Origin: Setoptus koraiensis
Lineage: Eukaryota > Animalia > Arthropoda
DNA: 64,000 nt
Assembly: GCA_048013815.1 (NCBI GenBank)
Contig: CM106585.1
Span: 4,340,001-4,404,000, forward strand
Direction of reading: 5' to 3'
The position numbers and the translations under genes were made by a program. Under the pieces are notes generated by a model, which was not told where the DNA came from, searched no databases, and was given only the letters and a program-made list of their open reading frames with translations. This document shows positions 1 through 64,000 of the stretch, piece after piece (the stretch's first letter is position 1; each line of letters begins with the position of its first letter).

Positions 1-981
1 TGCTCATTTGCCTCTCTATGCAGATGAGCGAGTTAATGCTAATGATGAGCCAAGCGATTCAAATCTTGGCTGCTTTGTTTGCACGAGACGGCAACATGAC
101 GCAATCAAGTTATGTATTCATAAATGCATCGGTAATAATCCAATTAATGGGCCCATTATCATGTTACACGACTGTTTGTGCCTGTCGTTTCTGTTTAGGC
201 TGGCCTAAACAGCCGGCCACGAGGCTCGAAAAAGTACTAAATATTTTATTCGTCACTTACAAGCAAGCTGCCCACTGGCCTCTGATGTAATCTATGTTGA
301 ATCTATGAGATTAGTCACGAACTAGCCGAGCGGCCATTAAGTTGTTTGCGCTGTCGTTAGCTGTTTCATTTCACGAGCGCCGTTTAACGATCGTGTGTAT
401 TCAAGGCGCGAACGGGGGGCCCCATTGAAAAGCGTTTATTTATTATGTTTATGTGAGCAGTGGGCGCTTTTATACACGTTTATACACTTTTATACACTGT
501 TGTGTCGCTGACACTCACGCTGCTGATATGTTATACATTTTCAATTAAGCAACCGAAGCTGACCGATCCGATCCGATCACAGCGTCGGGCAAAAGAAATG
601 TCCGGCGGTCAAGTGCGGATTTGCGCCGGACCGGATTTGTCGGTCGGTCGGTGGTGGCAAGACGGCGCGCGGGCAAGTGAGCGCGATGTTATCTCGATTT
701 AGTCGTCTCGGACAACGGCACTTGCCGTATACAACGGGCCTTGTGTATAACAAGTGGCGTCGTTTGCCAAGTAGCGAAATGTCATTATCATCGGAGAGCG
801 TGTTTGTTGCTTTTTAGTGGCTTAGTGATTACACAAACTGGCCACACTGGCGACGCTGGCGACACTGCCAAAACTCGTGCCAGTGCGTGGCCAGCTGACC
901 AGGGTTACGTAAGGAGCTACGTGCAAAGATTATAAAGCTGGCCGCTGCTGGGACGAGCCGGCCGATTCGGCCGCACCCGAA

Positions 982-1158
982 ATGGCCCAAATGGGCGCAT
1001 TGGCAAGGTTATTATTAATTGCAATTGCGGCGTTGCCGGGCGCCATTAATTGCGTAGCGGCGAGCATTTTATTACTGGCGGTCGTTTTATCATTTGCTCG
1101 TCCACGCGCCAAACAAACGTCGTTACGTAACCAACGTCGCTGCGTTCGTTATATATAA
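982..1158 (+). CDS. Candidate 58-aa membrane micropeptide (below the ORF-track cutoff)
   Basis: MAQMGALARLLLIAIAALPGAINCVAASILLLAVVLSFARPRAKQTSLRNQRRCVRYI has two hydrophobic stretches and a basic tail. TATAAA at 931-936 and AATAAA at 1187-1192. No homology recognised. Confidence 0.3.
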   Translation: MAQMGALARLLLIAIAALPGAINCVAASILLLAVVLSFARPRAKQTSLRNQRRCVRYI

Positions 1159-2416
1159 TAATTAACATTGCGCCAGACAGAAAGTGAATAAATCACGGCA
1201 CTTGTCACAACGCATTTGTGATTCAATAATTCACACAATAATTAATACCGATGGCCGATCAATGTCGCTCTGAGGTGCGCCCGTCGGTGCACCTCGCACA
1301 CGGATCGGCCATTGGCCATCGCCGATCGCCGCTAGGCGCACCGACGGTTGATTGGTGGGCCGGGTGCTCCGCAGCGGGCCGCGCATTCCGCAGCCGCCCG
1401 CGTAGTCGGCAGCGAGCCGCATAATGTCGCATGTCGCGAACACGGGACCCGTGGCCCCCATATATCAACCAATTTGCACACATTAACTTGCCGAGTCGAT
1501 ATCCATTAGTGCCCGGTGGCCGCCGTGGGCCGGCTTGAGACGATCGTCAGCTGATGTGGTGTACACAACAAATTTCTGGCACAACCAGATCGGCAACCAG
1601 TCACCAGTGACGCAACATCGTCCGGTAATGTGTCAGATGGCCCAATCAGCTGGCCCGGCGTCATCAATTATTGCAGTCGATCAATTATTGCAGCCAGACG
1701 GCATCAATCTTAATCTTTATGCATATTTATACTTGTGTCATAATTATGCCGACTAACAAGAGTCTTGTTACTGTTGTCGGCATTAGCATACGCGCCAGAC
1801 CAATACCTCAATATTGCCCATTGACAAATCAGAGCTGCGGGCCGATAATTATTCCGCACCCGCGATGCGCCCGCGATGAGCATCGTGTCACCTGTGCGCC
1901 TTGTCCGACGGTCACCCGAGCGGCCCGAGTCGCCCGAGCTACCTGGGCAAACTAACAAAACTACTGCTGGCGCGTAGTTTATTATACAACAGTATCTTTC
2001 ATACAAATAATCATCATCATCATTCGTTGTTGTCTCTGGCGCTCGCTGCCAGTGTCGCCTCGGTCGCCGCCAAGAATGATAAATAGTCTCTCGTGCGATT
2101 TGGGTTGCTTCTGGGGCCCGTTTGGGCCCCAGAAGCTTGCCAGTCACCACGAGCCGGTTGGTCGCAATTGATGGCCCTCGTCTCATCGATGGCGACCAGA
2201 TGGAGCCAAGCTGTTTATGGGCAGCGTGCCACTTTTTGTCTGGCCAGCGAGATATAATCACACTCTGGGGCAGAGGAAATCTTTTCCACACAATCGGGCT
2301 GCTTTTCATTTTTCTATTTAGCTCGCGCGGCGAAACGGGGCCCCCGATGCTCGCCGTTGGGGCCCCGTTTCGCCGTGCTGTCGGCCACGCTGTCGGCCAG
2401 ACAGCTCGGCCGCTCG

Positions 2417-2459
2417 TTTGGCCAGATATTTGGCCAGATATTTGGCCAGATATTTGGCC
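2417..2459. repeat. 12-nt tandem repeat (TTTGGCCAGATA) x~3.6
   Basis: Read directly from the sequence; it explains the periodic ORFs in all frames. Confidence 0.9.
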
Positions 2460-3068
2460 GCCTGTTCGGCCAGTTTGGGGCTGGGAGTATGTCGAGACGG
2501 CGGAGGCTCGCTGGGCAAGCCTCAATCGAGTGGACGGGCCTCAATGGAGGGGCCTCAATGGACTGCGGCACACGAGCGGCTGGCATCTTGGGCCATAACG
2601 AGCCCGATGGCAGCAGCGCGGCTGCTCAGGGGCCCAGGCGTGGCCGAGATTAATCTCTAATCGCGCGTGATTAATCAAGTCAAACCACAGGCCGGCGCCC
2701 GTGGCCCGTTTTTACACAATTGCGCCCACTCCGGGCCGTCCGGTCGGTCGGTGGGTGCGCGTTCGGGTGCAGCCGCACCGCCACAGGACCGCCAACGCGC
2801 CAAGCTCAACATATATCAACACGAGTAGGTGGCCCCCATGTATACAATATATAATATACAGTATATTGAGCGGGGCTCAACAGCAACATATATCTCTTAA
2901 TCTGGAGAGCTTACTGGAGCGCGCATCGTCAGTTCAGTTTATACTAATCAGGTGCGATATGTTTGCGTCTGTTGTCGTCGTTGTTGTTGTTTCGACACTC
3001 TAACTCTTCCGCTGACTAATAACTGAGCGCGCCGCGACAATCACTTATGCACCCGTCACCCGCAAATG

Positions 3069-3197
3069 CCGCGCCGAATATTGCCAAATACCGCGCCGAA
3101 TATTGCCAAATGCCCCGTGGAATATTGCCAAATACCCCGCCGAATATTGCTAAATATCTTGCCAAATATTGCTAAATATCTTGCCAAATATTACGCC
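3069..3197. repeat. 22-nt minisatellite x6 (CCGCGCCGAATATTGCCAAATA grading to TCTTGCCAAATATTGCTAAATA)
   Basis: Units start at 3069, 3091, 3113, 3135, 3157 and 3179. Confidence 0.9.
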
Positions 3198-6100
3198 ACA
3201 CTTGCCGCACCGGCCCGCCGCACAACTGGCTAGCCGGCCCGCCGGACGACGACTGGCTGGCCGGATAACGGGATAAATGGACGACTGGCCAGAACTGCAC
3301 GACCGGCCCGAACTGCACAACTGGCCAGAAGCGCGGCCCGCCGGCGTGAAAACGTGACCAAAGTCATTATTTGGGGCGCCCCAAGTGCCAGCGCTCACAA
3401 AGTATTTTGCAAAGTATTTAAGTCGAACAGACTGGCGGCTGTCTTGCCGCAACGGCCAGCGTACGCAAGTGCGATGAGTTTTGAAGTGATCGCGGCCAAT
3501 GGCTCGTTGAGAGGTCGCCCATTTGTGCCGGCGCCTATTTATCGCCAGCCTGGGCCCCATTTATGCGCCCGCCTAGCCCTCAGCCAACCCGTGCCAGCCC
3601 GTGCCAGCCCGTGCCAAGCGAGGGCCAGCCGAGGGCCAGGTTGGGCGCTGATTTGGGCCCGACGATGGTCGCAATTACACTTCAACGGCCTGAAACGGGC
3701 TGAATGAGCGGCCGGCCATCGGGCTGCAGAATGGTCGCTTATATTGTATTATTGATTGTGTGGGGCGCTGGTATTATTATTATTATTATCATCATTGTTA
3801 TATGTGTGTGTGCACGGCCGTAAACGCTCGCCAAATGCACAAACGCCAAACAACAACGCGTAATCATGGCGGGCCCCATCGATAATAGATAATGCTGCAC
3901 TATCACCGCACTACCTCAACTACCATACCACCGCCGCACCACCACCAGCCTGCTACTGCCATACGACTGCTATTATGCCAGCAGTAGGCCGCCGTGCGGA
4001 CGGCCGAAATGGCCGAAATGGCGCCACTCTCGGTCACTCTATTCACGAGGGCGCACAAACAAAGCGCACGGTGCCGTTATACGGTTGTTGTTGTTGTTGT
4101 TGTTGCTGTCGTTGTTGTTGCTGTTGTTGCTGGCGCTGTTGTTGGTGGTGCTGGCGCTGTTGTCGCCGTTGTTGTTGGTCGTAGAGTCGGAATAAATGAG
4201 TTCACAGCCGGCAGCACTTGAGCCAGCTCGCGACGCACTGGCGCGGTGCAATATGGCGCCGCACCGAGCGCCGCCAAACAATGGCCGCGTTCAGGTGAGC
4301 CGACGGGCATTAAAGTCGGCCTGTCAAGAGCGCGCCGCCAGAATGGATCGGCCGAGGCGCCCGAGCGCCCATTATGAGCACTAACCCAGTGTCAGGGCAC
4401 TAACAAACAAAATTATCACTCCCCTATTAATGAATATCTGGCTGGCTGGCTCAATGGGGGCGCAAACAAGCGCGCCACCTTGGCTCGCTCGTTTGTTTGG
4501 CGCTTGCATAACTGCGCTCGCATTGGCGGACCCGCTGCGCCGCCAAGGCGCCGCGGGTCCGCTCGCCTAGGCGCTCGCCAGTCCGCTCGCAGGTCGCCTG
4601 GCAGGTTGCGCGCGTGGGTGCGTGTAGGCGTGCCGAGATGCGTGGGTGTGCGGCGGGCTGACCGCGAGCTCTGTCTTGTTCGTATTGATTGGGCCGCGAG
4701 CGGGCCAGAAATCTTGCAATCGGCATTTCGGGCCGTGCACGGCCCGTTCGGGCACAGTTGCCGCATGCGACCTATACATGTAATATATAGATGTTTATGT
4801 AGCGCGGTATCCCGTGTGCAGGCGCCCGGCTCGGGACGAAACGCAAATCGCGGTGCACGACGACCAGGATAATAGTTATGATCCGGCCGGGACTGGCTTA
4901 GCGGGCAGCGGCGGCAAACATGCACATTTGTTGTTGTTTGCGTTGCGTCAGATAAGCACTCGAAATGGCCGCCAGCCATAGCGGCTATTTCGGACTTCTA
5001 GTGCGGACTTGTCTCGCTGGCGAGAAGTCGCCCGAGAGTAGGCGCCGGCGAGCCGCCAGAGAGCCGCCAGAGGGCCGCCAGAGCCGCCAGAGTGCGCGCC
5101 CGGCGCAGAGAAGAGGCCAGAGACACTCCGGCGGAGAGTGGCACTAAATGGGCCGAGCGGCCAGATTGTTGTTGTTGTTGTTGTTGTCGTAGGGACACTT
5201 AATCGGCTTTAGTTGTCACGTTTAGTTGGCGCGTGGCGAGCCACCACCATATGATTTGGCGCCGGGCCCCATCAGCGCCGCCTGGCCGCAAATCACAACT
5301 ATCTGTGCGCTCCATTGTTGGTGGGGCCCGCGACGGCCCGCGCGCCAGAGTTGGCCCACGCGCCAGAGTTTGCCCAGTGTCGGCCGGCCAGACGGTGCTG
5401 GCTCAATGGGCCGCACATGTGCGCGCCAGAGATTGCGAGCCGCACATGAATGTGACGCGTCGGGTCCGCCTATCGGACAAATCATCGGTCACACGGGTGA
5501 CACCGCAAAATTAAACAAGCGCCCGCCTGACAGACGCAACCATAGCCATTATCGGCCTTACTGCGGGCCCATTGTCGGATAAAAAATATGACAGGCGAGC
5601 TTGTTATTGTTGTCGATCAATTGTCGGCGCTGCTCGCCGGCGCCCGATTGTTGGATCGTGGCGAGGTTACGAGCGCAGATCTTTGCGCTGGACTCAATTG
5701 TGCCGGCGCATTGTGTCGCCCAGGAGCGTTATAAATAACGGCGGCTCGGGTTGTATAAATAAACGGATTTAAATAGAAAACTCGAGCTGTCGCCGGTCGC
5801 AACCAAACTCGAGCTGTCGCCCCCCGAACACTTGGCCCGCACACTGGTGTTTGGGGCTGTCTCAGGTGGCGCTGGCGGCAATCTGTGGACGGCCGGCCAT
5901 TAGTGGGGCGCCAAATGGCAGCGCATGAATCAAATCTTGAGCCGCTCGCCCGCCCGAACAGCCAGCCTCTCAGACGGCGCCCCTCTCGGCCGGGTAATTG
6001 AAGCTTTAATTATCAGCCAGTGGCAGGCCGGTAGCTGGCGGCAGCTAATGGGCCGAGCTGACAATTGCGACAGGAGCCGTCAGTGTTGTATTTATTTGTG

Positions 6101-7046
6101 CGCCTGTTTGTGCGGTTATTGTTATTGCGGCCATTATTATTATTATTATTATCACGGTCATATCCATCGGTTGTGAGCTGTGGCGGCCGCTTGTTATATA
6201 ACTGGTCGCTTATATAACTGTGCTGTCATGTGGCCGTTACATAACAGTGGTAGTTGTTTTTGTTGTAGGTGCGCTGTGTGTCGCGGCGGCCGTCTGAGGG
6301 CGTGTTGTTATTTTAATAACGCACCTATTGGCCCCGCCGTAAGATGGGTTTTTTAAGTGCCCTGCACTCGGCGGGCCCAGCGACGGGTGACTCGCCCGAC
6401 ACACTACTTACCAGTGTGGCGAGTTACCTGTCGGGCGAGCTACCTGTCGTGTGAGTTTGTGTGCCGTGGCGGCCAGAGTAGTGGTGCGGCGGTGTAATGT
6501 TGCGGCGGTGTAATGTTGCGGCAGTGTAGTGGTGCGCCAGGCCGACAGGGCGACGGTGCCCGGTCGGCTGGCAAGACAAGTGCTCGATTTTAGAGGGGGG
6601 CCCACAGTTTTAGCCAGACAGACAACAAACAAACAAACAGAGGCACTAAATGGAAACTACTTACACACTTTGATAGCGCTGTCACACGCCAATGGTGCCG
6701 GTTGTAATGTGTATTATCACCGCACGGTGACAATTTTATTGGCCACAAAAGAGCACACTCACGCCGAGCTATTATTATTATTATTATCGCCTGTTTATAT
6801 GTGTTTATATCACAATTCATTGCTTGCAGGGGCCCCGCAGCCAGCGCAAACAAATGTTTTTTTGTTTGGCCAATGGCCTATGAAAGCATTAGGCATTAGG
6901 CATTAAAATGTGAGTGTTTAGAATGTTGGCAAACACACATTCGGGGGCCCCATTATGAGCGCTCATAATGGTAGTTGGGCCGGTTGGATTTTGCGCAAAA
7001 CTCTGTACCTAGGCACATCAACAACTTGCACTACACACTCTCCGCC

Positions 7047-7094
7047 AGCTTGGGCCGCCCTAAGCTTGGGCCACTCTAAGCTTGGGCCGCCCTA
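7047..7094. repeat. 16-nt tandem repeat (AGCTTGGGCCGCCCTA) x3
   Basis: Read directly from the sequence. Confidence 0.85.
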
Positions 7095-8200
7095 GCACTT
7101 GCCACGGCCCGGAACTTGCTACTAGTGCTACAAGGCTGGCCCAGTGCAACACTAGTGGGCGCTATTTTAAATGCAAATATCAGATGGGGGCCAACATTCA
7201 AATTGATTCAAATTGCTGCACCGGCTCGCCGGGCCCCCTGCGTTTGCCAGAGGGCGCACCGAGCACTGAGCGCCCACACTGGGGCCCACACTGGTTAATG
7301 GGCCCAGTGTAAACTTGTTAACTGCTACGGTGGCGCCATTACTGGCTCGCCGCTCATTTGGCCAGTTCATTTGGTGGCCAGCTCGCCAAAACACTCAAAC
7401 ATTCAAACACTGTTGTGAGTTTGTGCAGCTTCCGGCCAGCAACACGATTGTTGTGCAATACGACTCGCATATTGCGCAAATACACGTACAAATAAACGTG
7501 TACAGACTCTGTACGTTTACAGAGCGCATAAAGAGGCACAACAAAACAGTGCTATTGTGATTATTTTACAAGCAATTTGACAAGAGACATTAAACAAGTT
7601 GCGACGGCCTTGCCGGCACGGCAAGCCCGAGATGAGAGGCCCGCCAATGAAGATCATTTAATCCAACGCAACCCAGGCAACCGATTCATGCCGTGCATTG
7701 CCACACAATGGCCCATACGTGGCCTCACAATGCACACCATCCGACGCATTCATTGCGGGCCCCAGCGAGCCGGCACCGACAATGGCCCGTTGCCAATGAG
7801 CCAACGAGCAGCTAGTGGCAAGTGGCGCAAAATGAGCCATTATTGAGTGGAGCATACGCAAATCGATCGATTATTTTAATTGCCTCACAATGGCAATTAA
7901 AATAATGGCTCGATTGGGGGCCGCGTGCCCGAACTGGTAATCGCTGGCCGACTTGGCCCATTGTCGATCGGACAAGTTAGCAAGTGTGCGGACAACAGCG
8001 CTCATTATTATTCTCAACGTGATTGGGGCCAGCCAGCAACTCAATGAGTGCGCCGCCAAAACAAAGCCAATCTCTCATGGCGTCGGCCAAATTTGAGCTC
8101 ATGCGGCCCGATTGTGTCTCACCCTGCTCCAGCCAGAACTGTCCGGAATCACCGAGAAGAAAAACGGCGATTTTTTCACTCACGAGCGCATTTGAGACAC

Positions 8201-8260
8201 TCAATTTCGGTTGATTTCAGTGAATTTCAGTTGATTTCTGTGAATTTCAGTTGATTTCAG
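8201..8260. repeat. 10-nt tandem repeat x6, alternating TTGATTTCAG and TGAATTTCAG
   Basis: Read directly from the sequence; four units end in TTTCAG. Confidence 0.9.
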
Positions 8261-8893
8261 TGAGGCAACTACTTGTTAGCGCGGCCACCGTGAGCCGTCC
8301 ACCCGTGAGCGCGCAAGACCAAACGAGCCCTCGGCATCCTGCCTGTGCCCGCATGAACAGGTGAACAGGTAAACGGGTGAACAGGTGAACTGGATGTTGG
8401 CGGATCGAGTGCGGCAACACTGGCGGCGCCGATCAGGTTGCTGGTCGGCCGTGGTCGGCCGCGCTCACTCGATGGCTTGGCGAGCGACAAGTGGCCGGCC
8501 CCAATTTCGTTGACAATCCGGCCGGTTGGCAAGGATGAAAACTGAAAATAAAGCAAACAACAAGCGCGGCATAAATGGGCGAGTGGCGCGACGAGCTCAG
8601 TGCGTCGTCGCCAGCCCTGGGAGCACCCGTCGAGGGCGCCATGGACGCGACACACTCGAGTCGTTGCTGCACTTCGCTTCTCGGCTCTATAGGTGAGGCG
8701 ACGGACAAGCCAGACTGAGCGGTGTGTTTGTTTTTAGCCGCAAATATATGAGCGCCCCCACTACGAATATCTCAAGCAATTCAAGCTCGAGCAACTCAAG
8801 CTCGAGCAACTCAAACTCGAGCAACTCGAGCGACTTGCAGCAACTCAAATTTCACCCGTTCGCTCGTGTGAAAGGATTCGCGTAAGTGAGCGA

Positions 8894-8930
8894 GATTTCT
8901 TCAAAGTGACCGAGTCACTTTGAAGAAATC
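8894..8930. repeat. Perfect 17-bp inverted repeat with a 3-nt loop
   Basis: GATTTCTTCAAAGTGAC-CGA-GTCACTTTGAAGAAATC. Confidence 0.95.
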
Positions 8931-10081
8931 CAACATGTCCGATAAAAAACATGTTTACACAAGTTGCAGTTAGTTGTTGCTGTTACGCAACTACAACATG
9001 TCAAACAAACTGCGGGGTGCAGCGTATGTCTGACTAACAAGTAAGAGCGACTTGTTTTTGCTTGACACAGCGCCCCATGCGACGCTGGCGCGTAAGCCGC
9101 GTGTCACTGTTGTTGTCGTAAATATTGACCATGTCCGCTGCAGCGAGCAAGCTGGCCAGATTTTTCAATGCGGCCCCATTTTCGTAACAAGCCGGCGTCT
9201 GTGCTGCGCCAAAGTGTATCAATTAGCAGCGGATCTCTGGCGGATAATCTCTGGAGACGCGCGAGCGAGGCAGAGTGCAGCGCCGGACGCCGAGAGAGAA
9301 TTTTGGGGCCCGAGCAAAAAAGCCGAGCACTCGTTGCCGACGCAATGAGCAGCCGATGACTTTGGCCGAACGACGGCGCCCACAATTAGCCGACATCGGC
9401 CAGACAGTGATGAAAGAGTCGACTAACTGTCTAGATACTGCGCCGACAAGAGACCATCCAAATAGCACGCATGCATATAGCGGTCACGCTACGCCGGCCA
9501 CCCCTGTTCCGGTCGGCCGGTCCGCCGCTTAGTTGGCCGGCCCCACGGGCTTGCGGGCCGGCGAGCCGGTGGGGGCGACGGTGATGGCATGATCATCAAG
9601 ATCATTGCATCAGCACAACAAGCGACAACGAGCGACATCAGACGAGCGCTGCTTGTTCCAATGATCCGATGATGTGACCATGGTGAATGGCGCTGAATGT
9701 CGGCACAGTTGCGTAATAGTTGCGCACAATAATTACTCTCGCTGGCTCTCTCCGGGCCAAACTCGACTGGTCAGTGCCGCTGCGGCCCGGGGTGCAACTC
9801 GACTGGTCAGCGACATCGATGAATTTCTTGTCGTCTCGACTTGTGGCGAGCGCGCTTCTTTTTGGCCTGTCTCTTGGCGTGTGTGCCATTGTGCACGATT
9901 GTTGTACAATCATCATGTCCATCTATTCTCTGGGCCCCCCGTGTCAGTTAACCGTTGGCGCCTCGTTGAGCCGGCCGGCCGATTAGTGGAGAATGGCGCG
10001 GCGCGGATTGGATGTTGCGCCGGCGGCAGAGCGGATGCGCCCTCGCGCATTGACCCAACGCGAGACCGACGCGAGATCGAA

Positions 10082-10149
10082 GCGAGACCCGGTGCGAGAC
10101 CCGGCGCGAGGCCCGACGCGAGGCCCGACGCGAGGCCCGACGCGAGACC
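10082..10149. repeat. 12-nt tandem repeat (GCGAGRCCCGRY) x~5.7
   Basis: Read directly from the sequence. Confidence 0.9.
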
Positions 10150-11226
10150 GTTACAGGAGGCGAATCATTTTTGTTGGCTGCCAACGGAACGGCCGCGACA
10201 GCAACAGCGCCGAGCGCGTCCGCAGACGACAACATGCAAGACTGTCGACGGGCACGTCCGCGGACGACCGTACAAGACCGTGGGCGAGCGGCCGCGCACT
10301 TGCACGGAGATGTGACGATGATCAATCGATTTTTATCGGCGACAGCGCCCAATTGTGCGGCCCTATCGACAGTGGCATCGATGCATTGTGACGCGCCCGT
10401 CACAGTGGACAGTGGCCAAGTCACCATGTTGCAACTGTGACCGTGTTGTCGCCCCCTGTCCATTGTTGGCGCGCTCGCCAATCAATAGATTATGTTTCAC
10501 ATGCTGCCGCTGCCACATAATGGTCTGGCCGGCTAGTGTCAGACATAATCAATAACAACAGCTCAAGCCGGCCGCAGGATGTCGCCATGTTGGGTCGGCG
10601 GCCGACGTTGCCCGACGGTGCGCTGCCCGACGGTGCGCTGCCCGACGGTGCGCTGCCCGATGTTGCGCCGGACCGACGGTGGCCGGTCGCTGCGGCATCA
10701 TCACTGTCACTGCATTTGACTACATCTGACAGTCTGGCGCTTCCTCGCAGCGCCACACTGGCCAGTATCGCACAGCTCGAGCGGCATGCCGACCAGTCTC
10801 GCGCGAGCCCCAAAAGGGCCTCACGGGGGCCTCACGGGGGCCTCACAGGGGCCTCGAACGGGCCTCAGACGATCATCGAACGAGCCTCAGACGAGCATCG
10901 GACGAGCATCGATCGAGCCTCAGACGGGCAGCAATAAGTAATAAGCGGGCAATATTTGCATAAAGACGCCCCAAGACGGTTGTATTGCGCACTCACCTTG
11001 TGTCGTTTTGAGCGACCAGCCGACGACGACAACGACAGAGCAGACACAGGTTAAAATGGCTCGCTGCCACTGTCTGGCCGGCGCCGTCGAGCGCCCTCTT
11101 CTGGCCGGAGCGCCCAAGCCCTGGGCTGTCCGCTGTTTGTTGGTTCCTGGTTTTGGCCGCATTTTGCCTGATTGAGCTCTCAGTTCATTTGGGCGCGACG
11201 TGTACCACCGCATCGCCGTATTGTAT

Positions 11227-11289
11227 TGTTGCACGCGTCTTACGTAATATTGCACGTGTATTACGTAATGTTGCACGTGTATTACGTAA
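11227..11289. promoter_or_regulatory. 21-nt tandem repeat x3 carrying E-box (CACGTG) and PAR/NFIL3-type bZIP (TTACGTAA) palindromes
   Basis: TTACGTAA at 11240, 11261 and 11282; CACGTG at 11253 and 11274 (CACGCG in unit 1). The repeat is certain; a regulatory role is inferred. Confidence 0.45.
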
Positions 11290-12355
11290 CAATGTGTGTG
11301 TGTGTGTGTTGTGTGTGTTTTTGACAATTTGGCGCCAACAGTGACAGACAATTTATTGTTGCGCAAGTGTTTATATACAGCACCAGTTCACTTGTCACAA
11401 GCTTGTCACTATATTACGATCGCTATTGGGTATTTGCGTATTGCATCAAGTGTAACCTTGTAAAGTGTAGCAACGTCCGCTCAACTCGACCGCGTGTAAC
11501 TCCGCGCACAGTACGTGTTGAACCAAGAGCCGCCGGGTCGCACTGTCAAAATTATCATAACGGAAATTAGTATTTGAGTGCTCGCGTCAGGCATCGGATG
11601 TTGTGTCGTGTTGTTTGCGTTGCACTTGTTGTCGTTGTTGTCGGTGTTGTTGATGTTGTTGTTGTTGTTGTTGCTGCTGTTGTTGTTGTTTATGGGTTCA
11701 CTTGGCCCAAACTGGCCAAGCAGTTATATAGTTGTATGGCTGTTATTATTTAGCGATTATTTCGGCTCAGTTTGTTTCAATCTTTGCACTTTCTTGATTT
11801 AAGCTCGCGCGCACCAACACTTGTTATGCTTGTCATACTCGTTATACTTGTTAGTTGGTCACACTACGACGCCAAGACCGTTATTTGGCGCTGTTCGTCG
11901 ACTTGACTTGACAACTGTGTGCAAATATATTAATATTATTGCGTAACTTTTGTTGTGTGCTAGTGTGCTGTGTCCTGCACATTCCGTCACATGGCGAGCT
12001 TATGCCGACGCTGATGCTGATGATGCAAATAGGCAATGATTCCGACAATGCAAACTGAGCGCCCACATTCGAGCAAATGCTGGCTCTCTCTCTCTCTCTC
12101 TCTCTCTGGCAGTTTGAACACTCAACACTGACGGCCCAACAAACAATCTCGACATCAATCGACGAAACCATATAGTTACGTAAGTCCGACGACGCTACTG
12201 GCTATGGCGCTTGCGCTCTCTCGCTCCCCCGCAGACACACAGGCAATTGGCGCACTGTCGGGACGTTCCTCTCAAAACCTATTTGTGCCAGCTGCCATGC
12301 GCCATTGACCAGTGCCTACCGTGGTCGCGCCCTCAGCGCCCCCCAGCGCCCGCCA

Positions 12356-12444
12356 GCGCGCCAATCCGGAGCGGCTCATCCGAAGCGCCGCAACCCGGAG
12401 CGCCGCAACCCGAAGCGCCCCAATCCGGAGCGCCCCAATCCGAA
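12356..12444. repeat. 15-nt tandem repeat (GCGCCSCAAYCCGRA) x~6
   Basis: Read directly; the unit ends alternate GGA/GAA. Confidence 0.85.
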
Positions 12445-13437
12445 GAGTAAGCCAGCAAATACAGCCAGCCGGCGACAAAAATAAACTCGAGTTTCAATAA
12501 TCGTGACGCAACTCACATTATCATTTGACAGAGCACCCAGTGTCAGCTGACTGACTCTAACGCGAGGCAGAGTGTTTACAATTACGTAAACTAATTGAAC
12601 GTCGCTCGGCTTTTTATTGGCGCAAACAGAGCGAGCCCACATTGCACATTGAAGCAATATCTTTATAATCGCACACACGCACACTTTGTGTCAGACTTCA
12701 CGTAGTCACTTGGACACTTTATTATTTAAATGCTCGATATAATCTCGATGCAAATTTGAGTGCCCAATGCGATTACAACGGCAGTCAGCCAAGTGACAAG
12801 TGGTTCGATTAACCGGCGCCATAATGCTTTCCCGGTTGTTTGCTGTCGACCAATCGCTAAATATCGCCAGCCAGCCAGCCAGTCAGTCAGCCAGTCAGCC
12901 AGTCAGTTAGTCAGTCAGTCATGTGACGGCTGGCTTTCATTGTCGGCTCGAGTTGAATGGGTTCACTTGACACAGCTAACTGTGCAGCAATCCGTTTATA
13001 AGCAATTCTCAACTATATATATATATAGGAATTTTTCCTTTTGCCGTTTGTATTACGTTTGCGGCCAGCGCACTCATTATCATCGTGATCCGAGCCGTGA
13101 GTGCACACCCAGTGTATAACAACGAGCCAGGTTTGCAGGCTCTTTGTGTTCGAATCAAGTGGTTTGTGACAAATACCTATGGTGGGCCCAGAATAATAAG
13201 ATAGCCTGTGCAGTAACGAATGTAGTTAACAACAAAAGCAATCATTGTATAGAAATTATCTTTTCTTCCTTTGCGCCAGTCACTTGATCAACTTTTTTCT
13301 CCACTATGGATTGCACAGTGTGGAATTCCGCGCTTCGCTAGCCGACAGCAGCCACAGCCAACGGGCAATCTATTAATATAAAATTGATTCCGCTGGCCGG
13401 CGCCTTCAATAGCTGGCACGGGGATGCAAGTCGTGCT

Positions 13438-13488
13438 TGATATAAGGCGGTCGCACGAACAAGTGGGTGTTGTGACCGCCTTATATCA
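13438..13488. repeat. 18-bp hairpin (one G-U pair) with a 15-nt loop
   Basis: TGATATAAGGCGGTCGCA ... TGTGACCGCCTTATATCA. Confidence 0.9.
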
Positions 13489-15724
13489 TTATGTCATAGC
13501 CACGAGAGGCAATCAATGTGCCACCATCAAAATATGTGCTGCTACGAGAGCATCGGGAGCTTCGTTTCGCCAGAAATTCTTACCTCGTTGTTGATCACCT
13601 AGCGACCTGTCAACGCGCCACAGAAAATGGTATGCGATTGTGTTGCCATCTAACACAAACCCATTCATTTACTAACAAGCGAGTGGGCCCCATTGTGCAG
13701 TGAGTGCCTCAATGGTCACTCACTGTACTCAAATATACTCACTCGCTCAATACACTAATATGTTATTTATCTATATTCTAATACCAAACAATTGCCAATA
13801 CTCGTTACTCGCGCTTGGGCCGGGCCCATCGTTTGTCTGCGCCGACGACAAACGATGATACGACACTAGAGCACATCATGCAATCGCTCGTTACTAGTAT
13901 TTATGCTTGAGATAAAGGAGCCAAGTTAAGCCTACGTGCTTCCGGTTGATCGATTGGTCGTGTCAATGTTGTTGATCACCGTTTTCTCTCAAACTCTCAA
14001 CTGCTAACATGCAAGGCGTTCACTGTATGCATGCAGTGAACAGTCTATAGATAAACTTGTGACTTTGTGTATCTGTAACGCTAATGCTTACACGCTAACA
14101 GATATGAAAGTGTATGCACGAACTGTATATTTGTTTGCCTTCGTCATGTCAATCTCTACCACTTCATCTTTATTCATGTCGTAGAGCTCCCTTTAAATAT
14201 GCCAACAATTCTAATATATGGACCCCCGTCTCCACTCTCGTCTGGGCAAATTCCTCGAACAACAATAATAATAATCATGTTAATCATAATGATTAATATT
14301 GTGACCTCTTTGTCCGCTGCATCATTGACCATACAACAGATTCGAGCCAACATCCAATTCGTTCAGTAACCATAATCAATCAAACAACTGCTCACAATGA
14401 ATACTACTACCCAATACTCGCTCTGCGATGCTGGCCCGGCAAGTATAGCTCAAGTTGCCAGTTGGGCTACATGCAAAAGACGCAGCCAAATTACGGACAT
14501 ACCGGGTGCAGTAAGAACAGGATCATTCTTGGCTCGCATCACAAGTCTAGATCCATTTCAGTGGGTGACCATTTTCACTATGTCGCGAAACCTGAGGTCC
14601 ACCCCAGCGACTACCAAGCTCAATGCGAGACTCTATGCAGTTGAATTTGTCAGGTAGCCCTTGATCAAATTGTATCATTTATATTTACTAAAGTGATGAA
14701 CTCTAGCCATGCTCGTCTGTTGGGTTGAATTGCGAATACGATCCTATCGGGCACTTTAGTTTACTAGAGAGCAACGAAACAAACAAATCGACCAAAATAA
14801 TCGGCGGACGATGCTCGAATAGGTCAAGCAGACCAACGGATAATCGCGCGCCATCGCATTTTAGATATCGTACGAAAATCGCCGCCGGAACAGTTCAAAA
14901 TACGCGCCCAATTGTGTGCTCTCAACTAGTCAGGGTGCACAGAAATCTTTTCCAGCAATCTGCTCATTTTGTCCACGTGCCCCAAGATATTCTGGGGTAA
15001 TGACTGGTGGCTCAGGGACCAACGAGAGAAAAACCCCCTATAGCGCGGGGTCTTTTGGTGTTTTTACAGTTGAGTGGTTTGCGGAGGGTGACTTTTCGGC
15101 GACCACATTTCAACCTTTGCACGAACATCATCAAATTCTCTGTGGATTTGTGCACAGACTTCACTTTATTTGTTCGCACAACGTTCGCAAGGGCTGCGCT
15201 CGCTGCTTTCGATCGTTTGAACGCCAGTTTGCACACAGTTTAACCAGCAGAGATAGTGTGAACAGGCAAGCACATTCTGCGCTGGTGTATTCAACTTTAT
15301 TGAGACACCTCCTTGAATTGGTTGTGTATTGGTGCGGCGCTGCCAGAGCCCCTGTCGGAAAAGCAAAGAACTATCCCATTGCATGTTGACTAGTGTACAT
15401 TTCTCAGTTGTGAATTGAAAATATTTTTTTAGTTTGATTCAGCCACTCTTGGCGTTCGCATGTGTCATATTCTATTATAATTATTATTGGTAGTATTATT
15501 GCTAAAACTTATAATATTATTACTATTGTATAGTAATACCGATATTGTATATTCTTATTTTCATTAGGTACCTATTATACAGATTTTAACATTATTTTTA
15601 CATGATGACTAGATAAATATCGTCAATAGCAAGAATAGATGCGCCCCCTCTCAATGTGGACATGTATATTCAACCATTCATCGCTTACCTTTGATCTGCC
15701 TACAGTCCATCAACTGACACCATC

Positions 15725-18700
15725 ATGTCCACTAGTGAAAGTGATTCAGAATGTCCTCTGTCATTCACCAACATATTATTTGGTAATATTGGTCTAGACG
15801 GAAAATTGGAAGGCGACTATTTGGATGATGACTCGAAGAAAAATTTGCATGCTTTAAGTACTTTGGCTAATTTAGTAAACGATGAATTGGATCAAGAATT
15901 AAGACAATCATGCACCACTAGTAAAGACGACAATTTTGATGATGATGATGATGATGATGATAACGACAACGACGATAAAGACCACCAAGACAATGACGAC
16001 AAAAAGGAATGCACTAGTGCAACAAAACCATACCACTCTCCTATAGATTTCGACGATGATGATTCTCTAGCGGATGACGAAGACGAAAGCTATACAAAAA
16101 CTAACTTTAGTTATGATAGTAGCGCCCATCAATCCTCCTCTGAGCAACCTTCGGCACAAAGTCACGACCAAGAAAATGTAAATGGTCGCAATAATGAAAC
16201 TAATAAAAATCTATTGGCCAAAAATCAAACTGAGCATATCAATTCGCGAGCAACCAATGATGAACTAAATACTCCATTGGCGGCAATTCTACCTAGCAAA
16301 TATAAGGGTTGTGATGTGACGGAACTATTTCCTGGATTCAAACACAACAAAGTGCTACGCTTCTCCCGCCTTTTTGGTCCTGGAAAGCAATCTAGTCTAC
16401 CACAAATATGGAGTAGTGTCAGATCAAAGACAGTACCGTTTTCCTTGTCGCAACAACAATCATCGAATCAACCAACCTCATCTGTCAATAGTAATAAAGA
16501 AAAAGATAGCAAATCAGAAAGTAAAGAGAAAGATTTACAAGAAGCAAACGGTAATAAAAATAATGAATCTTCGCAAACAACAGTACAACCGTCAGCTGAG
16601 ATTGACCAATCAAAGTACGATCAGTATCTCGATTATGAAGTTGACGATGAAGAGATTTTTCTTCGAGCTACTCAATCAAATGAATGCCATTCAGGTAGCG
16701 ACAAAACTGATCCCAATCGAATCGATAGGAGCGCTGACTGGCGATATGGGCCAGCTCAGTATTGGTATGATTATTACAAAGTGCCAGAGGACACCCCAAC
16801 TTATGATTACGGATTCAAGCCCAAGCCAAAAGAAACAACCACTCATGTAGATGATGATCCGAAGGATCCAGACGACAGTTTTCACATGATTTGCCAGCTT
16901 CAATGGGAAGACGATGTTATCTGGGATGGTCACGATGAAGAGTCCAAAATCTTAGCCAAGATAGGCAAGAAGTGTCATGCTGCCGGCTGGGTTCCTTCAG
17001 CCATGCATAGAAAAGCCTCCGATTTTACACAGCAAGTGTCGAAAACCACTCTTCCTCAAGCGAACACACCAGCGCAGCCCATCGTGCCACCTACGCAAGG
17101 TCGCGGTCGACACTCTGACAAACATAATAAGCAGGTGCAAGAGGAATCCGATAGCACATGGTATTCCATATTTCCTGTGGAAAACGACGAGCTTGTGTAT
17201 GGATCGTGGGAAGATGATGTGATTTGGGATCCCAAAGCAATGCCAAAGATACCAGAGCCAAGGATATTGACACTGGATCAAAATGATGATAATATTGTTT
17301 TAGGTATACCTGATGAGATATTGCATCAGGAAATCGTCATGATGAACCATAAGAAAGCCATGGCTCAAAAAGAGCACAAGGAAAAGAAAGACCAAGTGAA
17401 GAGATCTCGAACCATTCTCAGTAAAGCGGGTATGATCGCCGAAGCCGAGCCGACTTCACCTCCACTCGCGGATTGTTTGGAGAAGCATCCTTGGAATATC
17501 TCAAATGACGAATTTTACAGTTACAAAACAACACCTGATGTTGCTCTCAAACCCAATGTTGGCAACCTAATACAACATTCTACGCCCGCTGTAGAACTGA
17601 GACAACCATTTTTCCCCACTTATCTCAACCTCACTAGACTGCGCCAGTTTCACAGGCGACCTCTCCGCAAATTTCGCAATGGAGAAATCGCGGACTCATC
17701 TCCTCATGGAGTGGAGCCTCTTGTTAAGCATATTAAACGTAGAGCTAAGCAACGCGAGCAAGAGAGATTGGCATCAGGCGGTGGCGAAATGTTTTTTATG
17801 CACACTGCAGAAGATCTCTCTGGTAAAGATGGCGAAATAGTGTTGGCAGAATGTTCTGAAGAGCACCCACCATTGCTCAATCAAATCGGTATGGCAACTA
17901 AAATCAAAAACTATTATCGTCGCAAGTTGGGATCTATGGAAGAACTTGATCCAAATAAATATGCTTACGGTGAACCTGCGCTCATCCATACCAGCCCGTT
18001 TCTTGGTAATCTTCATCCTGGTGAAAGTATTCAAACCTTTGAAAACAACATGTATCGTGCCCCTCTATATCAGCACGTAGTACCTGAAACTGATTTTCTC
18101 GTCATAAGAACTAGAGACAATTACTACATACGAGATGTTGAGACTGTTTTCACAGTAGGACAAGAATTGCCAATAGTTGAAGTGCCAGGACCCAACTCTA
18201 AAAAAGCTAACAACTTCATTAGAGACTTTTTGCAGGTATATATTTACCGACTATTTTGGAAAAGCCAAGATGAACCAAAACGTATCAAAATGGAAGACAT
18301 CAAAAAGGCATTTCCATTACATTCGGAGAGCTCTATACGAAAAAGACTAAAACAATGTGCTGATTTCAAACGTACGGGCATGGACTCGAATTGGTGGGTG
18401 CTGAAAAATCCATCGGAGTTCAGGCTGCCACCTGAAGCTGAAATCAGAGCCATGGTTACGCCCGAGCAATGTTGCGCCTACTATTCTATGTTAGCAGCTG
18501 AACAAAGATTAAAAGATGCTGGTTACGGAGAGAGATCATTGTTTGCACCTGAGGATGAAGATGACGAAGAGTTACAACTCAAAATGGATGACGAAGTGAA
18601 AGCTGCTCCCTGGAATACTACTCGAGCATTTATTTCTGCTATGAAACAAAAATGTCTTTTACAACTTTCAGGTGTTGCCGATCCCACAGGTATTGGAGAA

Positions 18701-20452
18701 GGTTTCTCGTATGTTAGAGTTCCTAACAAGCCACAACTACCACGTGAAGTAGCAGTAAAGGAACCACAGCCTAAAAAGACTGTTACCGGCACAGATGCCG
18801 ATCTTCGTCGTCTTAAACTCAGTACTGCCAAACAAATACTGAGAAAGCACGGAATACCTGAGGAGAACATCAAAAAGTTGGCTCGTTGGGACATTGTTGA
18901 TCTTGTTCGAACTTTGTCTACTAAGCAGGCACGATCTGGCGAAGAGTCGATGAGTAAATTTGCCAGGGGTAACAGATTTAGTATTGCCGAGCATCAAGAA
19001 CGTTACAGGGAGGAGTGTCAGCGCATCTTTGAGCTGCAAAATAAAGTTCTCACTTCTATTGAGGAACTCTCTACTGATGAAGATGAATCGGATGATGAGG
19101 AAGATTCTGATATTGAGGAGATGGGTAAAAACATCGAAAGTATTATTGCCAACAACAAGACTTCTCGTGATCTGTCTTTTGAAAAAGAAGAGGCCGAGAG
19201 GCGTGACTTCTACCAGAACTTTATGCTTAAAGATGAGTCAAAATCAAAAGGTAGCAAGGATGTTGAGGGCAACATGGACGAGTCATCGAATCTGGCCACT
19301 TCTACTGACAAGATACTCAATATACACAGGACTTTTGTCTGTCCAGATGGTACAGAATATAATAGGCTTGAAACGGTACGAAAACCTGGCGTAATAGACA
19401 CTTATGTTCGGATACGGAAGACAAAAGACGCTGATTTTATCAGTCAGTTCGCGACATCGCTTGATGAGCAGCAGCGTGAGGCAAAAAGAAAGGAAAGGCG
19501 TCGTCAACAAGAACAGATGAGGCGTAACAAGAGAAACGAACAACAAAAAGAGCATCAAGTCAAAGGTGTAGGGGGTGAACTGTCTCGCCAGTCTTCCTTT
19601 TACGCCGCAAACGACTCAGCACCCATGTCACCTCAGTCATTTACTGCATCTAGGTCACCTTCACTGTTTCTTGATACCAAATCACCTCCTGAGATATCTA
19701 TCAGTCCTGACGACAGTAGTCAGCCTGAGGTTCGCCGACGCAAGGAAAAGGACGGTTCGAAGCTACGTTGTGGAGCCTGCGGCGGTATAGGCCATATGAA
19801 GAACAATCGATCTTGCCCCAATCATAAAGCACCAATACAAGTTGCCATCACACAGGAACAACTCGAAGAAGAGGAAAGAACCCAGTTCCGTGAAAGTAAT
19901 CTAGTGAAAGTTGATGAAACTAAATTAGTTTTTAATAAAAAACTTTTCGATCAAGTTGAGGAAAACAGAAAGCGAGCACTTGTGCTCAAAGTTCCCAAGG
20001 AATGTCTGAAAAGGCGCCGAACTCAGCACACCGAACACTGTGATTATCTCCAGAAACCAGAGTACAAGCAAACCAACAGGCGACCAACTGACCCACTTGT
20101 GGCTATGTCTGTCATCTTTGAGGACGTACTAAAAGAGTTACGAGAGGCACCCAACACCCAACCATTTTGGTCTGCGGTCAATCCAAAATTGGTTCCTGAT
20201 TACTACAATGTTATAAAAAATCCGATAGACATACAAAAGATTAGGAAGAGATGTCAGGAGAAATACTACACTAGCAGAGAAGAATTTTCCAAGGATGTCA
20301 AGCAAATGTTGACAAATTCAGAGATGTATAATGGAGTTAGTCATCAGTACACAACCACTGCCCGTCAAATGGTAGAATTGTGTGAGCGACGCCTCTCTGA
20401 GAGATGCGATAAAGTAGAGGCATTAGAAAAGGCGATAAATGATAATGATTGA
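15725..20452 (+). CDS. TAF1: Transcription initiation factor TFIID subunit 1, intronless, 1575 aa, single bromodomain
   Basis: N-terminal TAND-like FTNILFGNIG..GKLEGDYLD; core motifs PWNISNDEFY, ECSEEHPPLLNQIGMATKIKNYYRRK, ESSIRKRLKQCADFKRTGMDSNWWVLK and APWNTTRAFI; zinc knuckle CGACGGIGHMKNNRSCP; bromodomain PFWSAVNPKLVPDYYNVIKNPID...NSEMYNG. Confidence 0.97.
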   Translation: MSTSESDSECPLSFTNILFGNIGLDGKLEGDYLDDDSKKNLHALSTLANLVNDELDQELRQSCTTSKDDNFDDDDDDDDNDNDDKDHQDNDDKKECTSATKPYHSPIDFDDDDSLADDEDESYTKTNFSYDSSAHQSSSEQPSAQSHDQENVNGRNNETNKNLLAKNQTEHINSRATNDELNTPLAAILPSKYKGCDVTELFPGFKHNKVLRFSRLFGPGKQSSLPQIWSSVRSKTVPFSLSQQQSSNQPTSSVNSNKEKDSKSESKEKDLQEANGNKNNESSQTTVQPSAEIDQSKYDQYLDYEVDDEEIFLRATQSNECHSGSDKTDPNRIDRSADWRYGPAQYWYDYYKVPEDTPTYDYGFKPKPKETTTHVDDDPKDPDDSFHMICQLQWEDDVIWDGHDEESKILAKIGKKCHAAGWVPSAMHRKASDFTQQVSKTTLPQANTPAQPIVPPTQGRGRHSDKHNKQVQEESDSTWYSIFPVENDELVYGSWEDDVIWDPKAMPKIPEPRILTLDQNDDNIVLGIPDEILHQEIVMMNHKKAMAQKEHKEKKDQVKRSRTILSKAGMIAEAEPTSPPLADCLEKHPWNISNDEFYSYKTTPDVALKPNVGNLIQHSTPAVELRQPFFPTYLNLTRLRQFHRRPLRKFRNGEIADSSPHGVEPLVKHIKRRAKQREQERLASGGGEMFFMHTAEDLSGKDGEIVLAECSEEHPPLLNQIGMATKIKNYYRRKLGSMEELDPNKYAYGEPALIHTSPFLGNLHPGESIQTFENNMYRAPLYQHVVPETDFLVIRTRDNYYIRDVETVFTVGQELPIVEVPGPNSKKANNFIRDFLQVYIYRLFWKSQDEPKRIKMEDIKKAFPLHSESSIRKRLKQCADFKRTGMDSNWWVLKNPSEFRLPPEAEIRAMVTPEQCCAYYSMLAAEQRLKDAGYGERSLFAPEDEDDEELQLKMDDEVKAAPWNTTRAFISAMKQKCLLQLSGVADPTGIGEGFSYVRVPNKPQLPREVAVKEPQPKKTVTGTDADLRRLKLSTAKQILRKHGIPEENIKKLARWDIVDLVRTLSTKQARSGEESMSKFARGNRFSIAEHQERYREECQRIFELQNKVLTSIEELSTDEDESDDEEDSDIEEMGKNIESIIANNKTSRDLSFEKEEAERRDFYQNFMLKDESKSKGSKDVEGNMDESSNLATSTDKILNIHRTFVCPDGTEYNRLETVRKPGVIDTYVRIRKTKDADFISQFATSLDEQQREAKRKERRRQQEQMRRNKRNEQQKEHQVKGVGGELSRQSSFYAANDSAPMSPQSFTASRSPSLFLDTKSPPEISISPDDSSQPEVRRRKEKDGSKLRCGACGGIGHMKNNRSCPNHKAPIQVAITQEQLEEEERTQFRESNLVKVDETKLVFNKKLFDQVEENRKRALVLKVPKECLKRRRTQHTEHCDYLQKPEYKQTNRRPTDPLVAMSVIFEDVLKELREAPNTQPFWSAVNPKLVPDYYNVIKNPIDIQKIRKRCQEKYYTSREEFSKDVKQMLTNSEMYNGVSHQYTTTARQMVELCERRLSERCDKVEALEKAINDND

Positions 20453-20483
20453 TTATCCTATGTACAGATATTGTAGATCTTTA

Positions 20484-21425
20484 TTAGATTTGTGTCTGAT
20501 TAAACCTAGGTGTTTCCTCCCAAAGTTTGAGACTGTGCAATCTATCAATCATTTGCTTGTCGTATGCAGGTGAACTAACTACAATACTTTTGAGGATCTC
20601 TTTCAACTCGTCGCGTCTCATTGTTAACTCCTGTATTTGGTTGAGCAATTTCTTTTTCAATTCCCTCTGACGCATCTCTTCTCTCTGAAGTTCCACGTTT
20701 CTTTCGTGTGTTGTGAGCTTTCTTGATGCTGAATTTTTGTTTCGCTTGTGCACTCCCGTCGATTTAAATTCACCGTTTGTCGAAGAAGTTTTCCTAATCG
20801 ATTTATTGGATGTTGATGTACCATTATGACTGGGTGCCACGGAGGACGGTGGTGAACCACTATAACTGGGTGCTGCGGAGGATGGTGATGTACCACTGTA
20901 ACTGGGCGCCACGGAGGATGGTGATGTACCACTGTAATTCGGTGTTACGCAAGAAGGTGATGCATTGTTCGTGTCGATGTTGTTAAAATTAACTTGTCCG
21001 TTGACTGCTTGCACATGATAATCAGGTTGCTGATATTGGCAGAACTGGGGCTGTTGGTGATGTTGATTCTGTCGATGTTGATGCTGTTGATGTTGTTGAT
21101 GTTGTTGATGTGGTTGTTGATGTAGTTGTTGTTGTTGATGCAATTGTTGTTGCTGTAGTTGTGGTTGTTGATGAGGTTGAGGTTGTGGTTGTTGCGGTTG
21201 CTGTTGGTATTGGTATTGCTGTTGTTGTTGCTGTTGTTGTTGCTGTTGTTGTTGTTGATGATCAACGTAACACAGGTTGTCATTGAAAGAGTAGATGGAC
21301 TTTGGATAGTCTTGTTCATAATCCAAAACCATTGTGATCACATTTGGAGTGTTAAGAGTATCATCATAGTTCGACATGAGGTTATTGTCGATATTGAGTA
21401 GAGGTGGTTTCGTTCTAGGTGACAT
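20484..21425 (-). CDS. Orphan Q/H-rich protein, 313 aa, with S/P-rich 12-aa repeats and a C-terminal bZIP-like coiled coil; paralogue of 32561-33085
   Basis: ATG-initiated ORF. The last 81 aligned residues are 37/81 identical and ungapped to the ORF at 32561. AATAAA overlaps the stop codon. Confidence 0.8.
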   Translation of the reverse strand: MSPRTKPPLLNIDNNLMSNYDDTLNTPNVITMVLDYEQDYPKSIYSFNDNLCYVDHQQQQQQQQQQQQQQYQYQQQPQQPQPQPHQQPQLQQQQLHQQQQLHQQPHQQHQQHQQHQHRQNQHHQQPQFCQYQQPDYHVQAVNGQVNFNNIDTNNASPSCVTPNYSGTSPSSVAPSYSGTSPSSAAPSYSGSPPSSVAPSHNGTSTSNKSIRKTSSTNGEFKSTGVHKRNKNSASRKLTTHERNVELQREEMRQRELKKKLLNQIQELTMRRDELKEILKSIVVSSPAYDKQMIDRLHSLKLWEETPRFNQTQI

Positions 21426-24365
21426 AGTGGCGACGGAAGGAGATGAGTATTATCTTGATTATTGCGCTTGGCGTTAAATGAGTTAACAAGTTTCTTTTTG
21501 GTTGCTAGGTCGAATGTTATGTCAAGTTCAGGTAACGTTTATCCACATTATTGGGTCTTGTCATGAAGATTTTGCACAAGTTTTGCAATGAGCATTATGC
21601 AACAAGAGCATTGCTTGTTTGTTGTTTACTTGCTGGATGTTGATTGTGTTGCTTGTCAGGATTGCCTCAGATTGTGATACACATGTAATTGTTGTTTAAA
21701 AGCGTGTTGTGTTTCGTTTAATGGCTCGCAATCTAACGCAATCGCTTCTTTATATATCTCGTTGTTTGCCTAGGCCTACCACAGCGAACATTAGGGGTAG
21801 ACGCATGCGCGTATAAACATTTACTGAGGTATACAGTTTGTGTGTGCGTGAAAATGCTAATTTAAAAGTTTTTGTTTATATCGCCAGGGCGGCGCACTTA
21901 TATTCTCTTCATATGAAGCTGATTTTGCAGTGCTCATAAGCTTGAATGCACGCCTAAAACAGAATCGAACGAAACAAAACATTTAGCGTAACGCTCGGTG
22001 ATAGTGTGCACATTCAAACGCACTCTGCGCGCTCCTGGCGGAACAAAAAAGAACTTGGAGTTTGGCATTGGCAACAGCGCGCACACACACACACACACAG
22101 TATTAGTGTGTCAAGTTGAAGTGGAGCCTTGTTTTTGTGGCAGCCAGCTCCGGGCATCATCGTATCGGATAATCCGAGACTAATAATAACTGACTACTGA
22201 CAACTTGAGAGTACTATTGTCTGCGATCATCATCCAATAATTGCTTCTGTGTCACCCTGAATGGCTGTTGTTTGCGTGGAATTCGATCGAATCAAGTTGT
22301 ATATCCGCTGTTCTCGTTATTTATCCGGCTCGACGACGTCACAAGACAGACAACAAACAACTATTAAAGTTAAAATTTTAAATAAACGGACGGCGCCAAT
22401 CAATTAGCAGCCAGTCTAATGAGCCTCTCAAGTGAAGAGTCTCAACACACAGCTGTGTGTCTTCCTGGTACAGACAGACAGACACACATATACGGCTTAT
22501 GTGTGTCTATACACGAGCGATTAGCCGAAACAACAATGACGACACTAACCGATCACTCCAATAGCGAACGTCAGCTGCGTTTTATATACATGCCAATGTT
22601 AACACTCTTTTGCTGTCTGTCTGCATAACTTTTCAGCATCCTCTAGCTAATGATAATAATTGCTCAATCAATTTCATTTCTCGTGCCGTCTACCCATGAT
22701 GATGTAATAGACACAAACTCGCTAAATGTACCAATGGCACGTGTGAACGGAAACTGGCCGATGCGTCACGCATCATCCAGTATAACACTGGATAATGTAT
22801 CATTATTATTGTGGGGCACAAGTTTTGTTGGGCTCGTCGACCAGTCGCATGCACAATGTTCGTTGGGCAAACAAATTGCGACGCCCAGCCAGTGACTCTC
22901 TCAAGTCGAGCTTACATTTTCCAGTGCTGGCCTCTCGTTGGCGCCTCGTAGTAGACACTGCCGTGGCGCCACTTGCTAACGATCGGCGTTGGCTGTTCGT
23001 GTGCTTCTTTTTCGGCCGCGATGTTCTTTTTAACCCCCACTGTCTAATTTACAATTCATCACTAAAGTTATTGTCTGACGATACTGGTGACGCGTGACGC
23101 ACATCTCGCGAGTTCCAACTTCGAGCCACATCTACACCAACTTGTCAATTGTCGACCGATTCACCCACTGGATCACATCTTGCACAATCAACTGTAGTGC
23201 TCAATAATAGTTGTGTCAAGATTGCGATGACGCTCATCATACAGACACATACAATGAGCACAATCGCTGACGAAAAAAGGCTTGAACGAAAGCTCCATCA
23301 TTCGCTTCGTCATTAGCTTACATCATTCGTGTCTATTATTAATTGACAACTATGTTGCTATGATATCAAAATACTTCAACTGGTCCGTTCAACTTGAAAT
23401 TTGCTCACTTTTAGCTCTGCCAGTGACTATTAACTAGCAACAAGTAGGCACACCACTTGACTTGTGTCCCAAATCGCAGTCGCTGCGTGTAGGTGCGCAA
23501 TTGGAGCAATCGCATTGATTTTATCATCGATTGGACAATCTAGATTAGCTATTTATGACAGCTAAACAATATGAGCGGGTAAAACCAATTACTAATGCTT
23601 GCTGTTGTCTTACTAAACCCCTAATGAGCTGTCCCTAATGAATTGTGCTGCCATGGACTGGTCTATTTGATCTACAATAATATCCATGATAATGAACAAT
23701 AAATATACCTCATATCTATCTTTGCTCTGTCTATTTGGACACAACATTTTAGATAACATCAGGAGAAAAATAAGTTCAGCTGAAGACAAAGTTCAATGTA
23801 AATGTAACGATTCACCAGCCACTTCTTGGAATGGCTCACAACATTTACAAGAATCGATTCGATGATATTGTATTTGTTTATCCAAGAACATTATTGTTGG
23901 AGTTATCGCCTCTGTAAAAGATCCTACACACCGATCATGACTCATGAACCATTAGATAAACACAACAATAAATACTCAAGCACATTAACAATTCCTGATT
24001 ATAAAATAGAACAGAGAATGTCCCAGAGTCATTTAGATTTGTGTATGTCGCTTTCCTGAACAACAAATAAAGAGATTGTGTTTTTTGAAAAAAAGGAAAA
24101 ACATCTAGAATCTAGATGGTTTTGGCCGATTGTTTGTGTCAGTGTGAGAATAATTCAGCGCGAGTTCCTAGAATCGGAGTACAACAGCCATTTCCTAATG
24201 ATGTTGATTATCCGCTCTACATTTGTGTCTATAGGTAGTTGTGAACAGCAATGATCTATTCGCTCCGTCATCGCGAGAATAGAAATACTATTCTTGCTTC
24301 CTCAAAGAACTATTCTCACTATAATGTTGTTACATCACTGTATGAAGTAGTGTAGTTCAACCAAT

Positions 24366-24711
24366 TCAAACGATGCTGCAGGATGCTACTATAGTGTGTA
24401 TATCTATTTTCATGAATGAAAAAATGTAGAAGCATTCGCGAAAAGAGTTTAAACTAGCTGCAACTGGCATCAAAACAACAAGCATGATGTAATACATAGA
24501 CCATACGCAACAATGAATGAACAACGCCTTTACTATACTGTAGTAGCTAATCTTGTTGTTGTTCTTCCTCATGCTCTATCAAATGGAGAGAACAGCGATT
24601 TGATTCTCGGAATTCTCTGCTCTGACTAACTTTCAATTCTTGGAAAAAGACTAACCAGTTTGTTTACAAGACGCTCACCTCTGCGGCAACTCTCTGACGG
24701 CGATGAGTCAT
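24366..24711 (-). CDS. Possible small spliced hydrophobic protein (exons 24711-24679 and 24575-24366)
   Basis: ATG at 24711, GAG|GTGAGC donor, 103-nt intron ending TTTGATAG, then an in-frame hydrophobic ORF (ALFIHCCVWSMYYIMLVVLMPVAASL). No family recognised. Confidence 0.2.
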
Positions 24712-25717
24712 ACTATCTAAATTCAAACATATACTCAATATATATATATATATATATAATCATATACTCACATATAATAATATATTCGAACAAATATACT
24801 TCAAACCAAATATAAATACACTGTGTAGATATTATCCACAATCTGGTATACCCTTGTGCATACATTTGTTCTCTCTTTCCTGTCTTTAAATACTTTTACA
24901 TGAGTGCTACCATTACGTAAGACCCCTCAAGCGGCATTTGCCCTCATATTTGCTCGATAATATTATGACCCATAAAGAACATCACCAGATGATGAATATT
25001 TACGAATACATTCCAGTCACGAGGATCTTCTGTAAGGATCAATCAATCGGTTGGAACATCTGGTGAACTAATTAAAGCGTTGGGACGAATATGTTGATCG
25101 GTGATAGTATTTTTAATCTAGCTTGTTGGACGAGTCCGACGACTAAACTCCACGTCGGATACACCATCGAGCAACAAACAAAAGCTATCGCTAGCAAACA
25201 ACATTGTTAGCCATTGAACGCTTCCATTTTCATCTACCTATAGGACTGATTTTTTGGAAATTACTCTCTGTGAGACATTTGCTGCTGTTTATTATCTTGA
25301 GGACATACAATATCAGCCCAACTTGATTATTTTCAGGCAGAAAAACGCGCAGCAAGCGTTTTCTCTTCATGTCTCTCCATTCTTCGAATTGATTTTTCCA
25401 GATAAACATGCAAGGTAGAACGTTGTTTCAGTTAGGAAAGTAGTAGACTTCTTATATTGCTTAGTTGGCTTAATGAAGTTTAACCATGTTATTTGTGGTG
25501 GTTTTTGATCTCTGATGGGCGTGCATGTGGCTTCTTATGGACAAAAAAATCATTGACACAGCTTTGGATGAGACTTGCCACTTGTTGATGCACTTGCGTC
25601 TGCTAAGCAATAGTGATGGATGCATTCAAAAATGGATTCTTTATCTATAAATTAACATAATTTAATATATTTATTACTTGCTACCTCGACCACTTTTTTA
25701 TCCAAGTTGATCTGTAA

Positions 25718-26953
25718 ATGTTACAACAATCAACAGGCGATAAGCCTCCTAATGATGGCCATCGACAACATAATACACAGCCGGAATCGACTTTCGATTG
25801 CAATAATGTTACCATGGAAACAATCAAGGTGGGCTCAAGGAAAAGCAATCTGGCAATAATACAAACGAAAAAGGTCATTGAGGAATTAACTATAGCCCGT
25901 GAGAGAGATAATGAAACTAGTCCGCCCTTGCAGACACTCAATAAAACTAATAAATGTAATTTTGAAATTGTCGCAATGACTACAACGGGCGACGATATCC
26001 TCAGTCAATCTCTAGTAACTATCGGGACAAAATCACTATTCACTCGTGAGCTGGAAACTGCCCTCCTTGAAAAGCAAATCGATTTTATAGTTCACTCTCT
26101 GAAAGATTTGCCTACAACTCTACCCGAAGGTTGCGCAATTGGCGCTATTCTTCCCAGAGATGATGTGAATGATGTTTTAGTTTTAAAGAATTCCTTACAA
26201 AATCAATTGGATCCATTATCGCTCTTACAGGGAACTCACCAGACAGGTTGTGTGAAAATTGGAACATCATCTCAGCGACGGATTGCATTATTGAGAAGGT
26301 GCAACAAAAACATAGAATGTAAAGATATCAGGGGCAACCTCAATACAAGATTCAAGAAACTAGACGATACCACAAGTGGGTATTCAGCTATCGTATTGGC
26401 CGCAGCAGGCCTCGATCGCATGAACATGTCGGAAAGGGCCTCGCTTATCATGGATACGATAAATGATGGTCGTTTAAGTGATATTAAGTGGCCATACGCT
26501 GTAGGACAAGGAGCAATAGCTGTTGAGTGCCGCAAAAACGATACAAAAACTCTTGATCTACTTAGACCGGTGGTTTGTCTTAAGACAACCTATGAGGCAG
26601 CTGCAGAGAGGGCAATGATGAAATCCTTAGAGGGAGGATGCTCAGTGCCAATGGGAGTTAGGAGTAGGTGGATAAATGAACATACCCTGGAACTAACTGG
26701 AACAGTACTATCGTTAGATGGTCAGGAGCTTGTGGAATGTTCATCCAGCAGGGATCTCTCGGTACCAGGAGACACTACATTGGTGAGTGAATTATCAGAT
26801 CTCACTGGAATCGTTATTTATAGTGAAAAAAGTTTGACCTGCCACCTCCATCTGGCAGCTAGTGTTAAATTAGGCCATGAAGTGGCGATGAAAATGTTAG
26901 CCAGGGGCGCCAAGAAAATATTAGACAGCGCAAAAGCAATTAATTTAAAATAG
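25718..26953 (+). CDS. HMBS: Porphobilinogen deaminase (hydroxymethylbilane synthase), intronless
   Basis: GSRKSNLAIIQT, KSLFTRELE, DFIVHSLKDLPT, DIRGNLNTRFKKLD, YAVGQGAIAVECR, and cofactor cysteine in LEGGCSVPMG. Confidence 0.97.
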   Translation: MLQQSTGDKPPNDGHRQHNTQPESTFDCNNVTMETIKVGSRKSNLAIIQTKKVIEELTIARERDNETSPPLQTLNKTNKCNFEIVAMTTTGDDILSQSLVTIGTKSLFTRELETALLEKQIDFIVHSLKDLPTTLPEGCAIGAILPRDDVNDVLVLKNSLQNQLDPLSLLQGTHQTGCVKIGTSSQRRIALLRRCNKNIECKDIRGNLNTRFKKLDDTTSGYSAIVLAAAGLDRMNMSERASLIMDTINDGRLSDIKWPYAVGQGAIAVECRKNDTKTLDLLRPVVCLKTTYEAAAERAMMKSLEGGCSVPMGVRSRWINEHTLELTGTVLSLDGQELVECSSSRDLSVPGDTTLVSELSDLTGIVIYSEKSLTCHLHLAASVKLGHEVAMKMLARGAKKILDSAKAINLK

Positions 26954-27088
26954 AAAAGCTTGAAACATCAAGCGATTATCCCCATTATTCTAAGATGGCG
27001 ATTCATAACGGCCGTTGGCATGTTGTCGTTGAAACTTGTAGACTTTATTTTCTTTTGATATTTATTACTGTGCTAAGGCAATAAAGTA

Positions 27089-27580
27089 TCATTGGCCTTC
27101 TTGCGGCATTGTTTTAATAATATCAGAGTCACCTGGGTCCGTGATGCTGAGAGCACCCACTCTGTATAGTTTACCGCAAGCGGTTCCTAGATCGATGTTG
27201 CTTCCTGAGAAGTGATGCACGCCGGTCTTAGATAACATAGCATAGTACTCTATTTCACTTCTTCTCAATGGTGGTGTGTTTGAAGCGATTATAACTAGCT
27301 TGGCCTTACCCTAATGCATAAATAGAGGATGGTAGTGAAGAAAGAAAGTGTTACATAATGTTACGACCGTGTTCTCTGGCCTGGGCGACATATGTCGCTC
27401 TGGTTATAGTTATGTGAGTTAGCACTGGTATTGAATTTGCTGAATACTTACAAGACGGAGAGTTTTAAGTGTCTGCCTAACACCACAGCAGTATTGTCCG
27501 GATTTCATAACTAGGGCCAACCTAGAATTGATACTCTCAGTGGCTGCCTTCTTGGCCTTTGATTTGTCAGCGGGTGCCAT
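27089..27580 (-). CDS. RPL30: 60S ribosomal protein eL30, 116 aa; exons 27580-27452 and 27310-27089, 141-nt intron
   Basis: Manual translation gives [43 protein letters not shown]|[79 protein letters not shown] donor, TTAG acceptor, downstream AATAAA. Confidence 0.97.
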
Positions 27581-27946
27581 ATTGTTGGTTGTATATGAAA
27601 GATGTGTTGCTGATTATTTAAATTACAATTCCTCGCTTGTAGCGCTGCTAATATCTCCTACCAATGATAGCTGGGTGGCAATATAATAATATTGATAATA
27701 ATAATTTGCTTCTAATCGAAGGAAGAAATAATGAGGTGGAATAGGACAAATGCATGCAGATGTCTGACCATGAGTTTAGCGCTGATGCCGGATATCACGT
27801 TGTGTTGATAGTGAATAGTTCACTATTGCTCCAGTAGTGCTGAAGCTACCACTAGAGTTTTAATTTCATAGAACGCATGCGTACCTGGCAAAGGGCGCGA
27901 GATTCGAGAGTGAGTGAAAAAAAAAGTCCACGCTGAGCGAATTGGT

Positions 27947-27951
27947 AAAAA
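27947..27951 (-). terminator. Pol III T5 terminator after the tRNA
   Basis: TTTTT on the minus strand, 5 nt after the tRNA 3' end. Confidence 0.7.
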
Positions 27952-27955
27952 GAGA

Positions 27956-28028
27956 TGCCTCCAGTGAGATTTGAACTCACGACCTTTGGTTTACAAGACC
28001 AACGCTCTAACCCCTGAGCTATGGAGGC
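27956..28028 (-). tRNA. tRNA-Thr(UGU)
   Basis: GCCTCCATAGCTCAGGGGTTAGAGCGTTGGTCTTGTAAACCAAAGGTCGTGAGTTCAAATCTCACTGGAGGCA: 7-bp acceptor stem, anticodon stem TTGGT/ACCAA around CT-TGT-AA, and a GTTCAAATC T-loop. Confidence 0.96.
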
Positions 28029-28599
28029 TCGATATATGGAATCGAGATGCTAGTGATTTTAAATCGAGCAGCCGTGTCATGTAAGCCACTGGGCTCAAAT
28101 GCAAGCTGGCCAAACAAGTGGATGGTGGCTGAGCCGTTGCTGTTCGTTTTGGGAGAAAAGAATAGCACTTTCGTGTGTGTATCGCAACATTTGTTCGTCA
28201 GACAGTTCTGTCAGATATTTTGAAAGATGTTTTGTAAGACATTTTGTAAGATTATTTGTGCGAGATAATGTTTAAGCGCGTGGATAATAAATGCGTGTAT
28301 CTACGTGTATCCAACGACAATATAATTAATGATAAGAAATGTAACGACAGTAATCATACTAATAATCATACTAATAATAGAGGCAAACGATAGGATCGGA
28401 AAGACAACGAAAGCAACAATACACTATAGTGTAATGATAAGCTACGGGCGCGCAGTGCTGATTGCTAGGTGAAATAATTGAGCGCGCAATGATGAAGTGA
28501 GCGCGCCTAGAAATGCACAAAAACAAGCGCACGTTTTTTACAGTATACCAGCACCAGTACAATAGTGTATGAGTCTCTGTACTATGAGATATACATTGA

Positions 28600-29350
28600 A
28601 AACACACACACACACACAGCACAACAGATTGTGAGTTTGCAAGGCAAGTTGCTAAGCCGTGTATATGATATCGGCTGCCATTGCTAGTATGGCGTATTTG
28701 GCGTATACGCAGCATGTAGAATTCGAGTATAGCAACCCGACAGGATCGAATGCTGCACTATTTCCACATACAACATACTGCAAACTGCATGCATTATAAC
28801 GTATATGTGAGTGGATGCAATGCGCGCCCTTGTGCGCTGCGCTGCAGTCAAATGGTAAAGCCCATTTACTACAGTGCTACAGTATTACTGCAGTATTACT
28901 GCCAGTATGTGAGTGTGTGTGTGCGCCAATGTATTATCAGCGAACGTGTATTGCCGCCCTATAGTGCATGGTGCAGCGTATACTTGGTGCCCGAGTTTTC
29001 CAACGGTCGCCATTGAAGTGCACATGAACATGCACATGCAAGAACAAGCACAGATAGAATGAACACACAAACTGCATTCTCATTGGCTGCTTCTGCTGCG
29101 TTTGCTGCCGCCACTGCTGCTGCTGCTGCTGATAGAAGTTGCAAATGGAGATAACGAAGCAAACAGAATCGTATTTGCTTTACATGCAGAGAATATAGCG
29201 CAGTTTGCACCATAGTACACTGTACACATATATATAGTGAACGCTGTGCATTTCGTCCATACCAGTATGAACGTTGTAGAATCCAATGGGAAATGAAGAG
29301 GATCCACACACACATTCAGGCGCACACACTGGCTCACACACTGGCTCACA

Positions 29351-29389
<39 letters not shown>

Positions 29390-30090
29390 TAACGAATAGA
29401 ATTCAAGCAACGAATCGAGCACACACACACACACACTAATAGTTGCTATACATTAACGTGCTCAACATTGGTTGGCTATATCCAACGAACGTTAACAACA
29501 ATAGAGATATCGAACGAACGTATACGAACGTACGAACGAACGAGAAAACGAACGAACGAACGAACCATCGAACCAACGAACAAACCAACGAACGAACTAA
29601 CGGACAAATCATCAGCATCTTCCATACTCTGCTCCCACTGCTACTAGCGCTACTGCTTCCACTGCTGCTGCTGCTGCATTAGAAAATACGTTGCTGTGGC
29701 ATTGCTCATAGACGAACACTGCTATACCCATAGTATACGAGAGAAGCAATAACGAACACACACAGAATAGAAAATATATATATACACACAGTATAACAAT
29801 ATCAAAAGTATTCGACGTTTGCACGTTATCACTTTGCATAAGCTACCACGCTAACAATTAACCTAAAATATTCATATATTTGCATCATAAAACTTGACAA
29901 AAAGAACTTATCAAACATCTGATAATCATTCAATCAAATGTAAGTAAGATAATAAAACTCCCCATACAACTAATAGACATGATAATATAATTTATCAACA
30001 CTGATAATACACACTCTGTTCAGTCTGCTTGTGTGCAATACAATAAGACCGAGAGACAGATAGAGAGACAGAGAGAGGGAGAGATGATCA
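28600..30090. repeat. Microsatellite-rich intergenic block: (CA)n, (CTG)n, degenerate (AACG)n at ~29511-29602, and (GA)n
   Basis: Read directly from the sequence. Confidence 0.8.
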
Positions 30091-30591
30091 ACAAATAGCT
30101 ACGAAATTCGCAATCATCAAAGTTACAAATATTATCAAATGAGAGCTTTATTCTTATTAGTGATCGACAATTGAATCAGTTTATTATCATAATCACAAAA
30201 TATAGTTATCTATGTATTTTTATCACACAAACACACACAAGTGACAGTGAACATTTAGAATGGAGAAAAAGCCCGCCCAATAACTGACCTATAGCTAAAA
30301 GCTAGATGCTTATTGCATGTTGCTATTACTTGATAGAGCTGTCTCATGACAGCATCTTATCAATGCATGGCCGCCTATGCGTGTCACAATTGGCGCCTAA
30401 ACTTTAGAGTATTCCTCCAACGAGTTGAACTTTTATCATTTTAGTTCATTCGTCGCTTATGACCCCATAGTGTCATCCTATTTTCTTTTATTATATTTTA
30501 TTTTATATTTTACAATATTTTATTAATTTTTTATTTTGTCTATTCATTTCAATCAACTACACAATCTGAATAGAAAATTAAATAAATAACA

Positions 30592-31316
30592 ATGGCCAAA
30601 GCTAGTAAGGATAACAAACCCAGAGGACGTATGTCTTCGTACGCTTACTTTGTTCAGAAAACCCGAGAGGACTTCAAGAAGAAGCATCCCAATGAGAATG
30701 TTGTCTTTTCCGAATTCTCGAAAAAGTGCTCAGACACATGGAAGGTAAGCTAATCACAATAATCCTAGCAAAGTTTATCAAGCAACCACTTGCATACATG
30801 CTGCATGCAAGCCACTTACCTGATCTATCAACTATCATATTTTAACGCTCTCAAACCTATATAATTTCGTTTGTTTTTTGTTTTTGCAAATAGAAAATGA
30901 GCGAAAACGAAAAGAAGAAATACGTTCAATTGGCCGACAAGGACAAGAAACGTTACGATTCTGAAATGTCCACCTATGTACCTCCTAAAGACTCTGGAAA
31001 GGGCAAGAGAGGTAAGAAGGCCAAGAAGGACCCTAATGCACCAAAGCGCGCCCTGTCAGCATTCTTCTGGTTCTGTAATGACGAAAGAAACAAGGTGAAG
31101 GCCATCCTACCTGCAGGATCTGGTGTTGGCGATGTTTCCAAAGAGTGTGCCGCTCGCTGGAACAACCTAAGCGCCTCTGCTAAATCCAAATACGAAGCTC
31201 TGGCTGCAAAGGACAAAGCTCGTTATGAGAAAGAAATCGCTAGCTACAGGAAGAAAGCTGAAGGTGGTGTTTCTGTCAAGAAGGGTAAGGCAAAGAAAGG
31301 ATCCGACGTTGATTGA
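30592..31316 (+). CDS. HMGB: HMGB/DSP1-type double HMG-box protein, 191 aa; exons 30592-30744 and 30894-31316, 149-nt intron
   Basis: Box [15 protein letters not shown]...[15 protein letters not shown]|KMSENEK; box [17 protein letters not shown]...KDKARYEKE. Splice sites AAG|GTAAGC and AATAG|AAA, phase 0. Confidence 0.95.
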
Positions 31317-32560
31317 ACTAAAGTTGAATCTAAGCACACTTAAACATACCTATTATTTACATAGATATACATATAAATATAACATAAAAAATATATATAT
31401 ACACAAAAGATGAAAATATATATCAAAAACCGAAACAAACCACCATATAAGCAAAAGCAACAATAACATCATGAATTGATTGTAACTATTCAAAGTATTA
31501 TTACAACTTATACATCAACTACGAACTATTAACTGTATAACTCTCAACTGTCAGCATGTATTAATGATTAGAACAACTTCCCTTATTGGACTTAAACTAG
31601 CACACCATCAATAATATCTAAAAGTCAGAAAATGATTGTCCAAAAACTAAGGAATAGATGGTTTTTACTCAGTTACTAAGACGAGAAAGATTTTTTGTTC
31701 AAATATTCCGAGACAAAATACGTTCAAATACATACTCATCGATATGCACTTACAAGACACAATCAGGCGAGTTGAAGACTATAAGTTCTTTATTCTGACA
31801 TTATCAATCCTATGATTTGTCTGATGAAGACATAGTTCGTCGACAACACATGAATAACCAAGAACACCACAGAACAACAAAGTATGCTGAGTGTGATCAT
31901 GTAAGTTATGTCATGATCAAGAATTAATCCGGTTGAACTAGAACAAAGGTGATGTACAAATATGGAAACGGAATAACAATGATTGATAATCTAATTATAT
32001 CAAATATAAGTTCACTCATCTGATGTTCTAGAAAAAAGAGAGTTTTGGTGCGACCAGCTGGAACTCATGACTATATGACTTAATAAGCTGAATATACTCA
32101 AATTGATTAAACTAAAATAAATAATTACACTAAAATCCTGAACGTGTTTAATTTTTTGAACAGTCTCTTAGCGGTGGTATTTGGTTTCAATTCGGAGCAG
32201 ATACACTGGTTTTATGAGACCCAGTATGATAAAGTGAGGTGGAATTCACAAGATGGGGTATAAATTATTCCAAACAAATGTGAAAATCTCAATTATAGTA
32301 TGTTGGCTATAGCAATTTTGTGCTGACCATTTTGAATTGACTGTCTTGGCATGCACGCGTTTTTCGGGAATGAAGTTGTGCCAACCAGTTGCGCGCATTT
32401 GTTCTGGCAAGTTTTGCACAACAATTTGCTCTCTTTCCGGACGCCCAACTTTGGCCTCTTACATTGCACATTTCGTTTGTAAGACAAACGATGTCCAGTA
32501 ACGAAGGATTTTGTTCCTGATTTTTATAATTGACCAAAAATTACTTCAACCTTTAAAGAT

Positions 32561-33085
32561 ATGGAACAATTACTAAATAATTACAGAATTATGGACGACC
32601 AATTAGCTTATCTGGATATTCTATCATTGCAACCAGAGTTTAATATACAAGAAGTATGGTCATTTGTGCCTGCCGAAACAAATCAATCGCAAAATTCTCT
32701 ATATCCCATGGTTGATCCTAATGAAGTTTGTCCATTGCAGCCAATTACCGACGAGGTTTGTTCGCCAAAGGCGCGAGCTAGCTCCTCTAAAATGGAGGTA
32801 AAGCATAGTGCTCTCCACTGTCAACAAAAACAGGGGATATCCAGCAGCAAAAAATTGACAGTTCGTGAGAGACAACTCGAACTTCAAAGACAAGAAGCTC
32901 ATCAATTGCAGTTGCGTGATTACTATTTGACAACTATACGCAATTTAGAAGCAAAGTGTAACAAACTGAGAAACATTTTGAAGGATCTGGTAGTCACCTC
33001 GCCCAAGTTCGACAATCAACTTATGGATCAACTCGATAGTTTAGAGTTATGGAAGGATTGCAATAAGTTCAATCCGACACAATAA
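32561..33085 (+). CDS. Orphan 174-aa protein with a C-terminal bZIP-like coiled coil; paralogue of 20484-21425
   Basis: ATG ORF. Shared motif KLT..ER..ELQR.E..Q..L....L..I..L......L..ILK..VV.SP..D.Q..D.L.SL.LW.....FN.TQ. AATAAA overlaps the stop codon. Confidence 0.8.
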   Translation: MEQLLNNYRIMDDQLAYLDILSLQPEFNIQEVWSFVPAETNQSQNSLYPMVDPNEVCPLQPITDEVCSPKARASSSKMEVKHSALHCQQKQGISSSKKLTVRERQLELQRQEAHQLQLRDYYLTTIRNLEAKCNKLRNILKDLVVTSPKFDNQLMDQLDSLELWKDCNKFNPTQ

Positions 33086-33124
33086 AAGATATCTTAGACA
33101 CGGTCAAAATAAATTTTCCTGGCC

Positions 33125-33219
33125 GAGAAGTATTTATGTTATATTGGAGAAGTATATATGTTATACTCGAGAAGTATAAATGTTATAATCGAGAAGTATA
33201 TGTGTTATATTCGAGAAGT
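33125..33219. repeat. 22-nt tandem repeat (GAGAAGTATATATGTTATANTC) x~4.4
   Basis: GAGAAGT recurs at 33125, 33147, 33169, 33191 and 33213. Confidence 0.9.
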
Positions 33220-33455
33220 GTTTTAATCAAAAAAAAAATCTATTCTTCCTTGTGATTGCAAAATAATGCTGTTATGTGTACATGTATATACCTTAGATCA
33301 TGATCAATCAACTATGAATAAAGGCTACCATTGAGTAAACAATATTTGTATCTTAGCCGTGTTAGCTTTAATTTATATTTTTATTATAGCATCGATTTTT
33401 CTTTCATTTCATTATTTGTTCTAAATGCATATGATCTACTTCCAAATAATTTGTC

Positions 33456-36400
33456 TCATTGAGGTGGGCCATTGGCTGGGCGTTGCATACTGATTGCAGT
33501 TCTCATGTAAATAGGTTGACCTCCTGATTGTGACACAGCCGGATGAATTGGACTAGAAAACACTTTGACATGCTCAAGTTTTGATTCCTCAGAAGAGTTG
33601 GTGTTCAGATATTTGTTCAATATGGAGAATATCTGCGAGTTTAGAACCTGAAATCGTCTAATTCTATCCACCATGCGCTTCAATGGGACACCTTTGACTA
33701 TCTCATCTTTTCCATCAACTCTCTGTACTTTCAAGAGATGATAACTGAAATCTAAAGCTTCGAATCTTTTCTGCTGGCCCAACAATGTAATCATGACACA
33801 GCCAGCCCAATTAAGGCCCTCCCCAAAAAGTTGTTCTATAGTAAATTCGCCATCCCCCACTGGAACACAATAAATAAATTGGAGTGCCGACCAGATTCGG
33901 TGAAATTCAATACATTCATCCACGTAAATAACCACAGGTGGATTTTGGCTGGATCCAATCCACACTGAGGCCTGGTCTCTATTTTCCAACATGAAACCTT
34001 TAATCTTGTTTAGAACTGCGTCAATAATAGATAAACCACAGCATAACCGTTCCGTTGTCAGTAAATCTCCCTCGTTAGCCAAATGGGCTTGCTCCTCAGT
34101 GCCAAAGTTCTGAATGTTTGTCAATACTTGCAAAGCAGCATACTTTTGCTCTAGACGTTTTATCTTATTATCGTGTCGCTCGCCATCTTTGCAGAAAGGC
34201 CTGGGCAAGATGTTTTGGAATGGTGCTGCCTGCAGCAAATCACAAACTTCCTCCTGAGATAGGCTGTGCTCGATTAACATACAGAAAAGTATAGCATTAC
34301 CAACTTCCCGAAACGATTGAAACATCTCGGTTTTGACATCAGGGTATTGAATCACCTCCTTCAACTGTGCTTGATAGTAGCCCAATACGCCAGTAGAACC
34401 GTAATCGTAAAGTGGTAATTTGCAAACTTTTGGCATGATATTTGTGAGGGTCTTACAATACTGTGTTATGTTCCCTTGTAGAAGAGACTTGATTATCTTT
34501 AACAAGTGATCTACAACAACTGCCACCCCTTGATATCCCAGCAATCTTGCCATGGCTCGCAAATGTGGCGTTCCTATGAAGTTAGAGTGCAGTGAATATA
34601 TCGCCGAATAAGCTATGTTCAAAGCTTTGATCCCGTATAGGTAGTATGGCGGTAATTGGGATAGTGTTGACAACTTATCTCGTGCATGAACGCTTTGATG
34701 TGGTGTAAGATTGGGAGCAAAGGGAGGCATCTTGACAAAACGATTTGTCGAAGAATTGTAGCAGTAAGTAGGCAAAAAAGAGAATGTCAGTTCACAAAAT
34801 ATGTGTAACGTTATTCTACCATATGGAGCAGATACGTTCCTGTTGGCCTCATGAAATAGTGAGTCAAATGGATCTAACAAGACATGCTTGCTCAATAACT
34901 TGTGGGCGTATCGGTTGACATCTATCAGACCTTCAAGTTCGATTATATCAGTTAAACTTCCCTCTTCAAATCTTGTAATAGCCAACTCCAAGCTTTTTAA
35001 CATTGAAGCATTGAGGCGCTGTGCAATCAATCGGTTGAGATCTATCGTTCTGCCCAAGAGCTGTAAATGTCGCTGGCTCAACAGTGTTCCATATCTATTA
35101 GCTTGGGGCCAATTAACTTTAATATTCATAGCCGCAGCTTCCGCTCTGAATCTTTTGTCTAAAAGTATGCTTCCGGCTAGGTGTTTGTAATAGGCATATA
35201 TCTGTTCACTGAGTTTGTAAACGAATTGATCGAAACAAAGATTCACCTCAGCTTCGACTTCATCGTATAAGAATTGCTTACAAAATTTAGTTAACGCACA
35301 ATGAGCACTGTCATTGTACAGATCCAAAGGGTACAATATACATTCTATCATGGCTGGATCTTTACTTTTGAGAATGTGATCCGTAAGTATTGAAGGAAGG
35401 GACATTTCAATGGGAAATTGTATTCTTCTTCCCATGGTCATTTCTAGATAATATTCGCGATACCATAGTTGAGATAAATCACAACATTCACGTAGTGTTT
35501 GGCTGAAGTTCAATAGATAAGGCCAGTAGAAGGAATCTTTTAAGAATTCTTCTATTGCGGCAAAAGATGGCCCGTCTATGTATTTTCTCAAAGTGCTTTT
35601 ATCACCATGTGCTTTGCCGCTAACTAGAGATTCTAGCATAGTTCTAACCATATATAGCTGAGTTGATGAAGGACCCACATTCCTTCTGGGTACTACAATT
35701 TGAAATTCTGATATAGCCGGTTTAGACAAATCTGATTTGTTCGCTTGATCAATTGGATCTTCAATGCCTTTCATCCAGTCTGCACAAGTACCTCGAACGC
35801 TTTTCAAGAACAACCTTATCATGTCATCCTTCTTCAGGATAGCCTTTCGAAGTGGTTCACGTAGGTCTATCTGAATAAAGTCTTGCAGTTTAGCGTAAAT
35901 TGACCTTTTTATAGCATCACTGAAAACAGTTTCCATTCTGTTCATGAGTACTTGCAAACCTTTGACCATAGCGATCAATTCTATCAGGGCAGATTTTTCT
36001 CCATCGTTATAGTTGTAGCGCGTGGCGCGCTCGTATTCTTCTGCGTCTTGGGGACACTGGTGATTTTGATGATGATCGGTGGGATGCATGAGTTTCCATG
36101 AATATAGTTCTGTCACATGACTTGTCCAATCTGATAGTAAACGCAAACCCTGCAAGGCAAGTTCCAAGAGTTGTCGATTTTCAGCGTCAGTTCGTGAGGT
36201 TTCTTTTATGATGATTGTGGCTTCATTTGAATGCCGACTCAATTCCGATATGTAGATAACATACTTCTCTCTTATTTTAGGTAGATATTCTTGTATTTCA
36301 GCTTGAGAAGATGATGTTGAGCTATTAGAACAGAGGGGCCATTTTTGTGGATCAAAGTTGACCATTTTTTTGATGTACGTTACAAATGGCGCAATTTGCA

Positions 36401-37619
36401 TATCCCCGAATAGAGGTACCATCTCCAAGTCTTTGAATATTTTATCTATCCTGGCGAGGTTAACTTTTCTCTTGACATCCAGCTTGTTTAAATCACAAGT
36501 TTTACCATCTATCAGAAATAGACTGAATCCGAGTACATTAACAAGCTTGTGCTTCTCAGATGGTAGAATATATTTTTCCTCCTCATACATGGTTAAACAT
36601 TGATTGACAATACGGCATAAAAGTCCCTCGAAACCAGGTATATTCTCCAACGATTCTTTCAGAGTGTCCCTTATTTTATTTTGGACTGCGAGGAACATAG
36701 ATAAATTCTGTGACTCTTGGAGTGATTGTGAGTCGGAAAGCACTTTGAGAAATTGTGCCGCTCTACGGTATGCTGCGTAGTCATTCTTTACCGAGGATTT
36801 GTTGTTTTTGAGTTCATCCAAAACAGCAAACATGTTGATGAAGCTTGCTAATGTCATAAGATAAGTTTCAGATGCAAACTCTGGGGCAGAAGATTTCTGC
36901 GATCGTTTGAGAGTTGCCATGGAAGCAGAACTTTCTAGTGGGTGACCAGCTTGACCATTTGCTGCTGAGAGAGATACCGCAGCGGATGAGTGCCTCGCCA
37001 TCAGATTATTCCCTCCTGATCCAGGTGACAAGCACAGACGTTTTACTTCATGGCAGAACTTTTCAACAGCTTGACCTTGGAAATACATAAATGCAAGTAA
37101 TTTGTTGACCTCTGGATTGAGAACCTCTACGGTTTTCTCATATATTTCTATCTTATTGGGTTGTTCTGATTTAGGTAGCGGTATGGATCTTGAACAACAT
37201 CTCCATGTGTATAAATTGATGGCATGGCGCTCACCCTCTTCAAGCATGCGGTTCATATTGGCTTGAACAGTGGCTTCTTCATTGCACTTGGCATCACAAC
37301 GAGCGAACGCTTTACGGTCCTCAAAATTCATGTCATAGTTAACATGATAGATGATGGACGAAGAGACTCCTTGGACACATCTGAAGCATACGGATCATAG
37401 AATCAAGTTGTTAGATAAAGTTGTCAACTTAAAAAACGGTTGCCATAGAGGCATGGTTGTTGCCATAATTGCTTTTCTATGTTATACTTACGGAACATCG
37501 TCCAACAGAATGACCTCATCGAGAACATCGACATTACTAATAGCGTCAGCTAATGTGACTTTGTCGGCAGCTTGGCGCGTTTGCTGATTTGGAATTTGTT
37601 GCAACGAGATGGCCGCCAT
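33456..37619 (-). CDS. CYFIP: Cytoplasmic FMR1-interacting protein (CYFIP/Sra-1); exons 37619-37492 and 37380-33456, one 111-nt intron
   Basis: Exon 1 VTLADAISNVDVLDEVILLDDVP joins CVQGVSSSIIYHVNYDMNFEDR through CC|GTAAGT...TTCAG|A. Motifs include YTWRCCSRSIP, VPLFGDMQI, YERATRYNY, LSQLWYREYYLE and FGEGLNWAGC. Confidence 0.97.
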
Positions 37620-38407
37620 AATTTTATATAATGAGATTTAAAAATCTTGAGCGACAATCTTAGTGACAATATAATCAGGCTGAATATGTTGTTGGCTTGA
37701 GATGAGTTGAATTGTTGTTATGAAGGTGCAAACTCAGACCTTTATCCTGAGAGCGATATTTTGAACATCAGCAATAGTGTTATCTGAAATTGGTGAAACT
37801 TCACCGTCTCCTCATGAAATCAAATTTTATTAGTATTGCTCATCTTAATGGTGTTTAGTTTGTGTGTTGTCATAATTGGACAGAATTCATATGTCACGAA
37901 TGATGATGTTTGTGGGGTGTAAATAAGCGATCATGTTTCTATTCACGGTAATTGTAGCAACAATAATTATTGGGTGTCCAAAATAAATAGACCTGAGGCT
38001 AGTAATGCTACGATACCGATCAAAATATTTGTAGAGCATTGTGAAGCGTAAGGGTGCACAGAATGTACACTCAAGCGCTCAGTGAGCAATCTCCACCACG
38101 AAATCAGTTACGGCTCTTTGGCAGATTCATCAGGGCGAACCCATCGCACGCCCGATACCGTTTCACATTATGTGCTTCTGTGCGGAACAGGCTAGATTTT
38201 AGATTGCACACTTGATTTGGACACCCTGTATATCGAATTTGCACATAACGCAGATTGACCGGTGCACGAGCGCCATTTTTGAAGAGTCAACAAGAGAAAA
38301 ATCAGATTGTAACCATCATGCACATGTGTAAATGAAAGGATAGATCAAAACGAATGAAAACCATATATTATTATTAATTCTTTCCATATTTAGGGTTTGA
38401 TTGGATA

Positions 38408-39519
38408 TCATTTTGCCCGTTGACTTGTGTCAATGGCTCTCAAACCGAACCAGGAGATCATCCTGTAAATGGATTCCGGGACAAATGTCTGGGTGGACCA
38501 GAGTTGTATTCCGTGCGACCAATAACCAGTGGTATTGTTGCTACGACCAATTGTTGCTATTGCAGATTTAGCAAATGTATCACTACTTGGTGTGAAAATG
38601 TTAGCCGAACTGAGAGCCTTGCTCCAATTGACCATCTTGGTGGCTATATAAGATGGTGTTAACGTTTGGACATCTATGCCATATTGTTTGTATTCATACT
38701 CTAATGATGAACTGAAAAACTCGACAAACTTCTTTGATGCAGCATAAACACCCATATTAGGCATCGGCATCATCGCTGCCATCGATGACATATTAATGAT
38801 GAGGCCACGCTTTCGGTGGCACATTCCTGGTAAGACACAGCGTGTGATCATGAGCACACCAGCCATATTAACTGTACAATGTTGCCACAAAGATGACTCT
38901 GGCTGGTCCAAGAATCTATTGGGGGATGGTAGCATAACGCCTGCATTGTTAAATAATATTCCGATGTCTCTTTCCATGCCTTTTAGTTGACTGGCGATGT
39001 CCTTGTATGTTTGCGACGTGGCCGAGGACAGATCGGCACAAATTAACACAATCTGATCATCGGGGAGCAATCTTCTAAGTTCACTTTTAACTTTATCAAG
39101 CTTTTCTTGATTTCTTCCTAACAATATGAGTGAATGGCCTCTACGGGCAAATTGTTTTGCATAACTCAAACCGACACCATCAGTGGCTCCGGTAATCATA
39201 ACCCATTGTCCGTATTTCTTCTTGAGGTCAAGCGACCATAGACGCGACCACACGTGAACTCGTAAACCTAACAAATTATCATGGATGAAGAGATATTAAG
39301 ATAAGAATTTGTTTCTTTGGCTTATACTTACATCGACTTATTATATCTATTGTTGTCATCAGCGTTTTTTGTGCTGACAGTCGGCTCACCTGAGAATAAT
39401 AATGTGAACAATCCCAAAAACCTCTTTGAAAACCATAAGAAACCTATCAATGTGAACGTGTCCACTGCAAATTTAAGATCTGGATCTATTTGTCTTACTA
39501 GTCCGAATAGGTACCCCAT
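38408..39519 (-). CDS. SDR oxidoreductase of the HSD17B12 (3-ketoacyl-CoA reductase)/HSDL1 type; exons 39519-39390 and 39267-38408, 122-nt intron
   Basis: YGQWVMITGATDGVG Rossmann motif, LFNNAGV, catalytic YAASK, and a hydrophobic N-terminus. Splice sites TCAG|GTGAGC and TTAG|GT, phase 1. An alternative in-frame ATG lies at 39561. Confidence 0.92.
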
Positions 39520-40916
39520 GACTGCCCAATTGTGACGTACTCGTTGCGGTACAGGTAACATGACTGAGTGAATTTGCAGACAACAAATGTCTTATATAGA
39601 ATATAAATAATAGTGGCTGTAGTAATAATAATTCTCGCGCTGATGAAAACAACAGAAAACTGTTAGGCGTGTGATGCTGTGTATTGAGAGTTGTTTCTGT
39701 AGACTTTTGCTCTATGGCTTTCTCTTCTTATTTTTCTCTTTGTCCTTGCTTCACACTAATTCGACACTGCCCACTATGAAAATGAAAATGTTTTATTGGA
39801 CAGGACAAACTGCAAAATTTCCACCTTGTTCCAACTGATGCTGCTGCGACCGCTTTACATGCTTTCTGTCTACGTAGCCAGCGCAATTACATACAAGTTT
39901 CGAAGAAATGTTTGTGTCAGTTTGGCGAATTCTTTCTTGTCATTCTAAGCAAACACTTGCCGGTCTCTCTCTTTCTCTCTTTCGCCTTCTCTGAGTTGTT
40001 GCTACTATAACTTGCTCTCGTATGGTCGTTGGCAGTGTGAGTGGCTAGCCAAACCAGATACTACGCAGTTGCACATGAAAGTTTGCAATGTAATCACAGT
40101 ACAGTCATTTGCTGCTGGTGTTAGTGGAAATTCGAAATATACTAGTAACTATACTTACATTTACATGTATAAGTGAAAGTTGTTTGCCGACTGCTTTCTT
40201 CACCATAACTACCACCACTACTACTTATACCACTAATGGCAGATTGCTTATTTATTGTGCTTAGGTCAAGTGATGCTCTTGATAGTGTTACCTAAACGTT
40301 ATTTTTGCCACCAACTCGTAAGAATAGTCTCTGGACTAGTTAGACTCAACAGTGTAACAGTGGCGTTTAATTGGTGTGACTAATTGTTCAATGGCAACGT
40401 GCCAGTTGGGCCTTCAAAAAATATCTGGGAGAACAACAACAAAAGTAATTTGAATATAATACGTACAGTCATTAATTGTTTATGCGGTAATTGACACTAG
40501 TTGCCAGACATGAACAACAACAGCTAATTTTTATCAGCACACAATCACGGCGGAAAGAACGGAAGTTGAGGCAAACAAGATTCGATTGTTTGTGTTCTGT
40601 CAATGTGTTTGTAAACATTAACCGGCATTTACACGGTTTCAATCAACAATAGACGAAACATAATAAACAGCTGGCGCATGCATGTCATACTGATAACTGA
40701 CAACTGTTCGTGTATCACACCAACAGTTACGTAACAAGTGTTAGTTAGTCACAGCAAGACATTATTGCAAATTGAATAATGGCACAGTGTGACACACAGT
40801 ATTATTCTGATTTAGATAGATTCGTTTGCCTTGTGTTTTTAGTTGTTCTTATCGAGACAATGATGCCGCTGATTATACGTTCCGATTATCAATTTTCGGT
40901 TTCGCTAAGGCCTATC

Positions 40917-41363
40917 TCAATCGGAACTGGGAAATGAAGAAGATGAAAAGATCAACCATTTTCCTGCGCAACAGAGAGAATCTTTGGACCTTATTGAATG
41001 AGTTGAATGAGCAAGGCTGAGAAATAACAAATATGGTAGAAAAATAACAGGGTTTGACAATTTGTTCTCAGAATGCACTGTCGAGCATTGTTCACAAATA
41101 GGCGCGTCATCAAATGTGCGGTGTCGCATGCAGTAATTGTTGAAATTCTTTCTCGTTCTTAGACATTCGAAGAAATATCTTTCTTCTATTTCACTTGCAT
41201 AAACTTCACCTAACCAGTGGGCTAATGCTTGTCGCCTAGGAAATACTTTCCAACAATTACATTGTGCGCTCTTAAATTGTTTGTCCACAACAATCAAATT
41301 CATATTTTCGATGTTTTCCAACTCTTTTAGTTGATGGCTCGTCTGCAAAGCGAACTTGCTCAC
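40917..41363 (-). CDS. Possible exon or pseudogene fragment with a B-box-like Cys/His cluster
   Basis: 148-codon open frame containing C-LRTRKNFNNY-C-MR-H-RTFDDAPI-C-EQ-C-STV-H; acceptor-like CTTTGCAG near its start; no ATG-based gene model. Confidence 0.25.
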   Translation of the reverse strand: MSKFALQTSHQLKELENIENMNLIVVDKQFKSAQCNCWKVFPRRQALAHWLGEVYASEIEERYFFECLRTRKNFNNYCMRHRTFDDAPICEQCSTVHSENKLSNPVIFLPYLLFLSLAHSTHSIRSKDSLCCAGKWLIFSSSSFPSSD

Positions 41364-44300
41364 TCAATCACTGGTGAATCAATTTCATAAATCAAACATT
41401 TTGTTCGAGCATCGTAAAACGTACGCCGTTTAACTGTTTCCGCTAATCAATTAGAACTTTCCAATCTGTATTAATCATTGTTTGCTTATATTGAACCTCG
41501 CAAGGTAGCTTTGTGTTGGTGAGCTGTTGTTTGAGCGCGCATTTGTGAACCTGAGAGGGAGCATCGATAAATATTGCCTGGCAAGATGTCCAGTTTAGAC
41601 AAGTCGTCAAGAGACACCACCTGACGCTGGGCACTGGGCAACGGCATGACCATAAAGTATGTAAATGTGAGAAAAAATCAAGATCCCGTCACATGAAACG
41701 ACCTTTGTCGTAGGCTCATGCTACTACTGCCCAACAAAAGACCGATGGCAATCAATTTCTTCTTTCATAAATTTACATACTCTGCTAACGTTTCTTGTGA
41801 GTCTTATCATTGTGCAGTAAATTTGTGGCAAAGTCAACATGAACCATCATCGTGATCCTGTTAGCTTGGTGTGATGTTTGAAAAATTTGCCTAATTCCTT
41901 TGAAGCTTCCAACAAACATTCAACTCTACGCGTGATATTACCGATAAGTCATCATGAACTGCTTGTAAGATTACAGCCCTTACAATAATAAATTGTATAG
42001 CGGATCTGCTAGAACTATGCTGTACTATACCGATTGGACAGTTTTTGCTTTATCATCGACATTTACAATAGTGTACTATCTCACTCGCACACAACTACAA
42101 AGACGTTGGATTTTTACAGTGATTTCGATGTTTAATTAATCGGCGCTAGCGTCAAATTTATATGTAAATATAGATAGTTATTTTTCTTCTTCATAGGTGG
42201 TAAGGCATATTCCTTCCTGGTCTAGGGATAATGAGACGTTATCTAATAAAAAGCGGGGAGGGTTCTTTCCCTTTGTCAATATTGCTAGTCATTGATCGTC
42301 GTCGTCGTCGCCGTCGCCGCCGGTATAGTTCCAGTGCTCATGTGAGAGTGTTTTATTGTGTTATGTTATGCTAGTCAACTAGTAATAATTATTAGCAAGC
42401 CATACTACGTAGTGTAATAAGAGGTAGAATAAGAAGTTTACCACCAGAGAGACACAACTTAGGCAGAGGGAGTAGCAGATAAGACAGAATACACAAAATA
42501 ATAATCACTTGTTGCTAATAAGTGCGTTATATGGCTAATATATTTTTACCGTTATATACTGCACTCAAGTGTATATTGTATTATATTGTCATTTGGATTG
42601 TATTGTATTGTGTGCGTCTTCTTCTCTCGATCTTCGGCTTGTTTTTATCGCTATATGTGCTGGCTCGGCTAGGATTGGCTTGGCTTGATTGGTTCTTTTG
42701 AGCACTGTTTCGTCACACAATCATAATGATAAGAAATGATTTTGGCCAGTAAGTAGTTTTTGTATTGTATTACGTGAATAATGCACACTCATTTTTACCT
42801 AAATGGACTTGGTAACTTCGTCAATTGTAGCATGATGTTAGATGATTAAGCGTTCGCTCGCTTTTTTGTTTGTTTGTCTGTTTGTTGATGTGTGTGTGCC
42901 TTCCCTCCTGGGCAATCAAGAAAGACCTTGATAAAATTTTCTTAAAGCTTCACATCTCATCTAATCTATCACACTCACAAGCATACACACAACTGCCACC
43001 ACAATCATCACCACCACCGTCACTACCACCAAGAACAACATCGATGACGTAGATCGACGGACAAGACTAGAGAAGTAGTGGTTGTAAAATCACTATTAGT
43101 TCAAATGTCGTTTCTCGAATAGCTCTCGCCACCAATTGTGTTGTACCTGCTTTTCACTCTCACTTGTTACGCTCGTTCTTGTTCACTAGAAGTCAAGTCT
43201 GGACTAAAAAGAACCGATTGTACGGCAAACCTAAAACGCGAGAGAGCAAGATTATTAACCCTTAGGTGTTCCCACCGACGATCGAATCATTCCTTTCCGA
43301 TTAGGTTGTTGTTGGTGGTAGCAACAACTTTAAATGTCAACCTGCTCATTGATTAGCGAAACTGTTCCATCTTGTACTATCAGCTCGATGCATACATATA
43401 CATGTATATATAGATTGAGTCTTTGTGTTCACAACAAACTTAGTTCCTTTGCTAACATTGCGGTGATGGCCAATTGACTGCACAATTCTAGCTAGATTTA
43501 TAGCTACAACTACAAAAACAACCACCACCACTAACATTGCTACTAACTAATACCACTGGCATTGCTGCCAGCCGAGACCAAACAAACTAGCTCAAAACTA
43601 CGGACTGATGGCGATTTCAGTAACTGAGCAAATTAAATCAATAAAAGAAGAGTATAGAATAGAAGAATGTTGTCCTTCGCTTTTCGTCGCCTTCACCTTA
43701 GCACATGACGATGATTATGATAGTTGTCAATATCGGATGTCGTTTCTCTCGTTATGCCAGAATTAAAATACTGGAGAATTTGCTGTTGCCACTGTTGTTG
43801 CTATTGCTACGAGAAAGAAGAGAAAACTGGCCAACACTACGACGGTTAGTTTGTGTATGTGTATATATTAAAGAATAAGACAGCAATGATCGAGCAAGAT
43901 CCACCGACCCAAATTCTTTGGCAAGCGAAACTATTGGTTCCTTTTCCCTAGAGAGAGAGAGAGAGAGAGTGAAAGATGCTGATCTTGTTTGTCCATCCAT
44001 ATCTATGAAATCTTGTTGTAAGTAAGTAGTATATAAGAGTTAGGTGGCAGAGTTGAATGGCCAAACATGTTGCTTATCGTATATGTATATATATATATAT
44101 ATATATATACGAAATACAAATATATATAATATATATATTTGTATTTGTATGAACTATGTGACTGGTGCTCATCCACTTATTTACTTATTTTTACTGTTTT
44201 CTTTCTGCCATTTATTCACTTACTTATATTAGTCGTTGTTGGTGTACCTACAACAGCAACCGTTACAACAAGCAACTAATCCTGTATATGAGCACATTAA

Positions 44301-47300
44301 ACATTACATAATGACATAACATGGTGCCTTATGATGATGATGGCGATTATGTAATACTTTCTTTCTCCTTGTTACTTATCTCTTTCTAAACCTTCGTATT
44401 GCCTCAACTTCACCCCGTCTCATACTCTCTGGCTCAGCCTTACCAGGCATGTTTGAATACACAGCTACTCATTCATGCCGGCTTTCTTTAGGATATCCCT
44501 GTCTTTGTGCAATGAGATACAAAAAGAGACGAAAAATAGAACAATGATTGCTGCTGATCTGAGTTATTGTAATGAGTGGAGAACACTGACAGATGTTGAG
44601 CACAAACAACAATCTAACTGTCAATGTATAATGCTATCATCGTAATTGTCACCAATGAATTGCCCACCATGAAGTCGATCAACAATGTCTCTTTACTGCT
44701 AATCTTGTGGTATTGCCACAGTGGCAAGCATAACTGGTTGCACTAATTGCCTCTGAACAACAACAAAGGAAGTGTTGCATTTTGAGGTAATGATTCTAAA
44801 AGGAGTGCAGATTGAAAATCTTTATATGATCGGATGAGGCACCACATTGTGAGTCTAGTGACGCCTTCTATTTCCGGCGAGCACGTCCATCTCACCTGGA
44901 GGACTTTTTTTGAGGATCCTCTCGTTATGCAAGGATCAAACTTCCGGCGCACATAGGCCTCACCTATACAAAAGATTTTCGTAAGAACTATTATGAACGA
45001 CCTCGAGATTTGGAAGGCGAAATTTTGCTCTAGCCGCAAATTGTACAGTTGCAGGGCTGATCGCTAGGGGAGCTTTTCGATTGCACATGCACATTTGGAT
45101 TATTTCGGTGTTGTTTTCATCACCTGACCGAGGGGTGGCGCTTGCAGCGTTGCACAAGCGATTTCTGACTCAACTAGATAACCTTTAATTTCAGACAAAA
45201 GATTAATCAATCAAGATTTTAAACGATCAAAGGGTTCTCTGTTGGTTGCCAATTACTTAATACTGAAACGCATGAGACAGTTTTTAGACCTTCATACAGT
45301 ATTAATAGCAAGCACCGCTATTATGTGAGTTTGTGCTAACTTAAAAGGATGTGATATTAACGAGGGCAACTTTTCTTTACTATCAAGGTTGGGCTGTCTT
45401 GTTGCGAGGCCAGCTTTCTGTGAACTAGATAAAAATCCAATAATTCCATTGCTTCAACATCCACTTCATACTACTAACTAATCACCTGTTATATACCGGT
45501 AGTATATGCAGATATGTGCTCTATTGGTGGTATGAAAAATGTCGTAGTGAAAGGTAAAATCCGTGAATTGATAGATCACCATGGAATAGACAAATTACTC
45601 AACCAACTGGCGGTGAATTCTTGTTGCTTCAGAGCGCAAAGGCATTACTACACTACGTAAATGGAGTTAACATTGTATTACACTAGCTAAAAATAATACT
45701 AACAAAACGGATATGAAAGCAAGGAAGGCGTCGCGATTAACATGTCAAAATAATTAGGCAAAGAGATTTGTCTTGTTCAATTATCAACATAGTTGCTAGT
45801 CATACAGCAGTTGCCATTATACAAATTACATCTCAAGCCCATGATGCTGTTGCACATTTTAACCACATAGTCAAGGTGTCTGGCAACGATTATAGTCTAG
45901 AAATTCCGTGAAAACATCCGCCAGCAACGTTCGGTTGCTGTTATTTCTGCATCTTAAATTTACCCATGCTTCAATTATCGATACGAGAAGTTCATAATAA
46001 TTGATATTGGCTAACCAATTAATTAAAGATGCGCGACTTAATCATGGAAGTCATTTAAGCTGTTGTTGTCTTTTTTTTTCTCGCGCAATAGCATTTTATT
46101 TATATGCTAACTATGCTAGATAATATGAGATGAAAGTGTTTATTTGCTAAATCACTGCTTGTTACTGAGCTCAATTAACTACGGCAGCAACAACAACAGC
46201 ACTCCTTGTTCTTAATAGATTTCGTTTGTGTCGCGCTTCCCAATCATCACGGGAACATGTTATTATGATTCGATGTGAATGAGAGTTCCTATAATTTCAT
46301 TATTATGAAGTCGATTTCGATTTTTTTCAACAACGCAAAAAGATTCGATCAGAATATACACAACAGGTGACAACCACACAACCGGCTATCTCGCTGAGAA
46401 ATCTCCCGAGATCTATCTAGTTTAACAAGTGCTATTTTGATGAGCATCAAAACGATAGATTTCGGCAACAGGTTCTACGTTTGATGCTTCAAAGGATTAA
46501 CGACTTCGAGCAAGTTGGTAGAAAAGAATCTTTTCACTTATTTTTATACTATAAAGTTATCCCAGTATACCAATTGTGTCGACATACAGGTAATATATGA
46601 CATTAGGCAAGAACGTGATACAACCACTGCAACTCTGTGATGGCATATTGCAATCTTTACTGCTGCACAAGTTTCATAATTATATATAATTAAGTTTGCT
46701 TTTTTCTCTTAGATTTGTGTGACGAACCACAAATACAATTGAGTGAATATGGTTTCTACCTCCGAACTAAGTTTGATTTATATTTGAACAAGAACACCGT
46801 TCCATCGGTTTATACAGAGCTGTGACATCTTTCCATCTTTTTACGTTTATCAGCAACATGAAACGTGTTAGTCCAATAAATAAACCCCAGGCAACACATA
46901 ATTTGTTTGTTGTTTGTATTTACCCAGCGAAGACCAATTACGCTACTATAAGCAAACTTGTGATGTAGTAATTTAGTGGCTATACAATGAACAATGCTGG
47001 GCCTATGTCACATGATGACGACAACAACTACAAGTTGAATCAAAATTGGTCCACTGTTATGGGTAAAGTCCGGTATATTTTATCCGTTTATTGCCGAGCT
47101 ATTATCATCTTCATGAATCTTGATTGTTTTTTTTTCTCTCTTTCATTTGTGATTGTGACGTAGTAATTGGCGTAGGAAACAATTAACATGCTACCCCCGA
47201 TAGAATCAACAGCCTTCAACTTGAACCGACTAAGACTTATTTGCGAACAATCATCGTGCCTCTGCCATATTATCTCATTGTTGCTCTCTGACAATTTGCA

Positions 47301-49549
47301 TCATCTTGCCACTTATCAAGTTGGTGTCTAATAATCACCATTATACCATAGAATGTATACACTGTGCACAATTGTCAGTAATAACAAATATGCCCGTCTG
47401 GCAGTGAAAATAATCATCACCATTATGATGGTTGAGTAATGAAATTAGCATTCCAAGATTATTCAATGACCATACATAATAGTAATTTACGACTAGTCTA
47501 AAGCTGGGTGTTAGATGTCAGCTGACATTGCTATCATAGTTGCGTAAAATTAAGATTACCATTATGACGGCAACAACAATTTGTGCAACAGGTTACGTTG
47601 TCATGATATGCGAGTGGCCAAGAACTTTGAAAGTTCATATCCATACATTGAACATTCTTTATAAGAACACCATCACTCTCAGATACAGTAGATACAGCAG
47701 ATACAGAGACAGGCTCGTCTCGCACCGTCTGCCTGTGGATAGATATTAATGCGAAAATTGTTGTCGACTCTACTACGCAATTAGGCTTTCACGATCCCCG
47801 ATTGAGACTATCGACAATGGTGAGTGATCACTGGTGTATGAACCTATCATTTCGTATCGTATACCTATTAATTAGCACGCTTATAGTGAGCGTGTTAATC
47901 TAACCTTATACACCGTGTACATTCGTCACAAGCAAAGTATTAATTTCTTAGTAATATGTTTCATCTCGTCCCAAAATGCACGTTGTTCGTCTCATGTCCC
48001 ATGCGTGTAGGTAAATCCATCTTTTACCGGATTGGCGGCATTCCAATTGATTAAATCGCCCGCTTTCTGAACTCAATTTGCACTCTAACAGTACGCCAGT
48101 AGTAGGCTTACAGTGAACTGGTAGCGCTAACTGTTGACCGGTTTAATTAGTCATCTATTAATTTGGTCGAGCCCTTGTGTATGCAAATAATTTGCAACGT
48201 TGCGAGTGTTCAAGATGGATGCGATGATATTTGTAAACAGATAATAACAACAATGATAATAGAAATATAAATAATTGATGATAGCGATGATAATAATAGC
48301 GTGCGTATGACAATATATAGGTGTGTACATATGAAATAAGACATACAAGACAATCAAGCGAGCACAGACGGGACAGACGATGACGTATCACGAGTCCAAA
48401 TAACCCCACTATGTTAGAAAAACCCGTTATGCATGCTGCCCGTGCATTGAATTAGCCCATTCTGTCCCAAGAAGCCGCTGTTAGATTTAGAGTTTTTTGC
48501 GTGCCCGCTAACCCGATTTGGGGTTCTTTTGGGTGCATGAAACGGCCATGTTGGGCCAGACGCAGCGCCGAACAAACGGCAACGTCAACGGCAACAACAA
48601 CGTTATTAGTTTAGGATAATTAGTATAATTAGAGAGATTGCAGATGATTGGAATTAAACTGAAAGAAAGAGAACTGGTCTCAACTAGATTTGCTTTCGTT
48701 AATAATATCAACTATAATGTATCTTAATTCAGGTTATACCGCTACCACAACTACTTTTACAACGACAGCGACAACAACAACAGCAACAACAACAACAACC
48801 ATCACTGCTATTGCCTTGGCATGCATTATACCTGATTTGCACTCTGTTCAGCAGAGTCCGTGTGTGTGTGTGTGTGTGTCTCACGATTTACGCACGCCAA
48901 GAGTGCAAACCAAGTGTGTTCTCTTGTTAACTCAACAATTGTCCAATGGGGTAACAGCGCAGGTGCTGCCGTGGGGGACAAAGTTTGAAAACTTTCAATT
49001 GCATATATCAATTGTAAACAAAGTAGCTACTAATGGGCACTCTGATTGTTGGCCGGACCCGAAAGTGACTTACATTACTTGTTAGCGCCATCTTCAGTTC
49101 GATTGTAATAATTACAGAATAGCGCTCAAAATTGTTCAATCGGTTAACTATATGCACTATAACAGACACACACACACACAACTGGATTACGATACGCAAT
49201 GCATTGATTGGGAGCAGGCAGTCGCACACAGTGAGTAAGTGAGCGAGTTGCACAGACAGACAAGTTTCTTGTCACTTTTACATAGTACAACAACCAGTAG
49301 TAATAGTCGTAGAAGTAGTTGTAGTAGCAGCAGCAGTGGTGGTGCTGGTGGTAGTAGTGGCGCATGCGCACTAAAATGAGCGTATAACTTTTTGAACGAG
49401 AGAGAGAGAGAGCGAGAGAAAGAGTGAAAAAATGAATACATTTTTCATTTATTTTCACTCGCTTTCTCGGTTGTCGTCTCAGTGTCTATATAATACACTA
49501 ACATTATCTTGTACACCTCTCATCTCTTGTTTGTTTCAGCCGGACTATC

Positions 49550-50722
49550 ATGTCGTCGCCTATGTGTACTTTCTTATTAAATACATCGCCACCAACAGCA
49601 GCACCAACAGCATCGATGTCACCAGCAACGATATTAGAAACAGTATTAGAAACAACAACAGTACCTGTAACGAAAACAATACAAGAACAATTGTCAGCCA
49701 GAATGGTACAGGAAGAGGACTCTTTCAGGGCAGCGCAATGCTCCTCAAATTCAGTATTTTCTGCCATGGATCGTTTCTTACAATCAGTTACTAACATGAA
49801 TGAGGCAGTATTAATTCCTTCTAAATTAAAAGATATGGATTCAGACGAATTGTTATTTAATACTTTTAACATCAGCACCAGCAACAGCAACAACAACACC
49901 ATCAATAATATAAACAACTATCATTCCCAACAACAATTATCTTCCTCGCCCTCCAATTGGTCATCTGGTGCTTTGCTCAAAAGTCATCTGAGGAACCACA
50001 AGACAACCACTAGGCTAATGCGACATGGTAACGGTGCAGCTTATACAATCAACAAACGCTTTAATTCAAATAGGCCCACAATGTGCATGTCAAATAGTAA
50101 TAGTAATAGTAGTAGTAGCTGTAGCAGCAGTAGTAGCAATAGTAGCAATAGTAGCAATGCAATCAGTAATAACTCAAGCAACACAGCAACTACAAGTTTA
50201 ACATCGTCCAACAATTTCACTTGCCCGCATGAATTATATCTGATGCTCAAAGACGTCAAGAAAGAACTCTTATGGGGTCCGTCGGTCTTAAATGGTGGCG
50301 GTTGCGACGAAGCCTCTGAATTGTTATTAACTAGAAAGCCACAACAACAACCATTATCAGCATCATTATCAGCATCATTGGCACACACAACATCTTCCAA
50401 TCACATTATCTCAAGAGTGAGCCCTACTACTAATTCTTCAACAAGTTCATCAATTGTAGCTGCATATAGTACTACCTCCTCGGCCGAGACCTCAGGCATA
50501 GGCATCTCTGATAGGGATACAGATTCAGACGCAGACTCCATTCTCAATTCTGATAGGGACTCATCAAGTAGCACCAGTGAAGAAGACACAACAACTATGC
50601 TGGCTTCTTCATTCAGACACCATCTCCTAGGCTTATTCACGATACTACATCAATTGGCCGATACGGCTGACAATCTAACAGATCGTTACCTTGAGGAAGT
50701 AGAGAGGGGTGGTCGGCGTTGA
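49550..50722 (+). CDS. MID1IP1: Spot14/MID1IP1 family protein, intronless CDS, 390 aa with long S/N-rich inserts
   Basis: SVFSAMDRFLQSVTNMNEAVLIPSKLKDM, LYLMLKDVKKELLWG, FRHHLLGLFTILHQLADTADNLTDRYLEE. A 5'UTR acceptor TTTGTTTCAG ends at 49539. Confidence 0.9.
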   Translation: MSSPMCTFLLNTSPPTAAPTASMSPATILETVLETTTVPVTKTIQEQLSARMVQEEDSFRAAQCSSNSVFSAMDRFLQSVTNMNEAVLIPSKLKDMDSDELLFNTFNISTSNSNNNTINNINNYHSQQQLSSSPSNWSSGALLKSHLRNHKTTTRLMRHGNGAAYTINKRFNSNRPTMCMSNSNSNSSSSCSSSSSNSSNSSNAISNNSSNTATTSLTSSNNFTCPHELYLMLKDVKKELLWGPSVLNGGGCDEASELLLTRKPQQQPLSASLSASLAHTTSSNHIISRVSPTTNSSTSSSIVAAYSTTSSAETSGIGISDRDTDSDADSILNSDRDSSSSTSEEDTTTMLASSFRHHLLGLFTILHQLADTADNLTDRYLEEVERGGRR

Positions 50723-53700
50723 TACACAATGTTGAATAAACAATGTTGTTATACTTATATACAAATCATTGATTTTAGATTTTATTCACACACAAACACA
50801 CACACACAAATTATAAAGACGAGATGAACTGGAAGTTAATAAAATAATTTGTCTGTACGTCTGGTCAATCAAAAAATCAACCTTACTGGTGGCCAAAAGG
50901 CCTTCACAAGGATAAAAAGATACGAACAAAAAAAAACGTAACGGTCTAAATGATTCCTACCGTGGCTTATGGCTTTCAAACAAATATATATATATACAAT
51001 TATATGTATATATATATACACCTAATTAAATATATTTCAGCGCTTTGATGAAAGAATCAAAACAAGCCTCCACTACATACATTCAATTGCGTATCACAGT
51101 GTACCCAGACAATTTCTAAATGATAGTTAGCTCATTATTAGTTCTCACTATTACCATCATTATAAGAAATCTCTTTCTTTCCTATGATATCAAGCGCATA
51201 AACAAGCCACCCAGAAAGTCGATTAACATTACCCAAAAGAAAAGAGATTTTCTTCATTTAATCAATACCAATGTTACCATTAACAATACTACCACCTATA
51301 CAAGATCGGCACACTAATGATACCACCTGTCCGTACTCGTGTTTCATTATACAAACAAGAGACGGTGTGTGTATAACAGCATCTTGTCTACATTCTCGAA
51401 TATTCAATATACGCAATATGTACTTTTAGATGGTGGCTGAAAGTACAAACGAGTAAGTCGCTCTGAAAGCTTGTAGTCTGTCTAAAGTCCACAGATGCTA
51501 CTACCTGCTGCCACCGCGACCGTCTAGTTTTGTTCTCATCTTTTTCTACCTGGAGTTGAACTCTGTTCAATAGCTGATCTTTTGTTTGTTTGCTGTTAAT
51601 CAGCGTTATTACAACAGCAGTAGTGGCACCAGCTACAGCAACAAGTGGATATATGGAAGTAGCGGGAGATGACGTCGACTTGTTAGTTGTCGTCTGTTCT
51701 TTGTCGCTACGACGTAGACGATGAATTCCCTTTCGTCTTCTTCTCCTACTCCTCCTCTAATTGATTACTAATCAATCCTTAGTTAACCTACTCCGATCAT
51801 CTGTGTTGTTGTTGTTGTTGTTGTTGACTTACGGAATAGTGAGTTGCCGATTTTTTAGAATATGAGTAATGGTTGGCTTGTGAGCCGTCGTCGTCATCGT
51901 CGTCGTCGTCGCCGTCGTCGTGGTTGTGTGTACAACAAACAGAAATAGATAGAGAGAATGATTAAAGTAGTATATCTGTTACAGCAACAGTAATAATAAC
52001 AATAACGGTGCTCTGACAGCGCAAGCTAAAGATTAAACTGAAGTCAAAAAAGCAAAGCGCGCCAACAAGTGTCAGGGCCAGGGCCGATAAGTCGACCATA
52101 AACAAAATTCGTTGAGCTAAACTAACAAATAGTGCCAATCAGTATTCAAGAATCAGCATCTAGACAGTCAGACACACCAGACGAAAGAAGAAAATCAAGC
52201 CTGACGCCTAGAAAGAACGAAAAAGAGTACGTTGCGAGAAGAAGGAGAAATTTCCTAATAGTTTGAAAATGAATTCAATCCATCCCAATCTTCGTTTCAA
52301 TTTAGTTTGTCATGTTGTTTGTTATCAACAACTAAATTATCTGGCTAGCCAGAGAGCATGATACGAGTTTAAATCAGCACACTTATTCATACACACGAGT
52401 AGGGATAGTTGTACACTACACTGTTATCTTATCCACTGTCGTCGTTGTATTTGCTTGTTGTTACGCTTGGTCGTTGCTGTTGTTGTTGTTGCGGGTACAT
52501 AAAGAAGAGAAATCTCCCAACAACAGCATAGCATGGCCATAGCAGAAATTCTAAGAATAAGAATAATAGTCGTAATAGCACTACTGACAAACCTACTCTG
52601 TCTCTCACTCTCCCTGATCGTAAGGGTTCAGCGGTGATAATTAAATTTGTGATTGCGGTTTATTCATTACAGTCAGTATACGAGTTTATTGTTGCCGTTG
52701 TTTGAGTTTCAGCCACCCAAAAGTCACACATCAACTGATTAGTCGGATATCCTGCCATTAGAAAGTACGAATTAATGAGAAAAGAAAGGTCTAGATCGGT
52801 TGTGTCGCCAGCGACGTCGTCGTTACTGTTGTTGTTTTTGTTGTTTAGTCATAGTAACACCAGAATGAGAAATGAGTGCGTTCAATATTTTTTTTACTTA
52901 CTTATTAGATAGTAAAATGGTAGTTGTTTCCACCCAGCGAATGCTTACAAATAATAGGATCAGCAAAGTTAGCCAGCGCCACCGTCGGATTTAACCTTAG
53001 TTGAGCCAAACATCGACACACAAGCTGGCCGAGATGTAGAGGATTAAAATAAAGGGGTGGAAAAGGTATAATATGCAATACCAATTCAACGAAAAAGAGA
53101 GTGAGTTCTTCTCATTCGTAATAAGCAACCAGATGGATATCTGTCTAGTATTTAGCCATTCAACTGGCAAGATGGGTGATGTTAATGCGATAATAGAGTA
53201 ATACACAAACTCTATCAGGCAGCTACAATATCTTGAGCTATTGGGCCATCGAGCCGTCGAACCGTTTAGTCAGTGAAAGTGAAAGTGGGTGATCAGCGAA
53301 TCAGATTGTTCCAACTAATTGATAGCCGACTAACTAACTACTTGTTAATCAACAAGACTCAACTACTCAACAATAACAAATGCAACCTATTCTTGTTTAT
53401 TCTTGTCAGTAAACAGTATAGCTAATGCACTCATTTGTAAGCATGTGATCTGTCTATGTTGAAGACGCTATCTTTGTCCATCGATATTGATTGACCAATC
53501 TCCAAGGCAAAATTAAACGCTTGAATTGTTGCAATAAATTGATCATTTTTTCTTCAACTTGACCAGGTTCCTAAACGAGTCAAAGTTGTAATTTTGTAAA
53601 CCTCGTGATACAAGAAGAGATTAGATGATTATTTTTGTACAAGTTAGCAAAAGATGAAACTTTTGAATTGCCATGAACTTGTTCAATATAACATGAGCTA

Positions 53701-54254
53701 TTATGTAATGTAAATACTTGAACCAGCATTAGGAGAAGCCAACCTGGCTTGTCCTTGTGAGCGCGCACTTGAAACTAACTATTAGATAATGTTATCAGGT
53801 TCAAAATCGCCAAGGCCGAAATGGTTTGTGTCAATTTATTTTCATCACAAATATTTCAGTGCAACACAAGTATAGTCATTAGAATGAGAACCTATAAATA
53901 ATCATGCATCTGATTCTTAATAAAACAAAAAACATTCTCCATTGCCAGCATTCCGTCTGCAGGCAGTCTCCACAAAACCGGATAGTACTATGAATAAGAT
54001 CAATATACTTCATGTGACAGAATACTTGAGGTTATGATATTTATTTATTTAATTGTATATACGTGACTGGACTAAAGTCATCACCATTACCGAAACCAAT
54101 CATAATATTCCTCTTCTAATTGCGTGCGCAATGTTTGATACATATACTCCAATCGTGAATTCTTCAAAAAGTGTGGCGTGCCTTTTTGTAGCGAAGTATC
54201 CTGACGGAACGATCATATTGACCATACTGGAACACCGTCACTGGACTATATTGA

Positions 54255-54770
54255 TCAGTGGTGGTTTTTCTTGATTTTTTTTAGTGTTTCTTCCATCCGT
54301 TGGCGAGCTCTTTGATTTTGTGGATTCAATCTTAGCGCAGCCATGCAATCCTGAACGGCCTCCTGATTGTTGCCCAGCATGACATGACAAGCGGCTCTAT
54401 TGGTCAGTAGGGTTGATTTTAATTCAATTGGATCAATCCCTTTAAGTTTCTTCTCCTCGTATACAATAGTTTCATCTAGATAGCCGAGTCCTTTTGCGTA
54501 AGCCGCAATAGCGTCGTGGAATTGTTTCTCTTTGTATTTAAAATTGCCATCTAGTTTATATTGATGCGCTAGTTCGACAGGGGTGTTCACCGTCTCATCG
54601 TATTTTAGCTGGCGCATGGCCTCGACGAGGGGTGGCATTTTGTCTGGATCTTCGGGATTTTTGGTCATGAATAGTGGATGCTCCTCCATTTGTTCTCTCC
54701 ATCTTTTCTCATCCCAACGATCGTAGTAGCGGTTCTTGGTGAAAAAATCAATAATTTCCTCCTCGTTCAT
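54255..54770 (-). CDS. TTC4: TTC4/Cns1-like TPR co-chaperone, short (171 aa from ATG 54770)
   Basis: EHPLFMTKNP N-terminal motif; TPR1 AHQYKLDGNFKYKEKQFHDAIAAYAKGL; TPR2 LLTNRAACHVMLGNNQEAVQDCMAALRLNP. The longer ORF-track start at 54932 is probably not used. Confidence 0.8.
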   Translation of the reverse strand: MNEEEIIDFFTKNRYYDRWDEKRWREQMEEHPLFMTKNPEDPDKMPPLVEAMRQLKYDETVNTPVELAHQYKLDGNFKYKEKQFHDAIAAYAKGLGYLDETIVYEEKKLKGIDPIELKSTLLTNRAACHVMLGNNQEAVQDCMAALRLNPQNQRARQRMEETLKKIKKNHH

Positions 54771-55156
54771 GGTGTAAAAATTCGCGTGGCACCGACTAAA
54801 TTGAGATGGATATTTGAATTGCAACAGTCTGACAATAGTCGAGGCAGCTGTAGTGCGAATTTTTGGTATTATGGATGGACAACGTGGTTTGTTCGCTCGC
54901 AACGGTGGCGCCATCTTCACTGGGCCATACAAAATGGCATCGGCTACGAATTGCTTTAAAGAGACCCACAGGTTACTATATTCGTAAGAGAGAAAAGTTT
55001 CACATCGTTCATCGTAACCTCTTCAACCCAACTCACCGACGTTCTCGGTCTCGATACAATGGTTATATTATTAAATCATTTTTTATTAGAAAATTGTTTG
55101 GAAATATTTTTAGTGCACGATTATATTAATAGAAGTAATAATAATAATAGCTATTT

Positions 55157-56401
55157 CTATGTCGCATGCCTATCATGGAAATTTTTCGCCATTTCTCTAT
55201 TATGACGTCTGGTCTCTCGAATTTTTTCTCTATTGAACTCCATGCCCTTATGTTTGGTGGTATAATGTCTCATAAGATGGTCATCCCGAGAGAATTCTCT
55301 ATCACAAAATTCACACCTGTAACCCCATCTGTCGGGTAGGTGGCGAGTTAATACGTGACGATATAAACATTTAACATCGGACAACTTAATATCGCACAGG
55401 TGACACCGAATTTCTTTATCAGCATCTACTCCTCCTAGAGCGCTGGCTGCCGCTGCTGCCACCAATTTCATGGCTTGATTTTTGGCGCCATTTGTTGCGC
55501 CATCAAATTGGCTATTAATTGTAGTGTCATGTTGGGGCAGCATCATCATGTCATCATCTAAATGGAGATCAGAACTTTCGTCCATTAGGGCGTCTCGATC
55601 ATCGTCCAGATCGTCGTCGTCTAGATCGTCGTCAATATCATCGTCACCATAATCGTCCAAGTGATTTGTGTAATTGGAACCGAGAAATTCCTGTAGATTG
55701 TTGATGTTGAGGTATTTGACGTTGATGTTGTTGTCAGCAGCAATGTTGTTGCTGTTGTTGTTGCTGTTGGGTGCGTCATCACCATTGCTTGGGATAATTG
55801 TGTTGCTGTTGGTGCCATTTTGTTTGTTTTTGTAGTTGTATTTGCGAGTTTGTTTAATGTGATTATTGTTGTAGCTGTTGCTATTTTTCAAATTGTTATA
55901 GTTGTTGTTGTTATAGTTGTTGTTGTTGTTGTTGTTGGTCGCTGGTGATTTGTTGTTTATTGTGGGTTGCAGTGATGCAGCAGTAGTTGAAGTAGTAGAA
56001 GTGGTAAGACTTGGTGAAGGCTCGTTGAAGAAATCATTTAAACTGTTGATATTTAAAACCGCTGCCGTTTTGAGCAGACTATGCGAGGGTGCGTTCATAG
56101 TTAACAATTCTCCCGTATACATATAATTTACAAGTATTCTAATATCTCTAATGTTGAGTTCTGGTAATATGATTATTGGATGTGCAACTGGATGATTTTG
56201 GAGTATTTTGTTGATGTAGCTACTGCAAGCCGATAGTACAACCTTGTGCGCCGATATTTGTCCGCCGTCGCATGCGAGCGTTACATCAACGAGTGACTGT
56301 GTGTCTAGGAGCCTCTTAAAGTCCTTGCTGCTCATGGTGCCCAAATTGAGAGGCGCCTGGCCCGAGGTGGAGGGCATGGGCGATCTGCTGGCCATGCTCA
56401 T
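55157..56401 (-). CDS. Tramtrack-type BTB/POZ protein with two C2H2 zinc fingers, intronless, 414 aa
   Basis: VDVTLACDGGQISAHKVVLSACSSY...HPIIIL...LVNYMYTGE; fingers CHLC...HVLTRH and CEFCDREFSRDDHLMRHYTTKH. Confidence 0.93.
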   Translation of the reverse strand: MSMASRSPMPSTSGQAPLNLGTMSSKDFKRLLDTQSLVDVTLACDGGQISAHKVVLSACSSYINKILQNHPVAHPIIILPELNIRDIRILVNYMYTGELLTMNAPSHSLLKTAAVLNINSLNDFFNEPSPSLTTSTTSTTAASLQPTINNKSPATNNNNNNNYNNNNYNNLKNSNSYNNNHIKQTRKYNYKNKQNGTNSNTIIPSNGDDAPNSNNNSNNIAADNNINVKYLNINNLQEFLGSNYTNHLDDYGDDDIDDDLDDDDLDDDRDALMDESSDLHLDDDMMMLPQHDTTINSQFDGATNGAKNQAMKLVAAAAASALGGVDADKEIRCHLCDIKLSDVKCLYRHVLTRHLPDRWGYRCEFCDREFSRDDHLMRHYTTKHKGMEFNREKIRETRRHNREMAKNFHDRHAT

Positions 56402-56479
56402 AATTAATAGCGATAATATGTATGTTGTATTTCAATTATTCACAGGTGTATCAGGCCCAATCCTTACGGTCCAGGGTGA

Positions 56480-59050
56480 GTTGTGATATAATAGTAATGA
56501 TAAAGTAATAATAGTAATAATAATAACAATCACAATAATAGTAATAATAATAATAATTGTGATGATAGATATTGTATTGATACTGTGTCAGCAAGTGAAC
56601 AGGCAACAGACTAACAACGTACACACACACACACACGCACACACACACTCACACACAGCAAGCAACAAGCAACAAGATCGGGAGGAGCTGTGTGAGCTGA
56701 GCTCTCTCTCTCTCTCTCCCTCTCTAGCTAAGGCCTATGTGTGTGCGCGTTTCTGCCCCCTCTCTAGCTGCCTGTCTGTCCACTCGTCTGCCTGCCAACT
56801 GTGTGTGTGTTTGTGTGTGTGTTTGTGTGTGAGCAATCCACAACAGCAACAGCAGCAGCAACAGCAGCAGCAAACGTTCCACAGAATGCTAGCTAGTGTG
56901 TGTGTGCGTGTGTGTGTGTGTGTGTGTGTGCATGTGCATGTTAGTGTCCTTGCGTGGGCCAGCCCAAAGTAAAAGTCAAAAGCACTTGCTGCAAATGTTG
57001 GGAACGACCCCAATTATACACATTTGTGAGTGTGTGTGTGTGTGTGTGTTACCCCACGACACAACTGCTGCCATATCAGTGGTACCACCGGTACAAGTTT
57101 TGTGTGTGTGTGTGTGTGTGTACACAAGTGCAACCACTATTATTTGTGTGTGTGTGTGTGTGTGTAAGCGACCTCCACCATTCTTTGCAACCATCAAACT
57201 GTATATAGCCTAGCCTGTGTACGACTAGGTGGCATTCAACATTCAACAAGCTATGCAACAAGCTAGCCGGAGCTTATACGACGCACACAAGCTCGACGAA
57301 ACAGCCACCGAGCGGCCGAGCGGCCAGGCAGCGCAAGATACAAGTTGTATGGCATGAATATATGTGCGGATGAAGTTCATTTTAAACTTGGTGTGTATTG
57401 TGTTTGTGTGCAAATACGATCTTATCTCATTATTGATGATGATGGTCTCTCTCCCTCGGCCTGCCAGGCCCGAAGAGCGAGAGACCCAGCCAAAAGAGAG
57501 GCACAAAAGCACATGCTCATGCCTGCTGCCGCTGCACAAGTGTGTATAAGAGCAACAAGTGGTAGTCACAGTCGGTCGCTCCCCACATCCTCATTCGTTT
57601 GAACCTCGTCGTTGTATCGTCGTTCCCCTCACTGCCAGCCAGCCAGCGGTGTGTGTGTGTGTGCGCTTGTGCGCTCATGATTGTGTTGACGACTGGTGCG
57701 CTGGCGCTGTTGTTGTCGTCGTTTGGGCTAAAACGCTGTTGGCCGCTTTTCTCAAACTTGCTTTGCGCTCACAAACGACTAACGAAACATAGCATACGAA
57801 CAGAGAGAGAGAGAGGCTGAGAACTTGTTCCCAACTTACACCAACCGACTGTGTGTGTGTAGTGTCTGGAACGTATAGCAGCATGAGGCCGACTAGGAAC
57901 TAGACCCACTAATTCAGTTTTTGCCACAACTGGTCGACAACGACAACGACCAACAGGCGAACAAGCGAGCCAAACGGAACAGAATAGCGCGCATATTAAG
58001 GCTCGGGCTGGCAGAGCCCGCCGAGTGTCGGAGCGGCTTTTAGGGCCTGTGTGAGTGTGTGTGTGTGTGTGTGCGGAGTTCCCCGCAGTCGCTGGAGCGT
58101 CGCCCCTCCCAAGCCCAACAAGAACAGAGATTTAACGTTGCCAAAAGGGCACTCACACACACACAAACTCTGTTAGAGGGAATCATTATTTGCCAGCACC
58201 ACCATTGGAACGAGGCAACAAGTGCGCCCTATGCGAGAGCGCACGCAACAACTGCTGTTGCCTCTATTGCCCCTGCGCACAGACGTATTGCAACAACGAC
58301 AGCGACAGCAGCGGCAACAGCAACAACAACAACAATAACAACTACGGCAACAACACTTGAGTGTTAGACAAATCAAATGGTAGCGATGGTAGTGATATTA
58401 CCAGCGGGCAATAGTAGTTGCTGTTTCTACATTTATAACATTCGTACCATTTATAACAGACAGTGAGGCACAAACGCACACTACAACTCATATCATCACA
58501 CAAGAGGGAGAGACGCCAAACAAGATGGAGGGGGCGCGCCTCGCTTTTCTCCTCTTTGTGTGATCGCTCTCTCGGCGGCTCTGCTCCCTGCCTTTGGATT
58601 GTTGTTAGTCGTCGTCGTCGACGATTTATTTAGTTTGGTTGACTCATGCCAACACACACACCACTAGTCGTTGCAGTGCACACTAGCTAGGGCAGACACA
58701 CCAACAGCGACAGAGAGAGGCAAACGCCAGTGCTGCTCTCCCAATCTTCCCAAATCGGGGCTCGTCGACGTCATTATGGTTGGACCTGATTATGGTGGTG
58801 GTGGCAAGTATATGTGCGCTCTCTGATCTGTCTGTCTCTCTGAATCGCTCTACTCGCTCGCCCGCCTGTGTTTGTGTTTATGCCATATTGACTGATTGCT
58901 ATATATACGTTGTGCTCTGTCTGACTCTCTCTCTCTCTCGCAAATACCATTACAGGTCCTAATAACTTGCAAAGAGCAAGGCCGACGACTGAAATTGTGT
59001 GCACTTGTTAACTAATTTGAAGCCATAAGCCCAAGTAATAAACACACACA
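56480..59050. repeat. (CA/TG)n, (CT)n, (CAG/CAA)n and (AAT)n microsatellite-rich region upstream of the BTB-ZF gene
   Basis: Read directly; accounts for the many CVCVCV/HTHT ORFs. Confidence 0.85.
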
Positions 59051-60331
59051 CACTTATTTGCGACAATCAAAAGTAAGTGTGAGATACGGTCTACTTGTTT
59101 GTGTAGGGCGTCTACCGCCGCCCCCTTTCCGGATGGCAGGTTCCCCAAATGCACGCTGCACTTGCGGGGCCCACAATTTCATTTTGCGTTTGGGGCGCCA
59201 ATTTCAAATGCCCCACAGAAAAAGTCTCTACATTGGTTTACATTGGCAGTAAATAAACACTGTCTGGCCAATCATCAGAGAGACATCAGGTCAGACAAAA
59301 GTCGCTGCCGATGCTATCGTCTGACCGGATAACCGGACTCACAGTCAAGATCATGAACTCTTGGGGAATTCCAAGTTGTCTCTGCTACAGGTGCCTTGAC
59401 ATGTGTGAGAACAGGTATTCAGTTAGTCCGCAAATGAGACTGATGGTCAACATTGAGCAGTAGTCTTGATTTAGATATCTTCCTGTTGTGCGCCAATTCT
59501 TTATGGCAACCAGCCACTCTATCCAATAGTTCTACTATCAGCAGGAAAAATATCTAAATCCTCCTGAACTTTTGAACAATCCATATCCTTTCGACATTCA
59601 TCCCTACCACCCAACAATCACCTTGGTGTATCCTACTGTATTCGCAATTTTAGTCGAGAGACGATGGGGCTAACAAATCTGAATTGTACTTCAGGTCGCA
59701 CATTGAAGGCGCTCACTCTGGACTATGTATCAACATGTAGTGAATGGGATGTGTGAGTAGCGTGAAAGTCATCGATCAAACGAATGAATACTACCTTTTT
59801 ACTCTATTCAATGGTTGGTGACTGTCAGTAATAAACCGCTCCACGACATTACTGTTTGTCTACTATCACGGAGAATAATGGTGCATTTGTCATTCTGACA
59901 CAGTAAATACAACGTAGGATCTGTCACATTGGTGGCTGCAGGTATGCCACACACCATCAGTCCACTATAAACAAAAGTCGAATCTAACATTCCAACGCTT
60001 ATTATTGTGGCCGAAAATCTATAGAGCTCACGTTGTTGTTCTTACACGTTAGCAAATAGAGTTAACAAATCATCACTCTTCCTTTGAACAATCTATCTCT
60101 ATAACTAATGGGGAATTAAACAATTTTACACTAGTTAAGTTCGCCAGAGGTTCTGTTCACGACAACTTGGACAGAAAGGCACTCATTCATCAGTATTGAG
60201 GTGTTGGTAATCACGGTTTTCAAGGGTAACTTGTTAGAAAGTAAGCTTTATTATTATCTAACTGCACCCGACAGAGCCTAAGAAGACTTTACCTTAATTT
60301 AATAAATTCATCAAACGTTTTTTTGGTTCTC

Positions 60332-61837
60332 TCAAATAGGTATACCGTGCTTAACCTTTTTGTGCTCTTTGAGATAATCTTTGCGGCTATAAGAGTTATG
60401 GCATATCTCACATTCAAACCGCTCCCTATCGGTGAAGTGCCTATGCATATGTCTTCTCAGGCTACTTTGTGCTGTGAAAGTCAATCTACATAAGTGACAA
60501 ACGAAAGTCTTATCTGTTTTGTGTGAGTTGATTGGATTTTTTTACCATGAAAATTATTATTGTTAAGTGAGAAAAGAAACTAGGGGTCAGTTTGAGTTCT
60601 ACTAGAGGCATTATGACTAGAAATTTTTCCTTGCGGGAATAGATAGTAGAATAGGATAAAACTAACCTTGAGATTCTCCATTTATTTCATCATTGCCATT
60701 ATCGTCGACAGTTTGACCATCGAAAGATATTTCTGGCTTGAGATGGGTCTCATATTCTTCGTCATCTTCCCCGTAATGTTGTGATAAGGCTTGATGCCAA
60801 TCTTGTTCATCGCCATCTAGAAGCGAATCATTGTTATGAAAGGCATTGTTAGAATCGCAATCATCATCAACACAATCATTATTGCCCAAGTGTGCCGATG
60901 TATCAGAGTCCCCTCTCAAACTAGGTGTGTCGAGCCTTTGGTTTTCATCAGTGGACATCTCGTTACCACTAGACGATGGGCCGGCACCGTCAGAAATTGA
61001 CTGATCATTTAGTAGATCGGAATTGCCTTCCCCTTGCAATATTGTCATAATTGGTTTCCTCGATCTAACAGGTATTCTAATTTTTCTTCTTTTGTAAGAT
61101 GAAGTGCTAGTTGTAGTAGTTGAATTGTCTAAACTAATATTATTGTTATTAATATTGTTGTTATTGCCACAAGAATCACCACCATTAGTAATTTGCTGCA
61201 ATCCATTAGAGGCCGCCGCTGCAGCAGCCGCAGTATTGCCCATTATAATGGCTAATTGTTGATGCATGGTGGATGTTGGTCTATCGGCGGTCGATATCCT
61301 ATCATCGCCTGTTTCCACTGAGGGTGTGAAGAACTGATTATGTAACGACTTGTTGTTATTGTTACTATTATTAATATTATTGTTAGTGATATTATTTATC
61401 AAGTCACTATTGAAAAGTAAGCGATTAGTTAATGATGAGGTACTATTAGCCGACGAATCTGGATTATTAGGTATTTTACTGCTATTCACATTTGTTAGTC
61501 CTTTAATAGTTAATAATTCGGCCGTCTTCAAAAGGCTGGGCAAATGATTGAACGATATATACACCTCGCCACAATACATGTAATCGATCAAAGCTTTAAT
61601 ATCCTGATATTTGACATTAGGCAAGAAAATAACCGGATGCTTGCAAGTGTTTGTTTCGAGTATGTCGTGTAAGTATGTACTGCAAGCGGCTAAAATCATT
61701 TGATGGGCCTTGATGGATTTTCCCTCGCAAGCTAATGTTACATCTACGAAAGCCTGGTCGTCTAGCATCTGTTTGAAGACCTTGAGGACGGTGCCCGTGT
61801 GCTCGTTCCACCTAAGACAGAATTGCTGATCCGCCAT
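60332..61837 (-). CDS. Broad/fruitless/tramtrack-type BTB protein with two C2H2 zinc fingers, 450 aa; exons 61837-60667 and 60513-60332, 153-nt intron
   Basis: MADQQFCLRWN...DDQAFVDVTLACEGKSIKAH...CKHPVIFL. Donor CAAG|GTTAGT, acceptor AAACAG|AT, phase 1. The manually found exon 2 reads DKTFVCHLCRLTFTAQSSLRRHMHRHFTDRERFECEICHNSYSRKDYLKEHKKVKHGIPI*. Confidence 0.93.
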
Positions 61838-62399
61838 GTTTTGTTTGTTATTTGATGATCACAACTAATTACAACAGCTTTAAAAATTTGTGTGTAATCG
61901 TCGGGCGCAACAACGAGGCCAGATGTGAAGCGTCTCTGTGAAGTATGTCTCGAGGGGATAGCTACGTTGTTGAACGCACAATGTACGCCTTTTCTAAGAC
62001 GTAGAATATGAAGGCCGAATATAATAGTTCCTGGTGCTTGCTTGCCTGCGTGTGTTTCTGGTGTATTGCCTAATGTTTTGCTAAATTTAAAAAATGTCTC
62101 GCAATGGTTATTGGTTCTGGTGGTTTATCTATGATTTTGTGTCTCCAATGGAGCCCGTGAGTTGTGGGGTGCAAGCGAAGCTGATGGGCGGTCGGGCGGG
62201 TCGGTTGTTCAATCTAGACTGTACACAATGACATGTGTGTCTAGCAATGGTTGCTATACGAGGAGCTTCATGGTTTTTGTGGGCACCATCGCTGCTCGGA
62301 TTGAGGCAATTGAATGAGTAATAGTGCAAATAAGTGAGCCAAAAATTAGTTAGCAAACAACGATTCGTTGTGCTGGTGCCGCTGCCGCTGCATCCACTG

Positions 62400-62630
62400 T
62401 CCTTTGTATTTATCCTGGGGTTGTTGTTGTTTTTTGATAATAATTAATATTAGTGTGGTGTTTGTATCATAGGTCCGTCGGATTAAATTGAATTAGCGGC
62501 CAATAATATTGCTGTGTGCCAATAGGGACCTGTGACAAGCCCATGATGATAAAATAGAATAAAATAAAATAATATTAAACGATCATATGCTGGCTGGCTG
62601 TCTGGCTAGCTGGCGCACTGGTGCTAGCAG

Positions 62631-62666
<36 letters not shown>

Positions 62667-63668
62667 GGTCAGGCAAACAGGGAGGGTGAGGCAGGCCTAC
62701 GAGCAGCTTACATAATGTGTGTGTGTGTGTTTGTATGAGTTTGAGTGCGTGCGTGTGTTTGTGCGGCTATCTCACTGGGTGCGTGCGTGTGCCTGTGTGT
62801 GCGCGTTAGTGCGATGTGATGTTGATGTGAATTGGATCGGATCGGATCGTATTTTGTTGGATTTTGTTGCCGCCGCCGCCGTCAGTATTGAGACGGCGAG
62901 ATGTGATGTGATGTGATGCGATGTTGCGCGATGGCCATAAATGTTGTTGTGGCGGCTGGTTGTTACATTCACTGGCAAAGTGGCTTCTCTATCGTCGATT
63001 GCACTTGGTCATTTTCAATAGCGCCAGTCAATGGTAGTTATGTGTCATCTGGTCGCCTGTCCGATCTGGTATTTCAAATCCGGTGTTGGCACACGACCAT
63101 TCATGTGAGTGTGTGTGTGTGTCGTTCACTAAAAGCTTGCACTGGCTACACCGAGTATACCGAGAATTTTGTGTGAGCCGAGTCTGGCAGTCTCGCACAC
63201 GTCACAGTGCTGCTCGCTGGCGGGTTTCTGTATCGGCGGCGACGGCGCCGATTCACACAAACGCCCAAAGTCCGACAAGAGGATTGCAGCTCGTCGTCGG
63301 AGTTACACGCCGTGCAACAACGGATAAAGCTGCTGCAAGAGTGTGCGACGAGCAGAACAACCAGCAACAACTGCTATACGCTATGCGTTGTACGCTCCTG
63401 GTTGCGAACGCTCAAACGATGTGTGTTACGTAATGCCCTGGCTTCCATCGCCTGCATGCACCATGATGATGATGATGGTAAACAAGTAATGGCGAGCGAG
63501 GGCTAGGTTGGCATCACCACGGTTGCCTGGGTGGCAGCCACCAATACCATGCCAGGCCATGTTAGCAACCACGCAGACTGGTTCATTGAGGTTGCTCCCT
63601 GTACCATGGCCGTGTCGATACCATCATCGCCGCTACCAACAGCAACACACAACCACACGACAACGAAG

Positions 63669-63708
<40 letters not shown>

Positions 63709-63900
63709 GCATGCATAAACCTGTCGTAACCTGTGCGTCTCTCTATATTTCTAGTCGTAGCGCGACTGGCGTACAAGCTAACCAGTCTTATGGAACAACG
63801 CACACATGCTCACGGTCAAACAACAACAACGAGAAAAAAAACAACATACACATTTCATTCTGGGCACACACACTCCGACGGAATCAACACCGACACAAAA
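62400..63900. repeat. Microsatellite-rich upstream region: (CA)n, (GATGT)n, (GGATC)n
   Basis: Read directly from the sequence. Confidence 0.75.
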
Positions 63901-64000
63901 CAGGTACGAACTAACGGTAACTACAACATCTGGTGCTGCATTCTACCCACGCTACCTGCATAACGCGCTTGTTAGTGCCCCAATTGTCGGTCGGCCATTT

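Follow-up and report, generated by a model that had tools for sequence, protein, structure and literature searches.

Genes A and B lie in a 64,000-nucleotide stretch of DNA from Setoptus koraiensis (contig CM106585.1; hereafter "the window"). They are best read as an inverted-duplicate pair within a clade-restricted protein family with a C-terminal zipper, each product being a putative nuclear regulatory adaptor that functions through partner binding. The probability assigned to this reading is approximately 0.6. Sequence searches indicate that the protein family is previously undescribed, with no corresponding Pfam model. The coordinates of both genes, their internal features and their neighbours are given in Table 1.

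Table 1. Positions of the paralogous genes A and B, their sequence features and the flanking genes within the window.
Feature	Position	Strand	Description	Basis
Gene A	20484..21425	minus	Single-exon ORF, 313 aa; fast-evolving paralogue	ORF listing, BLASTP to B, family tree
Gene A, C-terminal family domain	20487..20744	minus	Basic patch, long zipper helix, Ser-Pro, short helix, L-W tail	Alignments
Gene A, in-frame tandem repeat	20808..20962	minus	36-bp unit, 4.3 copies; Ser/Pro-rich 12-residue unit	Tandem Repeats Finder, translation
Gene A, poly-Gln/His tract	21050..21260	minus	CAA/CAG-type repeats	Tandem Repeats Finder, translation
AATAAA over gene A stop codon	20480..20485	minus		Sequence read, script
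Gene B	32561..33085	plus	Single-exon ORF, 174 aa; conservative paralogue, in the ancestral position linked to CYFIP	ORF listing, orthologue, dN/dS
Gene B, N-terminal family motif	32639..32740	plus	Residues 27-60, aromatic/acidic, ends V-D-P-N-E-V-C-P	hmmsearch
Gene B, C-terminal family domain	32828..33082	plus		Family alignment, AlphaFold2, dN/dS
AATAAA over gene B stop codon	33081..33086	plus	Conserved in sister species	Sequence, script
TAF1 gene	15725..20452	plus	Tail-to-tail with A; derived neighbour	Pfam
Porphobilinogen deaminase (PBGD) gene	25718..26953	plus	Head-to-head with A as ancestrally, but inverted relative to CYFIP	Pfam
CYFIP gene	33456..37331	minus	Tail-to-tail with B, as ancestrally	Pfam, synteny

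The products of A and B are similar at BLASTP E = 3e-25, and tblastn located no third copy in the window. Both open reading frames of the initial annotation were confirmed. The 37 identities it counted over 81 ungapped C-terminal positions were reproduced exactly, along with the shared heptad at alignment positions 29, 36, 43 and 50 (L/Y, L/L, L/L and I/L). The AATAAA hexamer overlaps the stop codon of both genes, as had been described, and also that of the orthologue of B; none of the five neighbouring genes checked in the window shows the overlap, nor does any of three distant family members. Each gene also lies tail-to-tail with a large gene, the stop-to-stop distance being 31 bp for A and TAF1 and 370 bp for B and CYFIP. 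The N-termini do differ. An HMM of the N-terminal family motif, built from 25 other members with A, B and P0121 left out, scores B at 17.0 bits (hmmsearch), against 10.9 for the best of 1000 shuffles, whereas A is not matched (-2 bits). Judged at the level of sequence, the two genes prove to be true paralogues, both of them protein-coding.

Four other species carry a single family gene, located between PBGD (head-to-head) and CYFIP (tail-to-tail). The order Snapin, PBGD, family gene, CYFIP is found at loci L007/L008, L009, L010/L011 and L012. In the window, the PBGD linkage is held by A and the CYFIP linkage by B, in opposite orientations, and gene order rightward of CYFIP is conserved. As the ancestral linkages are split in this manner between two oppositely oriented copies, gene order shows that the pair arose locally, when a single ancestral gene was duplicated in inverted orientation. 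Snapin is missing from the window locus, and the new neighbours are TAF1 and an HMG-box gene. TAF1 adjoins a family gene in no other species examined. The orthologue of B, P0121, is 88% identical and occupies a locus (L002) with the order HMG-box, B, CYFIP, adh_short. An inversion with staggered breaks alone would leave both the loss of Snapin and the arrival of TAF1 and the HMG-box gene unexplained; one or more additional rearrangements are required. The locus offers a clean natural case of duplication tied to a local inversion.

The initial annotation regarded the two genes as orphan paralogues that define a lineage-specific family. The family is indeed taxon-restricted, but the pair did not found it: an exhaustive search with HMMER, together with a profile search, recovered approximately 36 relatives (sequence clusters). 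The HMMER search, which that annotation had suggested, started from a profile of just A and B. Of the 1.84 billion proteins searched, 28 representatives scored below E = 1e-3 (E of 2e-41 to 3e-6), with the domain C-terminal in all 28. The separate profile search gave 18 relatives. One family member is the hypothetical protein KAG9509916.1 of the eriophyoid mite Fragariocoptes setiger, with which A and B cluster in the family tree (support 92/84). For the grouping of A with B the support is 92/29, one of the two values being weak.

A PBGD tree places the window, together with every contig that carries a family gene, in one clade of 45 rows (SH-aLRT 100), inside the Acariformes and separate from the Astigmata and Trombidiformes references. 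Genes are intron-poor, as has been reported for eriophyoids (PMC7738191). The family is confined to a single diverse clade of acariform mites. These are most probably the gall and rust mites (Eriophyoidea), an assignment that draws on the one named relative, the position in the tree and the style of the genome rather than on a marker gene. Eriophyoid mites are major crop pests, and their genomes are among the smallest and most streamlined in animals. Numerous conserved transcription factors have reportedly been lost in these mites (PMC7738191). This regulator-like family, specific to the clade and maintained by selection, is a candidate component of whatever replaced or rewired the lost circuitry, and its practical value is modest at present.

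The members follow a common plan. The N-terminus carries a short aromatic and acidic motif ending in P-N-D-I-C-P, with variants of the form (V/I)-D-P-N-(D/E)-(I/V)-C-P. This is followed by a variable disordered linker, often Gln-rich, and then a basic block. The C-terminal domain of approximately 80 residues carries the signature K-K-(M/L)-T-x-R-E-R and comprises a Lys-rich patch, a conserved R-E-R-Q-x-E-L-E-R-Q-E segment, the zipper, the invariant Ser-Pro and a second, short helix; A and B align across the whole of it. B keeps this plan apart from the middle basic block.

The reading in the initial annotation called for a predicted coiled coil, and one confident helix of 46 residues was obtained, with a Leu-type repeat of approximately 3.5 heptads that is family-wide. 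In the AlphaFold2 model of the B domain, this helix spans residues 12-57 (pLDDT block means 88-97) and is followed by a helix at 59-71. In the predicted structure of the entire protein it runs from 101 to 146 (pLDDT block means 85-95); the middle is disordered, and a further helix lies at the N-terminus (2-22). The register places I37, C44 and L51 at the a positions and Y33, L40, L47 and I54 at the d positions. The g-e' pair 43/48 is basic-basic (K/R) in 29 of 30 members, hydrophobic residues occupy the e/g positions 34, 36, 50 and 55, and four members have an Asn at the central a position.

It is proposed that the proteins assemble via the long helix. A heteromer or higher-order bundle would be likelier than a simple parallel homodimer, given the basic-basic 43/48 pair and the hydrophobic e/g positions. 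The layout, in which a short interaction motif, a disordered Gln-rich linker, a basic patch and a zipper follow each other, resembles that of a nuclear regulatory adaptor. As the proteins have no DNA-contacting basic region of their own, they would act by binding partner proteins.

The initial annotation had proposed a bZIP-like identity of the CHOP/Xrp1 kind, and this was not borne out, as every sequence test for bZIP membership was negative. A regular-expression scan for the canonical N-x7-R signature gave no match, in agreement with the absence already recorded there, and the N-x7-R/K contact signature at the fixed R-x9-L spacing is absent in any register (d = 33/40/47/54) from the 30 members checked. 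Nor do the proteins have a strongly basic segment, some 20 residues long, that runs on into the zipper helix. The pre-zipper consensus at positions 8-32 contains six K/R and five D/E, a net charge of about +1, whereas the same region is strongly basic in bZIPs. None of the models bZIP_1 (PF00170), bZIP_2 (PF07716) and bZIP_Maf (PF03131) is among the Pfam matches listed for the 30 members (E <= 1 for whole proteins, E <= 10 for domains alone). Run against the PDB, which holds many bZIP chains, the family profile matches none of them at E <= 10, and neither the HMMER search nor the profile search returned any bZIP or CHOP protein.

These results weigh against a reading in which the family is a degenerate C/EBP-class bZIP (CHOP/DDIT3- or Xrp1-like) that has lost its DNA-contact residues and heterodimerises with a canonical bZIP, redirecting or blocking it. 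The candidate partners would be C/EBP-gamma/Irbp18, ATF4 or a PAR factor. A zipper of just 3.5 heptads and hydrophobic e/g positions, which are atypical of bZIP zippers, contribute to this reading being considered unlikely. The language-model neighbours of the typical member P0126 point in the other direction, arthropod bZIP_2 clusters being nearest and the ten best named matches all falling within one clan; however, the score of 0.90 with 164 of 256 features shared is lead-grade only, and ten concordant matches also occur in one third of shuffled proteins. The basic-basic g-e' pair would disfavour a parallel homodimer and is compatible with heterodimerisation without being specific to it. The central Asn of four members is also a feature of bZIP zippers. 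The window is enriched in bZIP binding words, with 16 D-box matches against 1.6 expected, but the sites are not clustered near A or B. Also in keeping with a degenerate bZIP, Aculops lycopersici has been reported to contain a smaller number of Pfam bZIP_2 domains than the species it was compared with (PMC7738191). Precedent exists in taxon-restricted, fast-evolving C/EBP-class factors: Xrp1 was initially considered Drosophila-specific, and for CHOP there is no fly orthologue that can be recognised (PMC6946401). It is quite improbable that these basic-region-less zippers of gall mites serve naturally as dominant-negative partners of C/EBP/PAR-type bZIPs, or as partners that switch their specificity, with non-coding DNA unusually rich in the binding words of the latter and an inversion-linked duplication adding a rapidly diverging poly-Gln member that would pair with the first or antagonise it.

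CHOP/DDIT3, a bZIP of the C/EBP class, has a defective basic region. The mite proteins resemble it in their small size, their zipper at the extreme C-terminus, the Gly-interrupted Lys/Arg patch that precedes the helix and the activation-like N-terminal region, a layout that speaks for the degenerate bZIP. By analogy, they would be expected to act by pairing rather than by autonomous DNA binding. They differ from CHOP in having no detectable sequence relation to it and no bZIP_2 match, in their near-neutral pre-zipper segment and partly hydrophobic e/g positions, and in the invariant Ser-Pro and post-zipper helix. The insect-restricted Irbp18 partner Xrp1 is likewise taxon-restricted and fast-evolving, and has both a zipper at the C-terminus and a distinct conserved block of homology at the N-terminus, but its consensus bZIP basic region and AT-hook are recognisable (PMC6946401) and both are absent from the mite family, a further point against the degenerate bZIP.

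A dimerisation helix without DNA-contact residues is shared with the Id proteins (bHLH) and the A-ZIP dominant negatives (bZIP). The A-ZIP design principle is an amphipathic helical extension before the zipper. The mite zipper also appears to be preceded by an amphipathic, Glu/Leu-containing extension, which is approximately neutral and not strongly acidic. TSC22/GILZ proteins are small, with a short zipper, a Ser-Pro-Glu motif nearby and no basic DNA-binding region. The mite family shares the short zipper closely followed by Ser-Pro and the missing basic region, but the conserved blocks are out of register and TSC22 (PF01166) is absent from the Pfam matches listed for all members.

The mite proteins could instead be non-transcriptional coiled-coil adaptors, such as trafficking, cytoskeletal or kinetochore-type subunits, either as a clade invention or as an unrecognisably diverged orthologue. 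Taxon-restricted coiled-coil families are common. Structural searches gave generic long-helix matches, many of them tied and from all functional classes (best Z 5.9), weak Pfam noise extended to unrelated coiled-coil families such as the Sas-6 C-terminal coil, Snapin/Pallidin and Med30, and the hydrophobic e/g positions suggest bundle formation. Against this, Gln-rich disordered linkers, Lys/Arg patches and acidic-aromatic motifs are commoner in nuclear regulators, no known small coiled-coil family was found at any threshold in Pfam or among solved structures, and the language-model neighbours are transcription factors. This non-transcriptional role is considered very doubtful, and the nuclear regulatory adaptor is preferred.

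Under that preferred reading, the duplicates have met different fates, one remaining conservative and the other shedding the motif and gaining low-complexity tracts. B is under purifying selection. A dN/dS near 1, which the initial annotation had named as evidence against its proposal, was not found for B, the values being 0.146 for the whole gene and 0.072 for the domain at a dS of 0.46; neighbouring genes in the same comparison range from 0.014 to 0.205.

In the family tree, the terminal branch of A is 2.08 changes per column long, against approximately 0.6 for B. The middle basic block has been lost together with the N-terminal motif, three near-invariant domain residues are changed (R13H, E41T and C44R), and low-complexity repeat makes up two thirds of the gene. 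A could accordingly be a decaying or non-functional duplicate, its frame open by chance or through repeat-rich composition, with B the sole family representative here. This is thought unlikely: the 313-codon frame is intact despite only 43% identity to B, A retains all five invariant domain columns along with the Ser-Pro and the hydrophobic heptad residues, the AATAAA over the stop codon is intact, and the repeats, including the 36-bp unit, are all in frame. The intact frame and the retained invariant residues suggest that selection also acts on A; in the sister species, contig L001 stops approximately 290 bp before the start of A is reached. Of the family plan, A has retained the C-terminal domain only; it has gained poly-Gln/His and Ser/Pro repeats and evolves rapidly. 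Following the duplication, A and B may pair together, or may have divided their partners between them.

Genes A and B belong to a clade-restricted, selectively maintained family of mite proteins with a long-helix zipper domain at the C-terminus, and form an inverted duplication in the window. The two paralogous proteins are similar at E = 3e-25 (pairwise BLASTP). The initial annotation reported an ungapped identity of 37/81 over their last 81 residues and a heptad at alignment positions 29/36/43/50 (L/Y, L, L and I/L), and both are reproduced by alignment. The N-termini, described there as unrelated, have no significant similarity (E = 0.71; HMM test), and no third copy of the domain is found in the window by tblastn. 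Each gene lies tail-to-tail with a larger one, as had been noted, the TAF1 stop being 31 bp from the A stop and the CYFIP stop 370 bp from the B stop. The other neighbours are porphobilinogen deaminase (PBGD), an HMG-box gene and a tRNA, the only match in an Rfam scan of 20-34 kb. All of the neighbouring protein genes are long uninterrupted ORFs. The AATAAA claimed to overlap the stop codon is read in the sequence of both A and B, and occurs also in the orthologue of B. As it is absent from distant family members (0/3) and from neighbouring window genes (0/5), it is best read as inherited from the pre-duplication gene.

Coordinates of features in the window and in the loci compared
Feature	Sequence	Coordinates	Strand	Remark
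Gene A	window	20484-21425	minus	ATG-to-stop ORF, 313 aa
Gene B	window	32561-33085	plus	ATG-to-stop ORF, 174 aa
tRNA	window	27956-28028	minus	Rfam
X/CYFIP 3′ overlap	L007	10812-10840	opposite	
X/CYFIP 3′ overlap	L009	10640-10657	opposite	
X/CYFIP 3′ overlap	L010	3730-3787	opposite	
P0126 locus	L004/L005	10001-11110		
Block upstream of PBGD	window	23817-25678		~1.9 kb
Block upstream of PBGD	L001 (sister species)	2028-3866		
TAF1 near A	window	20050-20486		
12-mer repeat of A	window	20808-20962		36-bp unit
Low-complexity stretch	window	28900-29450		GT/CA-rich
HMG-box ORF	window	30897-31316		
HMG-box ORF	L002 (sister species)	997-1719		
Block past HMG-box stop	window	31317-32128		812 bases
Three D-box/C/EBP-type sites	window	11240-11290		within ~50 bp
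Other D-box/C/EBP-type sites	window	40726, 63425		among others

The pair had been called orphan, which does not hold for the family since relatives exist in other genomes; what stands is a restriction to one mite clade. The domain HMM search proposed at the outset was carried out exhaustively (HMMER) against 1.84 billion representatives. The two-domain profile retrieved 28 proteins (E 2e-41 to 3e-6) with the domain C-terminal in each, and a 15-member profile added eight more members. A word-indexed homologue search with the C-terminal region of A gave no match, probably through limits of length and shared words. A, B and TAF1 had no exact match in the protein and contig collections, which places the window’s own genome outside them. 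Family members derive from Logan, ENA or JGI contigs, save KAG9509916.1, which comes from the eriophyoid mite Fragariocoptes setiger and is annotated as a hypothetical protein. Like A and B, this protein carries the L-E-L-W tail, and the domain tree groups all three (92/84). None of the family members has a Pfam domain on record.

In the PBGD tree, the window and every family-bearing contig form a single 45-row clade (SH-aLRT 100) within the acariform mites. It is separate from the references of both Astigmata (Blomia, Sarcoptes) and Trombidiformes (Brevipalpus, Leptotrombidium, Halotydeus). The clade is probably, if not provably, the Eriophyoidea. The intron-poor genes of the window fit this assignment, as does the known contamination of plant sequencing runs by eriophyoids (bioRxiv 10.1101/2024.05.17.594625). 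More than 80% of genes are intronless in Aculops lycopersici (PMC7738191). P0126, a typical family member, resides at another locus with DEAD-box helicase and photolyase neighbours; its genome, seen in three metagenomes, is very compact and intronless. The start called for P0126 is probably some 120 residues too far upstream, as residue 123 is close to where the N-terminal family motif begins.

The N-terminal motif is approximately 30 residues long and conserves Trp/Phe as well as P-M-F-x-L-V-D-P-N-(D/E)-I-C-P. After it come a variable, frequently Gln-rich linker, the stretch P-P-P-x-L and the basic block Q-R-x-E-R-L-K-A-R-L. The C-terminal domain starts with R-K-x-S-G-K-K-(M/L)-T-G-R-E-R-Q-L-E-L-E-R-Q-E, continues into the heptads (a positions I37, C44 and L51; d positions Y33, L40, L47 and I54) and closes with S-P (invariant), (E/D)-Y-N-x-Q-M and an acidic L-L tail. 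Given the family alignment, AlphaFold2 predicts one helix spanning domain residues 12-57 (pLDDT block means 88-97) and a weaker second helix over residues 59-71. For full-length B it predicts helices at 2-22, 101-146 and 148-161, with a disordered middle. Foldseek against the PDB gave no match, VIA-align against the PDB and the Atlas shape search gave generic long helices only, and an ESM Atlas search with B returned nothing (0.78). A weak Pfam match to Baculo_gp64 is not meaningful and covers the coiled stem of that protein. A signal peptide or secreted effector was rejected by eye because the N-termini are acidic, not hydrophobic.

The initial annotation read the pair as “bZIP-like”, of the atypical CHOP/Xrp1 kind, a membership that no formal sequence test supports (Pfam, PDB profile, signature or charge). 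Of the bZIP traits tested, the heptad zipper is present and conserved in the family. Pointers towards a bZIP are an Asn that four members have at the central a position, the g43-e′48 pair described below, and the language-model neighbours of P0126, which are arthropod bZIP_2 clusters (0.90, 164 shared features; a lead only on the tool’s calibration). Among the matches listed for 30 members, whole or domain-only, there is no Pfam bZIP model. Pfam searches with whole protein and domain, and PDB sequence and profile searches, yielded only poly-Gln or coiled-coil noise, with no solved bZIP at E <= 10 for the family profile. Neither large search contained a bZIP or CHOP relative, and no canonical bZIP was found in the window or the fetched loci. 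The N-x7-R signature, already remarked on as missing, is absent in any register; the 25 residues before the zipper have a net charge of approximately +1, and hydrophobic residues occupy e/g positions 34, 36, 50 and 55. Structural searches return long helices of every kind, bZIPs included, and do not discriminate. The family is therefore not filed under bZIP.

By the pairing rules of bZIP zippers, a basic-basic g-e′ pair disfavours parallel homodimers. The g43-e′48 pair is Lys/Arg-Arg/Lys in 29/30 members, so that a parallel homodimer is disfavoured. It is unlikely that the family acts as a CHOP- or Id-type pairing partner. The short N-terminal motif, Gln-rich disorder and basic patches point to a putative nuclear adaptor that would make no DNA contacts of its own and would oligomerise through its helix, probably as a heteromer or bundle.

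Loci from four other family-bearing species (L007/L008, L009, L010/L011 and L012) have the order Snapin(-) PBGD(-) X(+) CYFIP(-), where X is the one family gene. Three of these four species have 18-58 bases of 3′ overlap between X and CYFIP, against a 370-bp gap for the window pair. For seven further members the longest contig has, to the base, the length of one with a PBGD hit, which suggests that they share the PBGD linkage. The window order is TAF1(+) A(-) PBGD(+) tRNA HMG(+) B(+) CYFIP(-) small-ORF(-) adh_short(-), and its right side is collinear with the other species. By this comparison B occupies the ancestral site linked to CYFIP. A is still head-to-head with PBGD, in an A-PBGD unit whose orientation is inverted.

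A and B are thus placed as inverted repeats flanking PBGD. Staggered breaks in an inversion duplicate the breakpoint sequence, as is established for Drosophila inversions, and the A/B pattern is what would be expected of such an event. Snapin is not in the window, and TAF1 and the HMG-box gene are new neighbours of the pair, which indicates at least one more rearrangement. A transposon or viral origin was rejected because microsynteny is conserved in five species. The sister species (Logan run SRR33593474) has the HMG-B-CYFIP order in common with the window, and its PBGD upstream region aligns to within approximately 290 bp of the start of A, where the contig ends. The duplication is therefore older than the divergence of these two species; the tree weakly suggests that it followed the split from F. 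setiger (92/29).

The block upstream of PBGD is 70.7% identical to the sister species, near the neutral expectation, and has no ORF >100 aa. This collinear block sits in the 4.3-kb A-PBGD spacer, which measures 0.1-0.7 kb in other species. The low-complexity stretch, which yields pseudo-ORFs of Cys-Val repeats, is situated between the tRNA and the HMG-box gene, within the rearranged PBGD-HMG-box interval. Since the position of A is a rearrangement breakpoint with TAF1 near it, the rearrangement may have removed the TAF1 3′ end.

B is 88% identical to its orthologue, with an overall dN/dS of 0.146 (dS 0.46); the ratio is 0.072 for the domain and 0.253 for the N-terminal half. Among neighbouring genes it spans 0.014 (CYFIP) to 0.205 (PBGD). 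B keeps the N-terminal motif and is clearly a constrained coding gene. In A the reading frame is unbroken, the poly(A) signal is intact, the five invariant columns of the domain are all present and the repeats stay in frame (poly-Gln/His; 4.3 copies of the 36-bp unit). The N-terminal motif is gone from A, three near-invariant positions are changed and its end branch measures 2.08. The preferred reading is that A is probably a functional, rapidly diverging copy, the alternative being decay. Its repeat encodes a Ser/Pro/Tyr-rich 12-mer, P-S-Y-S-G-T-S-P-S-S-V-A, which recalls the RNA polymerase II CTD heptad and may be a phosphorylation-rich linker.

PAR-type D-box words (RTTAYGTAAY) occur 16 times in the window against 1.6 expected, and C/EBP-type palindromes (TTRCGYAA) 20 times against 6.7. 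Most of these sites fall within the first 14 kb, which is GC-rich, and not beside A or B; the excess gives no specific link to either gene. The block past the HMG-box stop has 87% identity to L002 over 822 aligned columns, well above the 56-73% at synonymous sites in the flanking genes. Candidate readings of the block are a long 3′ UTR under constraint, a non-coding RNA and a regulatory element lying upstream of B. The HMG-box ORF itself starts inside an apparent two-box HMGB protein, and in L002 a further HMG-box of 53 aa is called separately, immediately upstream of the gene; an intron and an upstream exon are therefore probable for this gene.
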